A DNA stretch of 64,000 bases from a bacterium (GTDB taxonomy: Bacteria > UBA8248): positions 1,309 to 65,308 of the forward strand of contig JAJEJD010000012.1 of the NCBI GenBank assembly GCA_022828125.1. The letters are read 5' to 3'. Below are positions 1-64,000 of this stretch, piece after piece. How positions within the stretch are numbered: the stretch's first letter is position 1; each line of letters begins with the position of its first letter. A program made the translations under genes and the position numbers. The notes beneath the pieces are model-generated. The model made no database searches. It was not told where the DNA came from and was given only the letters and a program-made list of their open reading frames with translations.

Positions 1-1292
1 CCGCTCATCTTGACGGCCGTCACCTCCACCTCGGGGATGTAGTTCTTCGACCACCTCACGAACTCCTTGACCACCGGGTAGGGTTCTTCCACGCCCTTGG
101 TCTTGCAGACTTTCGCGTAGGCTTCCGGGCTTTCCGCCTGCATGCTGATGGATATCGCGTCCACGAGGCCGCGGAGTTCGGGCAGAATGTTCCTCTCGTG
201 CGTCTTGTTGGCGAGCCCGTTCGTGACCAGGCGGATCCGCCTGGCACCCCTGCGCTTGAGTTCGCCGGCCACCTCCTTCACCACGTCGAGCCTGAGCGTC
301 GGCTCGCCGAATCCGCTGAAGACGACTTCCTCGAAGCGCGACGGGTCGCCGACGGCGGCGAGAACCTCGCCCGCGTCCGGCTCACTTTCCAGCGCCAGTT
401 TGTGGCCCTTGTAGACGCAATCGCTCAGGAGCCCGCAGAAAAAACACGAATTCTGGCAATCGTTCGTGACGTTGAGATAGAGCTTCTCGCCGACCTGGTA
501 GGCGACGCTCCCCTCATCGTGCGCAGGCCCTACCCCGAACAGGCGGCGCACGTTCTCCGTGGTGAGGCGCGTCACCTCCTCTGACGTCATTCCGTGGAGT
601 TCCGCGAGAGTCTCCGCCACGCGCGCGACGTAGGCCGGTTCGTTTCGCTTGCCCCGGTGCGGCGGGGGAGCGAGATAGGGACTGTCCGTCTCGAGCAGAA
701 CACGCTCGATGGGAACCCGCTCGAAGATTTCCCGGAGTTCTTCCGAGCGCGAGAACGTGATGGCTCCGCCCGCGCCCAGATGAAAATCGATGCCCAGGAA
801 CTTAGCCGCCTGCTCGTCATCGCCCGTGAAGCAGTGGATGACGCCGCCCGCGCGCCACGCCTTTTCTTCCTCCAGAATCTCGTAGATGTCATCCGCAGAG
901 TCGCGGCAATGGACGATGATGGGCTTGCCCGCATCGACGGCCACTCTGATTTGCTCCCGGAACCACCTGCGCTGGCTCTTGCGCGGGGCGCCCTCCCGGT
1001 AGTAGTCCAGACCTATCTCGCCGACGGCCACCACCTTGGGCTCCGACGTGAGTCTGGCGATATCCTTGATGGTCCGCTCGTTCACGCCGTTCACGTCGCT
1101 CGGATGCACGCCGACCGCCGCGTAGACGCCCGCGTAGGACGCCGCGAGGTCCACCGTCTGGCGGCTCGACTCCAGGCAGGTGCCCATCGAGATGATGTAG
1201 TGCACCCCCTCCTCGATGGCGCGCTCCACCACTCCCTGCCGGTCCGGCTCGAACGCCTTGTCAATGAGATGGGCGTGGGTGTCGACCAGCAC
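1..1292 (-). CDS. tatD: TatD-family metal-dependent hydrolase fused in frame to a TatD-associated radical SAM domain (CxxxCxxC). The C-terminus runs off the window start.
   Basis: Minus-strand translation gives MLVDTHAHL...SPYLAPPPHRGKRNEPAYVARVAETLAELHGMTSEEVTRLTTENVRRLFG, a TatD fold. It continues without a stop into ...YLNVTNDCQNSCFFCGL...GFGEPTL..., radical SAM CxxxCxxC motif plus GxGEP motif. The GTG start at 1292 is chosen because it gives the typical MLVDTHAHL N-terminus. The frame stays open upstream to ~1680. Confidence 0.6.
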   Translation of the reverse strand, partial: MLVDTHAHLIDKAFEPDRQGVVERAIEEGVHYIISMGTCLESSRQTVDLAASYAGVYAAVGVHPSDVNGVNERTIKDIARLTSEPKVVAVGEIGLDYYREGAPRKSQRRWFREQIRVAVDAGKPIIVHCRDSADDIYEILEEEKAWRAGGVIHCFTGDDEQAAKFLGIDFHLGAGGAITFSRSEELREIFERVPIERVLLETDSPYLAPPPHRGKRNEPAYVARVAETLAELHGMTSEEVTRLTTENVRRLFGVGPAHDEGSVAYQVGEKLYLNVTNDCQNSCFFCGLLSDCVYKGHKLALESEPDAGEVLAAVGDPSRFEEVVFSGFGEPTLRLDVVKEVAGELKRRGARRIRLVTNGLANKTHERNILPELRGLVDAISISMQAESPEAYAKVCKTKGVEEPYPVVKEFVRWSKNYIPEVEVTAVKMS

Positions 1293-1681
1293 GGGCAGCC
1301 CGTTCGTATCCGGCAGATCGGCGATGATAACCTGCGGTTTGGGCCTTTGCCTCCGCTCCCCGCGCGAGCGGTTCCTGCCCTTGCGCCCGCCTCGCCTGCG
1401 CCGGGAGTCGGGGTCACGCGGGCCGCCGTTTTCAGAGCGCGCAACCGCCCTCTCTCCGTTCGGCGCGTGTGCGGCGGGTTCGGTCGACCCGGATGTATTC
1501 TGCCGTTCTTTGTGTTCCTGGCGTTTTCCGCCCCTGCGGCCTCGCCTGCGTCTGCGGCGATGGGGGCGTCCCTTTCTTTCGGAGTCTGGAAATGACTCCC
1601 TATCGCCTGATGAGTCCGTTCCGGACTCGTATGATTCATTCACTCCACAAACTCCAATCTCCCGTGCGGGGCGTCTTGTCC

Positions 1682-3631
1682 CTACCGGATCGGCGCGCCC
1701 GGCGTTACCGTCTCGTCCACGCCGAGAAGCACGAGATTCTTCCCGTCCTCGGCGGCGAGAACCATGCCCTGGGATTCCACGCCCATGAGCCTGGCGGGTT
1801 CGAGGTTGGCCACCAGTATCACCTTACGATCCACCAAATCCTCGGGCGCGTAGTGTTTCGCAATGCCCGCCACGACGGTCCGGGTTTCCTCTCCCAGGGA
1901 AACGGTCAGCTTGAGCAGGTTCTTCGATTTGGGGATGCGCTCGGCCTCCAGAACCTGCGCGGCGCGCAAATCCATCTTTTGAAATTCCTCGAAAGATATC
2001 TGTTCTGCCGCATCCTCTTCGGGCGCGGACTCCTCGCTGCCCGCGATGCGCCGGGCCACCTTCTCCTGAATGGCTTCTTTCGCTTCATCCTCGATGCGCG
2101 GGAAAAGGGGAGCGCCGATGTTGGTGACCAACTCATCCGGCAGCCCGCGCATATCCATCAATTCCGCATAGGGCGCACTCGCCCAGTCTTCGGCCAGGCC
2201 GATCTGTGACGCTATCTTCTCTGCCGAGGCAGGCATGACGGGCGATATCATGGCCGCGACGACGCGAATCGACGCCATGGCGTGCCAGAGCACCGAGCAC
2301 AGGCGGGCCTCCTCACCCTCTTTCGCCAGCGTCCAGGGGGCGTTCGCGTCGATATATTTATTCGCGCAGGAAATCACTTCCCAGGCGGCTCTCAGGCCAT
2401 GCTGAAAGTGCGTGGCCGCCATGCCGTCCTCGTATTTCGCGGCCGCATCGGCGACGAATTCGCAGAACGCGCGCTCCGCCTCGGTTTCGCCCGCCGGGGA
2501 GCACTCCAGCCGACCCTCTCTGTAGCGCTTCACCATGTTCAGGGTGCGGTAGAGCAGGTTGCCCAGATCGTTCGCCAGATCGCTGTTGATGCGGTCGATC
2601 AGCGCGCTGTGGGAGAAATCCCCATCCAGCCCGAAGGGAATCTCCTTGAGCAGGAAATAGCGGATAGCGTCGACGCCGTATTCCTCGATCAGCCAGTGCG
2701 GGTCGACCGCGTTGCCCAGGCTCTTGGACATCTTCTGGCCCTCGACCGTCCACCACCCGTGGCTGAAAACCTGCCCGGGCAGGGGGACGCCTGCGGAGAG
2801 CAGAAAGGCGGGCCAGTAGACCGCGTGGAACCTCAGGATGTCCTTGCCGATGAAGTGCTGGTCCGTCGGCCAGGCGCTTCCATCATGCACTCCGCTCTCA
2901 TCGAAGCCCGGAGCGGTCAGGTAGTTGCTGAGCGCGTCGAACCACACGTAGATGACGTGTTTCTCGTCCCCCGGCACGGGGATGCCCCACTGAAAGCTCG
3001 TGCGCGAGAGCGACAGGTCCTTGAGGCCGCCGCGCACGAAGCTCATCACCTCGTTCCTTCGGCTCTCGGGCTGAACGAACTGGGGGTTTTTCTCGTAATG
3101 CTCCAGAAGCGGCTCGGCGTACTTGCTCAGGCGGAAGAAATAACTCGGCTCCTCTACCCATTCAACCTCAGCACCCGTGGGCGCGAGTTTCACGCCGTCG
3201 GGGCCTTCGGTGAGTTCGCTCTCGGTGTAGAACGCCTCGTCACGGACGGCGTACCAGCCCGCGTAGGCGCCCAGGTAGATGTCGCCCGCGGCCTCCACGC
3301 GCCGCCAGAGTTCCTGCACGCCGCGAATGTGGCGCTCCTCGGTCGTGCGGATGTAATCGTCATAGGAGATGTCGAGCTTCTCCCAGAGCTCGCGGAACTT
3401 CGCGCTGTTCATGTCGCAGAACGCGAGGGGGTCCATGCCGGCCTCGCGGGCCGCGCGCTCGAGCTTCTGGCCGTGCTCGTCGGTTCCGGTGAGAAACTGC
3501 GTCGGCTCGCCCCTGAGCCTGTGGAAGCGCGCCTTGGCGTCGCACGCCACCGTCGTGTAGGCGTGGCCGAGGTGCGGCTTGTCGTTGACGTAATATATGG
3601 GCGTTGAGACGTAAAACGGTTTTTTGCTCAT
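1682..3631 (-). CDS. metG: Methionine--tRNA ligase with a C-terminal tRNA-binding domain
   Basis: 649 aa ORF. N-terminus MSKKPFYVSTPIYYVNDKPHLGHAYTT (class I HIGH motif). KMSKS motif present (GQKMSKSLGN). C-terminal EMAP/tRNA-binding-like domain. Confidence 0.92.
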   Translation of the reverse strand: MSKKPFYVSTPIYYVNDKPHLGHAYTTVACDAKARFHRLRGEPTQFLTGTDEHGQKLERAAREAGMDPLAFCDMNSAKFRELWEKLDISYDDYIRTTEERHIRGVQELWRRVEAAGDIYLGAYAGWYAVRDEAFYTESELTEGPDGVKLAPTGAEVEWVEEPSYFFRLSKYAEPLLEHYEKNPQFVQPESRRNEVMSFVRGGLKDLSLSRTSFQWGIPVPGDEKHVIYVWFDALSNYLTAPGFDESGVHDGSAWPTDQHFIGKDILRFHAVYWPAFLLSAGVPLPGQVFSHGWWTVEGQKMSKSLGNAVDPHWLIEEYGVDAIRYFLLKEIPFGLDGDFSHSALIDRINSDLANDLGNLLYRTLNMVKRYREGRLECSPAGETEAERAFCEFVADAAAKYEDGMAATHFQHGLRAAWEVISCANKYIDANAPWTLAKEGEEARLCSVLWHAMASIRVVAAMISPVMPASAEKIASQIGLAEDWASAPYAELMDMRGLPDELVTNIGAPLFPRIEDEAKEAIQEKVARRIAGSEESAPEEDAAEQISFEEFQKMDLRAAQVLEAERIPKSKNLLKLTVSLGEETRTVVAGIAKHYAPEDLVDRKVILVANLEPARLMGVESQGMVLAAEDGKNLVLLGVDETVTPGAPIR

Positions 3632-4566
3632 CGTTTCGGGCCGTTTTCCTTGGGCAAGACGTCTAGGGACACATCGTTCTGGACGCCGGTTTTAAGAGAA
3701 AACTGGCCTGTGGGCAAGCGCATCAAGTCCTCCGCGCGGACCGTCATGAAGTCTCCCGTCTCGAGAGCGAGGGTTACCTCTTCCTTGAGCAGGTCCTGGC
3801 GCACGACGGTCGCGCCGCAGTCGCAGCCGCCGACTTTCTTCTTGCACGCGGGCAATTTCTTCTTCACCGACACGTAGTGGGAATGCTCGAAGCGGAGGCA
3901 GCACTTGAGCCGCCCGCAGCCGCCGGAGAGCTTGACGGGGTTTAAGCTCAGGTTCTGATCCTTCGCCATGCGGACGGAAATGGGGTCGAACGATTTGAGG
4001 AAGGAGCTGCAGCAGTAGGTGCGTCCGCAATCCCCGCAGCCACCCTTCATGCCCGCCTCATCACGCACGCCGATCTGGCGCATCTCTACGCGAACCGAGA
4101 GGCGCTCGGCGAGCACCCGCACCAATTTGCGGAAATCCACGCGGCCGTCGGAGGAGAAATAAAACGTCGCCTTCTTGTTCGAGTGAATGTAGCGAACCTC
4201 GATGAGGCGCATGGGCAGTTTGAGTTCGGATATCTTCATGCGGCAAAAATCATAGGCGCTCTGCTCGTTCGCCTCGTTTCGGGCCACCTTTTTATCGTCG
4301 TCCTCGGTGGCTATCCGCAATACTTGGGGAAGCGGTTCGGGATAATAGCGAGAATCCATGACCCGGGGGTTTTCGGATATCTCGCCGAACTCCGTATCCC
4401 CGTCCTTGCTCTTGACCATGACCTTCGTGCCGACCCGAAGCCTGAGATCCCCATAGGTGTGATGAACCGGTTTCGCGCCGAAGCGCGTCTTGACCCCGAC
4501 CACGCCGATCTTGCGCGGCTCGGGCGGCGCCTCGATGGCTGCGCCGCCATTGGTTGTTTCACTCAT
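3628..4566 (-). CDS. PSP1 C-terminal domain protein (RicT/YaaT-like)
   Basis: 312 aa. Conserved Cys clusters GGCGDCGRTYCCSSFL and GGCGRLKCCLRFE typical of PSP1/YaaT. Sits between holB and metG as in Bacillus. 4-bp overlap with the metG start. Confidence 0.75.
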   Translation of the reverse strand: MSETTNGGAAIEAPPEPRKIGVVGVKTRFGAKPVHHTYGDLRLRVGTKVMVKSKDGDTEFGEISENPRVMDSRYYPEPLPQVLRIATEDDDKKVARNEANEQSAYDFCRMKISELKLPMRLIEVRYIHSNKKATFYFSSDGRVDFRKLVRVLAERLSVRVEMRQIGVRDEAGMKGGCGDCGRTYCCSSFLKSFDPISVRMAKDQNLSLNPVKLSGGCGRLKCCLRFEHSHYVSVKKKLPACKKKVGGCDCGATVVRQDLLKEEVTLALETGDFMTVRAEDLMRLPTGQFSLKTGVQNDVSLDVLPKENGPKR

Positions 4567-4575
4567 TCGTTCACC

Positions 4576-5598
4576 TCAAACCCCGGCGGGAACCGTCTCC
4601 CGCAGGGAATATACCAAAGTCTCGAGCGTCAGGGACGGGTTGGTATTCCCGCCGTCCACGTCGCGCATGGCCTCTCCCACCCTCTCGAGGGCACGGGTTA
4701 AGCCTGCGCTCCCCCAGCGCTCTCCCATGGCGGCCAACGCCGCCCGAATGTCCGTGTGCCACAAATCTATCGCCTCGGGCGCTTCCCGGGTGATGAGTAT
4801 ATCGCGAAGCAGTCCGCGAAGCATTTCCAAAAAGAGAATTGTTTCATTTCTGCCGGAAGCCCCGCTGCCCGCCCGCTCCGTCGCGAGCGTGATGAGGGCC
4901 ACCTCGTCCGCCCGGCCCGCCGGCGCGCTCAACTCCTCCAAAAAACGCATCGCCTCCTCCCTGCGCTCGGAGAGGACCTCAACGTCGGAAGTCATGGCGA
5001 CGCCCAGCCTCCCCATGCCGAGGGAGACGAGTTTGTCCACGTCGGCGTCGTCACCGAGTCGCTCCTCCAAAATAGCGGTCAGGTCCGCTCGCGCCAGAGC
5101 CTGGAACCTGAGTCTCCTGCAACGCGAGACGATCGTCGGCAGCAGGGTGTGGAGGTTCGGTGTCACCAGTATCAATATCGTGCCTGCGCCAGGCTCTTCC
5201 AGCGTCTTGAGCAGGACATTCTGGCTCACCCGCGTCAGCAGATGGGCGTCATCGACGATGAAGACCTGGCGCATCCCCTCGTTGGGACGCTGATGGGCGC
5301 GCCGGATCACCTCCTCCCTGATCTCCTCCGCCTTGATGGAGCGAGCCCCAGCGGCGGGGCCGATGGAGACGACGTCGGGGTGTACGTTCGCGCTCACTTT
5401 CTCGCACGCCGCACAGCCTCCGCACGGCGGCGCATCGCCCACGCATTGCAAGGCCTGGGCGAACAGGCGCGCCGCGCTCGCCTTGCCGACCCCGTCGGGG
5501 CCATAAAACAGATAAGCGCCCGCCACCTGGCCGGAGGATAAGTCCCTGCGCAGCAGGTCTAGGGCCGCGTCCTGGCCGCGGATGGATTCCCAGCCCAT
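4576..5598 (-). CDS. holB: DNA polymerase III delta-prime subunit
   Basis: 340 aa. AAA+ Walker A-like GPDGVGKAS. Zinc module CGGCAACEK. SRC motif IVSRCRRLRF. Position next to tmk. Confidence 0.85.
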   Translation of the reverse strand: MGWESIRGQDAALDLLRRDLSSGQVAGAYLFYGPDGVGKASAARLFAQALQCVGDAPPCGGCAACEKVSANVHPDVVSIGPAAGARSIKAEEIREEVIRRAHQRPNEGMRQVFIVDDAHLLTRVSQNVLLKTLEEPGAGTILILVTPNLHTLLPTIVSRCRRLRFQALARADLTAILEERLGDDADVDKLVSLGMGRLGVAMTSDVEVLSERREEAMRFLEELSAPAGRADEVALITLATERAGSGASGRNETILFLEMLRGLLRDILITREAPEAIDLWHTDIRAALAAMGERWGSAGLTRALERVGEAMRDVDGGNTNPSLTLETLVYSLRETVPAGV

Positions 5599-6242
5599 TC
5601 GAATCTTTCCTTTACGATGTTCACCACCTCTTCGTGCACCTGCTCAATCGCGCCCTCGCCCGGCATGCGGAACCGCCCGGGCTCGCGCTTCGCCAGCGCC
5701 TTGAAGCCCGCCTGCACCCTGCGGTGAAACGCCAGACTCTCGCCTTCGAGCCTATCACCCGCGCTATCGCCGCGCGCGCGGTCGAGGCCTTCCTCTATCG
5801 CTACGGAGAACAACAGCGTGAGGTCGGGGACAATCCCTCCGCTCGCCATGCGGTTCAACTCCAGCACCATCTCCTCGTCCAGCCCCCGTCCGAATGCCTG
5901 GTACGCCGTCGTGGAATCGAAGAACCGGTCGCAAAGAACATGGACGCCCGCTTCCAGGGCCGGCCGAATCACCTCGCTCACGTGCTGTGCTCTCGCCGCC
6001 TCGTAGAGCAGGAGTTCCGTGGCGGCATCCAGGCCCTCATCGCGTGGAGCGAGCAATAACTCGCGAATCCCCTCGCCGACCTTCGTACCGCCGGGCTCGC
6101 GCGTAGCGAGAACCGGGAGGTCCGCTTCTTCCATCCACGCCCGCAGACGCGCCATCTGGGTCGACTTGCCGCAACCCTCCACACCCTCGAACGTGATGAA
6201 ACGACCCCGCATGGGCAAACTCCCGGAAAATTCTCGCGCCAC
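5559..6242 (-). CDS. tmk: Thymidylate kinase
   Basis: 227 aa. P-loop FEGVEGCGKST. DRF motif (CDRFFDST). 40-bp overlap with holB. Confidence 0.9.
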   Translation of the reverse strand: MAREFSGSLPMRGRFITFEGVEGCGKSTQMARLRAWMEEADLPVLATREPGGTKVGEGIRELLLAPRDEGLDAATELLLYEAARAQHVSEVIRPALEAGVHVLCDRFFDSTTAYQAFGRGLDEEMVLELNRMASGGIVPDLTLLFSVAIEEGLDRARGDSAGDRLEGESLAFHRRVQAGFKALAKREPGRFRMPGEGAIEQVHEEVVNIVKERFEWAGNPSAARTRP

Positions 6243-6285
6243 ACCTTACCACAACCCGCTCATGGAGCGGGCGGCATGCGTGCGA

Positions 6286-7665
6286 TCAACTCCCGTCCAG
6301 CTTCCGGTAAATGGTGCGCGTGGCGATTCCCAGGAGGCGTGCGGCGGCGCTCTTGTCGCCGCCCGTATGCCGGAGCGTCTCCAGAATGACCCGCCGCTCG
6401 ACTTCCGCGAGCGGGGTGCCGACCTCGAGATTGATGAGCGGCGAGTCCGACGCCACGGACTGCTCTCCGTTCGTGGGCTCGCCCCGGGCGATTTGCGCAG
6501 GCAAATCATCCACCGAGAGAATCTCTCCGCGGCTCAGCACCACGGCGCGTTCCACCATGTTTTCGAGTTCACGCACGTTTCCCGGCCAGTGGTAGTTCGA
6601 CATCGCATCGAGCGCCTCGCGCGAAAACGCGAGAACGGGCCGGTTGTTCTTCGCGGCGAAGCGCTGGAGGAAATGCTCGGCGAGCAGCGGAATATCGCTG
6701 CGCCTGTCCCTTAGGGCCGGCATGTGGATGGTGATCACGTTCAGGCGATAGTAGAGGTCCTCGCGAAACCTCTTATCGGCCACGGCGGTTTCCAGGTCCG
6801 CGTTGGTGGAGGCCACGATACGCGCGTCCACCTTCAAAGTCTCCGTTCCGCCGACGCGCTCGAATTCGCCCTCCTGTAAAACCCGGAGAATCTTCGGCTG
6901 CAAAACGAGGGGCATATCCCCGATTTCGTCGAGAAACAGCGTGCCCTCGTGCGCTATTTTGAAACGACCCTCCTTCCGGCCCACCGCGCCCGTGAACGCC
7001 CCGCGCTCGTAGCCGAACAGTTCACTCTCGAGGAGCGTCTCGGGAAGCGCCGCGCAGTTCACCTTCACCATCGCCTTGCCCGCCCTCTCGCTTCCCTCGT
7101 GCAGGGCGTTCGCTACCAGTTCCTTGCCCGTTCCGCTTTCGCCCAGAATAAGCACTGTTGCGGAGGTGGGCGCGACCTGGCGAACCATGTCCTTCACCCG
7201 GCGAATCGAGGAGTGGTCCCCCATCATGCCCGAAGTGTCTCTCAGGCTCTGGAGTTGCGCCCGCAAATCCGCGTTCTCGCGCAGGAGGGCCTGTTTTTCG
7301 AGCGCCTTGTCTATCGCCTTGAGGACAACCACGCGCTCCAGGGGCTTTGTGAGGAAATCATACGCCCCCTCACGCATCGCCTCGACGGCCGACTCGATGC
7401 TCCCGGCGCCGGAGATCAGGATCACTTCCGTATCCGGGCTGAGACGCTTCACCTCCTTGAGCAGACCGATGCCGTCCATCCCGGGCATTCTGAGATCGGT
7501 GATCACCAGATTTGCGGGCTCTGCGCCGAACATTTCTGCGGCAGTTTCCGCGTCGTGCGCCATCGCGACGTCAAGCCCCTCTTTGGCGATCATCTTCTGG
7601 AGGGCCTCGCGGCTGCCGCGCTTGTCGTCCACCACCAGCACGCGCGCCCCGGCATGATCGCTCAT
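6286..7665 (-). CDS. Sigma-54-dependent response regulator (NtrC family: receiver, AAA+ and Fis-type HTH domains)
   Basis: 459 aa. Receiver domain (VLVVDD...ITDLRMPGMDG). Sigma54 activator motifs GESGTGKE and GAFTGA. ESELFGYE. C-terminal HTH. Confidence 0.88.
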   Translation of the reverse strand: MSDHAGARVLVVDDKRGSREALQKMIAKEGLDVAMAHDAETAAEMFGAEPANLVITDLRMPGMDGIGLLKEVKRLSPDTEVILISGAGSIESAVEAMREGAYDFLTKPLERVVVLKAIDKALEKQALLRENADLRAQLQSLRDTSGMMGDHSSIRRVKDMVRQVAPTSATVLILGESGTGKELVANALHEGSERAGKAMVKVNCAALPETLLESELFGYERGAFTGAVGRKEGRFKIAHEGTLFLDEIGDMPLVLQPKILRVLQEGEFERVGGTETLKVDARIVASTNADLETAVADKRFREDLYYRLNVITIHMPALRDRRSDIPLLAEHFLQRFAAKNNRPVLAFSREALDAMSNYHWPGNVRELENMVERAVVLSRGEILSVDDLPAQIARGEPTNGEQSVASDSPLINLEVGTPLAEVERRVILETLRHTGGDKSAAARLLGIATRTIYRKLDGS

Positions 7666-9890
7666 GCTTTCGCCTCCTGCGCAACCGGGAGCGGGAGTTC
7701 GACGATGAACGTGGCGCCCGCGCCCTCCCTGCTCTCGAAGTGAATGCCGCCGTCGTGCTCGGTGATGATTTGCCGGCTCAACACGAGGCCGAGGCCGGTT
7801 CCGTTCGCCTTCGTCGTGAAAAACGGCGTGAACAAGGAGGCCTGCTCCTCAAGGCTGATGCCCTTGCCGCTGTCCGATATACGGATGGCGAGGTGCTGAT
7901 TCTCCAGTTCGGTTTTCACCAGGAGGCGACCGCCGTCGGGCATTGCGTCGAAACCGTTGGTGATGAGATTCTGAATCGCGACGCGCATTTGCGTTTCATC
8001 CAGGACAACCTCGGGGATATCCCTTTCGAGTTCCTTTTCGATTCGGATTTTCCTGCTCGCCGCCACATCCGCGTGCAGGTCCAGCAAATCCACGAGCATC
8101 TCGTTGCAGTCGATAGGCGTCTTCTCCAGACTGGGCATCCGCACGAATTTGAGATAATCGGCCGTCACCTGGGTGAGGATATCCACCTCCGCCCTCACGG
8201 ATTTGAGCAACGTCCATGCCTCGGCGGTGTCCGACTCCTTGAATTGGGCCAATTCATCGCCGAGCAATTCCGAGTTCAGGTTGATGGCCGAGAGGGGATT
8301 ACGTATGGAATGCGCCACCTGATCGCTCATCTTCCCGACGATCGAGAGCCTGTCGCGCTGGAGAACCTCTTTTTCGAGCGCCTTGCGCTCCGTAACGTCC
8401 TTCAAATACAAAATCACCTGGAGGGTCGCTCCCGAGGCGTCGAGAATCGGATAGGTGTAGTATTCCATATCCATCAGACGCCCATCTTCCCACGAAATCG
8501 ACTTTTCGAAAAAACCCGGCTCGCCGGTCGCGAACGTGTCGACCACGATGGAGCGTTCGACGAATGACTCCGGCACCGGGGTGAGCGGCGATATCTCCCA
8601 TTTCTGATCCAGCAAATCGGACGGTTCGCGCCCGAAGAGCCTGCCCATCGAACGATTGAGCATCCGTATGCGGAAATCCTTGTCCAGAATGCCGATGGCG
8701 TCCGTGATGCCGTCGAACAGCGCCTGAAGCCTTCTGTTGCTCTCCAGCACCTGTTCGGACCAGTGGATTCTATCCTCGGCCCTTATGCGTTTGCGCTCGC
8801 GATCGAGAATCAAAAGAGCCGCCAGAACCAGGGCGATGAACCCGAAACCCGTTAACAGCCAACCTTTTCGGAAAAGCCGTCCAATTAACCCGACGAACTC
8901 GGTGGACGGCGCGGTGAGGGCGAAAGTCCACTTCTCTTTCCCAACGGGAAAGTTGCTGAAAGCCGTCAGGTAACGCATACGTTTTTCTTTTTCCCCGGGT
9001 CTCAAGTCGAGGTGCCAGTCGAAACCATTCACTTCTTTCTTCATGCGCCCGGCGAGTTTTTCCAGTCTCTCATCCCGCAACTCGCGCGCGAGGGTGGACA
9101 ATTGAACCCCTTCCAGCCCGGGGATGCCCGGAGGAAGGATGATTCTGCTCTCACCGTCCACGAGCCACGCCCGCTCTCGACCTCCCGATTGGACGGGCTC
9201 GACGAAGGCGCGCGCCAGATCCGTCATGGAAATTTGCGCGTAGAGCCAGTCGCGCTTTCGCTGCGCCTCCTCCCCCTCGGTCTCAACCCCTCTGGGCGCC
9301 ACGGGCACCGCCGCGAACAAAGAGGAGACCCTTCGAGCCTCGTCGCGAATCACGAGAAGACAGGCGCCCTGCGTCCAGGAGCAGTTCGCCAGTTTTTCGA
9401 GGTATTCCTTGGGAATCGTGGCGATCTGCTGACCCGCTCCCTGCAAGTAGCCCAGTTCGCTCACGCGAAACCTTCCGCCCAGTCTTTCATACAGCCCCAT
9501 CATCACTGCCATTCGTCCGGGATGATCAGGCTCGATGGTGCGAAGAAACCCCGCGCTGTAGCGCAAAGACGCCGTGAGCGCCTCCAGGAACGAGGCGATC
9601 CGGTCGCCGGCCTGCTCCACGAGAAGAAGCTGGCGGCGGTTGGACCTCTCCTCGGCCTCGGCCTTGGTGTCCACGTAGAGACGATAGGAGAGAAAACTCA
9701 ATATCACCATCAAGATGAACGCCGCGCCTATCGTGCAGTACTGGAACTTCCGGTTCGCCCGGCGTGAACGGGCGATGCGCGAACGCGCCGAATCCCCGGT
9801 TTCATGGATCGTATCGTCTCGCGGCGGCGTCCGCCGCCCGAACCATCGCCTCCATATGACTCGAAAGGCTCTCGTCAACGCGTTCGGCAT
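7662..9890 (-). CDS. Sensor histidine kinase (membrane, PAS-containing) paired with the NtrC-type regulator
   Basis: 742 aa. Two hydrophobic segments. PAS-like region. H-box (MSDQVAHSIRNPLSAI). HATPase_c G-boxes (NLITNGFDAM, GTGLGL). 4-bp overlap with the downstream response regulator. Confidence 0.78.
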   Translation of the reverse strand: MPNALTRAFRVIWRRWFGRRTPPRDDTIHETGDSARSRIARSRRANRKFQYCTIGAAFILMVILSFLSYRLYVDTKAEAEERSNRRQLLLVEQAGDRIASFLEALTASLRYSAGFLRTIEPDHPGRMAVMMGLYERLGGRFRVSELGYLQGAGQQIATIPKEYLEKLANCSWTQGACLLVIRDEARRVSSLFAAVPVAPRGVETEGEEAQRKRDWLYAQISMTDLARAFVEPVQSGGRERAWLVDGESRIILPPGIPGLEGVQLSTLARELRDERLEKLAGRMKKEVNGFDWHLDLRPGEKEKRMRYLTAFSNFPVGKEKWTFALTAPSTEFVGLIGRLFRKGWLLTGFGFIALVLAALLILDRERKRIRAEDRIHWSEQVLESNRRLQALFDGITDAIGILDKDFRIRMLNRSMGRLFGREPSDLLDQKWEISPLTPVPESFVERSIVVDTFATGEPGFFEKSISWEDGRLMDMEYYTYPILDASGATLQVILYLKDVTERKALEKEVLQRDRLSIVGKMSDQVAHSIRNPLSAINLNSELLGDELAQFKESDTAEAWTLLKSVRAEVDILTQVTADYLKFVRMPSLEKTPIDCNEMLVDLLDLHADVAASRKIRIEKELERDIPEVVLDETQMRVAIQNLITNGFDAMPDGGRLLVKTELENQHLAIRISDSGKGISLEEQASLFTPFFTTKANGTGLGLVLSRQIITEHDGGIHFESREGAGATFIVELPLPVAQEAKA

Positions 9891-10031
9891 GGACTTACCT
9901 CAAAAAGCGGCCTCTTTCGCTCAGCCCCCGCGCCGGGCCCTAATCTGCCGGTTACTTATTAGGGAAAATCCATTCCCCACCCCGGCGCAGCGCCCTTGAC
10001 ACGGGGAAAATCGCCCCATATCTTGCATAAA

Positions 10032-10058
10032 TTAGCACTCCATACGCCGGAGTGCCAC
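10032..10058 (+). promoter_or_regulatory. CIRCE operator (HrcA binding site) upstream of hrcA
   Basis: TTAGCACTC-N9-GAGTGCCAC, an inverted repeat matching the CIRCE consensus TTAGCACTC-N9-GAGTGCTAA at 16 of 18 positions, about 45 bp before the hrcA ATG. Confidence 0.65.
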
Positions 10059-10102
10059 ACCAAAATTCAGCGTGAAAGACGCCGAACCGGGAGACTCTCG
10101 AA

Positions 10103-11152
10103 ATGGACGCCCTGGAACTCGCCCGGAGAAACCGGGAAATCCTGCGCGCCATCATCAACATTTTCGTGGATACGGGCGAACCCGTGGGGAGCCGCACGCT
10201 CTCGAAACATACGGACATCGCCCTGAGCCCCGCCACCATCCGCAACATCATGAGTGATCTCGCCGATGCGGGCTTCCTCACCAAACCCCACGTCTCCTCC
10301 GGCAGGCTCCCCACCGACCTGGGGTACCGCATTTTCGTCGATGATTTGATGGATTCGCACACCCTCACGAGCGAGGAGCAGGAATCCATGCGACTCGGCG
10401 CCTCCGCGCAGGCCGCGCAAATCGAACAGGTGCTCGCCCAGGCCACGCGCATACTTTCGGAACTCACCAACACCGCCGGTCTCGTGCTGCTGCCCGCAGG
10501 GGAGCAGCTCCACTTCAAGCACATCAACTTCGTGAAGATGTCGGAGGAAAAAACGCTGGCCGTCATCGTCTCCATGAGCGGGGTGGTGCAAAACCGCGTC
10601 ATCCCGACCGAGACCCCCATGAGCCAGGATGAGCTGAACAGGATTTCGAACATGCTGAACGAAGAGTTCAGCGGCCTCGCCCTGAGAGAGGTGCGCGAGA
10701 AGATCGTCCAGAAAATGGCTCACGCGAGGGAGGGCCTCGACACCCTCTACCGCCAGGCCCTGGAACTCAGCAAAGAGGCGCTCACAGAAAGCGAAGAGGC
10801 GCAGGAATCTATTTTCGTCGAGGGGGCCTCGCGCGTGTTCTCACAGCCTGATTTCGCCACTAACGCCGAAAAGCTCCAGTCCCTCTACCGCACGTTCGAG
10901 GAGAGGGAGAAGCTCGTACGCCTGCTGGACAAGTGCCTCGGCTCAGAGGACATCACCATTCTCATCGGTTCGGAGAACGATTTCGAGGAGATGAAGGATT
11001 GCAGCGTCGTCGCCCAGCGCTACTACATGGACGACCGCCCGCTGGGCAGCATCGGCATCATCGGCCCCAAGCGCATGCGCTACGATCGCGCCGTGTCGCT
11101 CGTGGAATGGACGGCGGACTCGGTGTCGAAATTCCTCTCCTCGGGAAAATAA
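10103..11152 (+). CDS. hrcA: Heat-inducible transcription repressor HrcA
   Basis: 349 aa. N-terminal winged helix (ILRAIINIFVDTGEPVGSRTLSK). HrcA-typical length and C-terminal region. Confidence 0.9.
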   Translation: MDALELARRNREILRAIINIFVDTGEPVGSRTLSKHTDIALSPATIRNIMSDLADAGFLTKPHVSSGRLPTDLGYRIFVDDLMDSHTLTSEEQESMRLGASAQAAQIEQVLAQATRILSELTNTAGLVLLPAGEQLHFKHINFVKMSEEKTLAVIVSMSGVVQNRVIPTETPMSQDELNRISNMLNEEFSGLALREVREKIVQKMAHAREGLDTLYRQALELSKEALTESEEAQESIFVEGASRVFSQPDFATNAEKLQSLYRTFEEREKLVRLLDKCLGSEDITILIGSENDFEEMKDCSVVAQRYYMDDRPLGSIGIIGPKRMRYDRAVSLVEWTADSVSKFLSSGK

Positions 11153-11269
11153 CGGGCGAACAAGCATTTTTTCGGTTTTCTGACCGGTTCGGTATTCCAG
11201 AGAAAAAAAGGTTGTGGTAGTTTCCTCCGCGCGGACGGCATCCGTCCGGATGTCCCGAATTTTCCAGGC

Positions 11270-13501
11270 TTGCTCAAGCAAGCCATCCCCCGTCGCATCG
11301 CTTCGAGCTTGCGCAAGTCGATGACCCTGGACGGGGAAGGAGCCTGCCGAAAGATGAAAATCGCCATCGTCTACAACAGGGAAAGCAAGAACGTCATCAA
11401 CCTCTTCGGGATGCCGAACCAGGAGAGGATAGGTCTCAGGACCATCCGACGCCTGGCGACCGCGCTCCGGCGCGGGGGGCACGAGGTCGTCTCCCTCGAG
11501 GGAGACAAACAGTTGATCGACCGTCTCGAGGAATTCATGCCCCGCGTCGTGGAAGGAGAGCGTCCGGGCATGGTGTTCAACGTCTCCTACGGCATTCAGG
11601 GCCAAGCCCGCTACACGCACGTGCCGAGTATTCTGGAGATGGCCGGCATTCCCTATGTCGCCTCCGGGCCGCTCGGCCACTCTCTGGCGCTCGACAAGGC
11701 GGTCGCCAAGATCATCCTGAAACAGCACGACGTCCCGACGCCCGACTTCACGATGCTTGAGGCGCCGGATTCCCCCATCTCCGACATTCGCTTCCCTCTC
11801 ATCGTCAAGCCGAAGAACGAGGCCGTGTCGTTCGGCCTCAAGGTCGTTCACGACGAATCGGAACTGAGAGAGGCCTCCAAGGTCATCTTCGACAGGTTCC
11901 GGCAAGCCGTCCTGGCCGAGCAATACATCGAGGGGCGCGAGATCAACGTCGGGCTGCTCGGAAACGACCCGCCCGAAGCGTTCCCCCCGGTCGAGCTCGA
12001 TTTCGGCGAGGGTCCGAAAATCTATACGTATGAAGACAAGACCGGAAGAAGCGAACGCACGATTTCTCACGTCTGTCCGGCTCCCCTGTCCAGCGAGCAA
12101 ACCGCTCAAGCCTGTGAGATTGCCGCACAGGCGTTCAAGGCGCTCAACCTCTACGACTGCGCCCGCGTGGACATGCGGCTGGACGATGAGGGGAATTTCT
12201 ACGTGCTGGAAGTCAATAGCCTGCCCAGCCTGGGCGAGCACGGGTCGTATCTCGTGGGCGCGAGCGCGGTGGGGCTTGATTTCGAGAAATTCGCCAACCG
12301 CCTCGTCGAGGTCGCCAGCGCGCGATACTTCGGAATGCCTGAACCCGTCTCGCTCGACGTAAGCAAGGTCGACCCGAAGAATCACGCCGTCTCCTACATC
12401 ACCCAGCGCCGAAGGCAAATCGAGACCAGCCTCAGGCAATGGGTCGGCATTCCGAGCCGCACTTCCGACCCGATAGGAATCCGCCAGGCTACGGAGCACG
12501 CGACGCGGATATTCGAAAACCTGGGCCTCAAGGAAGCGGAGGAGTTCACCGACGAACCCGAAACCATCGCCTGGGAAACGCGGGCGGGCATGGAGGGAGG
12601 CGTGCTGCTCATCGCGCAACTGGATGTCCCGCTCGATCCATCCGCCGCGCATCAACCCTTCCGGCGGACTCCCGAGCACCTGTTCGGCGAAGGCGTGGGC
12701 CGCTCGCGCGCGCCTCTCGTGATGCTCGAGTACGCGTTTCGCTCCCTGAGAAGCCTGCGGCGCTTGCGCCACCTGAAGGCCGGGGTTCTCCTGTACGCCG
12801 ACGAAGGACGAAGCGCGCGCCACAGCGCGCGATTCATCCAGGCGGCCGCCGCAAAGGCGAAGGAAGTCTTCGTCCTGCGGCCCGGCACGACCAGCGGCGG
12901 CGTCATCACCCGCAGGAACGGCGTGCGGATATTCACCCTCAACGTAACCGGAGAGAGCCTCAGCCTGAGCAGCGGCGCCCGAAGAGAACCTCCGATACGC
13001 TGGACGATGGAAAAACTCCAGGACCTCTCTCGCGTCAACTCCCCGCAGGAACGCATTGCGCTCTCGATCTTCGACGTGCGGACACAAAGACACCCGATGC
13101 GGCTCCCGCACAAGGTGGTCGCAACGCTGGTGTTGAACTACCGGGATTCGGAAAACGCCGACCGGGCAGAAGAAGAGATGCGCGACATCCTGGGGCGCAG
13201 AGGGCCGAAATGGGATCTCTCCGTGCAGTCCGCCCGGCCTCCATTCGCCGGAACCGCCGTCCAGCGGCAATTGTCCGGCTCACTCACGCGCATCGCTTCG
13301 GAACTCTCGATTCCCCTGCGGACCAAAACCTCCGCATGGCCCAGCGTGGCGGGCCTGATACCTCGCGACACCCCGTGCGTCTGCGGAGTCGGTCCGACGA
13401 CCATCGATGCGGGCACGCCCCAGGAGGCTATCGAACGTATCAGCCTGGTGCAGCGCACCCTGCTGCTCGCAACGTTTCTCGCCTCCAAAACCAAGGGTTG
13501 A
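11270..13501 (+). CDS. Fusion protein: D-alanine--D-alanine ligase-like ATP-grasp domain plus a C-terminal M20-peptidase-like domain, apparently degenerate
   Basis: 743 aa. N-terminal half has Ddl-family motifs (KIAIVYN..., EQYIEGREINVGLLGN, CARVDMRLDDEGNFYVLEVNSLPSL). C-terminal half has M20 architecture (IPSRTSD, LIAQLDVP where M20 has HxDVVP, LLYADEGRS, dimerisation-like insert, CGVGPTTIDAG). Confidence 0.55.
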   Translation: MLKQAIPRRIASSLRKSMTLDGEGACRKMKIAIVYNRESKNVINLFGMPNQERIGLRTIRRLATALRRGGHEVVSLEGDKQLIDRLEEFMPRVVEGERPGMVFNVSYGIQGQARYTHVPSILEMAGIPYVASGPLGHSLALDKAVAKIILKQHDVPTPDFTMLEAPDSPISDIRFPLIVKPKNEAVSFGLKVVHDESELREASKVIFDRFRQAVLAEQYIEGREINVGLLGNDPPEAFPPVELDFGEGPKIYTYEDKTGRSERTISHVCPAPLSSEQTAQACEIAAQAFKALNLYDCARVDMRLDDEGNFYVLEVNSLPSLGEHGSYLVGASAVGLDFEKFANRLVEVASARYFGMPEPVSLDVSKVDPKNHAVSYITQRRRQIETSLRQWVGIPSRTSDPIGIRQATEHATRIFENLGLKEAEEFTDEPETIAWETRAGMEGGVLLIAQLDVPLDPSAAHQPFRRTPEHLFGEGVGRSRAPLVMLEYAFRSLRSLRRLRHLKAGVLLYADEGRSARHSARFIQAAAAKAKEVFVLRPGTTSGGVITRRNGVRIFTLNVTGESLSLSSGARREPPIRWTMEKLQDLSRVNSPQERIALSIFDVRTQRHPMRLPHKVVATLVLNYRDSENADRAEEEMRDILGRRGPKWDLSVQSARPPFAGTAVQRQLSGSLTRIASELSIPLRTKTSAWPSVAGLIPRDTPCVCGVGPTTIDAGTPQEAIERISLVQRTLLLATFLASKTKG

Positions 13502-13507
13502 GATAAG

Positions 13508-15187
13508 ATGAACGCGAATTCCCCCAAAAAAACGACCGCCCCCAAGAAAACCTCCAGAGCAACCACACGACGCAAACCCCGGCAGGAGGTCGATTCAGAA
13601 TTCCTGGAACTGAGCGACCACCGCATCCACGAGCCGCAGCGAGTCGCGGTCGCATCTCACGGGATGATCTCCACCGCGCACCACGGCGCGACGGCCGCGG
13701 GCGTCGAGGTGATGAGCGACGGCGGCAACGCCGTCGACGCCGCCGTCGCGGCCGCATTCGCCCTGGGTGTCTGTGAGCCTGCGGCTTCGGGCCTCGGCGG
13801 GCAGACGATGATGCTCATCCACCACGCGGCCACGGGCCGCACCATCGCCCTCGACGGCTCGTCCCGCGCGCCCAACCGCGCGAACATCGAGGAATTTCGC
13901 AACCTTCGGGCTGAACGCCGACGGGGACACCGCGCCACCACCGTCCCCAGCACGCCGGCCGTTCTCGAATACGCGCTCAGGACCTACGGGAAACTCGCGC
14001 TGCCCCGCATTCTCGAGCCGTCCATCCGCCTTGCGGAAAAGGGATACGAAGTCAGCGTCCTTCAATACCGCCTCACGCGGCGTGAACTGAAGTATCTACG
14101 CGATTCCTCGGCGGCGCCGCTCTTTCTTCGCGACGCGAGAAACGCATGGCGCGCGGGCAGCACGTTCCGCCAGCCCGTACTGGCCGAAACCCTGCGGCGA
14201 CTGGCGAAGCGGGGAGTCGAAGACTTCTATCAGGGAGAAATGGCGCGCTCCATCGAAAAGGACATGGAGCGCAACGGGGGCTTCCTTCGAATGGACGACC
14301 TCTCGCAGATACCCTGGCCCGTCGAGAGGAATCCTCTTTCGGGTCGTTTTCAGGGACACCGCGTGTTCACGATGCCGCCGCCCGGCGCCGGCCGCACCCT
14401 GATCGAGATGATGAACATCTACCAGCATCTACCCAAACCCATGCAGAACATCGACAGCAAGCTCGGCGCCGTGCTGTTCGCCGAAACCATACGCCGCGCC
14501 TTTCTGGACCGGCGAGATCGCCCCTTCGACCCGAATCTCTATTCCCAGGTCACGGAGAAGACCATGCTCAGCGCCAGGTATGCGACGAGGGTGGCGCACC
14601 AGATCCGTGAGCGCATCGTCGGAAAGGGCGAGACGACGCATCTCTCGGCCATGGATCAGGAGGGGAACGTCGTGGCGCTCACGCAGTCCATCGAAAACGT
14701 CTACGGCTCATGCGAGGCGAACCCCGAGCTCGGCTTTTTGTACAACAACTACCTGAGCGCATTCGAATACACCGATATGTCCCACCCCTATTATTTGCGC
14801 CCCAACGCCGTCCCGTGGGCGAGCGTGGCCCCGACAATCGTGTTTCGTGCCGACCGCCCCTGGCTGGCCATCGGCTCGCCGGGCAGCGAAAGGATTACAT
14901 CCTCCATCCTGCAGGTGCTCATCCGGCTGGAGGGGAAGGCCGAGCCACTCGCGGCGGTGGATGCGCCGAGGCTGCATTGCTCGGTAAACGGACGTGTCTC
15001 CCTGGAAGCATCGCGTATGCGAAGCGACCTGCCCGACGCCCTGCAAAGACACGGCTTCGAAGTGAATCACCTCGAGCCCTATTCGTTCTACCTTGGCTGC
15101 GTTCAGTTGGTGATGCGCCGCGGCGAAGAACTCGTCGGAGTCGCTGACCCGCGCAGGGACGGAGCCGCAGGCGGGGTGAACGGTTGA
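13508..15187 (+). CDS. ggt: Gamma-glutamyltransferase family protein (no obvious signal peptide)
   Basis: 559 aa. GGT-family motifs include the catalytic Thr context (GETTHLSAMDQEGNVVALTQSIENVYGS). 6-bp gap after the upstream gene. Confidence 0.8.
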   Translation: MNANSPKKTTAPKKTSRATTRRKPRQEVDSEFLELSDHRIHEPQRVAVASHGMISTAHHGATAAGVEVMSDGGNAVDAAVAAAFALGVCEPAASGLGGQTMMLIHHAATGRTIALDGSSRAPNRANIEEFRNLRAERRRGHRATTVPSTPAVLEYALRTYGKLALPRILEPSIRLAEKGYEVSVLQYRLTRRELKYLRDSSAAPLFLRDARNAWRAGSTFRQPVLAETLRRLAKRGVEDFYQGEMARSIEKDMERNGGFLRMDDLSQIPWPVERNPLSGRFQGHRVFTMPPPGAGRTLIEMMNIYQHLPKPMQNIDSKLGAVLFAETIRRAFLDRRDRPFDPNLYSQVTEKTMLSARYATRVAHQIRERIVGKGETTHLSAMDQEGNVVALTQSIENVYGSCEANPELGFLYNNYLSAFEYTDMSHPYYLRPNAVPWASVAPTIVFRADRPWLAIGSPGSERITSSILQVLIRLEGKAEPLAAVDAPRLHCSVNGRVSLEASRMRSDLPDALQRHGFEVNHLEPYSFYLGCVQLVMRRGEELVGVADPRRDGAAGGVNG

Positions 15188-15888
15188 AGCTCCCGCTTCT
15201 CCTCTCCGTGCCCCACACGGGCCTTCGCATTCCACCGGAGGCCGAACCCTATTGCCGCCTTACCCCTGCCCAGGTGGCCGAAGACGGGGACGTCGGCGCC
15301 GCCGAGATATTCGACGTCAGCGAAGAAGTCGAGGCCTTGGTTTTTTCCGACGTCGCCCGGGCGATCGTTGATCTGAACCGCTCACCGACCGACCGCCGCA
15401 GGGACGGCGTCGTGAAAACCCACACCTGCTGGGAGGTTCAGGTCTACGATCCGTTTCCGCCTGAAGAAACAATCGACGCCATGCTCGAATCATACTACTT
15501 TCCTTATCACCGCCGTCTCGCAGAACTCGGGAAAAGCGGTGAATTCCCGCTCGCCATGGATTGCCATACGATGGCCGCTTTCGGCCCGCCCGTCGGTCCG
15601 GACCCCGGGCAGGAACGCCCCCAGGTGTGCCTGAGCAATGGCGAGGGCACGTGTTCCGATGAATGGATCAGCTCCCTCCAAATCGCTTTCCAGCGGCATT
15701 TCGAGGGCGACGTGACCGTCAATACCCCGTTCCGGGGAGGCTACATCACGCGCAACCATGCCGCAGAGATGCCCTGGGTCCAACTGGAAATCTCAAGAGC
15801 GCCCTTCGCGACGGATCAGGAGAAAAAGCGGCGGTTTCTGGCCGCCATCGCCGATTGGTGCGAAGAAACGACGGCAGGCGCCTGCTGA
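15184..15888 (+). CDS. N-formylglutamate amidohydrolase (FGase) family hydrolase
   Basis: 234 aa. N-terminus LLSVPHTG...IPPE and an internal DCHTM motif consistent with the FGase/zinc-carboxypeptidase-like family. 4-bp overlap with ggt. Confidence 0.5.
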   Translation: MKLPLLLSVPHTGLRIPPEAEPYCRLTPAQVAEDGDVGAAEIFDVSEEVEALVFSDVARAIVDLNRSPTDRRRDGVVKTHTCWEVQVYDPFPPEETIDAMLESYYFPYHRRLAELGKSGEFPLAMDCHTMAAFGPPVGPDPGQERPQVCLSNGEGTCSDEWISSLQIAFQRHFEGDVTVNTPFRGGYITRNHAAEMPWVQLEISRAPFATDQEKKRRFLAAIADWCEETTAGAC

Positions 15889-16017
15889 GCCGAGGCGCAT
15901 TCCGCCAGGACACCATTGCTGATAAAATGAAGATTCGTTCGACCCGCAAATACCCGCCCCACGGATAGCGAGGGGCGAAAAACGCTTCATCCCCTCCCCG
16001 GCGGAGGTCATGATTCC

Positions 16018-17103
16018 TTGAAGGTCGCCGACGCCCTGAAAATTCTGGGATTAGAGAGAAACCCCTCGGGGTCCCAACTCAAAAGCGCCTATAAGAAGCT
16101 GGCCCTGGAATTCCATCCGGACAGAAACCCCGGCGACCCCGAAGCCGAAAGGCGCTTCAAGCAGATCGTCATCGCCCACGAAACCCTGAAAAACCCGAAA
16201 CGCTCCGCCGACCGCGCTACCCCTCGGGGGCGGAAATCCGCGCGACAAAGAGGCGAGTACGAGGAAAAATGGGAGGACATCTTCTCCCATATCTTCCGGA
16301 GCGCGCGTGAACCGGAGGATAAGCAGAAAAGCGCACCCGGGGACTTGCACGCCCAGGTCGAAGTGACGCTTGAGGAATTGACGCGGGACTCCGAAAAAGA
16401 GGTTTCCGTATCGCGCCGCGTCCGCTGCGCCTCATGCGAGGGAAGCGGCTTTGAGGCAGGCGCGCAGAGGAGCGCCTGCCCCGCGTGCAAGGGCGCGGGC
16501 GAGGTTCGCTACAGACAAGGACTCGCGGAGTTGTGGGTTCCCTGCTCGGCTTGCGACGGGAGCGGTGAGCACACGGGCGAGGCGTGCCGGGCCTGCATGG
16601 GAGAGGGCGTCACGAGCAGGCGGGAGAACGTGATGTTGGCGATTCCCGCCGCGGCCAAAGAGGGCGCTCAGATCAAGCTCAAGGGTAAGGGCGATGAGGA
16701 CGCGCGCACCGGCGAGGCGGGAGACCTCATCGTCACGGTGCGCGCGAAGCCGCACCCCCTTTTCCAAAGAGAGGGCAACGACATCCTCCTCGACCTGCCG
16801 GTGAGCTTCTCCCAGGCCGCACTCGGTCATGAAGCCCTTATCCCCACGCTCAAGGATGCGCGGAAAATCAAGATTCCCGCGGGAATCCAGTCGGGACGGG
16901 AATTTCGCCTGAAAGGAGAAGGGCTCTCACCGGCGGGCGGGCGGAATACGGGCGACCTGCGCATCCGGGTGATCGTCGAAACGCCCACCAAGCTCAGCGA
17001 GCGCCAGCGTGAAATACTGGCCGAGTTCCAGGAAATCTCCTCGCCGTCCACGCATCCCAGAACCCGGTCATTTCTGGAGAAGATGAGAGGACTTCTCGAA
17101 TGA
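16018..17103 (+). CDS. dnaJ: DnaJ-family chaperone: J domain plus four CxxCxGxG zinc fingers plus a C-terminal substrate-binding domain. No G/F-rich linker.
   Basis: 361 aa. HPD motif (EFHPDRNP). CASCEGSG, CPACKGAG, CSACDGSG, CRACMGEG. The conserved prmA-rsmE neighbourhood downstream matches Firmicute dnaJ loci. Confidence 0.78.
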   Translation: MKVADALKILGLERNPSGSQLKSAYKKLALEFHPDRNPGDPEAERRFKQIVIAHETLKNPKRSADRATPRGRKSARQRGEYEEKWEDIFSHIFRSAREPEDKQKSAPGDLHAQVEVTLEELTRDSEKEVSVSRRVRCASCEGSGFEAGAQRSACPACKGAGEVRYRQGLAELWVPCSACDGSGEHTGEACRACMGEGVTSRRENVMLAIPAAAKEGAQIKLKGKGDEDARTGEAGDLIVTVRAKPHPLFQREGNDILLDLPVSFSQAALGHEALIPTLKDARKIKIPAGIQSGREFRLKGEGLSPAGGRNTGDLRIRVIVETPTKLSERQREILAEFQEISSPSTHPRTRSFLEKMRGLLE

Positions 17104-17220
17104 GGTGGCCCGGGCCGCCTTGTTGCCCTCTCGAATTCCTGCTACATAACTCATCCAGAAATCGAAATTCACCGCACAATTCAATATACCCTCGTACATC
17201 AGACACAGGAGCATCCTACA

Positions 17221-18306
17221 TTGTCGAATCAAGCACGCATCGATGAGTTCATCGAGAAGACACAAGCACTGAACGGCAAGCCCGTGCGCGAGCGCGAGGC
17301 GTGGAACAACGAGGCGAGCGCCGACGCCATCCGCCATTTCGCCTACGGCATCGACGACGACAACCCGCTCTGGCTGGACGCCGGATACGCTTCGGGCACA
17401 TCACACAAGAACATCATGGCGCCGCCGGCGTTTCTTGTGTCGGTCCTCTACCCGATCCTCCACGGCGCGCCCATGGAAGTGCCCCTCTCCTCCCTCATCG
17501 GGGGCGTGGAATTCGAATGGGAAAAACCCGTCTCCCGGGGAACCAAGCTCCGCGCCGAGTCGGTCCAGAAAGACTCTTTCGTCAAGACGAACAAGGCGGG
17601 CCGGCAGCTCATCTTCATCATCTCGGAGTGCACCTACTGGAACGAGGCGGATGAGGTCGTCGCCAGGGGCATCGGCACGATGATCAGGACCCTGCAGGAG
17701 GGAAACACGCTCCTCTACGAGCGGCCCGTCAAGAAGTATGACGAGGCGGAATTCGCAGAAATCGAAAACGCCTATGTGTCGGAAGAAAGAAGAGGCGGGG
17801 AGAAGCGCCGCTTCACGGACGTATCCGTAGGCGATGAGCTCCCGTCCATGCTCCGCGGCCCCCTCACCATCGGCGACATGGTGGCCTGGAACGCGGGCAA
17901 CGGCCCCTCCTACAAGGCGGGCAGGCGCGGCTATCTCGACCTAAAAAAGGCACCACACAACGCCGTCCTGATCCCCCAGATCGGGATCCAGGTGAAAAAC
18001 TCCCAGCAGCACGAGGACTTCAACCTCGCCTCGGGACGCGGGATGCCCGGGCCCTTCGACAACGGCGTCATGCGCTTCGCCTGGGTGAGCCCCTTCATCA
18101 CGAACTGGATGGGAGACGATGCGTTCCTGAAGAATCTCTACGTCCAGGTGCGCCGTCCCATGATCTACGGCGACACCATCTGGCATAAGGGTGAGGTGGT
18201 CGAGAAAAACGAGGCCGAGCGCACCGTGAAGGTGGAGATCACCGGAACGAACCAGGAGGGCGAGCTGGCGACGGCGGGCTCGGCCGTGGTCCGCCTGCCG
18301 GAATAA
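17221..18306 (+). CDS. MaoC/FAS1-like double hotdog acyl dehydratase family protein
   Basis: 361 aa, two hotdog-like halves. Family assignment by overall pattern only. Confidence 0.5.
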   Translation: MSNQARIDEFIEKTQALNGKPVREREAWNNEASADAIRHFAYGIDDDNPLWLDAGYASGTSHKNIMAPPAFLVSVLYPILHGAPMEVPLSSLIGGVEFEWEKPVSRGTKLRAESVQKDSFVKTNKAGRQLIFIISECTYWNEADEVVARGIGTMIRTLQEGNTLLYERPVKKYDEAEFAEIENAYVSEERRGGEKRRFTDVSVGDELPSMLRGPLTIGDMVAWNAGNGPSYKAGRRGYLDLKKAPHNAVLIPQIGIQVKNSQQHEDFNLASGRGMPGPFDNGVMRFAWVSPFITNWMGDDAFLKNLYVQVRRPMIYGDTIWHKGEVVEKNEAERTVKVEITGTNQEGELATAGSAVVRLPE

Positions 18307-18319
18307 ATCGCGAGAGCCT

Positions 18320-19198
18320 GTGAAGAAAAAATGGCTCGAACTCATCATCGAGGTTTCTGAGACCCTGGCCGAGGACGCCTCCGCACGGATACTGGAGGCA
18401 GGCGCTTCCGCCGTGGAGGAGCGGGAAGGCGCTGCGGGCGCGTCCGTGCTCATCACGCACATCGCGTTCGAGGACGGCGCGACCAAAAAACTCCGCGCGA
18501 TAGAAGCGCTGCTCGCCGCCATGGGCGTCTCGAAGAGCGCCATCACGTTAAAAAATATCGAGGATCAGGACTGGATCGCCCAGTCGCGCGGTCATTTCAA
18601 AGGCGAAGCCTACGGGGAGAGACTCTGGGTGAGGCCCCCCTGGGATGAGAGCGAGACGCTGGATGGGCGCGTCGAGTTGCTCATCGAACCCGGCCTCGCC
18701 TTCGGCACGGGCAGACACCCCTCCACCCACCTGGCCCTGCTCGCAACTGAGCGACAATGCGCCACAGTTCCTCCCGAGCGCATGGTGGACTTAGGCTGCG
18801 GTTCGGGCATCCTGGGCGTCGCCGCCCTGCTCTACGGCGCAAGGCGCGTAACGGCGCTCGACCTCGACCCAAAAGCCGTGGAGGAGACCATCGCCCTGGC
18901 GGAACGGAACGGGGTGGGAGACCGCATGACGGCGCTGGGCGCGACACTTGCGCCGGGCGCGCTTGCAGACTGGTGGGGCCGGGTTGATTTCGTAGCTGCG
19001 AACATCTTCCTGGACGCTCTCAGGGAACTCGCGCCGCTCATCCACGGGGCGCTCGCGCCTCGGGGCCGGGCCGTTCTCGCAGGGATAGGCTACGAGGGGG
19101 CGGAAGCTCTCGCCCGCATCTACGAAGAAGCCGGTTTCTCCATCGAGCATACGAACCAGATCGAGGAATGGGCGAGCATCGAGGTGATGAAACCATGA
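18320..19198 (+). CDS. prmA: Ribosomal protein L11 methyltransferase
   Basis: 292 aa. SAM-binding motif VDLGCGSGILGVAAL. PrmA-typical N-terminal domain. Sits downstream of dnaJ as in Bacillus. Confidence 0.85.
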   Translation: MKKKWLELIIEVSETLAEDASARILEAGASAVEEREGAAGASVLITHIAFEDGATKKLRAIEALLAAMGVSKSAITLKNIEDQDWIAQSRGHFKGEAYGERLWVRPPWDESETLDGRVELLIEPGLAFGTGRHPSTHLALLATERQCATVPPERMVDLGCGSGILGVAALLYGARRVTALDLDPKAVEETIALAERNGVGDRMTALGATLAPGALADWWGRVDFVAANIFLDALRELAPLIHGALAPRGRAVLAGIGYEGAEALARIYEEAGFSIEHTNQIEEWASIEVMKP

Positions 19199-19965
19199 CG
19201 CGCGACGGACTGCGGCTTTTCTACGTTCCAACCGAAGCGGTCCAGGGTGAGCAGGTCGTTCTCGGGGCGGAGGAATCCGCGCACATCCGCCGCGTCCTCA
19301 AGATGGGGGCGGGGGCGATCTGCCGCGTCGCGACGGAGGATGGACGCGAGTACAAGGTGGAGCTGACGGAAATCTCCGCAAGCGAAACCACCGCCCGAAT
19401 CATCGAGCGCCTGCCCGGAAGACCGCCCTCCCCCTTGTCCATCTCCTTAGGGCTTCCCCTCCTCAAAGGGGAGCGCTTCGAGTGGGTCCTCCAGAAAGGC
19501 TGCGAACTGGGCGCCGATGCGTTCTATCCGCTCGCGCTCGAGCGGTGCGAAGTCAGGATTCAGGAGAAAAGAAGCGCAGAGCGTCACAGGCGCTGGCGGC
19601 GCATCGTCCTGGAAGCCGCCAAGCAGTGCGACCGTGTGCCGCCGCCTGCTGCGCATCCGCTCGGAGGGCTGGAAGGGTTTCTCGCCGCGGCGGAGGATTT
19701 CGACCTGAAAATCTTAGGATTTCTGGGAGAAGATGCGCTTCCGGTCAAAGAGGCTTTATCACGCGAGGCTGGAGGCAAAACCAACGCGCCGCTTCGCGTC
19801 GCCATCCTCACGGGTCCGGAGGGCGACTTTACGGACGAGGAGGCGCAACGAGCGATGGAAAGCGGCTTCCTGCCGGTGTCATTAGGCCCCAGAATCCTGC
19901 GCGCGGACACTGCGCCCGTCTCTCTCCTCACCATCGCGCAGCACGCCCTGGGCGACATGGGCTGA
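19195..19965 (+). CDS. rsmE: 16S rRNA (uracil1498-N3)-methyltransferase RsmE
   Basis: RsmE family (PUA-like N-terminus, SPOUT C-terminus LTGPEGDFTDEE...LGPRILRADTA). ATGA start/stop overlap with prmA at 19195. An alternative upstream ATG lies at 19168. Confidence 0.8.
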   Translation: MTRDGLRLFYVPTEAVQGEQVVLGAEESAHIRRVLKMGAGAICRVATEDGREYKVELTEISASETTARIIERLPGRPPSPLSISLGLPLLKGERFEWVLQKGCELGADAFYPLALERCEVRIQEKRSAERHRRWRRIVLEAAKQCDRVPPPAAHPLGGLEGFLAAAEDFDLKILGFLGEDALPVKEALSREAGGKTNAPLRVAILTGPEGDFTDEEAQRAMESGFLPVSLGPRILRADTAPVSLLTIAQHALGDMG

Positions 19966-20041
19966 AGTGCCCCCACTCGTTTGACACCTTTTTCGCGCCG
20001 CCTTAGGTTGTGGGCATCACCAATATCCAAGGGAACATCCG

Positions 20042-21322
20042 ATGAAGGTCATCATTGTCGGCGGGGGCGGTCGCGAGCACGCTCTGGCATGGAAGCTCAG
20101 CCAAAGCCCGGACGTGGAGGAAGTCGTCTGCGCGCCCGGCAACGCGGGCACCGCCCGGGTCGGGCGGAATGTATCCATTGGCGCTGAGGACATCGCGAGC
20201 CTCCTCTCGCTGGCGAAAGAAGAATCTCCGGGCCTGGTCGTCGTCGGCCCCGAAGCCCCCCTCGCCCTGGGGCTGGTGGATGAACTCGAAGCGCTCGGGG
20301 TTCCGGCCTTCGGCCCATCCGCCGAGGCCGCCCGCATCGAGGCGAGCAAGGCGTTCTCCAAGGCCCTGATGGACGAGGCGGGAATCCCCACCGCCGCCTA
20401 CGGCGTTTTCGAGGACGCCGGCGCAGCCAGGGATTTCGTCTCCGAGCGCGGCGGCGCGTGGGCGGTGAAGGCCGACGGCCTGGCCGCGGGCAAGGGCGTG
20501 CTTCTTTGCCCCGACGCGGCGAGCGCGCACGAGGCGATATCCCAAATCATGGAGGAAAGAGCCTTCGGCGATGCGGGCGCCGCTTGCGTGGTGGAGGAAT
20601 TCCTGGAAGGCGAGGAAGCGAGCTTTCTCGCCTTTGCGGACGGGGAAACCGCGCTCCCGATGGCCTCCGCGCAGGATCACAAGGCGGTCGGCGAGGGCGA
20701 CACCGGCCCCAACACGGGCGGCATGGGCGCGTATTCGCCTGCGCCCGTGCTCTCGGGCGCGCTCGAAGAGAAAGCCCTCGAAACTGTGGTCAAGCCCGCC
20801 ATCCGCGCCATGGCGAGGCGGGGCACCCCCTACCGGGGGATCCTCTACGCCGGCCTCATGGTGCAGGGCGATGATTTGAAGGTGCTGGAATTCAACTGCC
20901 GCTTCGGCGACCCCGAATGCCAGCCGCTGCTCACCCGCATGGAGGGGGACTTGCTGCCCGTCCTCATGGCGTGCGTCGAGGGGCGGCTGCATGAGACGAG
21001 CATCCGCTATTCGCAAGACGCCGCGGTCTGCGTCGTCATGGCGGCGGGCGGCTACCCGGACGCCTACCGAAGGGGCGACGCGATTCAGGGAATCGGGGAT
21101 GCCGACGCCCTCCCGGGCGTTCACGTCTTTCACGCCGGAACGAGCCTGAACGACGCAGGCGAGGTCGTCACCTCTGGTGGTCGCGTCCTGGGCGTCACCG
21201 CGCGCGGGCTGGACATCCGCGCCGCCATCGCGCGCGCCTATGAGGCGTGCGACCTGATTTACTGGGAAGACGTCTATTTCCGAAAAGACATCGGCGCCAA
21301 GGCTTTAAGGCGCCTGGGCTGA
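20042..21322 (+). CDS. purD: Phosphoribosylamine--glycine ligase
   Basis: 426 aa. MKVIIVGGGGREHALAWKL... is the canonical PurD N-terminus. ATP-grasp. Confidence 0.92.
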   Translation: MKVIIVGGGGREHALAWKLSQSPDVEEVVCAPGNAGTARVGRNVSIGAEDIASLLSLAKEESPGLVVVGPEAPLALGLVDELEALGVPAFGPSAEAARIEASKAFSKALMDEAGIPTAAYGVFEDAGAARDFVSERGGAWAVKADGLAAGKGVLLCPDAASAHEAISQIMEERAFGDAGAACVVEEFLEGEEASFLAFADGETALPMASAQDHKAVGEGDTGPNTGGMGAYSPAPVLSGALEEKALETVVKPAIRAMARRGTPYRGILYAGLMVQGDDLKVLEFNCRFGDPECQPLLTRMEGDLLPVLMACVEGRLHETSIRYSQDAAVCVVMAAGGYPDAYRRGDAIQGIGDADALPGVHVFHAGTSLNDAGEVVTSGGRVLGVTARGLDIRAAIARAYEACDLIYWEDVYFRKDIGAKALRRLG

Positions 21323-21344
21323 TTCGGCAGGCTCCCGGTTCCGC

Positions 21345-22451
21345 ATGCGCGCTCTCATCATCCTCATAGACGGCGGCGACCCCGCCTATTTCGAAGCCTC
21401 CCACACGCCGAACCTGGACAAAATCGCGAGCGAGGGCGCGCGCTACACCGTCTCGTGCCAGATGCCCTCGGTCACCAACGTGAACAACGTCTCGATGATC
21501 TGCGGCGCGCCCCCCGCCATGCACGGAATCACGGCCAACTACTTCCTGAACGCGGAGACGGGCGAGGAAGTCTATATGGAATCGGGGGATTTCGTCTTAG
21601 CGCCCACCCTCATGGAGACGGGCAGCGCGGCCGGGCGCGCGACCGCCGTCCTGGCCTCCAAGCAGAAACTCTGTGACATGATCGGCAAAGGGGCAGGCGC
21701 GGTCGTCACCGCGGAAGACCCGCCTGCGTGGCTCACCCGGAAAGCGGGTCCCAAAGAGGAGATATACAGCGGGGCCGTGAACCTATGGCTCTTGCGGGCG
21801 GCGCGGGCGGTACTGGAAGAGGAAAAACCCGATCTTCTCTACGTCACCACCACGGACTACCTGCAGCACAAATACGCGCCTGAGCACGCAGAAGCGCAAG
21901 CGCACCACGCTGCGCTCGATGCGGAAGTCGGAAGGCTCGTCGACAGCTGGTTGCGTATTCACAAGAATGGAACTGTCTTCATCACCGCCGACCACGGGAT
22001 GCTTGATAAAACACGAGCGCTGGACCCGGGCGTCATCCTGCGAAGCGAAGGTATAGACGCGGATGCCGTGCCCATCATCAAGGACCGCTACGTCGTCCAC
22101 CACGGAAACCAGGGCGGCGCGGCCTACGTTCACCTGGAAAACGGGGAGACTCTGAGTGAAGCCGTCGCCATCCTGAAAGCGCACTCCGGGATAGACGATG
22201 CGCTTTCGCGTCAGGAGGCGGCTGCGCGCTTCCAGCTGATGGCCGAGCGGGTGGGCGACATCATGGTGTTGGCGGATTCCGAGACCGTGTTCGGCGTGAT
22301 GGAAGATGCCGAGCGCGAAGTTTCACTCAGAAGCCACGGCTCTGTGCACGAAAGCATCGTTCCGCTATGGGCCCTGAACGCGCCTGATTTCAAGCCTTCT
22401 GATACGCCCCGCCATTTCGAGTGCGTCCGCTACGTGATGGACAATTTGTAA
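21345..22451 (+). CDS. Alkaline phosphatase superfamily protein (type I phosphodiesterase/nucleotide pyrophosphatase-like)
   Basis: 368 aa. N-terminal LIILIDGGDPAYF metal-site motif. ITADHGM motif typical of the PF01663 family. Confidence 0.55.
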   Translation: MRALIILIDGGDPAYFEASHTPNLDKIASEGARYTVSCQMPSVTNVNNVSMICGAPPAMHGITANYFLNAETGEEVYMESGDFVLAPTLMETGSAAGRATAVLASKQKLCDMIGKGAGAVVTAEDPPAWLTRKAGPKEEIYSGAVNLWLLRAARAVLEEEKPDLLYVTTTDYLQHKYAPEHAEAQAHHAALDAEVGRLVDSWLRIHKNGTVFITADHGMLDKTRALDPGVILRSEGIDADAVPIIKDRYVVHHGNQGGAAYVHLENGETLSEAVAILKAHSGIDDALSRQEAAARFQLMAERVGDIMVLADSETVFGVMEDAEREVSLRSHGSVHESIVPLWALNAPDFKPSDTPRHFECVRYVMDNL

Positions 22452-22549
22452 AAAGAAAACCGGACAGAAAATCCATTGCTCCGCAAATGCTGCGCCCAAA
22501 TGCGCTCCGAGCGATACGGCCCCGATCAAACGGCCTCCTGATTCCGCGA

Positions 22550-23566
22550 CTACCGCTGTTGCGCCGCGCGTTGTTCCACATAATCTTCCAATGAGAAAGG
22601 CGCGCCCGGTTTCTCCGGTGCGGTGGTCTCAATACCGGGGAAATTTGACGTCTCTTCGAACCAGGAGCGCTGCGCGGGCAGGCCCCATCCTCCCCTGTTA
22701 ATACCCGAAACGTCCCATTCCACCGGCTCTATTTCCATGTCCAGCATCTGATGCGGCGCATCGAGAAGTATTTCGCCCCGGTGGCCGTCGGGGTCCCGGA
22801 GGTAGACGTACTGGACGTGCCCCATCGTGTGCCGGCCCGGTCCACGCTCCACGGCGTCGCCGTAACCCATTTGCCCGGCGATATCGCAGGCGCGCATCAT
22901 GTTCTGAAACGAGCGCGTGACGTAAGCGAAGTGGTGCATGCGCGGCCCCCGGCCGGTCAGAAAGACGATATCCCAGGGAATGTCCTTGCGGTAGGAGAAT
23001 ATCCCCAGCACGTTCTTAGACCCCGGCGCCGTCATATAGTCGCTGATCCGAAACCCGAGCCTGTTGTAAAGGTCGAACGCGCTCAGGACGTCGGCGGCGT
23101 GGAGTTGCATGTGATCGAAGCGCAACCCGCAGGCCCCCTTGTGCGCGTTGTGAGCGGAATCGGCGCGATCGACGCGATCCATGCGGGCGCAGAATTCGAG
23201 CGGCACCCCGCCAGGGTCGGAAACCCGGAGCGTCCGGCCCTGAAATGGCGCGTCGACCCAGCGCGGGGCGAGGTTCTCCGCAATGAAGAATCGCTCCGCC
23301 TTTTCGAGTTCCTCCTCCGTCAGGACGCGAAAACCGACGACCTCGCAAAGCGGTTCGGTATCGGCGCGCTTGATAACGAGGCTGTGATGGCACGCCTCCT
23401 CGATACCACGAAGGTAGACGACGTCGCCCTCCTCCTCCGTCACCACCAGGCCGTACACTTCCGTATAGAAATCGCGGCTGCGCACGGTGTCGCGGCTGGT
23501 GATTACGGTGTGGCTGATGCGAGTGACGTTGAACGGCGGGTAGAACACCGGAGAGGGAATCGACAT
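22550..23566 (-). CDS. VOC-family extradiol ring-cleavage dioxygenase (catechol 2,3-dioxygenase-like, two-domain)
   Basis: Two glyoxalase/VOC modules with His/Glu metal ligands. Start placed at the internal ATG (MSIPSPVF...), which has an AAGGAG RBS 6 nt upstream. The ORF itself extends to 23608. Confidence 0.6.
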   Translation of the reverse strand: MSIPSPVFYPPFNVTRISHTVITSRDTVRSRDFYTEVYGLVVTEEEGDVVYLRGIEEACHHSLVIKRADTEPLCEVVGFRVLTEEELEKAERFFIAENLAPRWVDAPFQGRTLRVSDPGGVPLEFCARMDRVDRADSAHNAHKGACGLRFDHMQLHAADVLSAFDLYNRLGFRISDYMTAPGSKNVLGIFSYRKDIPWDIVFLTGRGPRMHHFAYVTRSFQNMMRACDIAGQMGYGDAVERGPGRHTMGHVQYVYLRDPDGHRGEILLDAPHQMLDMEIEPVEWDVSGINRGGWGLPAQRSWFEETSNFPGIETTAPEKPGAPFSLEDYVEQRAAQQR

Positions 23567-23588
23567 ATCTTGCTCCTTTCCATCGAGG

Positions 23589-24248
23589 TCACACGGCGCC
23601 GGGGTCACCCACGAATTGCGTTATCGGGGCGACGACGCGGCCATCTGTTATCGGCATGCAATCCGGCGAAATTTCCTGTGTGAACTCGATGCCGCGGTCG
23701 CGCGCCTCATCGATGAAGCGTCCGAGATGCCGCATGGCGCCGGTGGGAGTGTCGTGGAGGACTGTGACGGTCCACTCCTGGGCTTCGCAGTGTTTGAGCG
23801 CCGTCTCCACCCAGTCGTCCGGCTGCTCCCAGTCGCGCGGGATGCTGTTCCACAAAACCATGGTGAAACCATCTTCCAGGAGTATGTCCCGCGCTTTCGG
23901 GCTGAGGAGATGATCGCCCAACTGGCCGCCATCCCCTTTGGGGCGAAACATGCGGCGGTTCGAGCCGAGACTATCGATCAGCGCCTGCGTCCCGCGAATT
24001 TCGCGCTCGACGACCTCATCCGACGGCTGACGGCCAAACGGCGTCGAATGCGACCAGGTGTGGTTCCCGATCCAGTGTCCGGCCGCCGACACGCTTTCCG
24101 CAAGCGGGCGGCCATCGGGCAGCGCCAGCCTCTCGCCGAGCATGAAGAAGGTGGCCGGAACTTCTTTCTCCTCCAGCACGCGGAGAACCTGCGGGGTGAC
24201 TTCGGCGAAGGGGCCGTTGTCGAAGGTGAGAGTCAGAGATTTTGTCAT
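23589..24248 (-). CDS. Polysaccharide deacetylase (NodB homology domain) family protein
   Basis: 219 aa. LTFDNGP...TFFMLG...GNHTWSH motifs of carbohydrate esterase family 4. Confidence 0.7.
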   Translation of the reverse strand: MTKSLTLTFDNGPFAEVTPQVLRVLEEKEVPATFFMLGERLALPDGRPLAESVSAAGHWIGNHTWSHSTPFGRQPSDEVVEREIRGTQALIDSLGSNRRMFRPKGDGGQLGDHLLSPKARDILLEDGFTMVLWNSIPRDWEQPDDWVETALKHCEAQEWTVTVLHDTPTGAMRHLGRFIDEARDRGIEFTQEISPDCMPITDGRVVAPITQFVGDPGAV

Positions 24249-24251
24249 GGC

Positions 24252-24797
24252 TCAGAACGGCGCCGAAACGCCGGATGGGAGGTCGTGCTCGGCCGCGTTG
24301 AGAATCGCAGCGCCGACGATGTAATGCCCGATGATACCCGAAACCTCGATGACGCCGGGAACGCCGAATTTTTCCCGCACCGCATCGAACTGCGCGTCAG
24401 ATACGCGGCGCTTCTCGATCAGGGTCTTCACATAATCGTAAACGGCTGCTTCGGCGTCGTCTTCAAAATGCGGGTCGCTTCCGGCGCGAATCGCCTCGAT
24501 AACGTCGCCGCTCAAGCCGTTTTTCCGCGCAATCGGCTCGTGCACCAGCCATTCGTGGTAGCAGCGCCAGTCGCGGGCGACGATCAGGATAATCATCTCC
24601 CGGATGTTGCCGGGCAGCGTCGCTTTGAAGCGGAGGTATTCGCCGACTTCCTGAACGCGATCCGCATAATCGGGCTGATGGAGCCACAGCGCCATGAGTC
24701 CCCCGGCATGACCGCGTCCGCCCGCGATCATCCGATCCGCCACTTCCCGCTGGCGGGCGGTCATCTCTTTTTCATCGACACCGTAAAAGCGAGCCAT
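24252..24797 (-). CDS. Carboxymuconolactone decarboxylase (AhpD-like) family protein
   Basis: 181 aa. CMD-family pattern by overall similarity. 3-bp gap before the deacetylase gene. Confidence 0.6.
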   Translation of the reverse strand: MARFYGVDEKEMTARQREVADRMIAGGRGHAGGLMALWLHQPDYADRVQEVGEYLRFKATLPGNIREMIILIVARDWRCYHEWLVHEPIARKNGLSGDVIEAIRAGSDPHFEDDAEAAVYDYVKTLIEKRRVSDAQFDAVREKFGVPGVIEVSGIIGHYIVGAAILNAAEHDLPSGVSAPF

Positions 24798-24886
24798 GAA
24801 CCCTCCTCCCCGAATTCCGGCAAGAATGGAATCATCATGGAAACCTGCAGCCTTAGTTTACTGGAAGTTTCACGAACCGCCCATCA

Positions 24887-25270
24887 TCACGGATTGCGCT
24901 TCACCCACGGGAATTTCTCGTCGATCCCCGGCCAGATCTCGCGGATGGCGAAAAAGCATATCGCTACCCAGATGGCGAGGCCCACGTCGAAGCCCTCGAG
25001 TACCCGCACCATCCAGATGAAATCGAACACGCCCAGCACCAGCACCGAGAGGTAACAGCTCCACGCGATCCCCCGCAGTGTCGCCAAGCCAAAGGCGCAC
25101 AAGGCCGCCCCTGCCCCCAGCGTCGCCCAGCCGTAGCCCACCCTGCCCGGCTGGTCCATATACATCGCAGACACGGTGAAGACGATGAGCAACGCGCCGA
25201 CCAGCAGCGTGGTCCTGGCCGCGCGATTCGCGTCGAACACTCTTTCTTCACTTACGGGGGGTTCGTTCAT
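24887..25270 (-). CDS. Small integral membrane protein (3-4 predicted TM helices)
   Basis: Start taken at the internal ATG (MNEPPVSEE...). Hydrophobic segments LLVGALLIVFTV, GWATLGAGAALCAFGLATL, LSVLVLGVFDFIWMV, LAIWVAICFFAI. The upstream part of the ORF is GC-noise-like. Confidence 0.4.
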   Translation of the reverse strand: MNEPPVSEERVFDANRAARTTLLVGALLIVFTVSAMYMDQPGRVGYGWATLGAGAALCAFGLATLRGIAWSCYLSVLVLGVFDFIWMVRVLEGFDVGLAIWVAICFFAIREIWPGIDEKFPWVKRNP

Positions 25271-25400
25271 CTTCTCTCGCTTTCCCTTCGGACGCCGGCC
25301 CCGTGAGGGTACGCCATCCGCTCCTCGTTGCCTAGCCACTCGCCCGTGTGGTGTAATCGCGTGGCTGAAATCCCATTCATTTATTTGAGGAGGACGCCCC

Positions 25401-26441
25401 TTGAAGGCGATGGTGCTGAGAGAACCGGGAAAACCCTTTGTCGAGGAAGAATATCCGGACCCCGTGGCGGGGCCTGGGGAGGCGGTCGCGAAGGTACTGG
25501 CGTGCGGCGCCGGGCTGACCATCCACCACGCCCGCATGGGCCGCGTGCCGGACGTGGACTACCCCCTCATCATCGGCCATGAGATCACCGCCATCATCAC
25601 CGCCGTGGGCGAGGGCGTGGAGGGTATTCAGGAGGGCGACGCGGTGACCGCGCACTTCTACGTCACGTGCGGGAGGTGCAAGTGGTGCCTCATCAACCGC
25701 GAGACGCTGTGCGAGAACTTCACGGGCTATATCGGCCGCCAGGTGCAGGGCGCCTATGCCGAATACATCAAGCTGCCCGCGCGGAACTTCATCAAAATCC
25801 CCGCCGGGCTGGATTACGAGAACAACGCGGCGGAGGTCTCCGTCATCTGCGACGCGATAGCCACCCCGTATAAGGTAACGAAGCGCGCGCGCATCGCGCC
25901 GCTCGAGAACGTGGCCGTCATCGGCGCGGGCGGCGGCGTGGGCATCCACATGGTGATGATGGCGAAGTGGGCGCACGCGAGGGTCATCGCCGTGGACGTT
26001 GCGGCGAACAAGCTGGGCAAGTGCCGCGACGTGGGCGCGGACGAGGCCGTCGACGCTTCCCAGGGAGACGTCACGGGGGCGCTCATGGACTTGACGGGGG
26101 GCAAGGGCGTGGACGTGGTGGTCGATTTCGTCTCCTCCGCCGCCACGATGGAGGCGGGCGTTCAGTCCCTGGGAATCGGCGGGCGTCTGGTGACGCTGGG
26201 CGGTACGGGGCAGCCGTTCCAGGCCGCGGCGCGCAATATGGTGACGAAAGAGCTCGAACTCCTGGGCAGCCGATACTGTTCGAAACAGGAACTCAAGGAA
26301 TCGCTCGACCTGGTGGCGCGGGGCGACGTCTGGCCCGTGGTGACGGAAACCTACTCGTTCAACGTCGAAGAGGTGGAAAAGGTCCACGAACGGCTGGAAG
26401 CAGCGGCCGTCACGGGCCGCGCCGTCATCGTGATGGAGTAG
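25401..26441 (+). CDS. Zinc-dependent alcohol dehydrogenase (MDR superfamily)
   Basis: 346 aa. GHEITAIITAVGEGV catalytic zinc motif. Structural zinc Cys cluster CGRCKWC. Rossmann motif VIGAGGGVG. Confidence 0.8.
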   Translation: MKAMVLREPGKPFVEEEYPDPVAGPGEAVAKVLACGAGLTIHHARMGRVPDVDYPLIIGHEITAIITAVGEGVEGIQEGDAVTAHFYVTCGRCKWCLINRETLCENFTGYIGRQVQGAYAEYIKLPARNFIKIPAGLDYENNAAEVSVICDAIATPYKVTKRARIAPLENVAVIGAGGGVGIHMVMMAKWAHARVIAVDVAANKLGKCRDVGADEAVDASQGDVTGALMDLTGGKGVDVVVDFVSSAATMEAGVQSLGIGGRLVTLGGTGQPFQAAARNMVTKELELLGSRYCSKQELKESLDLVARGDVWPVVTETYSFNVEEVEKVHERLEAAAVTGRAVIVME

Positions 26442-26462
26442 GCTTTTTTAAGCGTCGGTTGG

Positions 26463-27212
26463 CTAGTTGGCGATCTTCCACTGCCCGTCGGGCTGCCTGC
26501 AGGCCGTGCCGTAGGCGTTTTGCTTTTTGCCGTCGATGACGATCGTCTGCTGGAACTCCCGGCAGTACTGGTCGAGTTCGTTCTTGAAGGCCGGCCTGGG
26601 AACGACGACGCCGCACACCCGCCTGTCGGGGTTGTCCCAAACGGTGCGCGTGCCGGAGCGCTGGTTCTCGAGCGCGTACTGCGTGGCGCTCGCGAGCCTG
26701 AGCCGCTCGGCCTCGTCCAGGTCGCGCCCGATCTGCCCTCCCACGACGCTGCCGAGAAGCACGCCCGCGAAGGTGGCCAGTCCACGGCCACTTCCCTTGC
26801 CGAGTTGATGGCCGATGACGCCGCCGCCGATCGCGCCGATCACCGAGCCGAGAACCTCGTTGTCGTTGTTCGCGTAATAGACCGCGCAATCATCACCCGT
26901 CGAACGATAGACGTAGCGCTCACGCGGGGAGGACCGATAGATGACGCGCGGGCCGGTCCAGACCGGATAGCCGTACCAGACCGGAGCGACGACGCTGGGG
27001 CCGACCCAAAAGTTATGGCGAATGACGACGCGGGGACGACGATGATGACGCCATTTGCGATGCTGACGCGCTCTGTGGCGCTGGTGCGATTTGTATTTAT
27101 GATGCCGCTTGATTCCGCCGCGCCGGCCTTCGCGCCTGTCCGCTTCCGCAACGCCTGCCAGAAAAACGACCGCCAAAACGCTCAACGCGATGATGACCCC
27201 ATAGCGCTTCAT
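26463..27212 (-). CDS. Secreted/outer-membrane glycine-zipper (17-kDa surface antigen family) protein with a His/Arg-rich N-terminal low-complexity region
   Basis: Signal peptide MKRYGVIIALSVLAVVFLAGVAEA. Glycine zipper GSVIGAIGGGVIGHQLG...GVLLGSVVGGQIG. C-terminal conserved Cys pair. Basic His-rich stretch HHKYKSHQRHRARQHRKWRHHRRPR. Confidence 0.5.
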   Translation of the reverse strand: MKRYGVIIALSVLAVVFLAGVAEADRREGRRGGIKRHHKYKSHQRHRARQHRKWRHHRRPRVVIRHNFWVGPSVVAPVWYGYPVWTGPRVIYRSSPRERYVYRSTGDDCAVYYANNDNEVLGSVIGAIGGGVIGHQLGKGSGRGLATFAGVLLGSVVGGQIGRDLDEAERLRLASATQYALENQRSGTRTVWDNPDRRVCGVVVPRPAFKNELDQYCREFQQTIVIDGKKQNAYGTACRQPDGQWKIAN

Positions 27213-27531
27213 CTGTCCGTCTCCCCTGTAACTTTACCCGTTTGCCGGGAAAAGACGTGAACCAGCGACCTGCCTATTATACTATTCGACGCCGCAGGGT
27301 TCCATCTCATATAACTTATTGATATTTATAAATTTATCTATTTCAAATGCAAAGCGGTTTTTATGCCTAAGCCAAGGGAATACTCATCCGTCCTCTTGAA
27401 AAAATGCGCCCCGCGCGCTCTCATACTTCATCCCAGCCAAGAGAACCCCCGCGAACTTTGAAGATTTCCGCCCTCGCCTGTAGAATCGCCTCCCGCGGAA
27501 TCACACAACTATTCGGGAGGTTTCAGGTTTC

Positions 27532-27987
27532 ATGAGCGAAGGCGTCGCGTTCGAAAAATGGAAAATCGGGAGCAAGTTCACCACCCGGGGCAGGACCATC
27601 ACCGAGACCGACGTGGTGAACTACGTGAACCTCGTGGGCTATACGGAAAGCCTGTTCCTCGACATGGAGTTCTTGCGGGAAAAGGGCCATGAAAGGCGCA
27701 TGGCGCCCGCCCTTTTCACATGCGGCATCGCGGACACGCTCATTGTCCAGACGGGCGTTTTGCATGATTACGCCATCGCGCTCCTGGGCGTGGACGGCCT
27801 CGTGGCGCGCGCGCCGGTCTACGTGGGCGATACGCTCACGGTCGAAGTCGAGACGACCGACGTGCGCGCATCAAAAAGCAGGCCCGATCGCGGCGTCGTC
27901 GCAACGCACCAGAAGGTGCTCAACCAGAACGGCGAGGTGGTGCTCGAATACGACGTGAAGCGCATGCTGCTCAGAAGCGACGCGTAA
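27532..27987 (+). CDS. MaoC-family (R)-specific enoyl-CoA hydratase/dehydratase (single hotdog)
   Basis: 151 aa. Hotdog fold pattern, MaoC-like. Confidence 0.65.
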   Translation: MSEGVAFEKWKIGSKFTTRGRTITETDVVNYVNLVGYTESLFLDMEFLREKGHERRMAPALFTCGIADTLIVQTGVLHDYAIALLGVDGLVARAPVYVGDTLTVEVETTDVRASKSRPDRGVVATHQKVLNQNGEVVLEYDVKRMLLRSDA

Positions 27988-27997
27988 GAAAAGCTCC

Positions 27998-28975
27998 CTA
28001 CAGCCCGAAAAACTCCCTCGCCGTGCCGCTCCAGATTCGTTCCGCGTCATCCGCGGAAATATCGAGCGCGTCCATCATGTCGGCGTGGCGCTTCACGGGC
28101 ACCCAGGGGGCGTCGCTCGCGAACATCATGCGTGACGCGCCCATCTCCTGTAAGGAGAACTCGAGCGCCGTCTGGGAATGGACCACCGTATCCGTGTGGA
28201 AGCGCGCGAAGTATTCGCTCGGGTCGCGTGTGATGAGGTCCTGATCGTCGCGGTAGCGCGAACTCAGATTGTCCACCCGCCCGATGAACAGTGGAAGCGA
28301 CGCGCCCCCGTGCGGCAGGAGCACCTTGAGATTCGGGTGGCGCTCCAGCACGCCGCTCAGGATGAGCCGCAGCGCCGCCAGACACTCATCGAACATGAAG
28401 CCTATCATCGGACCCAGCCAGTGATCCTCATAATGCGGCCCCGAGGGAGAAGGCCCCGGATGCAGCACGAGCGGAACCCCGCGCTCGGCCAGAAGCCCCC
28501 AGAGAGGCTCGTGGGCCGCGTCGTCGATGTAGCGTTCACCGCCGATGTAGGCGAACACCTGAAGGCCCACGAAATCGAGTTCGTCCACGCAGCGCTCCAG
28601 TTCGCGGCAGGTCGCGTCCATCTCACCGAAGCCGAGCGAGGCCACCCCGCGGAAGCGTCCGGGGTGAAGCGCCGCCGCCTCGGCGAGGCCGTCGTTTCCG
28701 ATTCGCGCGAGTTCGTCCGCATCTTTCGGGTTTTTGGCGAGGTCCGGGCCTGGAATGTTGATGCTGATTAGGGCAATATCGATTTCCTGCTCATCCATCT
28801 CGGCGAGCTTGATGTCGATGTCTAGGGCGGGAGAGCGCATCGGGAGTTTTTGTGTCGGGCTCGCCCACGCCCACCAGAAATCCTCCGCTCTTTCGTAGTG
28901 CGGGAAATCGGAACGGGCGGCGAGCGCCGTGACGTAGGCTTGTGGTACATGATGGGTCTGAACGTCGATGCGCAT
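27998..28975 (-). CDS. Amidohydrolase-2 family (ACMSD-like) metal-dependent hydrolase/decarboxylase
   Basis: 325 aa. N-terminal IDVQTHHVP. Internal LVLHPG...LLPHGG. C-terminal MFASDAPW. All TIM-barrel amidohydrolase_2 hallmarks. Confidence 0.7.
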   Translation of the reverse strand: MRIDVQTHHVPQAYVTALAARSDFPHYERAEDFWWAWASPTQKLPMRSPALDIDIKLAEMDEQEIDIALISINIPGPDLAKNPKDADELARIGNDGLAEAAALHPGRFRGVASLGFGEMDATCRELERCVDELDFVGLQVFAYIGGERYIDDAAHEPLWGLLAERGVPLVLHPGPSPSGPHYEDHWLGPMIGFMFDECLAALRLILSGVLERHPNLKVLLPHGGASLPLFIGRVDNLSSRYRDDQDLITRDPSEYFARFHTDTVVHSQTALEFSLQEMGASRMMFASDAPWVPVKRHADMMDALDISADDAERIWSGTAREFFGL

Positions 28976-29065
28976 GGAATTCTCCAGATATATGACGGGA
29001 ACCTTGATATTGGACAGAGGGGATTATTCCCCCAGAATGAACCGGATGCAAATTAAAGTGAGGAG

Positions 29066-30130
29066 ATGATTGTGAAAACGACAGGTGTAGCCGTCATCGG
29101 CGCGGGCGGCATCGGAACGCTGAGAGCGCATTCTTGCGCGCAAATCCCCCAGGTGGACTACCTCGCCGTGTGCGACATCGTGCCCGAGAAGCTCGATCGC
29201 CTCGCGGAGTCGGTGCGGGCCGACGTGGCGACGGAGAAATACGAGGTGGCGATACGGGACGAGCGGGTGGGCGCCGTCATCGTCTCCTCCGACGAGGAGT
29301 TTCACCACGGCCCGGCGGCCCTGGCGGCCGAACTCGGAAAGCCCGTGCTCATCGAGAAACCCTTCGTCCTCGACCTCGACGAGGCGGACGACATTCTCAC
29401 GAAAGCGGATGAGTCGGGTGCGGAGATTTTCGTGGGCTACACCCAGCGCTACAGGAGGCGCTTTCTGCTTGCGAAACAGGCGGCCTTCGCCGGACAACTC
29501 GGCGACATCGTGATGGCGCTCGGCAAGATCTACGTCACGCGCGCCGTGGGCGAGGCGGTGGCGAAGCGCTCGCCCAACACCACGCCCTCCATCAACACCC
29601 TCACCTACATGGTCGACCTCATCCTCTGGTACATGGAGGGAAAAAAGCCTGTCGAGGTCTACGCCCGCGCGGCGAGCTTCGTGTTCAAGAAATACAACCG
29701 CGACGATTTCCAGTGGATGATCGTCACCTTCGACGACGGGAGCGTGGCCACGCTCGGCACGAGCTGGCTCCCGCCCCACCACTGGCCCGCCTATACGGCG
29801 ACGATGGAGATCGACCTGCAAGGCACGAAAGGCTCACTGAACGTGGACGACGCGCACCGCGACGTCATCCTCGCGCCCGAGGATCCGATTCCCTGCCCCT
29901 ACACGCCCGAACACCAGGTGAACGTGGCTTTCCTGGGTTCCGCCATGCCGGGGGATTTCGTGATGGGCGAGTTCTTCGGCCCCATGAAGGAGGAAACCGA
30001 CGCCTTCGTGCGCCACATCCTGGGAATCGGCGGGGTGGGACTCGCCACGGGCGCGCACGCCAGAGAGGTGCTCGCCCTCACCATGGCGGCGGATCGTTCG
30101 TGTAAGGAGGGCCAGCCCGTCACGCTTTAG
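29066..30130 (+). CDS. Gfo/Idh/MocA family NAD(P)-dependent oxidoreductase
   Basis: 354 aa. N-terminal Rossmann VAVIGAGGIG. EKP motif (LIEKPF). GFOR-family C-terminal domain. Confidence 0.8.
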   Translation: MIVKTTGVAVIGAGGIGTLRAHSCAQIPQVDYLAVCDIVPEKLDRLAESVRADVATEKYEVAIRDERVGAVIVSSDEEFHHGPAALAAELGKPVLIEKPFVLDLDEADDILTKADESGAEIFVGYTQRYRRRFLLAKQAAFAGQLGDIVMALGKIYVTRAVGEAVAKRSPNTTPSINTLTYMVDLILWYMEGKKPVEVYARAASFVFKKYNRDDFQWMIVTFDDGSVATLGTSWLPPHHWPAYTATMEIDLQGTKGSLNVDDAHRDVILAPEDPIPCPYTPEHQVNVAFLGSAMPGDFVMGEFFGPMKEETDAFVRHILGIGGVGLATGAHAREVLALTMAADRSCKEGQPVTL

Positions 30131-30187
30131 GGCCCGGGTGAATAACGAATAGGTTTCCTGGATAGGTAGATTGCGCTCGCATTCCCG

Positions 30188-31681
30188 CTAGCGCGGCATG
30201 AGGTTCCTGATCTGCGCTTCGAGCGGCTCCGTTGTGAGCTTCTTGAAGCCTAAGTGGCGGGAGAGGGAATCGCCGTCGTGGCGCTGGCCGTCGCGCCAGA
30301 TTTCCGCCAGGAATCCGCCGCTCTTTTGGTTGGCCCACCACCTCCTGCCGAATTTCGTTTTGAGCACTTCCGACATCTGGGCCTGGAGCATCCACGCCCT
30401 CAGGTAATTCGCGCAGTAGAAAAACGGGTCCACGTCGTCGAGATAGGAGACTTGCGGGTATTCCACACCCGTCGCCATGCTCAGCTTCTCCCGGTACGCG
30501 GCGTCCTTGCCCCCGAGTTCCGCGCCCCGGTGAAGCGTGAGTTCATAGTCGATCTTCGCCGCATAGCGCCTGAGCATGTAGAGTTCGAAAAGCGCATGGT
30601 GCGCCAGAAACGCCACATAGTCCGACGCCTCCCCGCCCAGGGCGTCTTCCAACCAGAGCGGTTCAAACAACAGGTGATCGAAGAGCATGGCGAAGCCCTC
30701 CGTCACGGAGTTGTCCCCCAGGCGCTTCCACTCGAAAGGCGCGTCCGCCGCCACGCCTGCGAAATGGAGCGCGTGGCCGAGTTCGTGCCAGAACGCGCGG
30801 TAATCGTCATAACCGCCCCGGGGCCTGATGACGAGATAGACCTCATCCGGCACGCGCAAGGAGGCGCAAAACGCGCGGGGGCTCTTCAAGGGGCGATCCT
30901 CGATGTCGAGGCGCACCCTGCCCTCCGCCTGAAGATCAAGGCCCATCGAGGCGCAAACCTCCCGCGCCGAGGTTTCGATCTTCTCCGCCGGGAAAAGAGC
31001 GTCGTATTCGGCGCCCCGAAAACAGTACTGCGCGTCGTGTCGCTGCGCGGACGCCGGGGGAACCCCCGCCCGGCTCAGTTCCTCTGCCATCGCCTCGGCG
31101 TAAAGCGCTTCGGTGCGTCCAAGAAAGCGCTGCATCTCTTCGCGAACAGGCTCAAGCGGGTAGCGCTTCACCGCCGCCATCATCCCCAGGTAGCCCTCGA
31201 AACCCAAATCATCGGCCATCCCGTGGGTCGTGCGATGAATCTGCTCCAGAAATTCGTTCTTATCCACCAAGGCCTCACAGCGGGCGTTTTCCAGAAAACG
31301 CCGCTTCTCACGGTCCGGCTCGTTCAGGAGCGCGACGGCGCTTTGCCGGTAGGGGATGGATTCGCCCTCGGAAGTTTTCACGGTGGTTTTGGTTTCGAAT
31401 AAAAGCGCCTGCTCGCTCAATTCCCTCGTCGCGTCGCGTATGTGGGCCAGCGTCAAAAAGCCGCGCAACTCGGCCAATCGCAAGCGCTCGGCCTCGTCTT
31501 CTTCGGAACCTGCGAGAGACGCGAGCGCCTCGACGTTCTCGCGCGTGAAGAGGTCGGCGTATTCGGCGAAAATCTCGCTGATGCGCACGTCTTCCTTGAG
31601 ACCGGCGCCAACCTCGTACCACTCTTTTCGCGACTCGCCGAGGAAAGCCTCGGCGCGGGTTCGGATGTCCGCCAGGCGCAT
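30188..31681 (-). CDS. Zinc metallopeptidase, M3-family oligoendopeptidase-like (HExxH)
   Basis: 497 aa with WHELGHALH zinc-binding motif and a downstream Glu. M3 versus M32 not resolvable by eye. Confidence 0.55.
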   Translation of the reverse strand: MRLADIRTRAEAFLGESRKEWYEVGAGLKEDVRISEIFAEYADLFTRENVEALASLAGSEEDEAERLRLAELRGFLTLAHIRDATRELSEQALLFETKTTVKTSEGESIPYRQSAVALLNEPDREKRRFLENARCEALVDKNEFLEQIHRTTHGMADDLGFEGYLGMMAAVKRYPLEPVREEMQRFLGRTEALYAEAMAEELSRAGVPPASAQRHDAQYCFRGAEYDALFPAEKIETSAREVCASMGLDLQAEGRVRLDIEDRPLKSPRAFCASLRVPDEVYLVIRPRGGYDDYRAFWHELGHALHFAGVAADAPFEWKRLGDNSVTEGFAMLFDHLLFEPLWLEDALGGEASDYVAFLAHHALFELYMLRRYAAKIDYELTLHRGAELGGKDAAYREKLSMATGVEYPQVSYLDDVDPFFYCANYLRAWMLQAQMSEVLKTKFGRRWWANQKSGGFLAEIWRDGQRHDGDSLSRHLGFKKLTTEPLEAQIRNLMPR

Positions 31682-31686
31682 GGGAT

Positions 31687-32916
31687 TTATATGACCGGCC
31701 GGGTGAACCCGCGCGGCAGGACGATGATGCCGGAAGGGTCGGAGACGGCGCCGGGGAAGGATTCCGCCTCCTCTATCACCACCGAAGCGCCCGCTCCTAT
31801 CTGGTTGAACCTGTCGACGATCGCTTTTTCAAGCTTCGCGCCGGCTCCGATGCGGGTGTGATCCATGACGATGGAATCGGTGATCTCCGCTCCTTTTTCG
31901 ATGACCACGCCGCGACCGATGACGGAGCGCTCGATTCGCGCCCCCACAATCTGGCATCCCTCTCCAATCAGGGCGTCTTCCACCTGCGTGGATACGATGC
32001 GGCTGCCCGGCCCCGGATAGGCGCTGGTGTGAATCGGCCAGTCGGGGTTGCTCAAATCAAGGAGCGGCGTCTCCCCCAAAAGGTCCATCTGCGTCTCCCA
32101 GTAGCTTTTGATGGTGCCCACGTCGCGCCAGTAGCCCCTCTCTTCGGTGGGCTTTAACCCCGGGATATCGTTTTTCATGAAATCGTAGGCGTAGAGTTTT
32201 TTCCGCTCGCCGAGAAGGGCGGGTATAATCGTTCGCCCGAAGTCGTGCTCCCCCTCGCGCGCCGCATCGCTGATGAGGGCATCCATCAGAACCTGGGAGG
32301 AAAACACGTAGTTTCCCATGGAGCACAGAGCGCGCGAGGGATCGCCCGGCATGGGCCGCGGGTGGAGAGGCTTTTCGTCAAAACGCTCCACCCGTCCCTC
32401 CTCGTCCACGGCCAATACACCGAATTCCCGGGCGTCTTCGACCGGCGCGGGCAGGGCCGATATTGTCGCGTCCGCCCCGCTTTCGAGGTGAAAGCGGACC
32501 ATCTGGCTCACGTCCATGCGGTAAATGTGGTCCGCCCCGAACACCAGCACGATGTCGGGCGCATTGTCGGTCACCAGGTTTCTGTTCTGATGGATGGAAT
32601 CCGCCGTGCCCTTGAACCAGAACTCACCTGCGCGCTGCTGGGGCGGAACGGCCGTCACGAAATTCTTGCCGAGCGTTCCGCTGATGTTCCACGAGCGCCG
32701 CAAATGCTCGATGAGCGATTGTGCGAGGTACTGCACCAGTACGTAGATGGACTGATAGCCTGAGTTCACCAGGTTGCTCAGCACGAAGTCGATGATGCGG
32801 TATTTCGAACCGAACGGCACGGCAGGCTTGCCGCGCGCGACCGTGAGGGGGCGGAGCCTGTTTCCGGCGCCGCCCGCCATGACGAAGGATATGACTCTGG
32901 GATCGCGCGAATCCAA
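31687..32916 (-). CDS. glgC: Glucose-1-phosphate adenylyltransferase
   Basis: GlgC motifs (VISFVMAGGAGNRLRPLT, PAVPFGSKYRIIDF, left-handed beta-helix C-terminus). The ORF is open to 33051. The start is proposed at TTG 32916, which has an AGGAG RBS 6 nt upstream and gives a typical N-terminus without overlapping glgA. Confidence 0.85.
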   Translation of the reverse strand: MDSRDPRVISFVMAGGAGNRLRPLTVARGKPAVPFGSKYRIIDFVLSNLVNSGYQSIYVLVQYLAQSLIEHLRRSWNISGTLGKNFVTAVPPQQRAGEFWFKGTADSIHQNRNLVTDNAPDIVLVFGADHIYRMDVSQMVRFHLESGADATISALPAPVEDAREFGVLAVDEEGRVERFDEKPLHPRPMPGDPSRALCSMGNYVFSSQVLMDALISDAAREGEHDFGRTIIPALLGERKKLYAYDFMKNDIPGLKPTEERGYWRDVGTIKSYWETQMDLLGETPLLDLSNPDWPIHTSAYPGPGSRIVSTQVEDALIGEGCQIVGARIERSVIGRGVVIEKGAEITDSIVMDHTRIGAGAKLEKAIVDRFNQIGAGASVVIEEAESFPGAVSDPSGIIVLPRGFTRPVI

Positions 32917-32942
32917 TATCCGGCTCCTCTGTTCGATTCGTC

Positions 32943-34403
32943 TCAACGCGGCTGCGGGCGCATCGCCCTTTCGTACAAATCGACGTAGCGGGGAGCGACG
33001 CCGTCCCAACCGGAGTCCTTCTCCATCGCGTTGCACATCATCATACGCCAAAGGCCCCGATCCAAAAACACCCGGCGAATCCTCTCCATCCCGGCGAGGA
33101 AATCGGCAGGGGCGAACGCGTCGAAATGGAAGCCGGTGTCGACGTTCGGGTCGGGCGCGGGCGATGAGAAAACGGAATCCGCGAGTCCGCCGACCCGCCG
33201 CACGTAAGGCAGGGCGCCGTAGCGCATGGCGTACAGCTGGTTCAGGCCCGAAGGCTCATACCGCGAAGGCATGAGCAGGACGTCGCCGCCTGCGTACATG
33301 CGGTGGGAGAGCGCCTCGTCATAGGCGGACACGAATGCCACCCGGCCCGGATGGGCTGCGGCGGCCTCGGCGAGGCCTTCCTCCAACGCCTCCTCGCCGG
33401 TTCCCAGGACGGCCAGGCTTACGCCCAGGTCCATCAATTCATCCATGTTGTCGATAATCAGATCGATTCCCTTCTGATGCGCCAGCCGCGAGACGACGAC
33501 GCACAACGGCCCCTCCGCGTCCGAATCCAGGCCCAACTCAGCCTTTAGCGCAGACTTGCACTTCGCCTTGCCCTCCGGGCGCGCGAGCGAGAACGGCGCC
33601 GGAATGTGGGGGTCGGTCTCCGGGTTCCAGACCGCATCGTCGATGCCGTTCATGATGCCGAACAAAGAAGACGACCTGAGAGCGACCACGCCTTCCAGCC
33701 CCTCTCCCTGCTCTTCCGTCTGCATCTCCTGCGCATAGCGCTCGCTCACGGTGGAGACGGCGTCGCTGAACAAAATACCGCCCTTCATGAAGTTCAAGTC
33801 GCCGTAGAACTCCAGGCCGTCAACGCCCATCATTTCATCGGGCAGGCGCGTGTGCGTGAAATCATCCGGGTGGAAGCGGCCCTGGTACGCCAGGTTGTGA
33901 ACCGTGAAGACGGTGGAGACCCCACGCCATTTCGCATCGTCGGCGCAGCGGTATTTCAGCAAGGGCGGCACCAGGGCGCTTTGCCAGTCGTGGCAATGGA
34001 TGATGAACGGATACGCTCCCTCCTGTTCCATGTGGGAGAGCGCGCCTCTGGCGAAACGGGCGAAGCGCTCCGCGTTGTCGGGAAACGCCCCGCGCGCGTC
34101 TCCGTAGAATCCCTCCCTGTCGAACAGATCGTCGGCGGCGACGAGTCTGATCGAAACGCCCCCGTGTTCGAGCGAGAACACCTGGTAGCGCGCTTCGGCA
34201 AAGACGTCTGCCACCTGCGCGGGAGAACCGGGATCATGCTCATTGAGAACAGCGCGGTACGCGGGCAGATAGACGCAAACCCGGTGGCCCATCCTCGCCA
34301 GGGCCGCCGGCAGCGCGCCGACGACGTCGCCCAGTCCGCCCGATTTTGCGAAGGGGAACATCTCGCTCGCCACCATGGTGATTTCGATTGGTTTGTCCGT
34401 CAT
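32943..34403 (-). CDS. glgA: Glycogen synthase (ADP-glucose type, GT5)
   Basis: MVASEMFPFAKSGGLGDV, the canonical KxGGL ADP-glucose site. GT-B fold. The ORF's first ATG is at 34469; a start at 34403 (MTDKPIEIT...) is more consistent with GlgA N-termini. Confidence 0.85.
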   Translation of the reverse strand: MTDKPIEITMVASEMFPFAKSGGLGDVVGALPAALARMGHRVCVYLPAYRAVLNEHDPGSPAQVADVFAEARYQVFSLEHGGVSIRLVAADDLFDREGFYGDARGAFPDNAERFARFARGALSHMEQEGAYPFIIHCHDWQSALVPPLLKYRCADDAKWRGVSTVFTVHNLAYQGRFHPDDFTHTRLPDEMMGVDGLEFYGDLNFMKGGILFSDAVSTVSERYAQEMQTEEQGEGLEGVVALRSSSLFGIMNGIDDAVWNPETDPHIPAPFSLARPEGKAKCKSALKAELGLDSDAEGPLCVVVSRLAHQKGIDLIIDNMDELMDLGVSLAVLGTGEEALEEGLAEAAAAHPGRVAFVSAYDEALSHRMYAGGDVLLMPSRYEPSGLNQLYAMRYGALPYVRRVGGLADSVFSSPAPDPNVDTGFHFDAFAPADFLAGMERIRRVFLDRGLWRMMMCNAMEKDSGWDGVAPRYVDLYERAMRPQPR

Positions 34404-34545
34404 GCCGCCTGTTCCAAGGTTGATGGGTTCCTCGCCCTGCCGTCTCATGCCCTCGACAATCCGATGCATTCGGCAATCTATACATGAATCATATCCTGTA
34501 TGTTACAATCGAATGAAGGGTTCATGAAAAAGGCGTGGAGGTTCC

Positions 34546-34953
34546 ATGCGGTATCTGGTGCGCGGAAAAGTCATCGAGGGCAAAAGCGCCGCCCTGCTCG
34601 AAGCCATCGAATCGGGCGAACTCGGGCGAGGCTCCATCGCGCACAGAACTTTCCTGAAATGCATGAAAGAGGCGAGGCTCACCAGGGAGGGCCAGGTTCG
34701 CTGGCTCGAGGTCTGCTACTGCCGCGAGGCGTTTGGACCGGGTTATGAGTTGTATGAGGAACTACCCTACTGGGAGGCGTATTTCGAGGAGCTCGACGTG
34801 CGCTTCGCCCGCAAACCCGAAGACTGCGAAGGCTATCCCGTCTGCGGCGATTGCGACTGCACGGAAAAGCTCGAGGCGAAACTGGAAAAACTGGGGGTTC
34901 CCTTCTTCAAGCATCTGAAAGAAACCGTATCTCCCCCCAAAGCCTCAACCTGA
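34546..34953 (+). CDS. Hypothetical small Cys-rich protein
   Basis: 135 aa ORF on the opposite strand between glgA and the acyltransferase gene. Cys pattern CYC...C-x6-CGDCDC. No recognisable family. Preceded by an AT-rich putative promoter (TGTTACAAT). Confidence 0.3.
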   Translation: MRYLVRGKVIEGKSAALLEAIESGELGRGSIAHRTFLKCMKEARLTREGQVRWLEVCYCREAFGPGYELYEELPYWEAYFEELDVRFARKPEDCEGYPVCGDCDCTEKLEAKLEKLGVPFFKHLKETVSPPKAST

Positions 34954-36012
34954 ATCGGCCCACCGCGATCGTCCCTGGCTTTTGGTGAGCTTCCACCTGT
35001 CATGAATCCATAAATACTGCTCCGGTCCTTTCCGGACTAAATTTTCCGTCTCCTCGTTCACCAACTTTGTAAGCCTCTCCATTTCTTTCTTCGCGCTTTT
35101 TGCGTTCATATCGGGCGCAATCGGCTCGCTCAGCAAGATTTCATAGCGCCGGGCGTCGCCTTTCCTGAGGCACGAGATGAGAACGAGGGGCCGGTTGTAC
35201 AAAACAGCGAGTGCTGCGGGAGCGGGCGTCGTCCTGGCGGGCCTGCCGAAAAACGGCGCGTCAATCCCCTCGCCTCCCGCGTTCTGATCCGCCAGAATCG
35301 CCACCGAGCGGCCCTTGCGCAGCGCCTCGCGCAGGTGGAAGAAGGCGTTTTTCTTCGAAAGAATCTCCTGCCCCGACGAAGCGCGCATTTCATACAGCGT
35401 GGCTTCGAGCTTTCGGTTGTCCAGGGGACGCACGGGGACGGTGAGCGGAATCCCGGCCAGCGCGCCGGCATGGGCGAGGAATTCCCAGTTCCCCAGATGC
35501 GGCACGACGAACACGCAGCCGCCCGCATCTTCGTGAATCGCGCGCACCTTATCTATCGTCTCCTCCGCCTCGTCCACGATCTCGCGCACCGTTTTCTCCG
35601 CGCGTCGCAAGTCGAAACGGGTGAGAAACTTCGCTCCCTCCAGACAGGTGAGGATGAATGAGCGGCAGCTGCGCCTCGCAAGATTCAGGCGCTGCGCCTC
35701 GTCGAGTTCGGGGAACGCGATGCGCAGGTTGGCGCGCGCGATGCGCCTTCTCCTGGGAGCAAACCGGAAAATCGCCTCTCCCGCGGCGGCGGCAACCGCG
35801 CGGCAGACACCGTAGGGAAGCAGTCGGATCAGCCTCAGAAACGAAACGATCACGGCGTATTCCACCCATTGGTGAAACGCGCCTTTGTCCTTGCTGCGCT
35901 TTCTCCCGGGACGCTCCGCGGATTTGCTCACTGCGCGGCGACGATGGTCGCGGAGGATTGCCCGCCGATGCCGTGACTCAGGGACAGGAACGCGCTCCCC
36001 GAGACGGCGCAT
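34945..36012 (-). CDS. LpxL/HtrB-family lysophospholipid (lipid A-type) acyltransferase. Terminal gene of the FAS/PKS-like operon.
   Basis: LPLAT-family motifs (VPHLGNWEF HxxxxD-type site, ILADQNAG, FFGRPA). The first ATG overlaps the upstream KS by 85 bp, so the true start is probably a downstream non-ATG codon. Confidence 0.7.
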   Translation of the reverse strand: MRRLGERVPVPESRHRRAILRDHRRRAVSKSAERPGRKRSKDKGAFHQWVEYAVIVSFLRLIRLLPYGVCRAVAAAAGEAIFRFAPRRRRIARANLRIAFPELDEAQRLNLARRSCRSFILTCLEGAKFLTRFDLRRAEKTVREIVDEAEETIDKVRAIHEDAGGCVFVVPHLGNWEFLAHAGALAGIPLTVPVRPLDNRKLEATLYEMRASSGQEILSKKNAFFHLREALRKGRSVAILADQNAGGEGIDAPFFGRPARTTPAPAALAVLYNRPLVLISCLRKGDARRYEILLSEPIAPDMNAKSAKKEMERLTKLVNEETENLVRKGPEQYLWIHDRWKLTKSQGRSRWADSG

Positions 36013-37226
36013 TCTTCGGTGGGGATGTGGAGGGCCTCGAAGGCATCGTCTTTTTGCTCAAAGCCCGGCGTGGGCGGAAGGCGGCCCTCTTTGAGAGCGG
36101 ATAACCCCAACACGATCTCGGCCAAATCGCTGGCGGAGCCCATGTGCCCCGTATAGGGTTTCCAGCCGGCAAGCGGTACCGAGTCCTTCGCCATATCGCC
36201 GTATTCCAGCAAGGCGGAGAGTTCGCCCGCGTCTCCTTTGGGCGTCGCGCTCCCGTGGGGAAGAACGAAGGCCAGCTCATCGCTCGTGACGCCCGCCTCG
36301 GCCACCGCCGACTCCACCGAACGGCGCACCGCTCCGGTGGGAACGGGAATATAGCGTTCAGAGGAGTATTCCTGACAATTCGCCGTCCCCAGGACGCGGC
36401 CCAGCGGCTCGGCTCCCCGCGCCCGGGCGGATTCGGCGCTCTCGAGCAACAGGGCGGCGGCGCCCTCTCCGGGGAAGAATCCATCGCGCCTCTTGTCGAA
36501 GGGCCGAAATGACGCCGCCCCCTCTCTCGCCCGGGAGAGAATACCCAGCCCGTCGAGTTCCAGGAGCACCATGGGATGCGCCCAGCTCCCGCAGCCCACG
36601 ACCAGGCCGACGTCGGCCTCGTCGAAGCGAAGCACGCGATCGCAATTCTCGATCGCCTGCGCGCCGCAGGAAGACAGGCTGGAAAAACTGCCGTTCGGCC
36701 CCATGAACTCGTACATGCCCGACAGGTAGCTGAAAAGGTTGTTGGGCAGGCCCTCAAGCAGGAAAAACGGGCTTACCTTGTGGAGCGCCGCTTCGTTGAG
36801 GGAGGCGGGTTCGGGCGCGTCCCACGCATCGCCGGCCGTTTGTTTGAGCGCGGCATAAAAATCCACATAGCCCACCCTCGTGAAATCGCCCGAACCGACG
36901 TAGAGGGCTTTTCTCTCGGGCGCCACCTCTCCCGTGTCGAGACCAGAGCACGCCACCGCCTCGGCGGCGGCGTAAAGCCCCAGGATGGAGCTTCTGTTCA
37001 GGAATTTCCGTTGGCTCGCGAGTTTGGGCGGCACCTCGGGCGGGTCTTCATGGCCGGGGACTGCGCCATGGTAGGCGAAATTATCCGGAAGAGAGCCGTT
37101 ATCCTCGCTTGGATGATGGGCGATCCCGCATTTTCCGGCGCACAGCGACTCCCAGTTCTCCCCGGCATTCCCGCCTATGGAAGTCAGCAACCCCGCGCCC
37201 GTAATCCAGACTTCCTTGCCTCGCAT
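35928..37226 (-). CDS. Beta-ketoacyl-ACP synthase family protein (KS, active-site Cys present)
   Basis: 432 aa. SSLSSCGAQA active-site Cys region. HGSAT and TGHMGSASD His motifs. Thiolase fold. Confidence 0.75.
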   Translation of the reverse strand: MRGKEVWITGAGLLTSIGGNAGENWESLCAGKCGIAHHPSEDNGSLPDNFAYHGAVPGHEDPPEVPPKLASQRKFLNRSSILGLYAAAEAVACSGLDTGEVAPERKALYVGSGDFTRVGYVDFYAALKQTAGDAWDAPEPASLNEAALHKVSPFFLLEGLPNNLFSYLSGMYEFMGPNGSFSSLSSCGAQAIENCDRVLRFDEADVGLVVGCGSWAHPMVLLELDGLGILSRAREGAASFRPFDKRRDGFFPGEGAAALLLESAESARARGAEPLGRVLGTANCQEYSSERYIPVPTGAVRRSVESAVAEAGVTSDELAFVLPHGSATPKGDAGELSALLEYGDMAKDSVPLAGWKPYTGHMGSASDLAEIVLGLSALKEGRLPPTPGFEQKDDAFEALHIPTEECAVSGSAFLSLSHGIGGQSSATIVAAQ

Positions 37227-37229
37227 CGC

Positions 37230-37691
37230 TCATCCCGCCTGGCTCAACTGAATTTCGCGGTTCAGCACACGAAAATGATGACGCTGCTCCTCGGGATCCT
37301 CATAATCCGCGAGCGGCGCCACCCTTGCGCCAAATTCGGCGACCACCCGGCGTTCTCCCTCCACGGTGGCAACGCCCCTGAAGTTCTTGAGACCTTCTTC
37401 CTCTCCCCGCGCCTCCACGTTCAGGAGGACCTGATCCCCCGGAAAGGCGAATCCATAGTACCTGACGCTTCGAACCTTTTCCAAAAGAATCCACCGGGTG
37501 AAATCGGATTCCGCCGCTTCGAGCCAGCCTGCCAGCTGCACCAGGCCTTCGAATATCAGCGCGCCCGGCATGACGGGAAACCGGGGAAAGTGAAACTCGA
37601 GAAAATCCTCGCTCATCGTAATGTTCTTCACCCCTTCGATGGAGGCCCCCGCCTCCCACGCCGTTACCCTGTCCACAAGCATATATCTCAA
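37230..37691 (-). CDS. FabA/FabZ-like 3-hydroxyacyl-ACP dehydratase (hotdog)
   Basis: 153 aa. FPRFPVMPGALIFEGLVQLAGW matches the FabZ HxxxGxxxxP-type region (His replaced in context). ApeP/ApeI-like. Confidence 0.65.
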   Translation of the reverse strand: MRYMLVDRVTAWEAGASIEGVKNITMSEDFLEFHFPRFPVMPGALIFEGLVQLAGWLEAAESDFTRWILLEKVRSVRYYGFAFPGDQVLLNVEARGEEEGLKNFRGVATVEGERRVVAEFGARVAPLADYEDPEEQRHHFRVLNREIQLSQAG

Positions 37692-37700
37692 AACAAACTC

Positions 37701-38117
37701 CTAGCCGGCTTCTTCCGGCGCGTCTTCGCCCAGGAGAATCACCTGTGCCACCGCCAACTCCAGTGTATGGCTCATCGAAATCGTTAGCTGATTGATCTTC
37801 TTTCGTGCGCTCATGCGCTCCATCGAACCGCTGAGCTTGAGGCTGGGCTTTCCCGATGCCGCCGATTCCACTTCGATCTCGCGCAGCCGGCCCCTGCCGC
37901 CCAACCCTCCCGGTTCGGATATCCCGAGGCCGAAGGCCTTGAGACAGGCCTCTTTCGCCGCGAAGCGGGCCGCGAAATGTGGATAGGGGTTCCGGCGCTT
38001 CAGGCAATACGCCCGCTCGGCTTCGGTGAACACGTCTTCGCCGAACGCCTCGTGGCGCTCATAGGCTTCCTTCAAACGCGCCACCTCCACCAAATCCACT
38101 CCCTGGTACAGACGCAT
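37701..38117 (-). CDS. acpS: Holo-ACP synthase (4-phosphopantetheinyl transferase, AcpS type)
   Basis: 138 aa from the internal ATG: MRLYQGVDLVEV...RFAAKEACLKAFG...ISMSHTLELAVAQVIL. The listed 398-aa ORF is a spurious upstream extension running out of frame across fabG. Confidence 0.75.
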   Translation of the reverse strand: MRLYQGVDLVEVARLKEAYERHEAFGEDVFTEAERAYCLKRRNPYPHFAARFAAKEACLKAFGLGISEPGGLGGRGRLREIEVESAASGKPSLKLSGSMERMSARKKINQLTISMSHTLELAVAQVILLGEDAPEEAG

Positions 38118-38134
38118 CCTGAAATTCCCCCGCT

Positions 38135-38887
38135 CTAGCCGGTGAGCAGGCCGCCGTCCACGGCAATCGCCTGGCCGTTGATGTAATCCGACTCCGCCGA
38201 AGCCAGGAAGACCACGAGCCTGGCCACGTCCTCGGGCTCGCCGAAGCGGCCCGCCGGTATGCGCTGCATAATCAAGTCTCCGCCCTTCTCGCGCACGCGC
38301 TCGCTCATGTCGGTGACGATCATGCCCGGCAAGATGGTGTTGAACTGGATGCCCCTTTTTCCCATCTCGGCGGCGCAGGCGCGCATGAAAGCGATGATGC
38401 CCGCCTTGGCGGAGGCGTAGTTCGTCTGTCCGGCCCCGCCCGAAACCCCCATGACGGAGGAGATGCTGATCACCTTGCCGGATCGCTTCCTGAGCATGAT
38501 CTCGCCGGCCGCCTTCGTGCAGTGGTAAGCGCCGTCCAGGCTCACGCCGAGCACCTTCCGCCAGCCGTCGGGCTTCATGGTGAGCAGCAAGGTGTCGTGA
38601 ATCACGCCCGCGTTGTTCACCAGGATGTCGAGCGTGCCGAAATCTTCCTTTACCCGCTCGAACATCGCCGTCACGTCCTCGAAAGAGGACACGTCGGCCT
38701 GGTAGGCGCGCGCCTGCCCGCCGGCCGATTCTATCTCCCCCCTCACCTCCTCGGCGGCCTCCGCCGAGCGGCTGTAGTTGATGGCCACCGAAGCACCGGC
38801 CTCGGCCAGGGCCGTGCAGCAGGCGCGCCCGATACCCCGCCCGCCTCCGGTCACCAGCGCGATTTTCCCGCTCAAATCGATCTTCAT
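38135..38887 (-). CDS. fabG: 3-oxoacyl-ACP reductase
   Basis: 250 aa. TGGGRGIG Rossmann motif. NNAG. S...YxxxK catalytic triad (YASAKAG). Confidence 0.85.
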   Translation of the reverse strand: MKIDLSGKIALVTGGGRGIGRACCTALAEAGASVAINYSRSAEAAEEVRGEIESAGGQARAYQADVSSFEDVTAMFERVKEDFGTLDILVNNAGVIHDTLLLTMKPDGWRKVLGVSLDGAYHCTKAAGEIMLRKRSGKVISISSVMGVSGGAGQTNYASAKAGIIAFMRACAAEMGKRGIQFNTILPGMIVTDMSERVREKGGDLIMQRIPAGRFGEPEDVARLVVFLASAESDYINGQAIAVDGGLLTG

Positions 38888-38904
38888 TGCGAATCACCTC
38901 TCAT

Positions 38905-40170
38905 CTAGGCCGCCTTTCTCACGAGCAAGGTGGCGTTTTGTCCGCCGAAGCCAAAGGAATTCGTGATGGCGGCGGGCACGGGCATTTCTCTCGCCCCCTC
39001 GGCCACGTAGTCGAGATCGCACTTCGGGTCCGGATTCTCAAGGCACGTCGTAGGATGCACGATATCGCGCGCGACGCTCAAGGCCGTGAAGATGAATTCG
39101 GGCGCGCCGCAGGCGGCGATAAGATGCCCGATCATGGATTTGGAAGAACTCACCGCCAGCGAATCCGCCCGCGCGCCGAACACCTCGCGAATCGCCCCGG
39201 TCTCGACCGGATCATTGAGTTTCGTGCCCGTGCCGTGCGCGTTCACGTATGTAATGTCATCAGGACCAAGGCCCGCATCCTCCATCGCCTCGCTCATCGA
39301 GCGAACGGCGCCCCGGCCCGCCGGGTGCGGGGCCGTCACCTGGTGCGCGTCCATGCTCGCGCCATAGCCCGACAAAGCGGCGTAGGGCGCAGCGCCCCGC
39401 GCGCGCGCATGGGTTTCCGATTCGAGAACCACCACGCCCGCTCCTTCGCCCACGGCGAGGCCGGAGCGTTTTCTGTCGAACGGGCGGCATATGGGGTCTT
39501 TCGATTTGGACGCAGCGCCCAGGAGGAGGAATACGGCCATTCCGACGGGGTGGATCATCGAATCGGCCCCGCCGCAAAGAACCACGTCCGCCTCGCCTCT
39601 GCGGATCATGCGCATCCCGAGGCCTATCGCCTGGCCCGCCGCCGCACAGGCGGAGGTGATGGTGCCGGTAGGACCGGCGAGTTCGAACCACTCCGCCATC
39701 AGGGAGGTCGCCCGCTCGGGCGGGTTGTTGAAGTAACCGGAGGCGTGCGTCGCCTCAAGCTCTCTGGCGAAGCGGGCGGCGTCGAAACCGTTTTCAGGGT
39801 CCGCCCAGGCGGCGAAATCCTCGAGCCGGTAGCTGCTCAGTCCCGTCCCCATCACCACGCCCGCGCGTTCGGGGGCATAATCGCCGGGGCGCATTCCGGC
39901 GTCGGCCACCGCGTTCTGCGCGGCGTCGAGCGCGAACAACACCCTGCGCTCCCCCTCGCCCGCATATTCCTCGGGCAGCCTCTCCCGTATGGCGCGGAGC
40001 GTTTCCTCTGAAACCTCGCCCGCTCCGGCGACGGGCAGCGCCTGCGCGTCGAAGGACTGAATCGGCGCAAGGCCCGATTCGCCGGCCAGCGCGCACCGCC
40101 AGCAAGTCTCCACGTCGGCGCCAAGGGAGGTCACCATGCCGAGACCGGTGATGAAAACCGGCGCGCTCAT
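38905..40170 (-). CDS. Beta-ketoacyl-ACP synthase I/II-like (KS, Cys-His-His)
   Basis: 421 aa. ITSACAAAG active site. NAHGTGT. SKSMIGH. 4-bp overlap with the upstream dehydratase. Confidence 0.85.
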   Translation of the reverse strand: MSAPVFITGLGMVTSLGADVETCWRCALAGESGLAPIQSFDAQALPVAGAGEVSEETLRAIRERLPEEYAGEGERRVLFALDAAQNAVADAGMRPGDYAPERAGVVMGTGLSSYRLEDFAAWADPENGFDAARFARELEATHASGYFNNPPERATSLMAEWFELAGPTGTITSACAAAGQAIGLGMRMIRRGEADVVLCGGADSMIHPVGMAVFLLLGAASKSKDPICRPFDRKRSGLAVGEGAGVVVLESETHARARGAAPYAALSGYGASMDAHQVTAPHPAGRGAVRSMSEAMEDAGLGPDDITYVNAHGTGTKLNDPVETGAIREVFGARADSLAVSSSKSMIGHLIAACGAPEFIFTALSVARDIVHPTTCLENPDPKCDLDYVAEGAREMPVPAAITNSFGFGGQNATLLVRKAA

Positions 40171-40625
40171 GCCGTCTCCTCGAACGCCGGCCAGCCGTAG
40201 CTTCTGAAGCGCTCCCTTAAACCATCGGGGTCGTCGTTGGGAAAGTGGGGATACACGAACCGCTCGGCCTTGGCCACAGCGACGCCGTCCTTTTCAATAC
40301 GCGCGCGGCACAGGCTCGCCCGTTCGTTCGTATCGATCATCTCGCCGTGAATCTCCAGGGACACGCCCGGGCGCAGGTCGCTCGCCACCTCCACGTCGTC
40401 GATGAGCGATATGACGCACGAGGTCTTGAAATCATACGTGTAGATTACGAGCCACCCCGTAATCTGCGCCATCGCCTCGATGAGGATAGAGCCGGGCACG
40501 ATGGGGGCGCGGTTGAAATGGGCGTTCAGGTACGCTTCTGAAAGCGGAAACGTCTTGACGCCCACGACGCGCTCGCCGCGCACCATCTCCTTGATCTGAT
40601 CGAAAAAGAGAAACCGCAATTTCAC
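40167..40625 (-). CDS. FabA/FabZ-like dehydratase (hotdog), second copy
   Basis: 152 aa. NAHFNRAPIVPGSILIEAMAQITGW, FabZ-like motif with catalytic His. Confidence 0.7.
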   Translation of the reverse strand: MKLRFLFFDQIKEMVRGERVVGVKTFPLSEAYLNAHFNRAPIVPGSILIEAMAQITGWLVIYTYDFKTSCVISLIDDVEVASDLRPGVSLEIHGEMIDTNERASLCRARIEKDGVAVAKAERFVYPHFPNDDPDGLRERFRSYGWPAFEETA

Positions 40626-40634
40626 ATTCTCCCG

Positions 40635-41825
40635 TCAAGCGCCTTTTCCCACCACCAGCCCGGAGCATACGCCGTCGAAACCCTGGAGAAGCACGAGCGC
40701 GTTGTTGAGTTCATCCCGCCCGGAGCCGTCCGTCGTATCCCGGAATAACTCATCCTCCGCTGCGGAGGATGGGGGCGTCGCGCCTTCGGCCAGCGCTTTC
40801 ATCGCCATGATCAGGTCCAGCGCCGGGCTTCCCCCCCAAAGGTGGCCGAATACGCCCTTCGTCGCAAGCCCCCAAGGTTTGTGATGCCCGAAAACGGAGG
40901 AAATCGCTTCCGCCTCCGCGTTATCCGCCCGAGATTCGCCTTCTCCATGAATCACGAGGAGGTCTACATCCTCAGGCTTGAGACCCGCGCTGACGAGCGC
41001 TCCCCGGGCCGATTCCTGAACCGCGCGCGCGAGGCCGCCTCTTTTTTCTAATGCACGAACAGAACAATGCCCCTTGAGCCAGCCTAGTACTTTAGATGTG
41101 TCGGCGCCCTCAGGACTATTGAGGCGAATCACGCCCGCTCCCTCGCCCAATCCCCCCGCTTGGGGCCAGACGCCCCGCCGCACCGCGCGGGCCAGCATCC
41201 TTGCAGAAACCACCCCGCTCACGCCGGCGCAGAGAGCAAGCCTGGCCTTGCCTGATCCGACCGAGTCCGCCGCCTCGCATATAGCGCGCGCCGTCGCCTC
41301 GGCGCCCGCGCTGAAAACGGCGTTCTCGCCCCGCCACCTGTGCTGAATCGCCGCCTGGCTGAAGCCTATCGCGTTCAACATACCCAGCACCCATAAGGGG
41401 TGGATACTGTCCATCCCCTCGCTGAAGAAATGTTCGAGGTCCACCCGGCCCTCCGATTCCCTCACCGCGCCGAGCAAATCATCTCTCCCCGGATCGACCG
41501 AGTCCATGCCCGCGAAAAAGGCGATTTCCTCCTCCGCCATCTCCGGGTCGGCGGGGGCGTCGGCCATCACGTCCTGAACCGCCGCCAGGAGCATGTGGGT
41601 ATGCCGGCCCATGATCCGCGCCGCACGTCGATCCGTGCCGACCGATTCGGGGTCGATTCGCGCGCACCGCGCCGTTTCGATGGGGGGGAATCCGGCGAGT
41701 TCGGGGTCAGCGTCCGAAGCCAAAAGGGAGCGGCCCGCGCAAAGGGCCTCCCAGGCGGGCTCGACGCCTCGCCCCGCCGCCGTTACCAGGCCGACGCCGG
41801 TGATCGGAATGGGCGGAAAATTCAC
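40635..41825 (-). CDS. Ketosynthase-like protein lacking the active-site Cys (chain-length-factor / KS-beta-like)
   Basis: Thiolase fold with HGEGES and GHLWG motifs, but the Cys position reads ...VFSAGAEATARA. Proposed GTG start at 41825 overlaps the upstream KS TGA (GTGA coupling). The ORF's first ATG is at 41945. Confidence 0.65.
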   Translation of the reverse strand: MNFPPIPITGVGLVTAAGRGVEPAWEALCAGRSLLASDADPELAGFPPIETARCARIDPESVGTDRRAARIMGRHTHMLLAAVQDVMADAPADPEMAEEEIAFFAGMDSVDPGRDDLLGAVRESEGRVDLEHFFSEGMDSIHPLWVLGMLNAIGFSQAAIQHRWRGENAVFSAGAEATARAICEAADSVGSGKARLALCAGVSGVVSARMLARAVRRGVWPQAGGLGEGAGVIRLNSPEGADTSKVLGWLKGHCSVRALEKRGGLARAVQESARGALVSAGLKPEDVDLLVIHGEGESRADNAEAEAISSVFGHHKPWGLATKGVFGHLWGGSPALDLIMAMKALAEGATPPSSAAEDELFRDTTDGSGRDELNNALVLLQGFDGVCSGLVVGKGA

Positions 41826-43132
41826 GCGATCTCGGGACCACCCAGGCAAAGACAGGCGTTCTGCCCACCGAAACCGAAGCTGTTGGAGAGAGCCACGCGA
41901 TGGGGCTGCGTCCTCGTCTCGTTGGGCACGTAGTCGAGGTCGCACTTGGGGTCGCGGTTCTGATAGTTGATGGTCGGCAGTATCTCCGAGCGGCGCATCC
42001 CCTCCACGGCCAGAATCGCCTCGACGGCCCCCGCCGCGCCGATGGTGTGGCCGATCATGGATTTGTTGGAGCTGACGGGCATCTTCTCCGCGTGGGCGCC
42101 GAACACCTCCTTGATGGCCCTGGTTTCGGTGGAATCGTTCTTGGGCGTCGAGGTTCCGTGCGCGTTGACGTATTCGACCTGATCGGGCTTGAGCCGCGCG
42201 TCCTCGATCGCTTTTTTCATGGCGAACACCGCGCCGAGGCCCTTCGGGTGCATGTCGGTGATGCGAAACGCATCCGAGGAATCGCCGTAGCCGAGCACTT
42301 CGCCGAGTATCTCCGCGCCTCGCGCGCGCGCGTGTTCGTAGTTCTCAAGAACCATCGCGCCGGCGCCTTCGGACATCACGAAGCCGTTTCGCCTCCTGTC
42401 GAAGGGGCGAGACGCGCTCTGCGGGGTTTCGTATCTCTCCACGAGCGCGGTGAGCAGGACGAACCCGAGAAACCCCACGTACGTGATGGGCGCCTCGCAG
42501 CCTCCCGCCACCATGACGTCGGCCTTGGCGTCGCGGATGAGGCGCACCGACTCGCCGATCGCCTGCGCTCCCGCCGCGCAGGCCGAGCAAATGGAAACCA
42601 TGGGACCCCGGCAATCGAAATCGAGAGCCACGACGGAGGTCGCCACATCCGATTTTCTTCGGAAAAACGTCATCAGATCGTAAGCGCCGCGGTGTTTGAG
42701 TCCCTCGATGTCCCATCCGCCCTGCAAGGGATCTCCGTTTTCGGGCTTCCAGTAGGGAAAGATGCGGAGCAAATCTTCGATACCGGGCTGATCGCCGTGG
42801 GAGCCGAGCGCGACGCCGATTCGCTTACGCTCTGAAACTTCATCGAGACGCGCCGTCCGCGCCGCCTGGGATACGGCCACGCGCATCATGCGAACGCCCC
42901 GGGTGGAGAATTTATCGAGCCTGCGCCCCTCGCCGTTCTCCTGCGAGGCGAGCCACTCGTCGTCCACCTCGCCGGCGATCCGGCAGGGAAGTTTATCGGG
43001 GTCGAAGCGCCGCACCACGTCGATTCCCGAACGTCCCTCGCGCGCGGCGTCGAACGTGGAGGCGACGTCCCCGCCAAGGGGCGTCATCGCCCCGTATCCG
43101 GTGATCACGACCCGCCTGTCGTTACCGGCCAT
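41822..43132 (-). CDS. Beta-ketoacyl-ACP synthase II-like (KS-alpha partner)
   Basis: 436 aa. VSICSACAAGAQAIG. NAHGTSTPKND. NKSMIGHTIGAAGA. Confidence 0.85.
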   Translation of the reverse strand: MAGNDRRVVITGYGAMTPLGGDVASTFDAAREGRSGIDVVRRFDPDKLPCRIAGEVDDEWLASQENGEGRRLDKFSTRGVRMMRVAVSQAARTARLDEVSERKRIGVALGSHGDQPGIEDLLRIFPYWKPENGDPLQGGWDIEGLKHRGAYDLMTFFRRKSDVATSVVALDFDCRGPMVSICSACAAGAQAIGESVRLIRDAKADVMVAGGCEAPITYVGFLGFVLLTALVERYETPQSASRPFDRRRNGFVMSEGAGAMVLENYEHARARGAEILGEVLGYGDSSDAFRITDMHPKGLGAVFAMKKAIEDARLKPDQVEYVNAHGTSTPKNDSTETRAIKEVFGAHAEKMPVSSNKSMIGHTIGAAGAVEAILAVEGMRRSEILPTINYQNRDPKCDLDYVPNETRTQPHRVALSNSFGFGGQNACLCLGGPEIA

Positions 43133-43176
43133 TCACATGTTCTCCCGGTAAAACGGCTTGAATGAAACCGACGGCC

Positions 43177-43740
43177 TCAGGAGGAGAAGAGGCCCTTTTC
43201 CTCCTGCACCCGGTTCAGCCAGCTCTGGACCACTTCATCACCGCTGGGCAAAGAGGCGGGTTCGTTCGTCTCCGCGCATACGATGCGCGTTCCATCCTCG
43301 GCCTTCCAGTCCGCCCCCGCCGGGCTCTTCTCGGGCAGGCAGTTCAGCACGTCGCGCACCGCTCCCGCCAGCGTCTTCGGCGTGACGAGGGCCGGAAGCT
43401 CGTCCACGGGGGTTCCCGGTTCGAGATCGCCGGCCGCTTCGTTCAGGCGCAACCTCAAGACCTCGACCCCGGTTTCGGTCACCTCGCTCTCCTCGTTGAT
43501 GGCCACGCCCTCGCCGAACATCTCCTCCACGTGTTCCAGAACGAAATTGCGCGCCATCTTGATGCCGAACACCTGCTCGAGACGGAAATTCACGTCCAGA
43601 AAATCGAGCGACAAAACGCCCAGGTCGTCCACCAGGGAACTGTCCGGCTCGATGGTCTCCTCGTCGATCCCCGTTGTGTGAGCGATCGCCTTTTTCACTT
43701 CATCCAAAATCGTATCGTCTGATACCAGGTTTTGCGACAT
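43177..43740 (-). CDS. Acyl carrier protein domain with a ~100-aa C-terminal extension
   Basis: N-terminal 85 aa carry the phosphopantetheine site DDLGVLSLDFLDVNFRLEQVFG (ACP DSL-type). The remainder is acidic and unassigned. Confidence 0.6.
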   Translation of the reverse strand: MSQNLVSDDTILDEVKKAIAHTTGIDEETIEPDSSLVDDLGVLSLDFLDVNFRLEQVFGIKMARNFVLEHVEEMFGEGVAINEESEVTETGVEVLRLRLNEAAGDLEPGTPVDELPALVTPKTLAGAVRDVLNCLPEKSPAGADWKAEDGTRIVCAETNEPASLPSGDEVVQSWLNRVQEEKGLFSS

Positions 43741-43876
43741 TGCCGTCCTCTGTAGCGTTCAATCGCGCAGCCCGTCCTCGCGCATGGGCGCGCACGGAAA
43801 ATCCCAACTCATGCAAGCGTATACAACCAAGGAGGGAAGCGAAAATCAACCTTCCCCCGAGGCATCATACCTCATT

Positions 43877-44638
43877 TCATCGTTCCGGCGGGCGGCCTGC
43901 CCGGTTGCCGAGTCCCCTGTCGACCACGAGGGTCTGCCCCCGTATGGAAGCCGCGCCCGCGCCGGCGAGAAAATAAACCGATTCGGCCACTTCTTCGGGC
44001 GTCACGAAATAACGCTCCGGCAACTCTTCCAGCTCCGGTTGAATCATGCGCAGCGTCTTGAACGAATCCGTCTTCACCAACCCCGCGCAGACGGCGTTGA
44101 CCGACACGCCTCTCTCTTCGAAACTCTCCGCCCAATGCGTGACCGCCGCCTCCATGGCCGCCTTCATGGGCCCCAGCGGGTATTCGGGATGATAGAAACG
44201 GCTCCCCAGGCTCGAGATGAACACGACGGCCCCGCCCCGGCGCGAGAGCAGTGGAAGCGCTCCCTGCATACAGAAGACGTTGCCCAGAAAATTCGTCTCC
44301 ACCAGAAGCTTGAGGTCGCGCTCCAACAGCTTTTCCCACGGCTTGAAGGGCGCGCGCGCCGCGTTCAGGACGAGCGCGTCGAGCCGTCCGAATTCCTCTT
44401 CCACCTCCGCGAACATGGCCTTGACGGCGTCTTTTTTCGAAATGTCCGCAGGAACGGCGACCGCCCGCCCACCGGCGGCCTCGAACTCGCGGCAAAGCTC
44501 TGCCGCCATCCGGGCGGAGCCGCCTTTGGCGTCCCTGTGGTTCAGGGCCAGATGCGCGCCCTCGCGCGCGAAGCGCCTCGCAATGGCCGCGCCGATGCCG
44601 CGCGAGCCGCCGGTCACCAGGACGACCTTGCCCTTCAT
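43877..44638 (-). CDS. SDR-family oxidoreductase, FabL/FabI-like (Y-x6-K) putative enoyl-ACP reductase
   Basis: KVVLVTGGSRGIG. NAA. YHPEYPLGPMKAA gives Y-x6-K spacing. Start placed at the internal ATG (MKGKVV...); the ORF extends to 44704. Confidence 0.6.
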   Translation of the reverse strand: MKGKVVLVTGGSRGIGAAIARRFAREGAHLALNHRDAKGGSARMAAELCREFEAAGGRAVAVPADISKKDAVKAMFAEVEEEFGRLDALVLNAARAPFKPWEKLLERDLKLLVETNFLGNVFCMQGALPLLSRRGGAVVFISSLGSRFYHPEYPLGPMKAAMEAAVTHWAESFEERGVSVNAVCAGLVKTDSFKTLRMIQPELEELPERYFVTPEEVAESVYFLAGAGAASIRGQTLVVDRGLGNRAGRPPER

Positions 44639-44926
44639 ATCCCCCGATTCCGGGGCGTTCATAACCGCTCCCTCGCTTTCAACCCGCATTCGCACCGCTT
44701 CCATCCCGAAAAGAGAAAAACCCTCTCCCTCCCGGAAAACGCCGCGGGATCACGGGCTGAAAATTTATATCCCACGAACGCGCCTCCATCAAACGCCGCG
44801 CGGGAATCCCCGAAATAAAGGATTGAATCCCCACCCGAGACCTCATACAATGGTTTTCTTTCTTTTCTCCTTGAACCGATACAGTCTTTGTTCTTGGATT
44901 CATAAGGCGGACCGGGGGGCAAACAA

Positions 44927-45814
44927 ATGGAATATCTCGACATCAAGGAAACGCCGAAGCTCAGAGACCCCGCTTTACTCATGGCCTTCGCGGGCTGGAA
45001 CGACGCCAGCAGCGCCGCCACGACTGCCGCGAGTTTCATCACCGAGAAAATGGGGGGTGCGGAATTCGCCCGAATCGATTCCGACCCCTTCTATAATTTT
45101 CAGGACATGCGGCCCCACGTGAGCCTCGACGAGGACAGCCGCCGAAAGATCACCTGGCCCTCGAACACGTTCTACGCATGCGAGACCCCGAACCTCGAAC
45201 ACGACGTGGTGGTTTTCCTGGGCGTGGAGCCTCATCTGCAATGGGGGCGCTTTTCGAAAATCATATTGTCCATGGTCCGCGAATGCCGGGTGCGGATGGC
45301 CGTGACGGTGGGCGCCCTGCTCGCCGACGTCTACCACCGAAACCGCGTCCGGATAACCGGCACCTCCACGAACCCGGACCTGGCTTCTCAACTGGGCCTC
45401 AAGCCCTCGCGCTATGAGGGACCCACCGGAATCGTGGGAATCCTGAACAATCTGTTCCGCGACGAAAACCTGCCCGCCGTGAGCGTCTGGGCGAACGTGC
45501 CCCACTACGTGAACGTGACGCCCAACCCGAAGGCGGCGCTCGCCCTGGTGGAGCGGCTCAGCGAATTCCTCTCCTACCCCCTCAATCTGTCGGAACTCGA
45601 AGCGGGCGCGCATGAATTCGAAGAGAAGGTCGACGAGGCGCTCGAGAAGAACAAATCGGTGAGAGACTACGTGGAGCAACTCAAGCTCAGAGACGACGGT
45701 TTCGATGAAGAAACCCAGCCGGGCGAGCTTCCCTCGGGAGATGAGCTGGCCAGGGAACTGGAGCGCTTCCTGAGAAACCGGGGCGCCGATGAGGATGCGC
45801 CCGAGGAGAATTAG
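44927..45814 (+). CDS. PAC2-family protein
   Basis: 295 aa. N-terminal LLMAFAGWNDASSA resembles the PAC2-family (PF09754) hallmark AFEGWNDAG. Confidence 0.5.
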   Translation: MEYLDIKETPKLRDPALLMAFAGWNDASSAATTAASFITEKMGGAEFARIDSDPFYNFQDMRPHVSLDEDSRRKITWPSNTFYACETPNLEHDVVVFLGVEPHLQWGRFSKIILSMVRECRVRMAVTVGALLADVYHRNRVRITGTSTNPDLASQLGLKPSRYEGPTGIVGILNNLFRDENLPAVSVWANVPHYVNVTPNPKAALALVERLSEFLSYPLNLSELEAGAHEFEEKVDEALEKNKSVRDYVEQLKLRDDGFDEETQPGELPSGDELARELERFLRNRGADEDAPEEN

Positions 45815-45881
45815 GCAAAATACGTTTCACCCCGGCGCGGGATGACGCCGCAAACCCCATCATGAAAACCACGAGGCGCGC

Positions 45882-46484
45882 CTACGCGGATCTCCAGCGG
45901 TTCAGGACGGCTTCTTTCACCAGACTCCTGAGCCCCGCGGGGTCCACCGGCTTGGGGAAGCAATGCGCCGCGCCCATATCGAGAATGCGCTTGCGCCCTT
46001 CCCCATCGACGCCGCCGAGCGCCACGACGCACGTTTCGCCGCCGGTATCGCTCTGTTTTATCTGGCGGCACACCTCGTAACCATCCACGCTGGAATGATT
46101 CAGGTCGAGTATCACCACGTCCGGATGCGAGGTGGAATAGAGCACGCCGGCCCGGAACCCGTCGTGCGCCACCTGAACCTCATAACCGGGCTCATCGAAC
46201 GAGAGCGCCTCTTTGAGAGAGTCGGCGAGGCCCTGGTCGCCGTTTACGATGAGCACCCGGGGGACACTCCCCTTTTCACGAAAGGGATGGGGGATGTCGC
46301 GTGATTCCAGAAAAGAGAGAAGCGCCTCTTTTCTGACTCTTCGATGACCTCCGGGCGTTCGGTATGCGAGCAGCCAGCCCTTGTCTATCCAGTTTTGAAT
46401 CGTGACCGGCGTGACGTCGCAAATTTCCGCGACTTCGAACGTGGTGAACACTTTTTTTCTGGACAATTTTTCCGCGCTGGACAA
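45882..46484 (-). CDS. Response regulator with an N-terminal excisionase/MerR-type HTH and a C-terminal receiver domain
   Basis: FTTFEVAEICDVTPVTIQNWIDKGWL (Xis-family HTH). Receiver motifs VLIVNGD...VVILDLN...CFPKP. Confidence 0.55.
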   Translation of the reverse strand: MSSAEKLSRKKVFTTFEVAEICDVTPVTIQNWIDKGWLLAYRTPGGHRRVRKEALLSFLESRDIPHPFREKGSVPRVLIVNGDQGLADSLKEALSFDEPGYEVQVAHDGFRAGVLYSTSHPDVVILDLNHSSVDGYEVCRQIKQSDTGGETCVVALGGVDGEGRKRILDMGAAHCFPKPVDPAGLRSLVKEAVLNRWRSA

Positions 46485-46764
46485 TGGCCGCCCCCATTGT
46501 GGCTAAGGATATGGTGCCGCGTTCGCTATATGAATGAGTGGTGCGAAATATTTTGTAATTGATATGTTGCATATTGCTCCCCGTATTTCAACCAAGACCG
46601 GACCATACATGGAATATGATAACGCGGCGCGGGCCGGATGAAGTTCCAGAGCGTTGAATTTCAAGAGACTCGGCGTATATTCTGGAGCCATTGCCGGCGT
46701 GAAGTGGATACGGGAGATGGGTGCAGCCTGGAGATAATGAAATGACCCCGCAGGGTGAGCCAAC

Positions 46765-47214
46765 ATGAGAGCCGTCGTTCAGCGCGTGAGCGAGGCCTGT
46801 GTCCGGGTGGATTCCGAGGCAATCGGTGAAATCCGGGGCGGACTCCTCGTTTTCCTGGGGGTCGGGCGCGAGGATGGAGAAAAAGACGTCGATTTCCTCG
46901 CCGAGAAGATATCGAACCTGAGAATATTCCCCGATGAGGCGCAGAAAATGAACCTCTCGCTTTTGGACGCAGGAGGAGCGATGCTCGTCGTCAGCCAGTT
47001 CACCCTGCACGGCGACTGCCGGAAGGGGAGGCGTCCCGCCTTCATCGCCGCGGCCCCGCCGGAACGGGCGGAGCCTCTCTATGAGCGATTCGTGGCGCAG
47101 GTCGGCAAACTGGGTGTCCCCGTCGCGGCGGGCCGCTTCGGCGCGATGATGGAAGTCGAACTCGTGAACGACGGCCCCGTCACCCTGCTCCTCGACTCGA
47201 AGGGCGCTTTCTAG
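46765..47214 (+). CDS. dtd: D-aminoacyl-tRNA deacylase
   Basis: 149 aa. MRAVVQRV...SQFTL...NDGPVT motifs. Confidence 0.88.
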
Positions 47215-48131
47215 TGGCTCTCAGGACGAGAGACGTGCCGCTTCTCAAGGAGAAGCTCGACGCGCTCGCCCGAACCTATCACGACGCCTATCTCGCCACC
47301 GACCCGCTCGGCCTTGCGCACGCCTACCGCGGCGCGCGGGACCGCGAGGTCGCGGCGTTTCTGAGCGCATCGCTCGCCTTCGGCAACGCCGCCGCGATAC
47401 GGATGAGCGTAAAGCGCATCATGGAGCGCCTCGGCCCCCGGCCCGCCGACGCGCTGCGCAGCCATCGTCCCGAGGAGAGCGCCCGCCTCTTCGAGGGTCT
47501 CTACCACCGCTGGGTGGGGCCCGAGGCCATCGGTTTTTTCGCCCGGGCGATCGGCGCCGCCCTCAGGAGCGAGGGATCGCTCGAAGCCTTGTTTCTCAAA
47601 GGCTACCGCGCGGAGGAAGAAACCCTCCAGGAAGCGCTCAAGAGATTCAGGGAGCGTTTGCTGGGCTTCCTGCCTGACGCTCCCGCCAACGCAAGGGTCG
47701 AGCGCGGCGTCTCCTATCTCCTGCCCGACCCAGCGAGCGGCAGCGCGTGCAAGCGGCTCCACCTGTACCTCAGGTGGATGGTGCGGCCCGATGACGGCCT
47801 GGACCTGGGTCTCTGGACGACGCCGAAAACCCACCAGCTCATCATCCCGCTCGACACCCACATCGCGCGCATCGGGCGTCTGTTGGGACTCACTGACAGG
47901 AAGACGCCCAATCTCAAGATGGCGCTCGATATCACCAGAAACCTGAAGCGCATCGACCCCGACGACCCGGTGCGCTACGATTTCGCCATCTCGCGGATGG
48001 GCATCCTCAAGCATTGTCCGAGCAAAAGAGACATCAAACTCTGCGCGGGCTGCCCCTTGCAGGATGCCTGCCGCTACTGGCGGCGTCTGCCCCGGCGAAG
48101 AAAAGACGCGGCCATACAGGCGCGCGGGTGA
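47214..48131 (+). CDS. Conserved hypothetical protein (DUF2400/TIGR02757-like) with a C-terminal Cys cluster
   Basis: 305 aa. YLRWMVRPDDGLDLGLW...IPLDTHIARIG conserved block. CPSKRDIKLCAGCPLQDAC. Confidence 0.4.
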   Translation: MALRTRDVPLLKEKLDALARTYHDAYLATDPLGLAHAYRGARDREVAAFLSASLAFGNAAAIRMSVKRIMERLGPRPADALRSHRPEESARLFEGLYHRWVGPEAIGFFARAIGAALRSEGSLEALFLKGYRAEEETLQEALKRFRERLLGFLPDAPANARVERGVSYLLPDPASGSACKRLHLYLRWMVRPDDGLDLGLWTTPKTHQLIIPLDTHIARIGRLLGLTDRKTPNLKMALDITRNLKRIDPDDPVRYDFAISRMGILKHCPSKRDIKLCAGCPLQDACRYWRRLPRRRKDAAIQARG

Positions 48132-48204
48132 ACGGCGGGCGCGGTTGCCGGGGCGCAGACCCTGGGATACCTTGCCGGCGAAACTGATTCGGGAGATTCA
48201 ACAC

Positions 48205-49110
48205 GTGGCGACGAACATAGAACGCATCGCACTGACCGCATGGGCGGAGGCGCAAACAAGTCCGCTCGACTTCACCGGGCTGACGACCTGGCTCAAAGAG
48301 AGGGGCTTCGAGGTCCACCTCGATCTGGACACGGGCCGCATGGCGGGAGAGGAAGCGGGGCTGCCCCGCGAGGAAGTCGTGAAGCGCGCCGATCTGGTGA
48401 TCGTCTTCGGCGGCGACGGCTCCATGCTGCGCACCGCGCACAACATCGGGGCGGAATCCCCGCTGCTTTTGGGCATCAACACCGGGCATCTGGGCTTTCT
48501 GGCCGACGTCCCCCAGGCCGAACTCTACCCGGCGCTCGAGAGGATATTGATAAAAAAAGAGTTTTCCATCGAATCGCGCATGCGGCTCGGCGCGGAGGTT
48601 CAAATCAACGGGGGCGCCCCGCCTGCGCTGTCCGACTCGCTGAACGACATCGTGCTCACCACCGGGCCCCTGGCGCGCATGGTCGAATACGAGGTTCAGA
48701 TGGAAGGCAGGCATCTGGGCTATTTCCGCGCGGACGGCCTCATCGTCGCCACGCCCACGGGCTCCACGGCCTATTCGCTCTCCGCGGGCGGGCCGCTCGT
48801 GCTGCCCGACCTGAACGTGATGCTCATCAACCCGATTTGTCCGCACACGCTCAGCAACCGGCCCATCGTCGTGCCCGCCGAGACGGAGCTTGAAATCACC
48901 ATCTTCCCGGACACCGAAGCAGAAGGACGCGAGGTCCTCCTCACGCTCGACGGCTTTCCGGGGTGTGAGCTCGAAGCCGGCGATTCGGTGAAAATCCGGA
49001 AAAGCCGGACCCCCGTGCGGATCATCCGGCCCAAGGGGGCGGATTTCTTTCAAACCCTGCGTGAAAAACTCTTGTGGGAGACCCACCCGCGCGGCGGGCG
49101 GAAGACGTAA
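48205..49110 (+). CDS. nadK: NAD+ kinase
   Basis: GGDGSML (GGDG motif). NxGxLGFL. DGLIVATPTGSTAYSLSAGGP. The ORF is open from 48064 and overlaps the upstream gene; the GTG at 48205 is proposed as the start. Confidence 0.8.
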   Translation: MATNIERIALTAWAEAQTSPLDFTGLTTWLKERGFEVHLDLDTGRMAGEEAGLPREEVVKRADLVIVFGGDGSMLRTAHNIGAESPLLLGINTGHLGFLADVPQAELYPALERILIKKEFSIESRMRLGAEVQINGGAPPALSDSLNDIVLTTGPLARMVEYEVQMEGRHLGYFRADGLIVATPTGSTAYSLSAGGPLVLPDLNVMLINPICPHTLSNRPIVVPAETELEITIFPDTEAEGREVLLTLDGFPGCELEAGDSVKIRKSRTPVRIIRPKGADFFQTLREKLLWETHPRGGRKT

Positions 49111-49116
49111 AACCAC

Positions 49117-50832
49117 ATGCTCCGCCTGCTCAAAATCACGAATTTCGCCATCATCGACGACCTGGAAATCGCCTTCGGGGCGGGCCTGAACGTCCTGACG
49201 GGCGAGACGGGCGCGGGGAAATCCATCATCTTCGACGCCCTGAATCTCACCCTGGGCGCGCGCGCGGGAGGCGACATCGTTCGCGGTGGCGCAAAAGAAG
49301 CGATTGTCGAATCCGTCTTCGAGATACCCGATACCGCGGGCGGCCTCTCGGCCCGCTCGCTGCTCGAAGAAGCGGGCGTGGATTTGGAAGAAAGCGGCGA
49401 ACTCATCGTGCGCCGCCGTGTCGCGGAGGCGGGCAGAAGCCGCATCTACCTGAACGGCGTCCTCGGCACCGCCTCGCTGCTCTCGCAGGTGGGCGAGCGC
49501 CTCGTGAACATCCACGGCCAGCACGCGCACCAAAGCCTCCTGCGCCCAGCCTCCCACCTGGGGCTTCTGGACGACTTTGCGGGAACGAGCGGGGCGCGAG
49601 CCGCTCTCGGTGAGACGGTGCGCGAACTGAAAACCGCAGAGGAAAAACTGAGCGCGCACCGCGAAGGCGTGCGCGAGCGCGCCCAGAGGGCGGACCTCCT
49701 GCGCTTTCAGGTCGAAGAACTCGAAAAAGCCGCCCTGCGCGCAGGCGAGCTGGCGGAAATCGAGGCCGAACTGCCGAGGCTCAGAAACGCGGGCCGCCTG
49801 ATAGAAGGCGCGGCTTCGCTCTATGAGCGGCTCTACGAGGCGGAAGGCGCAGTGATCGAGAGAACGGGTGAAATCAGGCGCGAACTCGAAAGCATAGCCG
49901 AACTCGACCAATCCCTGGGTTCCCTTGCGGAGGAAGTCGCATCCGCACAGGCGCAGCTTGAGAACCTCGCCGATTCGCTCCGCGATTATGCGGAAGGAAT
50001 CGGGCACGACCCCGAGCGCCTCGAATCACTTGAGGCAAGGCGCGCGCAGGTTCGCGAGATGATCCGGAAATACGGAGCCGATGAGGCGGAATGCCTCGCG
50101 TATCTTGAGGAATGCAGAAACCAACTCGCCATCGTCTCGGATGAGGAGGGAACCGAGGCGCGCCTCCTGGACGCGTGCGACGCGCTCCAAAGCGACCTCA
50201 CGAAAGCCGCCCTCGCCCTCTCGGAAAAAAGAATGCGCGCCGCAGAAAGCCTCGATGCGCGCATGGAAGAGGCGTTGGGTGAACTGGGCCTCAGGGGAGC
50301 GAGGTTCCAGACGCTCATCACGCATCAGGAAGACCCCGAGGGCTTCATCCGCACAGGCGGGCGCACGGTGGCCGTTCGCGCCGACGGGGTAGACCGCGCG
50401 CAGTTCCACTTCTCGCCCAACCCGGGCGAGCCGCCGCGCTCTTTAAGCCGCGTCGCCTCGGGCGGGGAACTATCGCGGCTGATGCTGGCTCTGGAATCCG
50501 TCCTGAGGCGCGCGGACTTGATACCCACCCTCATCTTCGACGAGGTGGACGCAGGCATCGGCGGGGCCGTCGCCGAGGTGGTGGGCAGAAAGCTGAAAGG
50601 TGTATCGGCGAGCCATCAGGTGCTCGTCGTCACCCACCTGCCGCAGGTCGCGAGTCTGGGTGATCGCCATTTCCGGGTGGAAAAGCACGTCGCCGGGGAG
50701 CGCACGCAGACGCGCGTCGAGGTGCTGGATGACGATGAGCGCGTGGAGGAGATCGCCCGAATGGGAACGGGCCTCGAAATCACCGACGCCGCCCGAGAAC
50801 ACGCGAGAGAGATGCTCGGCAAGGCGGGGTGA
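49117..50832 (+). CDS. recN: DNA repair protein RecN (SMC-like ATPase)
   Basis: 571 aa. Walker A GETGAGKS. Coiled-coil middle. Signature and Walker B at the C-terminus (LIFDEVDAGIGG). Confidence 0.9.
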   Translation: MLRLLKITNFAIIDDLEIAFGAGLNVLTGETGAGKSIIFDALNLTLGARAGGDIVRGGAKEAIVESVFEIPDTAGGLSARSLLEEAGVDLEESGELIVRRRVAEAGRSRIYLNGVLGTASLLSQVGERLVNIHGQHAHQSLLRPASHLGLLDDFAGTSGARAALGETVRELKTAEEKLSAHREGVRERAQRADLLRFQVEELEKAALRAGELAEIEAELPRLRNAGRLIEGAASLYERLYEAEGAVIERTGEIRRELESIAELDQSLGSLAEEVASAQAQLENLADSLRDYAEGIGHDPERLESLEARRAQVREMIRKYGADEAECLAYLEECRNQLAIVSDEEGTEARLLDACDALQSDLTKAALALSEKRMRAAESLDARMEEALGELGLRGARFQTLITHQEDPEGFIRTGGRTVAVRADGVDRAQFHFSPNPGEPPRSLSRVASGGELSRLMLALESVLRRADLIPTLIFDEVDAGIGGAVAEVVGRKLKGVSASHQVLVVTHLPQVASLGDRHFRVEKHVAGERTQTRVEVLDDDERVEEIARMGTGLEITDAAREHAREMLGKAG

Positions 50833-50883
50833 GGAGACGGGTGAGGTAATACGCCTCGAAATCACTTCCCCTTAGCGGATCAA

Positions 50884-51249
50884 TTACCCGATCCCGTTTC
50901 CGGTGCGGCGGATGAGCTCTTTCAACGCGGCCATGTTTTCGGCATGTTGCCTTTCCATAGCCGCCATCGTCTTTTCGTGAGCCGCCATCGTTTCCGCGTG
51001 AGACGCCATGGTTTCTTCGTGAGTCGCCATGGTTTCCGTGTGAGTCGCCATCGTTTCGGCGCGCCGTGATTTCATGCCCGCCATCCTCGCCTCGCGTAAC
51101 TTCTCATACTCGCGCGAGTCCTCCCGCATCTGCCGGAGTCCGCTGAAGATCAGCAGGCATTGCGCGCCGCCGACGGCGAGCTCCACGACGGGACCGGCGG
51201 CCGTGGCCAGCAACATGTAGAACTGGTAATCCGTCATCTCTCGCCCCAT
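50884..51249 (-). CDS. Small membrane-anchored protein with five 7-aa tandem repeats (ETMA[TSA]H[TEAK])
   Basis: N-terminal TM helix YQFYMLLATAAGPVVELAVGGAQCLLIF. 21-bp tandem DNA repeats around 50958-51062. GC-rich like the host genome. Confidence 0.35.
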   Translation of the reverse strand: MGREMTDYQFYMLLATAAGPVVELAVGGAQCLLIFSGLRQMREDSREYEKLREARMAGMKSRRAETMATHTETMATHEETMASHAETMAAHEKTMAAMERQHAENMAALKELIRRTGNGIG

Positions 51250-51625
51250 CTCTTGGAATGAAGTCAGAATGAAGATTCAGATGGGTCGTTGAAGTCCTCG
51301 CGGACAGCCACGATACCATGTCCCCGCGCGCGCCGCCAAATCGCCGGGAACGCCCGGAGGAATCCTGTCTTGGCGGATGGAAGAGCGTCTCCCATCGAAA
51401 ACGCGCGGCCCGCCACTCCGCCTCACCCTGAGTAGCGGCGAAGCCGCGTATCGAAGGTCAAACGCGATTGATGAATGAGCGTTTGCAAATTGTTTTTCCC
51501 TCACCTGCAACCGCTCTTGATGCGCCCCGGCGAACCCTCCGCCATCGGGCTTTTTCAACAAACCTCTTAAAGGGGGAGGGAAAACTTTCTTAATCGCATC
51601 CTACGGCTTCAAGGGTTTCTAAGCG

Positions 51626-52801
51626 TTAGCGCTCAATCAGCTTCAACTGAGAACCGAATTTTACGCCTGCGACTTCGCAAGCGGTTTCGATTTTTTTCTT
51701 GATGTTCCTTGTGCTGAGATGGTGCCCTACCCACCATCCATTCCCTAAGTCCAAAGATGATCGCTCCACGAACTTGGGGTCGTCATAAAGGTCATTGCGG
51801 TCTCTTGCCACTAACCTCCGTTTCCTTCCTACTGTTTCCTTCGCAAGGCGGTCCATGAAGCCGGGATCACGGTCTTGTAACTTTTTTAATATTTCAGCCA
51901 GTGTTTCTCTCGCAGAGCTGGTATTAACAGATTCTTTTTCAAGGGAAAAACCAACAAGTTTGGATTTCTTGCCGACCGCTGATTGTGATGGGATGGAGGC
52001 TGATTTCTTCGATTGGGATGGTGAGGGAGTAGTTGATCTCCTCGACTTCGAACGGGAGGGTGCAGACATGGTATTGAAACGTAGATCCCTCAAAAACGAA
52101 TCCACCTCTTCTCGGGTATCAGCTAAGTTCGGTTTCGGCTTATGTTCGTTTTCAAACTTACTTCTCACTTCTCGCACCAGAAGATCCCTAAGAGCTTGGT
52201 TAGGAGTATCTAGCAGCTCTCGCCAGACGTCTGGAATCGCGTTGCCTATTTTCTTTTTCTCCAACTTCTTTTCGTAGACATCCTCTGCGACCTTCAAACT
52301 CTTGTAATTGATGACACGGTTTCTATCGAGGTATCTTTTAAAATCCGAGGCGTGCCCGGAAATCTCATCCTCACTCGTCAATTCCATCCGATGGAACAAC
52401 ATCTCATCAAAGGCCTCTTCATCCAGCCTAGCGAGATAAAAATCCCAGCGTCTACCGTCCGTGAGAATGAGAAACCTTGGTCTCCTATCGGCACGATAAT
52501 AGTTAAATAGCTGCTCCCTATCATCTTTGTCCCCAGGTTTTTTGGGTTCTTTTATGCCACCGATCTTTTTGGCTTCTATGAAAACTATCGGCGCATTTTT
52601 CCTGAGTAGCGCGTAGTCTGCCGAACCGTCTTTACCTTTTTCGACCTCAAATTCCGTCCTTACTTTTTCTGGATCTTGAACATCCCAACCCAACGCTTTC
52701 AGGATTGGATTGATAACTGTATCCCTGACTTGCATCTCTTTTCTAAGCAAGTCAGAATGGATATTCTTAATCGCTATTTTCAAAACTTCTTCCAGACTCA
52801 T
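51626..52801 (-). CDS. PD-(D/E)xK nuclease-domain protein (Mrr / type I HsdR N-terminal-like) with a Ser/Lys-rich linker and an unassigned C-terminal domain. Encoded on a low-GC island.
   Basis: N-terminal GSADYALL...IVFIEAKK (D-x(n)-E-x-K) restriction-endonuclease fold pattern. Gene GC ~42% versus ~65% for its neighbours. GGAGG RBS upstream. Confidence 0.5.
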   Translation of the reverse strand: MSLEEVLKIAIKNIHSDLLRKEMQVRDTVINPILKALGWDVQDPEKVRTEFEVEKGKDGSADYALLRKNAPIVFIEAKKIGGIKEPKKPGDKDDREQLFNYYRADRRPRFLILTDGRRWDFYLARLDEEAFDEMLFHRMELTSEDEISGHASDFKRYLDRNRVINYKSLKVAEDVYEKKLEKKKIGNAIPDVWRELLDTPNQALRDLLVREVRSKFENEHKPKPNLADTREEVDSFLRDLRFNTMSAPSRSKSRRSTTPSPSQSKKSASIPSQSAVGKKSKLVGFSLEKESVNTSSARETLAEILKKLQDRDPGFMDRLAKETVGRKRRLVARDRNDLYDDPKFVERSSLDLGNGWWVGHHLSTRNIKKKIETACEVAGVKFGSQLKLIER

Positions 52802-52837
52802 TCTTTAAGATACCTCCTCAACAAAATAATCGTGTTT

Positions 52838-52874
52838 GCCTCAATAAAAGTAAGGGACGCATAATATGCGTCCC
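52838..52874 (-). terminator. Rho-independent terminator downstream of acs
   Basis: Perfect hairpin GGGACGCAT-aat-ATGCGTCCC, followed on the minus strand by TTACTTTTATTGA. Confidence 0.6.
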
Positions 52875-52906
52875 CTACAAATGTTGCTCTATTTAGCTCG
52901 CCTGTC

Positions 52907-54862
<1,956 letters not shown>

Positions 54863-54975
54863 GAGAATACCTCCCGGCTCGGTCAGGTGAAATCATATCG
54901 GTGGCGATTTTTCGCTATTGTTGGATATTCGCGCGGATTTCTCAAGTAGCCGCACGGGGATATGGACAGGACGAA

Positions 54976-55602
54976 TCAAAAACGGAGCGCCGCGCGCACC
55001 TCCCGAGCCGCTCGGGCGGGGTCGTCCGCTCCAAGAATCGCGCCGATGAGGGCGACGCCGCGCGCGCCTCTCTCCATACACGCCGGAGCGTTCTGCGCCC
55101 CCACGCCGCCCAGCGCGTAGACGGGGCCGCCCGCGATTTTGAGTTCGCGCCCAAAGGCCTCCAGCCCCAGGAGGGGGCCGGATGAGAATTTGCTTTTCGT
55201 CGGGAATACGGGGCTGAGCGTCACGAAATCCGCCCCTTCTGAGAACGCGGACGCCGCTTCTTCTCCCGAATGGGCGGAATAGCCGATGAGGCCCGCATAT
55301 CCTCCCGCCCGCATTGCGGAAACGGATACCGTGCCCTTGCCGAGGTGTACGCCGTCCGCTCCCAGAGCATCGGCCAATTCCGGATCGCCGTTCACGATCA
55401 GGCGCGCGCCGTGTTCAGCCGCGCACGAGGCGACTTCTCTCCCGAGCTTCAGCCGCTCATCAAAAGGCAGATCCTTCTCCCGGAACTGAACGAAGCGCAC
55501 CCCGCCTCTTAAAGCGGCCTCCAGCGCGCTCGGGAGATCGCCCGACGGGGGAGCGTTCCTGTCCGTGATGAGGTAGAGCGGGTCGAGCGTGGATGATTCC
55601 AA
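54976..55602 (-). CDS. thiE: Thiamine-phosphate synthase
   Basis: 208 aa. ThiE TIM-barrel motifs (LYLITD, VQFREK, GADGVHLG, GGV). Confidence 0.85.
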   Translation of the reverse strand: MESSTLDPLYLITDRNAPPSGDLPSALEAALRGGVRFVQFREKDLPFDERLKLGREVASCAAEHGARLIVNGDPELADALGADGVHLGKGTVSVSAMRAGGYAGLIGYSAHSGEEAASAFSEGADFVTLSPVFPTKSKFSSGPLLGLEAFGRELKIAGGPVYALGGVGAQNAPACMERGARGVALIGAILGADDPARAAREVRAALRF

Positions 55603-55620
55603 TATCTTGTCGGGCGGGTC

Positions 55621-56397
55621 TTACGACCCGATGACGCCGGCCAGCGGACTCGACGCCGTGGCGTAGAGTTTCATGGGGATGCGTCCCGCCTCATACGCGA
55701 GCCTGCCCGATTCGACGGCAAGGTTCATGGCGCGCGCCATCTTCACCGGATCGTCGGCGCCCGCGATGGCCGTCTGCATCAGGACAGCGGCGGCGCCGAG
55801 CTCCATCGCCACCGCGGCGTCCGAAGCCGTGCCCACGCCGGCGTCCACGATGACGGGAACCGATACCTGCTCCAGGATGATCCTGAGGTTATAGGGATTC
55901 CGGATGCCGAGGCCCGAGCCGATGGGCGCCGCCAGCGGCATGACGGCATGGCAACCCAACTGTTCGAGCTTCTTGCAGATGACAGGATCGTCGATGCAGT
56001 AAGGCAGCACGATGAAGCCGTCATCGAGCAGAATGCGGCACGCCTCGAGCAGGCCCTCGTTGTCGGGGAAGAGCGTGTCTTCATCGCCGATGACCTCGAC
56101 CTTCACGAAGTCCGAGCCGGTGGCCTCGCGGGCGAGCCGCGCCGTCGTCACCGCGCTCTTCACGTCGTAGCAGCCCGCCGTGTTGGGCAGCATCGTGTAT
56201 TTGTCTTTATCGAAATGCGCCCAGAAGCCCTCGGAGGAATCATCTTCCAGGTCCACGCGGCGCACGGCGACGGTGACGATTTCCGTCCCGCTCGCTTCGA
56301 GCGAGTCGCGCATCACGGCGAAACTCGGATATTTGCCCGAACCCACCAACAGGCGGGAAGTGAACGTCCTGCCCCCAATCTCATACGTGCTCATCAC
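55621..56397 (-). CDS. thiG: Thiazole synthase
   Basis: 258 aa. ThiG family ([17 protein letters not shown]; Schiff-base Lys region). Confidence 0.9.
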
Positions 56398-56446
56398 ACC
56401 CCCTCCCGGCGCAGGCTCTCATGGCCGCGCCCGTTATCATTTATGA

Positions 56447-56647
56447 TCAGCCCCCGCCCACGGCGCGGACGATCTCGACCTCATCTCCGTCTGATAAACG
56501 CGTGTCCCCGTACTCGCCCCGGCGGACGATCTCCATGTTGAGCGCCACGGCGATGCCGTTCACTTCGAGCGACATCGAATCGAGAAGAGCGGCGACGCTC
56601 ACGCCTTCTTCCAGCTCCCTGTCCTCTCCGTTCACCCGGACTTGCAA
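56447..56647 (-). CDS. thiS: Sulfur carrier protein ThiS
   Basis: 66 aa ending in GGG (the C-terminal GG of the ubiquitin-like ThiS). Immediately downstream of the TPP riboswitch. Confidence 0.8.
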   Translation of the reverse strand: MQVRVNGEDRELEEGVSVAALLDSMSLEVNGIAVALNMEIVRRGEYGDTRLSDGDEVEIVRAVGGG

Positions 56648-56685
56648 GAACTCATCTCCTCAAGCGACACCCTGTAACATTCCAT

Positions 56686-56825
56686 CAAAAAAGCCGCCCC
56701 GCGATTCGGGAGCGGCCAGAAACACCCGGATTCTTCGGCCCGCTTCCCTTCGCTGGAATTACCCAGTGCAGGTTCCAAGGGTTGCCCGCGACTCAAGGCT
56801 CTCAGTACATACACCCCTAGCAGGG
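56686..56825 (-). ncRNA. TPP (THI-box) riboswitch with an intrinsic-terminator expression platform, leader of thiS-thiG-thiE
   Basis: The minus strand reads GGGGTG...CTGAGAG...AACCCTTGGAACCTG...GGGTAATTCCAGCGAAGGGAAG, matching the THI-element conserved blocks. It is followed by hairpin GCCGCTCCCGAATCGCGGGGCGGC plus TTTTTTG, directly 5' of thiS. Confidence 0.75.
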
Positions 56826-56986
56826 ACTTGCTCCAAAGAGCATATACGGATGCGCCCCGACTTGCAACGTCCGAAAGGAGGCGGCGTGTGCAATTCGCAC
56901 CTTTTTCAGGTATGAATACGGAAAACCACACGATATCGCCGGGTTCAATGAGCCTCGCGCATCCCCATCGACCGAGGAGCACCCCC

Positions 56987-58087
56987 ATGAAAGCAGCCAT
57001 CTTCCACGAAGTCGGCAAACCGATGACCATCGAACCCATCGAAGTGGCGCCGCCCAAAGAGGGCGAGGTGCTCGTGCACTACCGCGCGGGCGGCGTCTGC
57101 CACAGCGACCACCACGCCATCGCGGGCCTGTTCCCGGTGCCCACCCCCATCGTCATGGGGCACGAGGGCGCAGGCGTCGTGGAAGAGGTGGGACCCGGCG
57201 TAACCTCCGTGAAGCCGGGCGATCACGTGGTATCCGTGTGGCGCTACAGCTGCGGCGCGTGCGAGCTCTGCCTCTCGAACCGGCCCGCCATCTGCGGCGA
57301 GGGCATCCGCATGCGGGCCGACGGCACGCTCTCGGACGGCACGACGCGCTTTTCCATCAACGGCGAGAAGGTGCACCACTTCCTCGGCGTCTCCACGTTC
57401 AGCTCCCATTCGGTGATGTCCGAGAAATCGGTGCTCAAGATTCGGGAGGACATGTCGCTCGAGAAGGCGGCGGTGGTGAGCTGCGCCGTCATCACGGGCG
57501 TGGGCGCGGTGGTGAACGGCGCGCAGGTGCGTCCGGGCGAGAGCGTGGCCGTGTTCGGCGCGGGCGGCGTGGGGCTGAACGCGGTGCAGGGGGCGGCCTT
57601 GATCGGGGCGGAGCCCATCATCGCGGTGGATCTCATGCAGAACAAGCTCGAGATGGCGAAGAAATTCGGCGCGACGCACACGGTGAACTCCTCGGATGAG
57701 GACGCGGTGGAGGCCATCCGCGCGCTCACCGACGGCAAGGGCGCGCACTACGCCTTCGAGCTCATCGGCGTGCCCGAGGTGATGTCCACCGCGTTCGCGA
57801 GCGTGCGCACGGGCGGCACGGCGGTCATCGTGGGCATCGCGGACGTGAAATCGACAGTCTCGATACCCCCCGTCTCCCTGGTGACGGAGGAAAAGCGCCT
57901 CATCGGCTCCCTGTACGGCTCATCTAACCCGCGCATCTTCGTGCCCCGGCTCATCGACCTCTACATGGCCGGAAAGCTCAACCTCGACGACCTCCTCACC
58001 AAGGAATGGCCCATCGAGCAGATCAACGAGGCGTACGACGCGCTCTTAAACGGCGAGGTGGCCCGCAGCGTCGTCGTGCACGAGTAG
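56987..58087 (+). CDS. Class III-type zinc alcohol dehydrogenase (S-(hydroxymethyl)glutathione/formaldehyde dehydrogenase-like)
   Basis: Start at the internal ATG (MKAAIFHEVGKP), which has a GAGGAG RBS. GVCHSDHH. GHEGAGVVEEVG. Structural zinc CGACELC. The ORF extends upstream to 56828. Confidence 0.8.
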   Translation: MKAAIFHEVGKPMTIEPIEVAPPKEGEVLVHYRAGGVCHSDHHAIAGLFPVPTPIVMGHEGAGVVEEVGPGVTSVKPGDHVVSVWRYSCGACELCLSNRPAICGEGIRMRADGTLSDGTTRFSINGEKVHHFLGVSTFSSHSVMSEKSVLKIREDMSLEKAAVVSCAVITGVGAVVNGAQVRPGESVAVFGAGGVGLNAVQGAALIGAEPIIAVDLMQNKLEMAKKFGATHTVNSSDEDAVEAIRALTDGKGAHYAFELIGVPEVMSTAFASVRTGGTAVIVGIADVKSTVSIPPVSLVTEEKRLIGSLYGSSNPRIFVPRLIDLYMAGKLNLDDLLTKEWPIEQINEAYDALLNGEVARSVVVHE

Positions 58088-58141
58088 GGGCGTATGGGGC
58101 TGCCCCTCAAAGATGATGAACACTTGGAATAAGGACCTGCA

Positions 58142-58516
58142 ATGAAAGAACAGCTCGACCACTACGCGAACAAGCTGGCCTATGAAACCGATTCATGGGA
58201 CCTGAAAGAAGCACTCGACGGCGGCGAAAACGTCGTCGTCATCGATGCGCGATCACCCGAGGCGTTCGGGGAAGAACACATCCCCGGCGCGGTCAACATC
58301 CCGCACCGTCAGATGAACCCCGAGACCACCGGGCATCTCGATAACGATGCCCTCATCGTCACCTACTGCGACGGCATCGGCTGCAACGCCTCGACCAAAG
58401 GCGCGCTCAACATGACGCGGCTGGGCTTCCGGGTGAAGGAGCTCATGGGCGGGCTCGACTGGTGGAAGCGCGACGGCCACCCGACGGAAAGCGCCGCCGA
58501 ATCGCTTAAAACCTGA
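58142..58516 (+). CDS. Rhodanese-domain sulfurtransferase
   Basis: 124 aa. Active-site Cys loop YCDGIGCNAS. Confidence 0.75.
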   Translation: MKEQLDHYANKLAYETDSWDLKEALDGGENVVVIDARSPEAFGEEHIPGAVNIPHRQMNPETTGHLDNDALIVTYCDGIGCNASTKGALNMTRLGFRVKELMGGLDWWKRDGHPTESAAESLKT

Positions 58517-58608
58517 GGGGCCGCCCTCCCCGCCCCGAAAACCCCCGTTTGGACACTTGCGGGCGGTTTTTGATATTCTTCTACGACTTACCCCGCCGGA
58601 GGAGCGCC

Positions 58609-59238
58609 ATGGCCATCATCGACATATCCGTTCCCGTAGTGGAAGGCGAAATGCCCATCTATCCCGGAAACCCGGGGCTTTCGATGCGCTTTCACAAATC
58701 CTTCGACGCAGGGGACGACGTCTGCCTCACCGAAGTCACCTTCGGCGTGCACGCCGGCACGCATCTCGACGCGCCCATGCACTATCTCCACGACGCGGGC
58801 GGCATCGAGACGCTGAACCTCGAGACCCTCATGGGTCCCGCCCGGGTGATCGCGGTCGAAAACCACGAGTGCATCACGGCGGAAGAACTCGCCACCAAGA
58901 ACTTAGAAGGCGCCACACGCTTTCTCATCAAGACGCGAAACTCCGACGATCAGTGGTGGACGAAGCCCTACAGCCCCGACTACTGCCACATGACGGCAGA
59001 TGCCGGGCAACTCCTCTACGACCACGGCATGACGCTTCTGGGCGTGGACTATCTCGGCGTGGACGCGCCCGACCCCAACGTGCCCGTCCACTCCCTGCTG
59101 CTGCCGCTGGGCGTCGTGCTGCTCGAAGGCCTGAACCTGAGCGATGCGCCCGAGGGCGATTACGAGCTCATCGCCCTGCCCGCCCTGTTCCCGGGGCGCG
59201 ACGGCGCGCCCGCCCGCGCGGTACTGAGAACGCTCTAG
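58609..59238 (+). CDS. Cyclase-family protein (kynurenine formamidase-like)
   Basis: HAGTHLDAP metal motif. LLGVDYLGVD. Start at the internal ATG (MAIIDISVPV); the ORF extends to 58549. Confidence 0.7.
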   Translation: MAIIDISVPVVEGEMPIYPGNPGLSMRFHKSFDAGDDVCLTEVTFGVHAGTHLDAPMHYLHDAGGIETLNLETLMGPARVIAVENHECITAEELATKNLEGATRFLIKTRNSDDQWWTKPYSPDYCHMTADAGQLLYDHGMTLLGVDYLGVDAPDPNVPVHSLLLPLGVVLLEGLNLSDAPEGDYELIALPALFPGRDGAPARAVLRTL

Positions 59239-59314
59239 GCCGCTTGCCCCGAAACCGCTTTTCCGGGAATACTCCCCCCGCAAGCCGATATTCCAGTTCT
59301 CATCGAGGAGCCGC

Positions 59315-60094
59315 ATGGACACGTCCAGGGAGCAGCGAGAGGCCGTACAGAAGATTTACAACCAGGATTCGGACTACTACGTCACCAGCGCGCCGCACGC
59401 GCGGAGTAGCTCCCTCGCGCGCGCCGCCGAGGTGCTGAACCCGGGCGGCGGCGTCCATCTCGACATCGCCACCGGCGCGGGGCACACGGCCTACCAGATG
59501 GCCGGTAAATGCCGCCACGTGGTCGCGAGCGATTTGACCGCCGGCATGCTCGACTCCGCGCGCAGGCTGGGCGCCGAGAAGGGGATCGGGAACGTCTCTT
59601 ATCTCAGAACCGACGCCGAGAACATCGCCGTTCAGACGGGCGCGCTCGATTCCGCCTCCGTGCGCATCGCGCCCCATCATTTCCCGGACGTCCAGGCCTC
59701 GATGCGCGAGATGTTCCGCGTCCTGAAGCCCGGCGGCAGGCTCATCTACATCGACAACATCGCGCCCGAAGAACCCAAGGAACTCGACAGCTACAACGAT
59801 TTCGAACGCCTGCGCGACCCGAGCCACAACCGCTGCGACAGCCTGCCCGACCTCGTCGAGATGCTGGAAGCGGCGGGTTTCCGCGTCCTCTATTCGGAGA
59901 CGCTCCGGAAGAAGATGGTGTTCGAGGACTGGGTGCGGCGCCCCCACTTGACGGACGATGACAAGGCGGCGCTCCGCGCGTATCTCGAAGACGCCTCGCC
60001 CGCCATCGCCTATTGGCTCGACCCGCGCGAGGAAGACGGCGAATTCGCCTTCGACGAGCAGGAAGCCGTCATCCTCGCCGAACGCCCCGCATGA
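59315..60094 (+). CDS. Class I SAM-dependent methyltransferase (Methyltransf_11). Possible BioC-like, given coupling to bioA.
   Basis: LDIATGAGHTA motif I. VLKPGGRL. ATGA stop/start overlap with bioA at 60091. Confidence 0.7.
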   Translation: MDTSREQREAVQKIYNQDSDYYVTSAPHARSSSLARAAEVLNPGGGVHLDIATGAGHTAYQMAGKCRHVVASDLTAGMLDSARRLGAEKGIGNVSYLRTDAENIAVQTGALDSASVRIAPHHFPDVQASMREMFRVLKPGGRLIYIDNIAPEEPKELDSYNDFERLRDPSHNRCDSLPDLVEMLEAAGFRVLYSETLRKKMVFEDWVRRPHLTDDDKAALRAYLEDASPAIAYWLDPREEDGEFAFDEQEAVILAERPA

Positions 60095-61464
60095 GCAACG
60101 ACGAAGCGGGGCGGCTCCGACGCCTCGCGGACGCGGACAGGAAACACCTCTGGCACCCCTTCACCCCCATGGACGAATGGGAGAATGAGGACCCGCCGCT
60201 CATCGTCGAGCGCGGCGAGGGGGCGTATCTCATCGACGTGGAGGGAAACCGCTATCTGGACGGCGTATCCTCCCTGTGGGTGAACATCCACGGACACCGC
60301 AAGAAAGAGATAGACGAGGCCGTTCGCGCGCAGCTTGAGCGGGTCGCCCACACCACCCAGCTTGGCATGGCGAACCCCGCCGCCATCGAGCTTGCCGAAA
60401 AGCTGAACGATATCGCACCGGCGGGCCTCGCCAGAGTATTCTATTCGGACTCGGGCGCAACGGCGGTGGAAATCGCCTTGAAGATGGCCTTTCAGTACCA
60501 GAAGCAAAGAGAGAATCCAAAACCTGAAAAAGACAGGTTTCTCACACTCAATCTGGCCTACCACGGCGATACGGTCGGCGCGGTGTCTCTGGGCGGAATC
60601 GACCTGTTCCACCACATCTTCGGGCCGCTTCTCTTCCAGACCATGAGGGCCGAGACGCCCTATTGCTTCTGGTGCCCGAGGGGGGCCGAACGTCCGCCGT
60701 GTTCGGTGTGTTCGGGCGATGAGATCGCGCATCAGATCGCGGAAAACGCGCCGCACCTCGCCGCCGTGGTCGTGGAACCCATGGTGCAGGGCGCTGCGGG
60801 GATCATCGTCCAGCCGACAGGCTTTTTGCGTAAAATCCGCGAGGCGTGCACGGAGCACGACGTGCTCCTGATAGCGGACGAGGTGGCCACGGGCTTCGGT
60901 CGCACGGGCCCCATGTTCGCCTGCGAGCACGAGGGCGTGGCCCCCGACATCCTGTGCCTCGCCAAGGGCATCACGGGCGGCTACCTGCCGCTGGCGGCGA
61001 CGCTCGCGACCGAGGAGATATTCGACGCATTCCGCGGTCCGCCCGAGACGGGCCGCACGTTCTTTCACGGCCACTCCTACACGGGGAACCCTCTCGCCTG
61101 CGCCGCGGCGCTTGCGAACCTCGATATTTTCGAGCGGGAAAACACGATTCAAAACAACCAGGCGAAGATAGCCCACCTGTGGAGCGAACTCGAAAATCTG
61201 AAAGACTCATCTCACGTGGGCGAGGTGCGCGGCCTCGGCTGGATGGTGGGCGTCGAGCTTTTGAAGGAGAAGGCGACGAAGGAACCCTACACGCCCGCCG
61301 AGCGCAAAGGGCGCGCGGTCATCCTGGCGGCGAGAAGGCGCGGCCTCGCCGTGCGGCCCCTGGGCGACGTGGTCGTCCTGATGCCGCCTTACTGCTTAAC
61401 GAACGAGGAGATCAGGTGGATGGTGGGCGCTCTGGAGGAGTCGATAGAGGAGGCTTGCGCCTGA
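60091..61464 (+). CDS. bioA: Adenosylmethionine-8-amino-7-oxononanoate aminotransferase
   Basis: Class III PLP aminotransferase with BioA-typical N-terminus (DRKHLWHPFT), SGATAVE, and DEVATGFGRTG with the PLP Lys (LAKGITGGY). Start at the internal ATG 60091 (MSNDEAG). Confidence 0.88.
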   Translation: MSNDEAGRLRRLADADRKHLWHPFTPMDEWENEDPPLIVERGEGAYLIDVEGNRYLDGVSSLWVNIHGHRKKEIDEAVRAQLERVAHTTQLGMANPAAIELAEKLNDIAPAGLARVFYSDSGATAVEIALKMAFQYQKQRENPKPEKDRFLTLNLAYHGDTVGAVSLGGIDLFHHIFGPLLFQTMRAETPYCFWCPRGAERPPCSVCSGDEIAHQIAENAPHLAAVVVEPMVQGAAGIIVQPTGFLRKIREACTEHDVLLIADEVATGFGRTGPMFACEHEGVAPDILCLAKGITGGYLPLAATLATEEIFDAFRGPPETGRTFFHGHSYTGNPLACAAALANLDIFERENTIQNNQAKIAHLWSELENLKDSSHVGEVRGLGWMVGVELLKEKATKEPYTPAERKGRAVILAARRRGLAVRPLGDVVVLMPPYCLTNEEIRWMVGALEESIEEACA

Positions 61465-61512
61465 CGCGAGTTATCTGTCTGTTGAAAAACCTTCGTGATG
61501 GTTCTGTAGCAG

Positions 61513-61541
61513 GACAGGCACAGAGGCCTGTCTCTACTATT
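61513..61541 (+). terminator. Putative bioA terminator hairpin
   Basis: GACAGGC-acagag-GCCTGTC followed by TCTACTATT. 50 bp after the bioA stop. Confidence 0.4.
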
Positions 61542-61560
61542 GCCGACCTACTAGAGAGGA

Positions 61561-61900
61561 AATCAACTCCCCCCTTGAGGGGGAGTCGAAGAGCTAAGGG
61601 CGAAGCCCGCAAGCGATTCGGTGGGGGGACATGCCACAGGGTAAAGCTCCCCCCACCGCATCAGCCTTCGCACAAACCGCTCGGCTTCTGCGACTCCCCC
61701 TCAAGGGGGGAGTTGATCCTCCTTTTTCGTTGGTTGCGAATAACCCTCAAGGGGGGAGTGAATCTCTTCTCTACTCCGTCGCCAACTTTCCTCAAGGGAG
61801 GAGTGTATCTTGTTCGTTCATTGGTTTTTTTTACCCCCCTGACAAGGGGGGGTAGGGGGGGTTGCATTTATCCCCTGAGGAGGGGTTGTTGAAAAAGTCC
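61561..61900. repeat. Cluster of GC-rich palindromic REP-like hairpin units (left array)
   Basis: At least six units of the form ACTCCCCCC-TTGA-GGGGGAGT or CCCCCCTGACAAGGGGGG, in both orientations. 61604-61870 is an imperfect inverted copy of 63795-64000. Confidence 0.7.
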
Positions 61901-62015
61901 TGATTCAGCGGTTTGGTTCGACGGATATGAAGGCACGATGGGCCGCATATATGCGGCCCCTACACTCCCTTCAGTAAGGCGGAATGACGGCAATCCCGGC
62001 ATTGCTGGGCTTTTC

Positions 62016-62810
62016 TCAACGCCCCGCACCCGGCGCGCCCACGGCGCCCACGTCCGGCTTTTTCTGCGGCACGCCCACGGGATCGACCGGAGCGCTTCCC
62101 ACCGGCAGGAGGGTCTCCTTCGGCACGCCCACGGCGCTCGCGGGAGGCTGACCGGCGGCCGTCGCGGGCGCGCCGCTCACCGCCGCCTCAGTCGACGCTG
62201 CCGGGGGCGAGCCACCCGCCCCGGGCGCAGAAAACCTGTCCGCGATCAACTCCTCGCGCACCCGGAGCGGACCCGTGATGGCGAGCGAACCCGCGATGCT
62301 CAGCGCCTCCTGCCCCCCGATGAGCAGCACGACGCGATCGAAGAGGTCCGGGAAACTCTTGACCACGGTGCTCGCGACGCCGTAGGCGGTCATCAGCTCC
62401 GCCCACACGCCGCCGGGGTGCGCGTCCCTCAACGTCTCGTCGAAATCGACGTAGGCGATCCCGTCCGGCCCCGGAAAGACCGCGCGCAGCTTCGCACCCT
62501 TCGGGACAACCGGCGCGTATCCCTCCCCTTTGGGTCCCTCGATGAGAGCGGACAGCAGGTTGCGCAGGGTATCGACGTTGTCCTTTCCTATCTCCACCTC
62601 CACGGTATATGGAACCAGCAGATCTTCTTCCGCGCCGGTGAAATACAGCGTCTTCTTCACGCCAGGCGCGCGCGCTGCGTCTCGCCGCTCGGGGTCGAAC
62701 GCGGCGTCGCGGCCCCGCTCCAGGAAGTCCAGGACGGCTTCCTGAAAATTCCAGACGAGCGCTCCGCTCACGGCGACGATCAAGACGGCGAGCGCGAGTT
62801 TCTTCACCAT
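62016..62810 (-). CDS. GerMN-domain (sporulation/germination GerM-like) membrane-anchored protein
   Basis: 264 aa. N-terminal TM LALAVLIVAVSGALVW. GerMN-like core (TLYFTG...LVPYTVEVE...). Ala/Pro-rich C-terminus. 1-bp gap after the amidase gene. Confidence 0.55.
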   Translation of the reverse strand: MVKKLALAVLIVAVSGALVWNFQEAVLDFLERGRDAAFDPERRDAARAPGVKKTLYFTGAEEDLLVPYTVEVEIGKDNVDTLRNLLSALIEGPKGEGYAPVVPKGAKLRAVFPGPDGIAYVDFDETLRDAHPGGVWAELMTAYGVASTVVKSFPDLFDRVVLLIGGQEALSIAGSLAITGPLRVREELIADRFSAPGAGGSPPAASTEAAVSGAPATAAGQPPASAVGVPKETLLPVGSAPVDPVGVPQKKPDVGAVGAPGAGR

Positions 62811-62811
62811 C

Positions 62812-63714
62812 CTAGCGGCCCTCCCCCGCCGGGGCGGCGTTTTGCTCGACGGGCGCGTCCGGCTCTGACTGCGGCGACTCGCCCGCCGCGGCCCCGGTTT
62901 CAGGAGTTGCAGGCTGCTCTGACGATACCGGAGCCTGTGTTGACTCTACGGGTGCGGTTTCGGCCGGCGCGGGCGGTTTGGGCGGCAGGTCTTCCGTGAG
63001 ACCCGCGAACTTGAGCACCGCCCTGGCGAGCGCCGTGAGATAGGTGTCCTCTTCCGTTATCTCGCTCAGGCGCGCCTCGTCCTCAGGCGTGCTGATGACG
63101 CCCAGGCTCACGTAGGCCGCGGGCATGCGCGCGCCTTCCAGGTCGCGCACCGCCAGAATGCGCACCGGCGGTTTTTCGCCCGCTCGGATGGCGGCGAAGC
63201 GCCTCTGGAGGCTCAGGGCGAAGCGGCGGTTCGAGGCCAGATGGATGTTCTGGCTCCGCTGCCAGCGGAACGCCACGGCCCGGGCCGCCTCGCCCGCCAC
63301 GCGCGGCGGACGCCTGGGCGCCGCCACCATGATGGCCGGCCCGCGCGCGCCCGGCCGCCAGGAGGCGTCCGCATGAAGGGTGAGGAACAAGGAGGCGGCG
63401 TTGTAGTTCGCCACCGAGACGCGCTGCACGGCCGTCATCTCCGTGTCGGCCTCGCGCGTGAGGATGGCCTTCACCTCGGGGCGTCTTGCGAGGAGCGCGG
63501 CCAGCATCCCCGCCGCGCGGAGCGTGAAATCCTTCTCCAGGAGCAGCGCGCCGCGGCTCCCCGCATCCCGCCCCCCGTGGCCGGGGTCGATCACCACGAC
63601 GAAAGGAGCCGATGCCGAGGGGCCGCCCGGCTTCGCGGGTCCGGCGAGGACGTCGGCGCACGGGATGAGGCTCCCGAGCCACAGCGCTGGAATGATGAGG
63701 CGGAAATGTCGCAA
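62812..63714 (-). CDS. N-acetylmuramoyl-L-alanine amidase (Amidase_3 family, AmiC/CwlD-like) with signal peptide and Pro-rich C-terminal tail
   Basis: VVIDPGHGGRDAGS zinc-binding motif. SLFLTLHADA. Signal peptide MRHFRLIIPALWLGSLIPCADVLA. Confidence 0.8.
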   Translation of the reverse strand: MRHFRLIIPALWLGSLIPCADVLAGPAKPGGPSASAPFVVVIDPGHGGRDAGSRGALLLEKDFTLRAAGMLAALLARRPEVKAILTREADTEMTAVQRVSVANYNAASLFLTLHADASWRPGARGPAIMVAAPRRPPRVAGEAARAVAFRWQRSQNIHLASNRRFALSLQRRFAAIRAGEKPPVRILAVRDLEGARMPAAYVSLGVISTPEDEARLSEITEEDTYLTALARAVLKFAGLTEDLPPKPPAPAETAPVESTQAPVSSEQPATPETGAAAGESPQSEPDAPVEQNAAPAGEGR

Positions 63715-63789
63715 GGGGTCTCCTCCCGTTCAATCGGCACAAACTACCATTTCATGGAAGGGGAAACCAGACGGGGGTGGCGCAGGCTC

Positions 63790-64000
63790 TCGCCTTGAAA
63801 ACCAACCCCCCCTACCCCCCCTTGTCAGGGGGGTATGAAAAAGCAACCCCGCAAAAAAGAATCAACTCCCCCCTTGAGGGTTATCCCTTCACGCACGGGA
63901 TATACAATCAACTCCCCCCTTGAGGGGGAGTCACAGAGGCCGAGCGATCTGTGCGAAGGCCGATGTGGTGGGGGGAGTTTTTCTGTGGCATGTCCCCCCA
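63790..64000. repeat. Cluster of GC-rich palindromic REP-like hairpin units (right array, truncated by the window end). Inverted and mirror-ordered relative to the left array.
   Basis: Units CCCCCCTTGTCAGGGGGG, ATCAACTCCCCCCTTGAGGG and ATCAACTCCCCCTTGAGGGGGAGT. The last ~95 bp are an ~88% reverse-complement match of 61604-61716. Confidence 0.7.

Follow-up and report, generated by a model that had tools for sequence, protein, structure and literature searches.

The window, a 64,000-nt stretch of a contig from a UBA8248 bacterium, contained a conserved three-gene cassette on the + strand (11354–15888). It encoded an ATP-grasp ligase fused to an M20-like domain, then a gamma-glutamyltransferase (GGT)-family protein, and then an N-formylglutamate amidohydrolase (FGase)-family hydrolase. 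Our preferred reading, to which we give slightly less than even confidence, is that this is one mobile cassette that may both build and dismantle a small cytoplasmic glutamate-type amide or oligopeptide. The architecture, residue states, conservation and synteny of the cassette were observed directly, while its substrates, step order and physiological role were inferred.

All three ORFs reported by the initial annotation were confirmed in the ORF list at the same coordinates. The Pfam scan matched Dala_Dala_lig_C (E=5e-37, residues 150–347 of a 743-aa ORF), G_glu_transpept (PF01019, E=1e-117, 394 bits) and FGase (PF05013, E=7e-40, 137.8 bits) in the three proteins, respectively. The 743-aa fusion ORF, which begins at an upstream TTG, was rejected as over-extended, since every fusion homologue in the alignment started with MK[IV]A[IV]VYNR and the corresponding ATG at 11354 was preceded by GGAAGGAG at 11335–11342. 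The fusion protein thus likely has 715 aa. The fusion of an ATP-grasp domain with an M20-like domain was genuine and conserved: more than 1900 full-length homologues were found. The stop codon of the fusion gene (13499–13501) was closely followed by the GGT ATG at 13508, and the TTG start codon of the FGase gene at 15184 overlapped the GGT stop codon (15185–15187) by 4 nt. Judged by this spacing, the cassette genes are tightly and translationally coupled, in agreement with the linkage originally described.

Of 80 related genome loci, 68 had the whole ligase-GGT-FGase triad, and in 62 of these its order and strand were identical, which was far beyond chance. Eight of the 12 incomplete loci were cut by contig ends, so that the triad was complete in 68 of the 72 loci with enough sequence; the remaining four loci had room for the genes and lacked one or both hydrolases. 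This neighbourhood search bore out the earlier suggestion of a dedicated three-gene unit. No description of an ATP-grasp/GGT/FGase triad was found in curated families, the PDB or the literature. In the survey of related loci there was no fourth conserved gene around the cassette, and no transporter, regulator or further catabolic gene travelled with it; the flanks varied by lineage. The cassette was present in no fewer than 289 species-level genomes, which represented at least six phyla and included many from sponge symbionts and from soil Acidobacteriota. The hosts belonged to Acidobacteriota, Acidimicrobiia, Planctomycetota, Alphaproteobacteria, Aminicenantes, Cloacimonadota and Eisenbacteria, with 54–65% identity, whereas the sequence of the window resembled Tectomicrobia/Nitrospinota. 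As far as gene order and distribution tell, the cassette is a self-contained, horizontally mobile unit.

More distant relatives showed part of the same arrangement. Among the diverged "clade B" fusions, the GGT gene was directly downstream in three of four contigs, and one of them had the FGase gene too. A plasmid operon of Bradyrhizobium encoded a stand-alone ATP-grasp protein (45% identical to fusion residues 1–327) together with a leaderless GGT that had the same type of pocket (NNY.., no Asp433) and 41% identity. The adjacency of the same GGT subtype to both clade B fusions and the rhizobial stand-alone ligase suggests that the ligase–GGT partnership is deep. The wide horizontal distribution of the cassette and its stress-related context, described below, are additions to the initial annotation.

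The N-terminal part of the fusion protein (residues 1–327, 11354–12334, + strand) was assigned to the ATP-grasp ligases by Pfam/NCBIfam, PDB match, fold and invariant residues. Taking the E. coli DdlB residues K97, K144, K215, R255, D257, E270 and N272 as the criterion for ATP/Mg2+ binding, we found K115, K152, E189, K229, R271, D273, E286 and N288 to be invariant in 18 sequences. The ATP-grasp half was thus complete, as first claimed. It shared the three-domain fold and all nucleotide and Mg2+ ligands with the Ddl/VanA group. The best PDB matches were the P. aeruginosa DdlA and DdlB (DdlA 8evx, 3e-33), and the fold agreed with Ddl structures at a TM of ~0.7 in an AF2 model of moderate quality (pLDDT 72, pTM 0.49) that was poor in the family-specific loops (residues 10–26 and 78–113). 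However, the protein scored below every Ddl/Van NCBIfam cut-off; the best match was NF002378 (176.8 bits vs. 243), and TIGR01205 gave 156.7 against a cut-off of 245.65. The D-Ala-binding loops of Ddl (Glu15 motif, His63/GEDG, Ser150, Tyr216 and Ser281-Leu282) were replaced, the equivalences in the N-terminal domain being approximate. The N-terminal loop "GG.S.E.EVS" was an invariant "NR.S..VIN.FG..N.E.IG", the "HG..GEDG" loop was an invariant "YGIQGQARYTH.PS.LE", and "PGMT..S" was "PSLGEHGSY". The omega-loop Tyr (Tyr216) was Thr with a two-residue insertion (K-Y to K-T), and unlike Ddl the protein carried the fused M20-like domain. The N-terminal half is predicted to be active as a carboxylate-amine ligase and to represent a distinct Ddl-related clade of ATP-grasp enzymes. 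D-amino acids would be equally possible substrates, because its closest structures are D-Ala-D-Ala ligases.

The C-terminal part (residues 328–715 plus the stop codon, 12335–13501, + strand) had an M20/CPG2 fold including the lid/dimerisation subdomain, as indicated by profile, fold and ligand table. No Pfam match was found for residues 356–743 of the 743-aa ORF even at E=10, and some fusion homologues had a weak precomputed PF01546 match. The relationship was recovered by phmmer (CPG2 1cg2, E=0.026), by a family-profile search (CPG2 6.8e-6, DapE 0.01) and by Foldseek (CPG2 6xj5 and 1cg2, E ~1e-17, TM 0.74–0.75, ~400 aligned columns). The domain shared the two-domain fold, catalytic plus lid, with M20/CPG2, DapE and PahZ2, and retained the Asp of the HxD motif and the general-base Glu. 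The five metal-ligand positions read Q, R, G, R and G in the window protein. In the family they were H/N/Q; R/T/S or a gap; G; R; and G/A/S/R. Family-wide, R/T/S or a gap thus stood in place of the bridging Asp, Gly in place of the second DEE Glu, Arg in place of the next Glu and G/A/S/R in place of the last His. Four of the five zinc ligands were lost throughout the family and all five in the window protein, which therefore cannot bind a di-zinc centre and is not a metallopeptidase. The loss of peptidase activity had been deduced from the QLDVP motif. The motif was correct for this protein and the loss was supported, but its basis lay in the other four ligand positions, since the first-ligand His was kept in 9 of 13 relatives and QLDVP was lineage-specific. 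Stand-alone relatives with intact sites were found at ~1e-27, whereas the M20-like domain of this type was found only as a C-terminal fusion, and the places once taken by ligands held an invariant Ser-Arg, Gly and Arg. Given the lost di-zinc site, the suggested binding or scaffold role was a reasonable reading. Most likely the domain dimerises the enzyme and holds an anionic, C-terminal-Glu-like substrate, primer or product.

The second gene (13508–15187, + strand) encoded a leaderless GGT-family Ntn hydrolase of 559 aa, identified by PF01019 and alignments. It shared the Ntn-hydrolase fold, the nucleophile Thr and the oxyanion-loop Gly with bacterial GGTs (E. coli, Bacillus), class IV cephalosporin acylases and intracellular GGTs of thermophiles. 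The self-processing nucleophile Thr376 (codon 14633–14635) aligned with T391 of E. coli and T399 of B. licheniformis. The hydrophobic leader was absent: the maximal 12-residue Kyte-Doolittle mean had a median of 0.14 in 69 orthologues, compared with 2.06 in a signal-peptide-bearing paralogue. This upheld the reported lack of a signal peptide, and leaderless GGTs are known (PMC8062742). The canonical gamma-glutamyl specificity implied by the initial annotation did not hold, as the residues binding the alpha-amine were replaced. Asn411, Gln430 and Asp433 of the E. coli donor pocket corresponded to E396, Y415 and A418, and the Tyr and Ala were kept in all 69 orthologues. In comparison with known GGTs (Q430/E442 to Tyr, D433/D445 to Ala), PLSSM was also changed to PWASV and G484 to Ser. 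Arg114, which binds the alpha-carboxylate in E. coli, aligned with Ser and an Arg was found two residues later, which made the "glutamyl" nature of the substrate uncertain. The TIGR00066 equivalog gave 338.2 bits, below its cut-off of 357.85. The donor alpha-amine is bound by Asp433/Asp445 in characterised GGTs, D445A is a hydrolase-only enzyme, and D433N and the triple mutant E423Y/E442Q/D445N showed activity shifted towards glutaryl amides (PMC8062742). The natural changes in the cassette GGT resemble these engineered mutations, which abolish transpeptidation and favour glutaryl amides (PMC8062742). The replaced alpha-amino binders argue against free gamma-glutamyl peptides such as glutathione, and for an N-blocked, glutaryl-like or internal gamma-glutamyl substrate. 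The protein is predicted to hydrolyse, in the cytoplasm, a gamma-glutamyl or glutaryl-type amide in which the alpha-amine is either acylated or missing.

The third gene (15184–15888, + strand, TTG start) encoded a PF05013 amidohydrolase of 234 aa, whose family profile matched PDB 2q7s (1e-9). H11, D63, N65, R66, H128, E202 and R205 were invariant. The protein belonged to the same Pfam family as HutG and kept the His, Asp, Asn-Arg, His core. However, it was shorter, its score for the HutG equivalog TIGR02017 was far below the cut-off (62.7 vs. 278.75 bits), and no hut genes were found in the conserved neighbourhood of the cassette. It is predicted to be a small FGase-family zinc amidohydrolase.

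In the window, the cassette was located between heat-shock genes. Immediately upstream was hrcA (10103–11152, + strand), encoding the heat-shock repressor and identified as an ORF with PF01628 on a 99%-identical contig. A dnaJ-type chaperone gene (16018–17103, + strand; PF00226, PF01556 and PF00684) was directly downstream. A CIRCE-like inverted repeat, TTAGCACTC-N9-GAGTGCCAC, the putative HrcA operator, was found at 10032–10058 (+ strand; one match with 2 mismatches, 0.01 expected by chance). Ahead of it, a candidate sigma-70-like promoter was recognised by eye (9996–10024, + strand), with TTGACA at 9996–10001, a 17-nt spacer and TATCTT at 10019–10024. No terminator was found between CIRCE/hrcA, the cassette and dnaJ, and it is possible that this promoter drives the whole hrcA-cassette-dnaJ unit. 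Elsewhere, genes for MscS-type channels were found within 7 kb in 10 of the 80 loci (directly adjacent in nine) and MgtE in eight, i.e., in only ~10–12% of loci that are not phylogenetically independent, and the background rate for such neighbours is a general-knowledge estimate. Usp and TerB neighbours were also present at some loci. Such neighbours suggest that the cassette serves in adaptation to osmotic or heat stress. Together, the recurrent MscS/MgtE neighbours and the position between CIRCE/hrcA and dnaJ suggest a system linked to stress that would make and degrade an N-blocked or oligo-gamma-glutamyl-type compound, this chemistry being inferred.

The preferred make-and-degrade reading can be put in steps. 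From its family chemistry, the ligase domain would activate a carboxylate by phosphorylation and join it to an amine. The dead M20/CPG2-fold domain, with its lid and its new invariant Arg and Ser, would dimerise the enzyme and hold an anionic, C-terminal-glutamate-like ligand. The cytoplasmic GGT-family protein would hydrolyse a gamma-glutamyl or glutaryl-type amide with an acylated or absent alpha-amine, and the FGase-family enzyme would then deacylate the resulting N-acyl-glutamate-type product. The ligase would thus make, and the two hydrolases in series would degrade, a small cytoplasmic glutamate-type amide or oligopeptide. For each of the three hydrolase-type modules, the closest structure or family works on glutamate conjugates, with removal of a C-terminal Glu by CPG2, cleavage of gamma-Glu amides by GGT and deformylation of N-formyl-Glu by FGase. 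Glutamate is suggested as the substrate by these family names of the nearest relatives only. A bolder proposal, which we consider unlikely, is that the fusion protein represents a novel type of non-ribosomal synthetase for poly- or oligo-amino acids. The Ddl-like domain would extend a glutamate-type (e.g., gamma-linked) chain, and the dead CPG2-like domain, comparable to the anchoring domain of cyanophycin synthetase, would meanwhile keep hold of the chain's anionic C-terminus. GGT and FGase would be dedicated endo- and exo-depolymerases. The polyanionic product would be a hitherto undescribed compound kept inside the cell for stress or storage, and its pool would be linked to MscS-type release valves and to the uptake of Mg2+.

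Salvage of D-amino-acid peptides, derived from peptidoglycan or otherwise, would agree with the Ddl enzymes as nearest structures of the ligase. The GGT-like enzyme would cut the gamma-D-Glu-diamino-acid bond of L-Ala-gamma-D-Glu-X, where the alpha-amine is acylated, the FGase-like enzyme would cut the remaining N-acyl-Glu, and the Ddl-like ligase would re-make a D-aminoacyl dipeptide. A GGT pocket without an alpha-amine binder fits N-acylated D-Glu, and a stand-alone ligase homologue in NGR234 adjoined a CapA/PGA_cap protein most similar to the peptide C-terminal epimerase MslH. Such salvage was nevertheless improbable given the sub-threshold Ddl/Van scores (177 bits vs. 243), the replaced signature loops (HG..GEDG to YGIQGQARYTH; omega-loop K-Y to K-T plus insertion), and the fact that no Mpl, LdcA, AmpG or peptide-transporter genes were conserved nearby. 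The ligase might instead extend a protein or ribosomal peptide at its acidic C-terminus, in the manner of RimK or tubulin ligases, with the dead M20 domain docking the target and GGT and FGase trimming the tail. At locus L029 the ligase was followed by MATCAP/QEGLA (a C-terminal carboxypeptidase family), a GshB/RimK-like ATP-grasp protein and FGase; at L088 a diverged fusion was followed by a RimJ/RimL-type GNAT; and a rhizobial relative of the ligase was paired with a 7TM protein (PF14402), as in Rlo, with a weak RloB match. But Ddl-clade ATP-grasp enzymes and GGTs are small-molecule enzymes, and no conserved candidate target gene or precursor peptide was found in or next to the cassette, so that we regard tailing with similar doubt.

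ATP-assisted catabolism or detoxification of an environmental N-acyl, gamma-glutamyl or glutaryl-type compound (e.g., sponge- or soil-derived), in which the ligase activates or conjugates and the hydrolases release glutamate, would suit a patchy, horizontally spread cassette with many sponge-symbiont MAGs among its matches and two hydrolases to one ligase. It appeared distinctly unlikely, however, as no transporter, regulator or extra catabolic gene accompanied the cassette and the Amidohydro_1 gene found downstream in 11 loci came entirely from one closely related lineage. ATP-grasp, GGT and M20 are also the protein families of the classical gamma-glutamyl cycle. In a cytoplasmic version serving glutathione or a related low-molecular-weight thiol, the components would be a GshB-like ligase, GGT and an M20 module resembling a Cys-Gly dipeptidase, and the GT4 glycosyltransferase upstream of two clade B fusions (L082 and L084), with a GNAT at L084, recalls mycothiol or bacillithiol logic. 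This is very unlikely, since the GGT has no residues for glutathione's free alpha-amine, no metal site is left in the M20 domain and the cassette encodes no gamma-Glu-Cys ligase. Accidental adjacency of an ordinary ddl paralogue, ggt and hutG, to which the automatic annotation of fusion homologues as "D-alanine-D-alanine ligase" might lead, was rejected as scarcely credible. It was contradicted by a gene order conserved in 62 loci across phyla, by conserved subfamily-specific residue changes and by scores below equivalog cut-offs for all three proteins.

The make-and-degrade reading has precedents. The NAGGN dipeptide-osmolyte system consists of the ATP-grasp enzyme Ngg and an M42 peptidase. 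Glutathionylspermidine and trypanothione synthetase-amidases are fusions of an ATP-grasp synthetase with a domain of hydrolase fold, and this domain acts on the same class of amide as the synthetase. The cassette shares that fusion, but its hydrolase-fold domain is catalytically degenerate and hydrolysis would be supplied by two separate genes. RimK/RimB and RloABC each combine a gene for a cytoplasmic ATP-grasp ligase with genes for hydrolases that reverse or trim what the ligase makes, and the same logic is proposed for the cassette. As in those systems, ligase and hydrolases were conserved as one operon, here with coupled start and stop codons. RloABC of P. aeruginosa follows a ligase-plus-peptidase logic and has an osmotic-stress phenotype (PMC12239564). 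In contrast to RimK/RimB, RloABC and NAGGN, the cassette has a Ddl-like rather than a RimK-like ligase, GGT and FGase rather than a retropepsin or M42 hydrolase, and the pseudo-M20 fusion as its own feature.

Under current annotation the cassette is mislabelled, its proteins being named "D-alanine--D-alanine ligase", "gamma-glutamyltransferase" and "N-formylglutamate amidohydrolase". The cassette is a natural case in which a ligase has recruited a pseudo-peptidase for its partner domain, and it includes a natural GGT variant whose pocket is like that of engineered glutaryl-amide acylases, which is of biocatalytic interest. The three genes give clean and practicable experimental access to an amide or peptide metabolite that is probably new. 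If the stress link is true, this would be a new solute or polymer in bacterial osmo- or thermo-adaptation.

The cassette consisted of three adjacent genes on the forward strand. The first open reading frame (11270–13501) encoded the fusion ligase (Pfam Dala_Dala_lig_C, 5e-37), and it was followed by a gamma-glutamyltransferase (GGT) gene (13508–15187; G_glu_transpept, 1e-117) and an FGase-family gene (15184–15888; FGase, 7e-40). The fusion protein was initially annotated as 743 aa, which reflected an over-extended frame. Its homologues in the family alignment all started with MK[IV]A[IV]VYNR, matching the ATG at 11354, with GGAAGGAG upstream of it at 11335–11342; therefore the protein is 715 aa long. 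The coupling among the three genes was tight, as the initial annotation had proposed: six bases separated the ligase stop codon (13499–13501) from the ATG of the GGT gene, and the TTG start of the FGase-family gene overlapped the GGT stop by 4 nt. No intrinsic terminator was found inside the cassette or in front of it, and the spacer between hrcA and the ligase gene showed no evident intrinsic terminator or structured element (z = −1.4). A 775-aa open reading frame ran antisense to the ligase gene (10943–13270, reverse strand), and several alternative-frame ones of 100–350 aa occurred nearby. Clustering showed these to be mere shadows of the real genes, such as often arise in high-GC DNA, and hence unlikely to be genes themselves.

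The fusion of an ATP-grasp half with an M20-like half was genuine rather than a product of misassembly. The search retrieved more than 1900 homologues, the best 120 of which were all ~716 aa with 99–100% query coverage and 59–64% identity, and one 99% twin came from a metagenome. Residues 1–327 formed a Ddl-type ATP-grasp domain, which matched DdlA (PDB 8evx, 3e-33) and had a fold TM of ~0.7 to Ddl structures. The nucleotide and Mg ligands (K115, K152, E189, K229, R271, D273, E286, and N288) were invariant. Its score did not reach the cut-off of any curated Ddl/Van model (177 bits; cut-off, 243). In contrast to Ddl, invariant motifs of a different kind (NR.S..VIN.FG..N.E.IG, YGIQGQARYTH.PS.LE, and PSLGEHGSY) stood in place of the D-Ala-binding loops, and the omega loop carried Lys-Thr instead of Lys-Tyr. 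Based on the intact ligands, the sub-cut-off score and the replaced loops, we regarded this half as a predicted active ligase from a separate clade related to Ddl. An ordinary Ddl was also considered and was rated as improbable.

The M20 homology of the C-terminal half (residues 328–715) emerged only from family-profile and fold searches. Pfam returned zero matches for this half alone at E = 10, and a single-sequence search gave a weak match to carboxypeptidase G2 (CPG2; E = 0.026). The family profile matched CPG2 significantly (6.8e-6) and DapE at 0.01; the fold search matched CPG2 (E ~1e-17, TM 0.75) over ~400 columns including the lid domain, and also PahZ2. As judged from the predicted fold, the similarity to M20 enzymes and CPG2 is unambiguous. 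The metal site was read by aligning the family with three stand-alone relatives that have intact sites (P0203, P0206, and P0207). The Asp of the HxD motif and the general-base Glu were kept both in the family and in the window protein. The first His was present in 9 of 13 family members, replaced by Asn in three and by Gln in the window protein. The bridging Asp had become Arg, Thr, Ser or a gap (Arg in the window protein), the adjacent ligand Glu an invariant Gly, the next ligand Glu an invariant Arg, and the last His Gly, Ala, Ser or Arg; the window protein followed the family at the two invariant positions and had Gly at the last. The QLDVP sequence that the initial annotation took as a sign of lost peptidase activity is correct for the window protein but lineage-specific; what the family as a whole has lost are the other four ligands. 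The sequence rules out di-zinc peptidase activity. Conservation of the motifs Ser-Arg, Arg-Pro-Gly, and RRG.R suggests that the domain retains another function, presumably binding and dimerisation.

The nearest structures to the cassette GGT were those of genuine GGTs from B. licheniformis (4y23, 5e-63) and E. coli (2e0w, 1e-61), and the nucleophile was kept (T376, aligned with E. coli T391). Its donor-binding residues were changed: E. coli Q430 corresponded to Y415, D433 to A418, S462-S463 to Ala-Ser, and G484 to Ser, while R114 aligned with Ser and an Arg stood two positions later. These pocket changes were common to 69 of 69 cassette orthologues ('LGFLYNNY.SAFEY', 'VPWASVAPT', and 'GSPGSERI'). 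Asp433/Asp445 contacts the donor alpha-amino group of GGT; D445A abolishes transpeptidation and leaves hydrolysis, and D433N or E423Y/E442Q/D445N yields glutaryl-amide (cephalosporin) acylase activity (PMC8062742). Judged by these mutants, the pocket resembles that of a hydrolase acting on a glutaryl-like or N-acylated gamma-glutamyl amide, and the cassette GGT looks like a candidate for such an enzyme. It also proved leaderless as first described, with a basic N-terminus and no hydrophobic stretch in any orthologue; intracellular GGTs are found in thermophiles (PMC8062742). Some cassettes carried a second, diverged GGT paralogue of 38–43% identity (locus L041, 9872–13118; locus L050, 9178–12403), and the paralogue in L050 differed from the cassette GGT in having a clear signal peptide.

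The third protein kept the invariant His, Asp, Asn-Arg, and His core of the FGase family. A phmmer search of the single sequence against PDB gave zero matches and a profile was needed; the family profile matched the Ralstonia N-formylglutamate amidohydrolase structure 2q7s (1e-9). The protein scored far under the HutG equivalog cut-off.

When one genome per species was scanned, at least 289 loci encoded the fusion, and synteny was counted in the best 80 of them. The same three-gene neighbourhood was complete in 68 of these 80, and 62 of the 68 had the genes on a single strand, ligase first, then GGT and FGase; contig ends cut eight loci, and a partner was absent despite room in only four. The hosts included Acidobacteriota, Acidimicrobiia (many of them sponge-symbiont MAGs), Phycisphaerae and other Planctomycetota, Rhodospirillales, Paracoccaceae, Aminicenantes, Cloacimonadota, and Eisenbacteria. 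The identity of the fusion across these hosts (54–65%) points to horizontal spread of the cassette. The lineage of the window was nearest to Tectomicrobia/Nitrospinota (MetRS, 67–68% identity). Candidates for a conserved fourth gene were all spurious alternative-frame ORFs, and among the two nearest downstream genes at the 62 loci no Pfam family had more than 11 members, those 11 being lineage-specific. The closest relative of the window, contig L081 (ENA ERZ23491296 scaffold_409), shared 97.4% DNA identity and the same hrcA-cassette-dnaJ context, and this synteny was not kept outside the window's own lineage. The GGT of L081 (12188–13864) was called as two ORFs of 451 and 89 aa, with small compensating indels near window position 14931–14939; either a sequencing error or incipient gene decay could account for this.

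A profile of the M20-like domain detected a second, far more diverged fusion group (clade B, ~710–730 aa), in which the metal sites were degenerate in different ways. GGT was directly downstream in three of four clade B contigs, and in one of them (L084, 5217–13560) FGase and formimidoyltransferase-cyclodeaminase (FTCD), a glutamate/folate-linked enzyme, were also downstream. An unknown 281-aa protein and FTCD came after the triad in L084, and a GT4 glycosyltransferase was immediately upstream of the fusion in two contigs (L084; L082, 1–591). Rhizobial symbiosis plasmids encoded a stand-alone ATP-grasp protein with 41–45% identity to residues 1–327. In Bradyrhizobium barranii (plasmid pBb323S2b; L090, 4282–9047), an operon among IS elements comprised a KamA-family radical-SAM aminomutase, a leaderless GGT, a PF14402 7TM protein (7TM_transglut, weak RloB match) and lastly the ATP-grasp protein, 45% identical to the ligase domain. 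This GGT had 41% identity to that of the window and the same NNY / no-Asp433 pocket. The complete four-gene operon was found in Bradyrhizobium only; the NGR234 and R. jaguaris copies were isolated among IS elements. The presence of GGT beside both clade B fusions and the Bradyrhizobium ATP-grasp protein indicated that the partnership of this ligase clade with this GGT subtype is old.

In Sinorhizobium fredii NGR234 (pNGR234a; L089, 8001–11083), the stand-alone ATP-grasp protein adjoined a CapA/PGA_cap-family protein whose best NCBIfam match was the lasso-peptide C-terminal epimerase MslH, which hints at D-residue peptide chemistry. An acidobacterial fusion (L029, 9550–13649; MAG contig CAVROO010000023.1) was followed, in place of the cassette-type GGT and FGase, by MATCAP/QEGLA (TIGR02421), a GshB/RimK-like ATP-grasp protein, and a different FGase. 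The other partners of the ATP-grasp clade all came from peptide ligases, trimming enzymes, and amino-acid modification. An intermediate fusion, P0160 (L088, 8001–10681; CP199719.1), preceded a RimJ/RimL-type GNAT (Acetyltransf_3), not GGT and FGase.

In the window, the cassette lay between hrcA and a dnaJ-type gene. A CIRCE-type HrcA operator, TTAGCACTC-N9-GAGTGCCAC (10032–10058, forward strand; chance expectation 0.01), and a sigma-70-like promoter read by eye, TTGACA/TATCTT (9996–10024, forward strand), preceded hrcA. Since the cassette parts hrcA from the dnaJ-type gene with CIRCE upstream, the cassette may be under heat-shock control in this lineage. The genes directly upstream of hrcA, transcribed divergently from it (6286–9890, reverse strand), encoded a PAS/HisKA sensor kinase and a sigma-54-dependent response regulator; their domains were assigned on the twin contig L081. 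A TPP riboswitch (RF00059, 56.3 bits, above the gathering score) was located at 56728–56828 on the reverse strand.

Among the 80 loci, an MscS-type channel occurred within 7 kb in 10, directly adjacent in nine, and these loci came from Acidobacteriota, Acidimicrobiia, Rhodospirillales, and Aminicenantes. The Mg2+ transporter MgtE occurred in eight. Genes for small MscS-type channels and for MgtE recurred beside the cassette in several phyla (L001, L013, L018, L026, L030, L041, L059, L064, L072, and L073, and L024, L025, L032, L048, and L060); typical genome copy numbers were the only yardstick for the enrichment. A Pfam scan of 10 same-strand upstream neighbours also found Usp, TerB, and PP2C. 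The only experimentally studied system of similar logic that we found was RloABC of P. aeruginosa, which combines the ATP-grasp protein RloC, the 7TM inactive transglutaminase RloB, and the protease RloA. This system governs tolerance of hypo-osmotic conditions, and the effects of losing the proteases are rescued when the ligase is lost as well (PMC12239564). Together with the genomic context, this suggests that the cassette product may be stress-linked.

We propose that the ATP-grasp domain, with its catalytic residues intact, would make an amide bond via an acyl-phosphate, the chemistry of its family. The dead M20 domain would bind an anionic, Glu-terminated substrate or product and dimerise the enzyme, the cytoplasmic GGT would cut a gamma-glutamyl/glutaryl-type amide with a blocked alpha-amine, and the FGase-like enzyme would deacylate an N-acyl-glutamate-type fragment. 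Glutamate is the common theme here because glutamate conjugates are the substrates of the closest characterised relatives of each of the three hydrolase-fold modules. This make-and-degrade scheme is offered tentatively, as a quite possible account rather than a probable one. Less likely rivals are the salvage of muropeptides or D-peptides, protein tailing, and the catabolism of an external compound; a thiol or glutathione cycle is given a low probability. A role in anti-phage defence was rejected, with zero PADLOC matches.

ATP-grasp amidoligases encoded with peptidases are already known in general. Neither the fusion nor the triad was described in Pfam, NCBIfam, PADLOC, solved structures or the literature searched, and what is new is the combination of a Ddl-clade ligase fused to a pseudo-M20 domain with a pocket-remodelled leaderless GGT and an FGase partner. 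The cassette is well defined, widespread, and testable, with a predicted function.

Follow-up and report, generated by a model that had tools for sequence, protein, structure and literature searches.

An eleven-gene operon resembling a second type II fatty-acid synthase with a possible lipid A destination

What does an operon with four ketosynthase genes, its own acyl carrier protein and a terminal acyltransferase produce, and where is the product placed? We analysed such a locus in an uncultured Nitrospinota-like bacterium, within a 64-kb window (the whole stretch of DNA examined). Positions 34945-44704 hold eleven co-directional, closely packed minus-strand ORFs, and gene calls made independently on the source contig return the identical set, in agreement with the place and spacing given by an initial annotation that saw in them an aryl-polyene, flexirubin or xanthomonadin-like machinery. 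On sequence comparison, the operon resembles the very-long-chain fatty acid system of rhizobia, not a pigment (aryl-polyene) pathway, and it most likely makes a special fatty acid for lipid A of the outer membrane.

Gene content and a specialised carrier protein

The genes, all on the minus strand, encode in order a short-chain dehydrogenase/reductase (SDR), a carrier protein (ACPx), two ketosynthase-like proteins (KS1 and KS2), a dehydratase (DH1), KS3, FabG, AcpS, DH2, KS4 and an LpxL-family acyltransferase; Pfam and NCBIfam upheld all eleven family assignments. Neighbouring genes overlap by 4 bp at KS1/KS2, DH1/KS3 and KS4/LpxL-family, and are otherwise separated by 3 bp (DH2-KS4), 9 bp (KS2-DH1 and AcpS-DH2), 17 bp (KS3-FabG and FabG-AcpS), 44 bp (ACP-KS1) and 136 bp (SDR-ACP). 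The operon is flanked by glgA/glgC and a PAC2 gene.

The SDR (43877-44704; gene callers start it at 44662, giving 261 aa, while the longest ORF reaches 44704) is a FabL-like putative enoyl-ACP reductase (Pfam adh_short_C2, 165.6 bits). FabL NF005975 is its top NCBIfam model, at 180.6 bits under a cut-off of 328, and B. subtilis FabL (3oic) its top PDB match, at 125 bits versus ~107 for FabG structures. The FabL likeness initially proposed for this protein therefore stands, but its Y-x6-K motif does not: alignment of orthologues gives the non-canonical spacing Y-x5-K, within the motif SSLGSRFYxPxYPLGxMKAA kept in ~80 of them. In related loci the SDR gene always adjoins the ACP gene.

ACPx (43177-43740; PP-binding, 31.6 bits), encoded in 221 species genomes, is a 187-aa protein that joins an AcpXL-like ACP core (Ser44 in DSLDFLD) to a conserved extension of ~100 aa. 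Family alignments place a CxxC...CxxC zinc-ribbon motif in this extension in most relatives and show it to be degenerate in the present clade. The AF2 model of ACPx has a pLDDT of 90.3 and a pTM of 0.86. Its top NCBIfam model is the AcpXL family NF005079 (51.5 bits; cut-off 83), on which AcpXL of S. meliloti itself reaches 189.5 bits, and its top PDB sequence match is the 'specialized ACP' RPA2022 of R. palustris (2kw2, 44.8 bits; next ACP, 31.6). The two proteins ACPx and S. meliloti AcpXL share 53% identity across 51 aa.

Both dehydratases are FabZ-like hotdog proteins. DH1 (40167-40625; start codon uncertain, with gene callers choosing 40586 or 40619) scores 48.8 bits on Pfam FabA and 67 bits on FabZ NF000582, and DH2 (37230-37691) scores 66.5 and 90 bits, in each case under the FabZ cut-off of 113. 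The HF..PG His and IEAMAQ Glu of DH1 are kept in 52 orthologues and the catalytic His and Glu of DH2 are also conserved; DH2 is 29% identical to canonical Nitrospirota FabZ and 28% to FabZXL. The FabG-type 3-oxoacyl-ACP reductase (38135-38887) falls short of the TIGR01830 cut-off (282.8 bits; cut-off 297.75) and passes that of the NF009466 subfamily (244.9 bits; cut-off 222). The AcpS-type phosphopantetheinyl transferase (37701-38117; Pfam ACPS, 57.7 bits) exceeds the TIGR00516 acpS cut-off (67.8 bits; cut-off 59.8), and its gene is retained in distant loci at 40-53% identity with its motifs conserved.

With KS, KR, DH, a putative ER, ACP and AcpS all encoded together, and with KS1 and FabG each exceeding a subfamily cut-off, such an operon could serve the organism as its primary type II fatty-acid synthase. 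The sequences argue that it is not the housekeeping system, because ACPx scores below the cut-off of the AcpP equivalog model (TIGR00517, 34.8 bits; cut-off 70.45), neither FabD nor FabH is encoded in the cluster, and relatives have a canonical FabZ separate from the cluster, beside lpxA. The unusual length of the carrier and the low FabZ scores of both dehydratases point the same way, as do the many genomes with only SDR-ACPx-KS1 at one site, a minimal variant (L091) without a FabG gene, and the LpxL-family gene found directly after KS4 in 43 of the 45 loci with enough downstream sequence. We consider a primary synthase highly improbable.

Four ketosynthases and the aryl-polyene comparison

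KS1 (41822-43132) is a FabF-like condensing enzyme with Cys185, His325, Lys357 and His362, a pattern kept in 78 of 80 orthologues, and its gene was found in every locus compared. It scores 450.6 bits on TIGR03150 fabF, under the cut-off of 493.75, and 441.8 bits on the subfamily model NF005589, over the cut-off of 387. KS3 (38905-40170; TIGR03150, 384 bits) is a second FabF-like condensing enzyme, whose Cys175, His312, Lys344 and His349 are kept in 45 of 47 orthologues; its BLASTP scores fall from E. coli FabF (215 bits) to FabF1XL (196) and ApeO (179). KS2 (40635-41825; Pfam ketoacyl-synt and Ketoacyl-synt_C) is a full-length, 396-aa Cys-less partner with Ala175 at the nucleophile position, where 49 orthologues have A, P, S or G; its top PDB matches, none above 66 bits, are FabF structures. 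KS2 and KS3 are present or absent together, with one exception in a degraded locus (L079).

The last ketosynthase, KS4 (35928-37226), had been described as a third Cys-KS. The four-way KS alignment instead places Ser185 (codon TCT at 36674-36672) at the nucleophile position, with His324, Lys356 and His361 retained, and this S-H-K-H pattern recurs in 44 of 45 orthologues. The operon thus encodes two ketosynthases with Cys (KS1 and KS3) and two without (KS2 and KS4). FabF structures are also the top PDB matches of KS4, at 134 bits, and by PDB matches and BLASTP FabF is the nearest family of all four. With the SDR nearest FabL, the enzymes are, as judged from these similarities, of fatty-acid synthase type rather than polyketide type.

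The aryl-polyene, flexirubin or xanthomonadin reading, in which a type II PKS would make a polyene (pigment) acyl chain anchored to a lipid, drew on the KS and Cys-less KS, the two hotdog dehydratases and the terminal acyltransferase of the LPLAT superfamily. We compared the operon proteins by BLASTP with three reference sets, the APE cluster of E. coli CFT073, the FAS proteins of E. coli and the acpXL-lpxXL cluster of S. meliloti, and for every protein a FAS or XL score exceeded the Ape score. KS1 scored 268 bits with FabF, 239 with FabF1XL, 189 with ApeR and 152 with ApeO; ACPx scored 57 with AcpXL, 35 with AcpP and 30 with ApeF; FabG scored 184 with E. coli FabG versus 143 with ApeQ; and the acyltransferase scored 87 with LpxXL, 80 with LpxL and 18 with ApeD. 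Among PDB structures, KS1 matched FabF 3o04 at 339 bits and PpApeR 4ewg at 211 bits. ApeC is a half-size CLF of 240 aa (PMC8358021), whereas KS2 has full length and, at 19 bits, is unrelated to it, and ApeD belongs to PF01553, whereas the operon acyltransferase belongs to PF03279. A KS/Cys-less-KS pair is not specific for polyketide systems: rhizobial FabF1XL/FabF2XL is one. A precomputed ApeI-like Pfam match on DH2 favours the pigment reading but does not discriminate, since the canonical FabZ beside lpxA has it too. Finally, genes for an ammonia lyase, a ligase, a thioesterase and a glycosyltransferase, like those for LolA/MMPL, are missing near the operon in the 64-kb window, as the initial annotation had itself remarked, and a FabL-like reductase is present. 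This reading is largely refuted, and we regard it as very unlikely.

The closer parallel is the rhizobial cluster acpXL-fabZXL-fabF2XL-fabF1XL-adh-lpxXL, with which the operon shares a private ACP, a FabZ-like dehydratase, a Cys-KS, a Cys-less KS (FabF2XL, like KS2, has no Cys) and a terminal LpxL-family transferase. KS1 scores 336 bits on the FabF1XL model (cut-off 629), and scores on the FabF2XL model reach at most 64 (cut-off 320). All XL-family cut-offs are missed; the operon is an analogue of the XL system, not an orthologue.

Gene neighbourhoods in relatives and the acyl acceptor

The acyltransferase (34945-36012; PF03279, 176 bits; gene callers start it at 35931, giving 328 aa) belongs to the LpxL/LpxXL family of acyl-ACP-dependent enzymes. 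Its catalytic HX4E motif reads PHLGNWE, and all 40 orthologues compared have PH[LI]GNWE. The LpxXL family NF005120 ranks first among 17 NCBIfam models of LpxL type (142.6 bits; cut-off 273; S. meliloti LpxXL, 492.5 bits). In the S. meliloti record the sole match to this enzyme is lpxXL, inside the acpXL cluster, at 28% identity across 269 aa.

Family membership alone does not establish lipid A as the acceptor, because PF03279 also includes PatA, the mycobacterial phosphatidylinositol-mannoside acyltransferase. The same synthase could acylate another envelope lipid, such as a PIM-like glycolipid, a lysophospholipid or an amino lipid: PDB matches include PatA (39 bits) besides LpxM (5kn7), the second-best NCBIfam model is NF006487, 'lysophospholipid acyltransferase family protein' (127 bits), and lipid A genes are absent from the 64-kb window. 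Against this stand the top-ranking LpxXL- and LpxL-type models and the arrangement in Nitrospirota relatives, where the cluster is split in two. One half, SDR-ACPx-KS1, follows gnnA-gnnB in 13 distinct loci, and the 7 of these with sufficient sequence also have lpxD-fabZ-lpxA-lpxI ahead of it. In the single lineage checked, represented by L088 and L089, the other half, KS2-DH1-KS3-FabG-AcpS-DH2-KS4-LpxL, leads directly into lpxB-waaA-lpxK. Linkage to lpx genes was seen in Nitrospirota relatives alone, and these may amount to a single lineage. We hold another envelope lipid to be rather unlikely and infer that the acceptor is lipid A.

MAGs that carry the labels Nitrospinota, Tectomicrobia, Nitrospirota, NC10 and Desulfobacterota share the gene order of the operon, which is kept down to 40-50% protein identity across several phyla, a conservation far beyond chance. 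All carriers seen are labelled MAG or uncultured isolate. Other variants adjoin PAP2, a glycosyltransferase and an MsbA-like ABC transporter (L004) or PMT_2 together with a LAB_N lipid A domain protein (L091), or lie near LptD (L090).

A specialised synthase for a cofactor precursor, for example pimeloyl-ACP for biotin, would find a precedent in Desulfovibrio DVU2560-2563, where two FabZ-like proteins likewise accompany a KR, a FabF-like KS and a private ACP (PMC10102598). Yet bio genes are absent from the window and from every related locus, and the cluster ends in an LpxL-family gene and is embedded among lpx genes in relatives, which makes this origin barely credible.

Proposed pathway and product

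We propose, with a probability of roughly 0.6, that the operon is a second type II fatty-acid synthase, largely self-contained, and that its LpxL-family enzyme puts the product on lipid A. The in-cluster AcpS would activate ACPx, with its AcpXL-like core and folded extension, and on this carrier KS1, joined by KS3 in full-form clusters, would lengthen the acyl chain with malonyl units. KS2 and KS4 may serve as non-condensing partners or as malonyl-decarboxylating or priming subunits. Each cycle would continue with reduction by FabG, dehydration by the two FabZ-like dehydratases and a second reduction by the FabL-like SDR. The acyltransferase, translationally coupled to KS4, would then move the finished chain from acyl-ACPx to lipid A of the Kdo2-lipid IVA type, as a secondary acyl group. 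FabD would come from the housekeeping synthase; the source organism presumably has that separate synthase, an AcpS or a second LpxL.

By analogy with AcpXL and LpxXL, and given that the cluster keeps an ACP, AcpS and reductase of its own, the product is probably very long and saturated. A lipid A destination would also suit a chain of ordinary length or one merely modified, with the cluster serving to keep the acyl supply for lipid A separate from the synthesis of phospholipids. In favour of this, no feature of the sequence fixes the chain length, KS1 has diverged only mildly from FabF, and minimal variants have a single Cys-KS. However, the characterised private ACPs with a C-terminal extension that feed an envelope lipid (AcpXL and AcpM) carry, to our knowledge, very long chains, and the retention of a private AcpS, reductase and dehydratases across phyla suggests intermediates unsuited to housekeeping enzymes. 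An ordinary-length or merely modified product seems unlikely to us. What endures of the initial annotation is a distinct, undescribed pathway that would make an unusual acyl chain and use an LpxL-type transferase to pass it to a lipid A-like acceptor. New in it are the 187-aa carrier, whose extension is of zinc-ribbon type, the Ser-ketosynthase, a reductase resembling FabL and an AcpS dedicated to the cluster.

Organization and surroundings of the operon

An ORF scan and independent gene calls on the source contig, a metagenome scaffold of 209 kb (ERZ23491425 KELL22-1 scaffold_65), confirmed the eleven minus-strand ORFs of the operon (34945-44704), spaced as the initial annotation had described. 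In order, they encode an SDR (a FabL-like putative reductase), a 187-amino-acid carrier protein that we term ACPx (43177-43740), two ketosynthases (KS1 and KS2), a FabZ-like hotdog dehydratase (DH1), KS3, FabG, AcpS, a second dehydratase (DH2), KS4 and an LpxL-family acyltransferase. A 136-bp gap separates the SDR and ACPx genes; the other gaps span 3-44 bp, and three or four 4-bp overlaps occur, including those at KS1/KS2, DH1/KS3 and KS4/acyltransferase. Earlier family assignments were borne out by Pfam and NCBIfam for the SDR, ACPx (PP-binding), FabG, AcpS (ACPS) and the acyltransferase (Lip_A_acyltrans, PF03279), with four further proteins assigned to ketoacyl-synt plus Ketoacyl-synt_C and two to FabA/FabZ hotdogs. 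Promoter and terminator scans of 34300-45200, which include the 136-bp gap, returned sites no more numerous than in shuffled sequence.

The operon is flanked by glgA and glgC downstream and by a divergent PAC2 gene upstream, and the remainder of the window (G+C ~63%) holds only housekeeping genes: metG, holB, tmk, hrcA, dnaJ, prmA, purD, a recN-like gene and thiamine genes. Outside the operon, the 64-kb window contains no fab, lpx or aryl-polyene (APE) accessory genes, and FabD and FabH are found neither in the operon nor elsewhere in the window.

Several other features were recorded nearby. A convergent ORF of 135 amino acids (34546-34953, plus strand) shares 9 bp with the 3' end of the acyltransferase gene; its product is rich in Cys towards the C terminus (CEGYPVCGDCDC), lacks a Pfam match and is conserved only in 23 closely related loci. 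Three sizeable ORFs are also without a Pfam match: 22751-23683 and 23616-25055 on the plus strand, and 30188-31681 on the minus strand, the last of these encoding 497 amino acids, lying next after glgC and conserved on source contigs. Between dnaJ and prmA, a 361-amino-acid double-hotdog protein (17221-18306, plus strand) matches FAS1_DH_region and, weakly, MaoC_dehydratase. Possibly it acts as another dehydratase or hydratase of fatty acids, not connected with the operon. Upstream of the minus-strand ORFs 55621-56397 and 54976-55602 is a TPP riboswitch (56728-56828, minus strand) that matches Rfam RF00059 at 56.3 bits (gathering score 54.3) and has thiamine genes behind it.

Relationship to aryl-polyene, rhizobial and housekeeping systems

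The initial annotation read the operon as aryl-polyene-like machinery. Like the APE systems of E. coli CFT073 and of A. baumannii and X. doucetiae (ApeO-ApeC/ApeR, PMC8358021), it is of type II, pairs a KS with a partner that lacks Cys, and has discrete ACPs and a KR alongside two hotdog dehydratases; its acyltransferase, too, is expected to anchor the product to a lipid. APE clusters differ in carrying an aryl-acid ligase, a thioesterase, a glycosyltransferase, a methyltransferase and LolA/MMPL export genes, and in having no enoyl reductase. The earlier observation that starter and export genes are missing was upheld: no ApeH-type aryl-acid ligase, ApeK thioesterase, ApeJ glycosyltransferase or ApeL/M LolA/MMPL export gene lies around the operon in the window, nor in the 10-kb flanks of those related loci whose gene calls were inspected.

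We compared the window proteins by BLASTP with the ape cluster of E. coli CFT073, with fabG-acpP-fabF and lpxL from E. coli, and with the S. meliloti proteins of the rhizobial lipid A cluster for fatty acids of very long chain (VLCFA), denoted XL. All scored lower against Ape proteins than against fatty acid synthase (FAS) or XL proteins. KS1 matched FabF at 268 and FabF1XL at 239 bits (ApeR 189, ApeO 152), KS3 matched them at 215 and 196 bits (ApeO 179, ApeR 166) and KS4 at 132 and 115 bits (ApeR 88, ApeO 50). KS2 reached 50 bits with FabF and 19 bits with ApeC. ACPx scored 57 bits against AcpXL and 35 against AcpP (ApeF 30, ApeE 21), DH1 and DH2 45-74 bits against FabZ/FabZXL (ApeI/ApeP 29 or less), FabG 184 bits against its E. 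coli namesake (ApeQ 143), and the acyltransferase 87 bits against LpxXL and 80 against LpxL (ApeD 18). ApeC is a half-size CLF of ~240 amino acids with a single thiolase half (PMC8358021), whereas KS2, at 396 amino acids, retains both ketoacyl-synt halves; E. coli ApeD belongs to PF01553, the window acyltransferase to PF03279. On these scores and size and family differences, we reject APE membership. FabF2XL also lacks the catalytic Cys, so a pair of Cys-containing and Cys-less KS is not exclusive to polyketide synthases. If our reading is right, the operon is also a caution that annotation tools looking for 'KS + CLF + two dehydratases' could wrongly assign loci of this kind to the aryl-polyene class.

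The rhizobial and alphaproteobacterial VLCFA lipid A cluster (acpXL-fabZXL-fabF2XL-fabF1XL-(adhA2XL)-lpxXL; PMC5613085, PMC11901934) offers a closer parallel in that it, too, is one co-directional cluster with a private ACP, a FabZ-like dehydratase, a Cys-containing and a Cys-less KS, and 4-bp coupling into the gene of a terminal LpxL-family transferase. An NCBIfam scan of the S. meliloti XL proteins fixed the identities of the relevant models as NF005079 (AcpXL, 189.5 bits), NF005120 (LpxXL, 492.5 bits), NF005076 (FabF1XL, 770 bits) and NF005084 (FabF2XL, 618 bits). ACPx is matched best by NF005079, at 51.5 bits against a cut-off of 83, and the acyltransferase, among 17 LpxL-type models, by NF005120, at 142.6 bits against a cut-off of 273. 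The nearest curated families of two independent proteins are therefore VLCFA lipid A families, with both matches below cut-off.

The acyltransferase itself is a clear PF03279 member (176 bits, cut-off 22.3), a family that also contains PatA, and the catalytic HX4(D/E) motif, PH[LI]GNWE, is present in all 40 of its orthologues. It falls short of the LpxL/LpxP subfamily TIGR02207 (108.6 bits, cut-off 297.8). A PLSDB search with this protein led to an S. meliloti replicon in which the sole match was lpxXL, set within acpXL-fabZXL-fabF2XL-fabF1XL-adh-lpxXL. A Ralstonia match from PLSDB with the LpxL-like query proved to be an isolated acyltransferase with no APE cluster, and tblastn of PLSDB with the N-terminal domain of ACPx gave no match.

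The operon also differs from the rhizobial system. It misses every XL-family cut-off, and its KS are nearer to FabF than to FabF1XL or FabF2XL. A further KS pair and a further dehydratase are present, together with a FabG and an AcpS of its own, and a FabL-like SDR stands where the rhizobial cluster has its Zn-ADH. ACPx has double the length and bears a zinc-ribbon-type extension, and the constant Cys-less partner carries a conserved Ser. The operon is hosted by Nitrospinota, Nitrospirota, NC10 and Desulfobacterota, the rhizobial cluster by Alphaproteobacteria.

With housekeeping type II FAS (fabH-fabD-fabG-acpP-fabF, fabZ, fabI/L), the operon shares its chemistry and enzyme families: KS1 and KS3 are nearest FabF, and FabG, DH1/DH2 and the SDR are nearest FabG, FabZ and FabL, respectively. 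Its SDR-ACP-KS order mirrors fabG-acpP-fabF. It departs from that system in lacking FabD and FabH, in a 187-amino-acid ACP that is not AcpP-like, in having two KS without Cys, in ending with a lipid A acyltransferase and in its patchy distribution. The canonical FabZ encoded beside lpxA in relatives is only 29-35% identical to DH2, showing that those genomes possess separate housekeeping dehydratases. The mycobacterial FAS-II (AcpM, KasA/KasB, HadAB/BC, MabA and InhA) is a second FAS-II dedicated to an envelope lipid and likewise combines two KS with paired hotdog dehydratases and an ACP extended at its C terminus. The operon differs in having no meromycolate/Pks13 context and in the expected passage of its product to an LpxL-family enzyme.

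Carrier protein, ketosynthases and reductase

ACPx belongs to a family conserved over its full length (185-192 amino acids), whose members carry no more specific name in sources than 'phosphopantetheine-binding protein', 'acyl carrier protein' or 'hypothetical'. Its 53% identity to S. meliloti AcpXL is confined to the first 51 aligned residues. The PDB sequence nearest to the ACPx core is RPA2022, a 'specialized acyl carrier protein' of Rhodopseudomonas palustris that we take to be the AcpXL orthologue, at 44.8 bits, with the next ACP at 31.6. Against the AcpP model TIGR00517, ACPx scores 34.8 bits, short of the 70.45 cut-off; AcpM is among its weak matches (~25 bits).

An AF2 model of ACPx built from 66 sequences (pLDDT 90.3, pTM 0.86) forms a single compact body. 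Helices are predicted at residues 8-23, 44-58 (beginning at the phosphopantetheine Ser44) and 67-75, then at 89-103, 112-118 and 121-132, with a β-hairpin at 145-155 and, at the C terminus, a helix at 167-182. A zinc-ribbon signature, CxxC...CxxC, is present in the hairpin region (residues ~136-160 of the window ACPx) of most family members. The Nitrospinota/Tectomicrobia clade of the window has three of the four Cys replaced (EKSP---AG...VCAETNE), and the hairpin fold in this Cys-poor clade is predicted, with high confidence, to be unchanged. A profile search with ACPx across 1.84 billion representative proteins returned 562 matches at E<=1e-10, with 29 passing E<=1e-30. Many proteins of 130-140 amino acids match the profile over ~7-132, comprising the ACP core and a helical insert without the hairpin or C-terminal helix; judged by their sequences, they may bridge carrier proteins of AcpXL size and those of ACPx size.

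In a four-way alignment of the ketosynthases, the nucleophile position is occupied by Cys in KS1 (C185) and KS3 (C175), by Ala in KS2 (Ala175) and by Ser in KS4 (Ser185; codon TCT at 36674-36672). At the Cys/His/Lys/His positions, 78 of 80 KS1 orthologues and 45 of 47 KS3 orthologues have C-H-K-H, and KS4 has S-H-K-H in 44 of 45; the nucleophile position of KS2 varies among A, P, S and G over 49 orthologues. KS4 had been counted as a third Cys-KS, which this conserved Ser contradicts. The Cys-less KS of the operon are one variable protein, KS2, and one strictly conserved Ser-KS, KS4.

All four KS have FabF enzymes as their nearest solved structures by PDB sequence comparison (for KS1, FabF 339 bits versus 211 bits for PpApeR, 4ewg). 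Scores against FabF1XL model NF005076 (336 bits for KS1, 266 for KS3; cut-off 629) and FabF2XL model NF005084 (KS4 64, KS3 54, KS1 28 and KS2 16 bits; cut-off 320) stay below cut-off, and generic FabF models outscore both for every KS; KS1 also misses the cut-off of the FabF model TIGR03150 (450.6 bits, cut-off 493.75). In one related locus, L004, the KS4 homologue (13584-15563) is 659 amino acids long, with a C-terminal extension of ~270 amino acids that has no Pfam match.

For the SDR, the proposed kinship with FabL held, with NF005975 the best NCBIfam model (180.6 bits, under its 328 cut-off) and B. subtilis FabL (3oic) scoring 125 bits against ~107 for FabG structures. The proposed FabL/FabI-like Y-x6-K spacing did not: the conserved motif SSLGSRFYxPxYPLGxMKAA has Y-x5-K, one residue less than FabL. 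DH1 and DH2 reach 65 and 84 bits against FabZ model TIGR01750 (cut-off 155.15). Catalytic motifs are kept across orthologues of both dehydratases, AcpS and the acyltransferase, as is the ACP serine.

Distribution, lipid A context and proposed pathway

Scanning one genome per species for ACPx relatives yielded 221 positive genomes, from which the best 80 loci were kept. Among these best 80 of 221, the closest relatives (70-97% identity) come from MAGs labelled Nitrospinota, Nitrospinaceae and Tectomicrobia, followed at 47-54% identity by Nitrospirota/Thermodesulfovibrionia, NC10, Dissulfurispiraceae, Syntrophobacteraceae, Desulfosarcina and one Chloroflexota. Looking up the cluster members produced no named cultured carrier, and no description of the eleven-gene cluster was found in literature whose coverage excludes most subscription journals.

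Mapping the eleven proteins onto the loci by tblastn distinguished four arrangements. The full order, from SDR to LpxL, is maintained across labelled groups; a reduced arrangement lacks KS2 and KS3 (L004, L046, L060 and L077); a minimal one additionally lacks FabG (L091); and many Nitrospirota loci have SDR-ACPx-KS1 alone at the site. These arrangements define a core of SDR, ACPx, KS1, DH1, DH2 and KS4, with an LpxL-family gene in all but two loci. AcpS is present in nearly all, and KS2 and KS3 are gained or lost jointly, one degraded locus (L079) excepted. This distribution predicts that KS3:KS2 would be an accessory pair and that KS1 and KS4 would form the core. The LpxL-family gene directly follows KS4 in 43 of the 45 loci with sufficient downstream sequence. 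The operon is real and conserved.

In Nitrospirota, the cluster is split over two loci, each within a different lipid A gene block. At 13 distinct loci, SDR-ACPx-KS1 is found downstream of gnnA-gnnB, with an intervening SLT/LysM gene on the opposite strand; lpxD-fabZ-lpxA-lpxI is visible in the 7 of these 13 that are long enough, and bamA-skp in some as well. The presence of gnnA and gnnB suggests a 2,3-diamino-glucose lipid A backbone in the Nitrospirota with the split cluster. No conserved gene follows KS1 where SDR-ACPx-KS1 stands alone. The second locus, read in a single MAG lineage that also holds the first (locus-tag prefix ISR96; L088/L089), carries KS2-DH1-KS3-FabG-AcpS-DH2-KS4-LpxL-like and then, immediately, lpxB, waaA and lpxK. 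Abutting lpxB-waaA-lpxK, the LpxL-like gene occupies the position expected of a lipid A late acyltransferase, beside the makers of its substrate. This linkage to Raetz pathway genes is seen in the Nitrospirota relatives (L088/L089) and is absent within the window.

Other variants have envelope-lipid genes as neighbours. L004, which has no LpxL-family gene after its KS4 homologue, is accompanied by genes for an MsbA-like ABC transporter, PAP2, a GT1 glycosyltransferase, a fatty-acid hydroxylase and a GNAT-domain protein. L091 adjoins a PMT_2 (ArnT-like) gene and a LAB_N ('lipid A biosynthesis N-terminal domain') gene, and L090 has LptD ~6 kb downstream of the cluster. A gene for a 609-amino-acid B12-binding radical SAM protein (13477-15306 in L005/L006, ~1.6 kb downstream of KS1) was set aside because it recurs in only two loci and is not conserved elsewhere; a relative from the same ORF cluster lies downstream in L071.

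From gene content, residues, synteny and nearest families, we infer the following pathway. AcpS would convert apo-ACPx to holo-ACPx, which housekeeping FabD would load with malonate. KS1 would catalyse condensation, as would KS3 where present, probably paired with KS2, and FabG, DH1/DH2 and the FabL-like SDR would complete each cycle. KSQ- and CLF-type proteins prime synthesis by decarboxylation. KS4, with Ser for Cys and the His/His/Lys decarboxylation apparatus, might decarboxylate malonyl-ACPx to prime synthesis, or serve as a non-condensing partner of KS1. The acyltransferase, translationally coupled to KS4, would transfer the finished chain to lipid A.

The retention across phyla of a private ACP, AcpS, reductase and dehydratases, together with the extended ACPs of VLCFA and meromycolate synthesis, points to a chain that housekeeping enzymes would handle poorly, and by this analogy the product is suggested to be, most simply, a very long chain. 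In the rhizobial system, lipid A bears a C26-C30 acyl chain that is (omega-1)-hydroxylated. We read the operon, with a probability of roughly 60%, as a new, expanded form of the VLCFA-type pathway for acylating lipid A, its private ACP supplying an LpxXL-type transferase. A broader proposal, which we advance tentatively as a little short of an even bet, is that several non-proteobacterial diderm phyla (Nitrospinota, Tectomicrobia, Nitrospirota, NC10 and Desulfobacterota) have in common an unrecognized second FAS-II of 8-11 genes, in which a zinc-ribbon-extended ACP, a dedicated AcpS and a FabL-like reductase accompany a strictly conserved Ser-KS that is coupled to an LpxL-family enzyme. This synthase would make an unusual, probably very long, secondary lipid A chain, would have arisen independently of rhizobial AcpXL/LpxXL, and would predict a new class of LPS-derived lipid biomarkers.

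For enzymology, the operon presents three unstudied protein types: an ACP to which a zinc-ribbon-type domain is fused, a KS with Ser for the nucleophilic Cys that retains its decarboxylation residues (His/His), and a FabL-related SDR with Y-x5-K spacing. If our reading of the operon as a lipid A acylation pathway is right, the strategy of pairing a private ACP with an LpxXL-type transferase for lipid A would reach well past Alphaproteobacteria. The reading would also predict the outer-membrane chemistry of environmentally important, mostly uncultured bacteria, among them Nitrospinota and Nitrospirota lineages, NC10, sulfate reducers, syntrophs and sponge-associated Nitrospinota/Tectomicrobia. 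In rhizobia, VLCFA affects membrane rigidity and stress tolerance (PMC5613085); a distinctive lipid A acyl chain in these organisms would be a candidate biomarker and could influence the same properties.

Follow-up and report, generated by a model that had tools for sequence, protein, structure and literature searches.

The recN-acs interval of the window (the whole 64-kb stretch of DNA that was analyzed) holds a gene on the minus strand for a 391-residue protein, in which a predicted nuclease head is joined to a homologue of the C-terminal domain of SeqA. The features of the locus are given below in window coordinates, with the evidence in parentheses.

50833-52906, no strand: variable slot from the recN stop to the acs stop, between convergent gene ends (DNA similarity to relatives)
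about 51384-52850, no strand: AT-rich inserted cassette of ~1.47 kb (comparison with the empty slot of L083; GC of ~45% versus 63%)
51626-52801, minus strand: gene for the 391-residue nuclease-reader protein, ATG start, stop codon included (open reading frame list, homologues, dN/dS, AlphaFold2)
52412-52801, minus strand: residues 1 to 130, HSDR_N-type PD-(D/E)xK nuclease core (Pfam, profile, Foldseek)
52568-52618, minus strand: putative catalytic D62 ... E76-A-K78 (conservation in 65 sequences)
52499-52513, minus strand: Q97xxxY101 motif (conservation in 65 sequences)
52064-52411, minus strand: residues 131 to 246, helical spacer like the type IIG connector behind the nuclease (model helices 144 to 245, Foldseek)
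51959-52063, minus strand: residues 247 to 281, Ser/Pro/Lys-rich disordered linker and recombination joint of the two halves (pLDDT, jump in DNA identity)
51629-51958, minus strand: residues 282 to 391, SeqA-C-like putative DNA-reader domain (domain-only model, PDB matches, hhalign, Pfam)
51704-51742, minus strand: residues 354 to 366, invariant NGWW followed by a hypervariable loop, GHHLST in the window (hhalign register, column composition)
52802-52849, minus strand: short upstream region with the Shine-Dalgarno sequence GAGGAGG at 52813-52819 (sequence read)
52850-52878, minus strand: acs terminator-like hairpin, a 13-bp stem followed by a T run, forming the right cassette boundary (terminator scan, inverted repeat I4)

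The first-pass annotation had singled out a sharply AT-rich segment of ~42% GC, and the base composition agreed with it at a slightly higher value: the GC content was 44.9% over 51560-52880 and 45.3% in the gene itself, with local minima of 39 to 41%, compared to a window mean of 62.7% and to 61 to 65% in the flanking genes. This island is the lowest-GC stretch of 1,320 bp in the window (z = -8.2 relative to all non-overlapping positions), and GC3 was 0.485 in the nuclease gene versus 0.77 to 0.91 in acs, recN, and thiG. In an alignment with L083, a relative whose slot is empty, homology stopped at ~51383 and restarted at ~52850, namely, at the acs hairpin, which is kept in both L081 and L083; no target-site duplication was visible at the cassette ends in this alignment. 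DNA similarity to 12 relatives (75 to 95%) broke off at 52906/7 and returned at ~50832. No tRNA, integrase, or intron or intein context was found at the slot, and an Rfam search returned no RNA element between recN and acs.

The start of the gene was set at 52801 because of the Shine-Dalgarno sequence upstream of it and the conservation of residues 1 to 22 in homologues, the public gene call P0001 beginning 22 codons too late. The upstream region is presumed to be the gene's own promoter, and no match to the sigma-70 consensus was found within it. The motifs GSADYALL, VFIEAKK, and LGNGWWVGHHLSTRNIKKKIE quoted in the earlier annotation are all present in the protein, and the Ser/Lys-rich linker reported there is indeed Ser/Lys/Pro-rich and predicted to be disordered (pLDDT below 50 at residues 247 to 276); its length and sequence vary across the family. 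The AlphaFold2 model of the 391-residue protein has a mean pLDDT of 88.9. Single-sequence searches of the PDB and NCBIfam gave only noise (a FAD monooxygenase at E = 0.6, SdpC, and arcadin). When the two halves were examined for remote homology, a check that the first-pass annotation had proposed, a nuclease fold was found N-terminally and a SeqA fold C-terminally.

The N-terminal half had been assigned an Mrr/HsdR-N restriction endonuclease core, of which the HSDR_N part stands and the Mrr part does not. The protein matched Pfam HSDR_N (PF04313) with 47.4 bits against a gathering score of 25.1 (E = 2.7e-12); within the family, PF04313 was matched by 64 of 65 members and PF13588 (HSDR_N_2) by 56 of 65, and the match to MmeI_N was weak (18 bits, under the 27-bit cutoff). 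The catalytic set is intact: among the 65 sequences, D62 is conserved in 64, E76 in 63, K78 in 64, Q97 in all 65, and Y101 in 63, positions that we take to be the D...(D/E)xK and QxxxY motifs of RecB-family and type I nucleases. Mrr_cat was matched neither by the protein in the Pfam scan (E <= 1) nor among the top families of the 65 members, and the fold is nearest to type IIG and type I nuclease heads, so that an Mrr-like identity was discarded.

In the structural model, whose pLDDT lies above 90 over the nuclease core, the head is predicted to adopt a restriction-endonuclease-like alpha/beta fold. The family profile matched HsdR (PDB 3h1t) with E = 4.3e-5, and the best Foldseek matches were DrdV (7lo5) and BpuSI (3s1s), with E values of 1.7e-3 to 5.7e-3 over 256 to 286 columns for the four best chains and of 3.3e-2 over 289 columns for a fifth, DrdV chain 7lo5_C, while RecU, EndoMS, and NucS ranked lower. 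Alignments of 256 to 289 columns thus cover both the nuclease and the helical region. The protein resembles type IIG enzymes of the MmeI family (DrdV, BpuSI) and the HsdR head in its N-terminal nuclease with D...ExK and QxxxY and in the helical connector after it, nuclease and connector together superposing over about 260 to 290 columns. Unlike them, it has neither an N6-adenine methyltransferase nor a target-recognition domain and terminates in the SeqA-like domain, and unlike type I HsdR, it matched no SF2 helicase/ATPase family in Pfam and NCBIfam scans.

The C-terminal domain, described earlier as novel, proved to be a homologue of the SeqA C-terminal domain, on which fold, profile, and Pfam evidence agree. 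A domain-only model (pLDDT 94.3, pTM 0.87) matched SeqA structures 1lrr, 3fmt, 1iu3, and 3sk7 in Foldseek with a TM score of 0.65 and an rmsd of 1.8 to 2.3 A over 89 columns (probability 1.0), SeqA C-terminal domains being its only significant PDB matches. hhalign placed residues 285 to 372 on SeqA residues 75 to 161 in the expected register (E = 8e-4), pairing GRKRRLVA with GRTRVYFA and NGWWVGHHLST with GTPYWVITNTNT. Pfam SeqA (PF03925) was matched by 17 of 65 members, at best with 6.9e-5, and all under the gathering score of 25.5 bits, indicating distant homology rather than membership in the Pfam family. No match to the SeqA_N oligomerization domain was found, and residues 1 to 246 consist of the nuclease and the helical spacer. 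The module is portable, occurring with HSDR_N in one, two, or five copies and also with HTH_17, HARE-HTH, or Mrr_N.

The C-terminal domain of SeqA reads hemimethylated GATC in E. coli. The likeness of the window protein to SeqA, which serves replication-origin sequestration in E. coli and Vibrio, lies in the fold and sequence of this domain, including GRxR...A and the aromatic-W-hydrophobic-x-T-N loop. In place of the N-terminal oligomerization domain of SeqA, the window protein has a nuclease; its loop is hypervariable and reads HH-L-S instead of N-T-N; and its gene is accessory and horizontally exchanged, whereas seqA is a core replication gene. Some of the phyla that carry the family are ones in which SeqA is not known to occur. 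A nuclease that shared the preference of SeqA for hemimethylated DNA would be dangerous to a host with the same methylase.

The loop GHHLST aligns with T149-N150-T151-N152 of SeqA, N150 and N152 being part of the SeqA DNA-binding loop (PMC2691817); PMC4738411 treats the SeqA domain as one that reads hemimethylated m6A. The positions aligned with N150 and N152 are H361 and S363 in the window, with N361 in 39 and S363 in 50 of the 65 family members. As the two asparagines of SeqA are not conserved, methylation dependence would be an extrapolation from fold and homology. The loop is hypervariable, 61 variants (GTNLST and ATNSNT among them) being found among 83 alleles on a scaffold that does not vary, and tandem copies bear differing loops. 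Depletion of GATC (observed/expected, 0.59 in the window) was considered as a clue to specificity and rejected, since over 77 carrier loci it is lineage specific, with ratios of 0.55 to 0.59 in two groups and about 1.0 in most others.

The gene had also been presented as a recent horizontal acquisition. It is accessory and compositionally foreign, but a recent one-off event is not upheld, as at least 14 genomes of the lineage have a member of the family in this recN-acs slot. The alleles in the slot are only 34 to 55% identical to that of the window while Acs is 90 to 99% identical, and allele distances are uncorrelated with those of the flanks (r = 0.06 to 0.13, against 0.94). In the first 12 syntenic loci the slot seemed always occupied, an appearance due to these loci having been found by searching for the gene itself. 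Relatives sampled independently through RecN, which answer the earlier call for a presence/absence comparison, led us to reject constant occupancy: L081 carries the nuclease, L082 and L083 are empty, and L084 harbors a PALP enzyme, while the outgroups L085 and L086 have other cargo. Copy number within one slot ranges from zero to three. The recN-acs slot is thus a hotspot whose contents vary among close relatives.

Within the gene, identities of the N- and C-terminal halves are uncorrelated (r = 0.10), DNA identity to L003 climbs across the linker from about 50 to 60% to 93 to 98%, and similarity to L002 stops at ~52090. Judging from these alignments, the two halves recombine at the linker. 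Some halves have a dS equal to that of the flanks and are therefore long resident, other halves having been replaced by recombination. The dN/dS of the gene (0.09 to 0.44, pairs with L065 being left out because that locus is frameshifted) indicates purifying selection; values for the reader half were 0.24 to 0.44, compared to 0.05 to 0.17 for the flanks, all below 1. This pattern of diversification is typical of conflict genes.

More than 150 full-length relatives were found, in at least 12 phyla and all in uncultured metagenome-assembled genomes (MAGs), and the reader domain is represented by about 1,200 cluster representatives. Many of the carrier MAGs were assembled from long reads. The MAG names often point to marine sponges, sponge origin being documented for some of the naming series only; literature searches with the MAG accession numbers to confirm the host returned nothing. 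The GC content of the gene was below that of its flanks in 77 of 80 loci. In other genomes, several copies are interrupted by frameshifts or stop codons. No phage, plasmid, or viral carrier that might account for the spread of the family came to light, full-length matches being absent among 50,697 phage records, 72,556 plasmids, and IMG/VR, and no viral protein with the same fold was found. A recognizable defense island was seen in one of five Pfam-annotated contexts, that of the paralogue at L087, which lies with a TIR gene, a type II restriction-modification pair, and a transposase fragment; the other four are housekeeping neighborhoods. PADLOC-DB v2 gave no model match except weak N-terminal ones to type IIG and type I restriction endonucleases (best E = 1.1e-4, 18 bits, residues 18 to 146).

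The closest known designs are the type IV reader-nuclease fusions. DpnI-like PD-(D/E)XK-winged-helix enzymes (FcyTI, Psp4BI), together with further winged-helix fusions, sense Gm6ATC (Helbrecht et al. 2024, PMC11037411), and Lutz et al. 2019 (PMC6765204) describe PUA, SRA, and EVE fusions to nucleases as modification-dependent restriction enzymes. Like these, the window protein is a single polypeptide combining a PD-(D/E)xK nuclease with a separate reader domain, its reading of modifications being putative. It is likewise encoded by a solitary gene with no cognate methyltransferase nearby, sometimes in a defense island, as are type IV fusions according to PMC11037411 and PMC6765204; the lone exception within the family is the type II pair beside the L087 paralogue. 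By analogy with type IV logic, we propose that the reader would pick marked DNA and the nuclease would cut close to it. The window protein differs from these fusions in that its reader is of the SeqA type, a fold unrelated to the winged helix or PUA, and lies C-terminally on a long disordered linker of variable length, and in that its nuclease is of the HSDR_N/MmeI_N type with a helical spacer. A nuclease fused to a SeqA-type reader does not appear in these two systematic surveys (PMC11037411, PMC6765204), nor do they list SeqA-type domains among known or proposed m6A readers. A RAMA-SeqA fusion has been noted computationally in restriction-modification contexts (Iyer, Zhang & Aravind 2016, PMC4738411), similar in that restriction-related proteins employ the SeqA domain as a transferable module for reading DNA; the window protein instead fuses an HSDR_N nuclease, and the present family, the hypervariable loop, and the slot dynamics do not figure in PMC4738411.

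We favor, at about even chances of being correct, a solitary type IV-like restriction nuclease tethered to its reader and cutting nearby, for which we infer cleavage, methylation dependence, and a role in defense. The protein would be a four-part endonuclease, consisting of a type I/IIG-style PD-(D/E)xK head, a helical spacer, a flexible linker, and the SeqA-like domain. A short DNA site would serve as the dock for the SeqA-like module, the loop behind the invariant NGWW would read which site it is and probably how it is methylated, and the tethered nuclease would then cut close to the docking site, probably after two molecules meet, since each chain has one active site. A cognate methyltransferase would not be needed because host DNA would lack the mark or the site. 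Targets may diversify in three ways, by loop hypervariability, by exchange of either half at the linker, and by tandem duplication, and co-resident bacteria of many phyla may exchange alleles.

A bolder extension, which we hold to be unlikely, is that the family forms an innate, diversifying nuclease repertoire, in which the loop of each allele would read a different short methylated or hemimethylated site and bacteria of unrelated phyla that live in the same animal host, marine sponges, would trade the halves. Foreign DNA, whether incoming or replicating, would be spotted because one strand or both are wrongly methylated, and the halves would travel as cassettes that recombine at the linker and in fixed chromosomal slots.

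We assign a similarly low probability to a selfish, homing-type element or a toxin, that is, a sequence-specific, modification-independent nuclease whose SeqA-like domain is a plain DNA-binding module and whose gene is maintained through addiction or through cleavage of sites that are empty or variant. A slot that is polymorphic for presence and absence, in which alleles are replaced and copies may be tandem or partial, would suit such an element, as would a solitary AT-rich gene beside a terminator between convergent genes and a window allele whose loop has no SeqA asparagine pair. However, neither an immunity or antitoxin gene nor a recurrent neighbor was found in the 80 loci, target-site duplications, integrases, and intron or intein contexts are missing, and, with slot cassettes of differing extent, the empty sites bear no resemblance to a conserved homing site. 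An unprotected cutter would moreover need its own genome to be free of sites, which is hard to square with at least 12 phyla and a wide range of GC.

That the protein is instead the effector of a multi-gene system with partners elsewhere in the genome, such as a type I/IIG-like methylase/specificity complex, seems to us quite improbable. The similarity to HSDR_N and MmeI_N, and the name "type I restriction endonuclease" that one source gives to a homologue, point in this direction, and the partner search of the carrier genome covers 64 kb only. Against this, the protein has 391 residues without a helicase or ATPase motor and, unlike in type I systems, no hsdM or hsdS adjoins the gene. The first-pass annotation's statement that a methyltransferase, specificity subunit, or ATPase partner is lacking was confirmed within +/-10 kb, the sole methyltransferase-fold gene nearby being a UbiE-type small-molecule enzyme ~7 kb away in conserved core synteny. 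All-against-all clustering of the neighbors of 80 loci from at least 12 phyla revealed no recurrent partner, the only groups recovered being the synteny of the lineage itself, common housekeeping families, and additional family copies. A specificity subunit would also be unneeded, as the protein bears its own putative DNA-recognition module.

There is still less to be said for a housekeeping maintenance factor acting on hemimethylated new DNA, either a MutH-like nickase for strand discrimination or a factor for replication or segregation that resembles SeqA and has gained a nuclease, which we regard as very improbable. Purifying selection, the location beside recN in 14 or more genomes of a single lineage, and the homology to SeqA, a protein that naturally acts on newly replicated DNA, would be expected of it, but the gene is missing in L082 and L083 and replaced by an unrelated one in L084, slots hold zero to three copies, some of them frameshifted, and the alleles have diverged extremely and independently of the flanks. 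Foreign composition in 77 of 80 genomes, neighbors in other phyla that are unrelated to repair, and the absence of the SeqA N-terminal oligomerization domain likewise speak against it. Least probable is a non-cutting regulator or nucleoid-associated protein whose degenerate nuclease fold merely binds DNA or dimerizes: related architectures do join the reader to pure DNA-binding domains (HTH_17, HARE-HTH, Mrr_N), and PMC6765204 reports that some PD-(D/E)xK fusions restrict phage with little nuclease activity in vitro, but the full D...ExK and QxxxY set is kept in 63 to 65 of 65 sequences and the nuclease half is under the strongest purifying selection (dN/dS of about 0.1 in pairs with an orthologous N half, up to 0.29 versus L002).

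The current public annotation of the family, which is "type I restriction endonuclease" in one source or else "hypothetical protein," is misleading. The family is large, uncharacterized, and fast diversifying, and its members are probable nucleases against foreign DNA. Its invariant scaffold with a hypervariable loop, half swaps, tandem arrays, and slot turnover between flanks that are 90 to 99% identical make it a clean natural example of the diversification of a defense-type gene. The occurrence of the module in about 1,200 protein clusters makes it a whole class of candidate enzymes. Were the repertoire extension true, SeqA-type domains would join winged-helix and PUA/SRA domains as the third major class of domains that read methylated DNA in restriction, and they would supply new methylation-specific nucleases whose specificity can evolve. 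Spread over at least 12 phyla, with many members apparently derived from sponges, the family may also serve as a marker of gene flow in a host-associated community.

The AT-rich island described in a first-pass annotation proved real, as did its open reading frame (ORF) with the quoted motifs. GC content was 44.9% for the segment 51560-52880 and 45.3% for the gene, compared to 62.7% for the whole window, and third-codon-position GC was 0.485, compared to 0.77-0.91 in the neighboring acs, recN, and thiG. No segment of equal length (1,320 bp) elsewhere in the window comes near 51560-52880 in composition (z of -8.2). Two smaller GC dips (~0.49-0.53) were also seen, one (27000-27700) covering the 5'-terminal part of a His/Arg-rich ORF and the sequence upstream of it, the other (46200-46800) lying in the intergenic stretch that separates divergently oriented genes for a D-Tyr-tRNA deacylase and a MerR/response regulator.

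Features of the window
51626..52801, minus strand, nuclease-reader ORF, 391 aa
52813-52819, strong Shine-Dalgarno sequence GAGGAGG of this gene
52850-52878, terminator-like hairpin of the upstream acs gene
50884-51249, minus strand, 121-aa ORF in the same recN-acs slot, N-terminal hydrophobic helix
50959-51061, 21-bp tandem repeat in the 121-aa ORF, encoding ETMA(T/S/A)H heptads
26463-27212, minus strand, His/Arg-rich 249-aa ORF, hydrophobic N terminus

The public gene call for an identical protein (P0001, 369 aa) begins at Met23. Since the Shine-Dalgarno sequence and the conservation of residues 1 to 22 in homologues favor the longer form, these features indicate that the true start is 52801, 22 codons upstream of the public call (stretch 52735-52801). 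An AlphaFold2 model built from an alignment of 65 diverse homologues was confident (mean pLDDT, 88.9) and delineated the following regions.

Regions of the 391-aa protein
1-130, nuclease core (Pfam PF04313 and AlphaFold2 model)
131-246, helical region (AlphaFold2 model)
247-276, disordered linker (AlphaFold2 model)
282-391, compact C-terminal domain (AlphaFold2 model)

Residues 1 to 130 constitute an HSDR_N-type PD-(D/E)xK nuclease (PF04313, 47.4 bits against a cutoff of 25.1), and D62, E76, K78, Q97, and Y101 are each kept in 63 to 65 of the 65 aligned homologues. We assign these residues to the D...ExK and QxxxY motifs known from type I/RecB-like nucleases, and the catalytic site is intact. 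The first ~260 to 290 residues superpose on the nuclease and connector of DrdV and BpuSI, two type IIG enzymes (Foldseek against PDB), and the family profile matched the type I HsdR nuclease domain 3h1t (E = 4.3e-5). The protein belongs to the HSDR_N nuclease superfamily; of the Mrr/HsdR-N core proposed initially, the HSDR_N part stands and the Mrr identity is rejected. The protein is neither a type I HsdR, having no motor and no HsdM/S, nor a type IIG enzyme, having no methyltransferase and no target-recognition domain.

The C-terminal domain, previously considered novel, turned out to be SeqA-like, with fold, hhalign, and Pfam evidence in agreement. Modeled alone (pLDDT, 94.3; pTM, 0.87), it matched only the SeqA C-terminal domains of E. 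coli and Vibrio (1lrr, 3fmt, 1iu3, and 3sk7) over 88 to 89 columns (rmsd, 1.8-2.3 A; TM, 0.60-0.66; probability, 1.0), no other fold in the PDB rising above noise in Foldseek. Aligning the family with E. coli SeqA by hhalign (E = 8e-4) paired residues 285-372 with SeqA 75-161, placing GRKRRLVA on GRTRVYFA and NGWWVGHHLST on GTPYWVITNTNT. Pfam SeqA was matched individually by 17 of 65 members (best E = 6.9e-5), always below the gathering score; SeqA identity itself is ruled out, the protein lacking the oligomerization domain and falling below the Pfam threshold. SeqA Asn150 and Asn152 sit in the DNA-binding loop (PMC2691817), and the SeqA domain has been treated as a reader of hemimethylated m6A (Iyer et al., PMC4738411); at these two positions the window allele carries His/Ser.

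More than 150 proteins of 340 to 410 aa align with the window protein over their full length, and scanning a single genome from each species brought up 227 relatives. The top 78 loci of these 227 came exclusively from MAGs, assigned to Nitrospinota-labeled and unclassified bacteria, Latescibacterota, Gemmatimonadota, Alpha- and Gammaproteobacteria, Binatia, Dehalococcoidia, Acidobacteriota, Acidimicrobiia, Nitrospirota, Spirochaetia, Rhodothermales, and Thermodesulfobacteriota. The APA_bin series derives from the sponge Aplysina aerophoba (PMC11706023), SB066x bins are listed among sponge-symbiont (Entoporibacteria) genomes (PMC7883664), one of them being tied to the sponge Ircinia ramosa (PMC11706023), and Poriferihabitaceae and Nitrospinota MAGs belong to a sponge genome project (PMC12859430); for the remaining series, names alone only suggest a sponge origin. 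Phage, plasmid, and IMG/VR collections yielded no full-length relative. The C-terminal module profile alone matched 1,224 cluster representatives (564 at E <= 1e-10), in which one, two, or, in P0121 (874 aa), five modules stand behind HSDR_N, or the module is paired with HTH_17, HARE-HTH, or Mrr_N. Judged by these varied partners, it is a portable DNA-binding module of restriction-type company. Two to five tandem modules behind a single nuclease, seen in P0121 and also in P0122, P0123, P0138, and P0160, recall the need of SeqA to bind several sites at once.

We then examined the recN-acs slot. DNA similarity to 12 relatives (75-95%) ends exactly at the acs stop (52906/7) and restarts at the recN stop (~50832). 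Acs, ThiG, and RecN of these relatives are 90-99%, 91-100%, and 73-90% identical to the window proteins, whereas the slot gene is merely 34-55% identical; its pairwise identities do not follow those of the flanking genes (r of 0.06 and 0.13), whereas Acs and RecN correlate with each other at r = 0.94. Since the first syntenic loci had been found through the nuclease gene itself, we resampled the lineage via RecN.

Slots in other genomes
L081, RecN-sampled, nuclease present
L082 and L083, RecN-sampled, empty, host-like GC, no gene remnant
L084, 9099-10307, close relative, PALP-family enzyme instead of nuclease
L085, 8946-10723, and L086, 8764-10571, outgroup Nitrospinota, junction kept, with an aminotransferase or a MOSC plus Kelch beta-propeller protein

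Presence is thus polymorphic among relatives, and the empty and differently filled slots show that the nuclease is an accessory gene at a long-standing, phylum-wide insertion hotspot. The proposed recent horizontal acquisition therefore holds as regards an accessory cassette but not as regards a single recent arrival. Alignment with the empty L083 site placed the cassette at ~51384-52850, adjoining the acs terminator, with no target-site duplication visible at its edges. The 121-aa ORF has no Pfam family; its homologues, marked 'CCDC90-like' by the gene caller, occur in relatives' slots, nuclease-free ones included, with duplicate copies in L002 and in L082.

In 77 of 80 loci, the GC content of the family gene falls below that of its flanks (mean difference, -8.9 points; lowest, -22.6). 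Compared to L003, codons 1-240 of the window gene are ~50% identical at the DNA level and codons 271-330 are 93-98% identical, while the reverse holds for L002 (78-80% at the 5' end, 44-57% across most of the reader half), the breakpoints lying within the disordered linker. Among 64 homologues, identity to the window protein in the N-terminal part does not correlate with that in the C-terminal part (r = 0.10), and the nearest neighbors of the two halves differ and include other phyla. Complete or partial copies are also arrayed in tandem, both in the recN-acs slot (three in L027) and in other phyla (L048, L035, L047, and L058). In L016, L031, L045, L065, and L073, stop codons or frameshifts break the gene into two or three pieces (~10001-11100 each), representing either pseudogenes or long-read assembly errors. 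Selection on both halves is purifying throughout: dN/dS lies at 0.09-0.29 in the nuclease half and at 0.24-0.44 in the reader half, compared to 0.05-0.17 in Acs and RecN. For certain pairs, the dS of one half equals that of the flanks while the other half is saturated, a pattern of vertical descent interrupted by module replacement. An invariant NGWW precedes a loop in register with the SeqA reading loop; 83 alleles display 61 different six-residue versions of this loop, 11 of which occur within the 13 genomes with near-identical flanks, and tandem copies of one genome carry unlike loops.

As the first-pass annotation held, the gene is solitary, with no partner at the window locus and none recurrent across 80 loci. 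A paralogue, P0014, lies in an apparent defense island (L087, 86-9592, in the 3.9-Mb genome of L002) with a Trypsin_2 protease and TIR_2 protein, a type II R-M pair made up of an N6_N4 methyltransferase and a BglII-family endonuclease, a Transposase_mut fragment, and a DUF3800 gene. Because the catalytic site is intact, the reader shares ancestry with a known methyl-DNA reader, partner genes are absent here and do not recur elsewhere, the diversification pattern suits a conflict gene, and one paralogue sits in this island, we give roughly an even chance to the protein being a type IV-like (modification-dependent) enzyme in which a reader and a nuclease are fused and act alone. Its SeqA-like domain would select DNA by a short site and probably also sense its methylation state, the tethered nuclease would cut near the docking site, and no methyltransferase would be required. 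Counting against the type IV-like reading are the His/Ser that the window allele has in place of the two Asn, the housekeeping nature of most sampled gene contexts, and the lack of a PADLOC model for the window protein; moreover, a reader preferring hemimethylated DNA would endanger a host with a matching methylase. GATC, GTAC, and CTAG are underrepresented in the window (O/E, 0.59, 0.54, and 0.32); beyond the window lineage (0.59), GATC depletion extends to Dehalococcoidia (0.55) and to a single Thermodesulfobacteriota locus (0.10) and is absent from most other carriers (L002-L080). Among the alternatives, a modification-independent selfish nuclease or toxin is unlikely, and an effector of a system with distant partners is rather less probable. 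A housekeeping factor acting on hemimethylated DNA has a slimmer chance still, and a non-catalytic DNA binder the slimmest.

Among known systems, those nearest to the proposed type IV-like fusion are endonucleases sensing Gm6ATC, in which PD-(D/E)XK or another nuclease is fused to a winged helix (PMC11037411), and the PUA/SRA fusions (PMC6765204); a SeqA-type reader appears in neither survey. The first of them calls the set of m6A readers so far known in DNA limited (PMC11037411), and Aravind's group noted SeqA-RAMA fusions, without the present architecture (PMC4738411). The family, the function of which we only infer, is large, unstudied, and clearly delimited, and its predicted activity is testable and would be useful.
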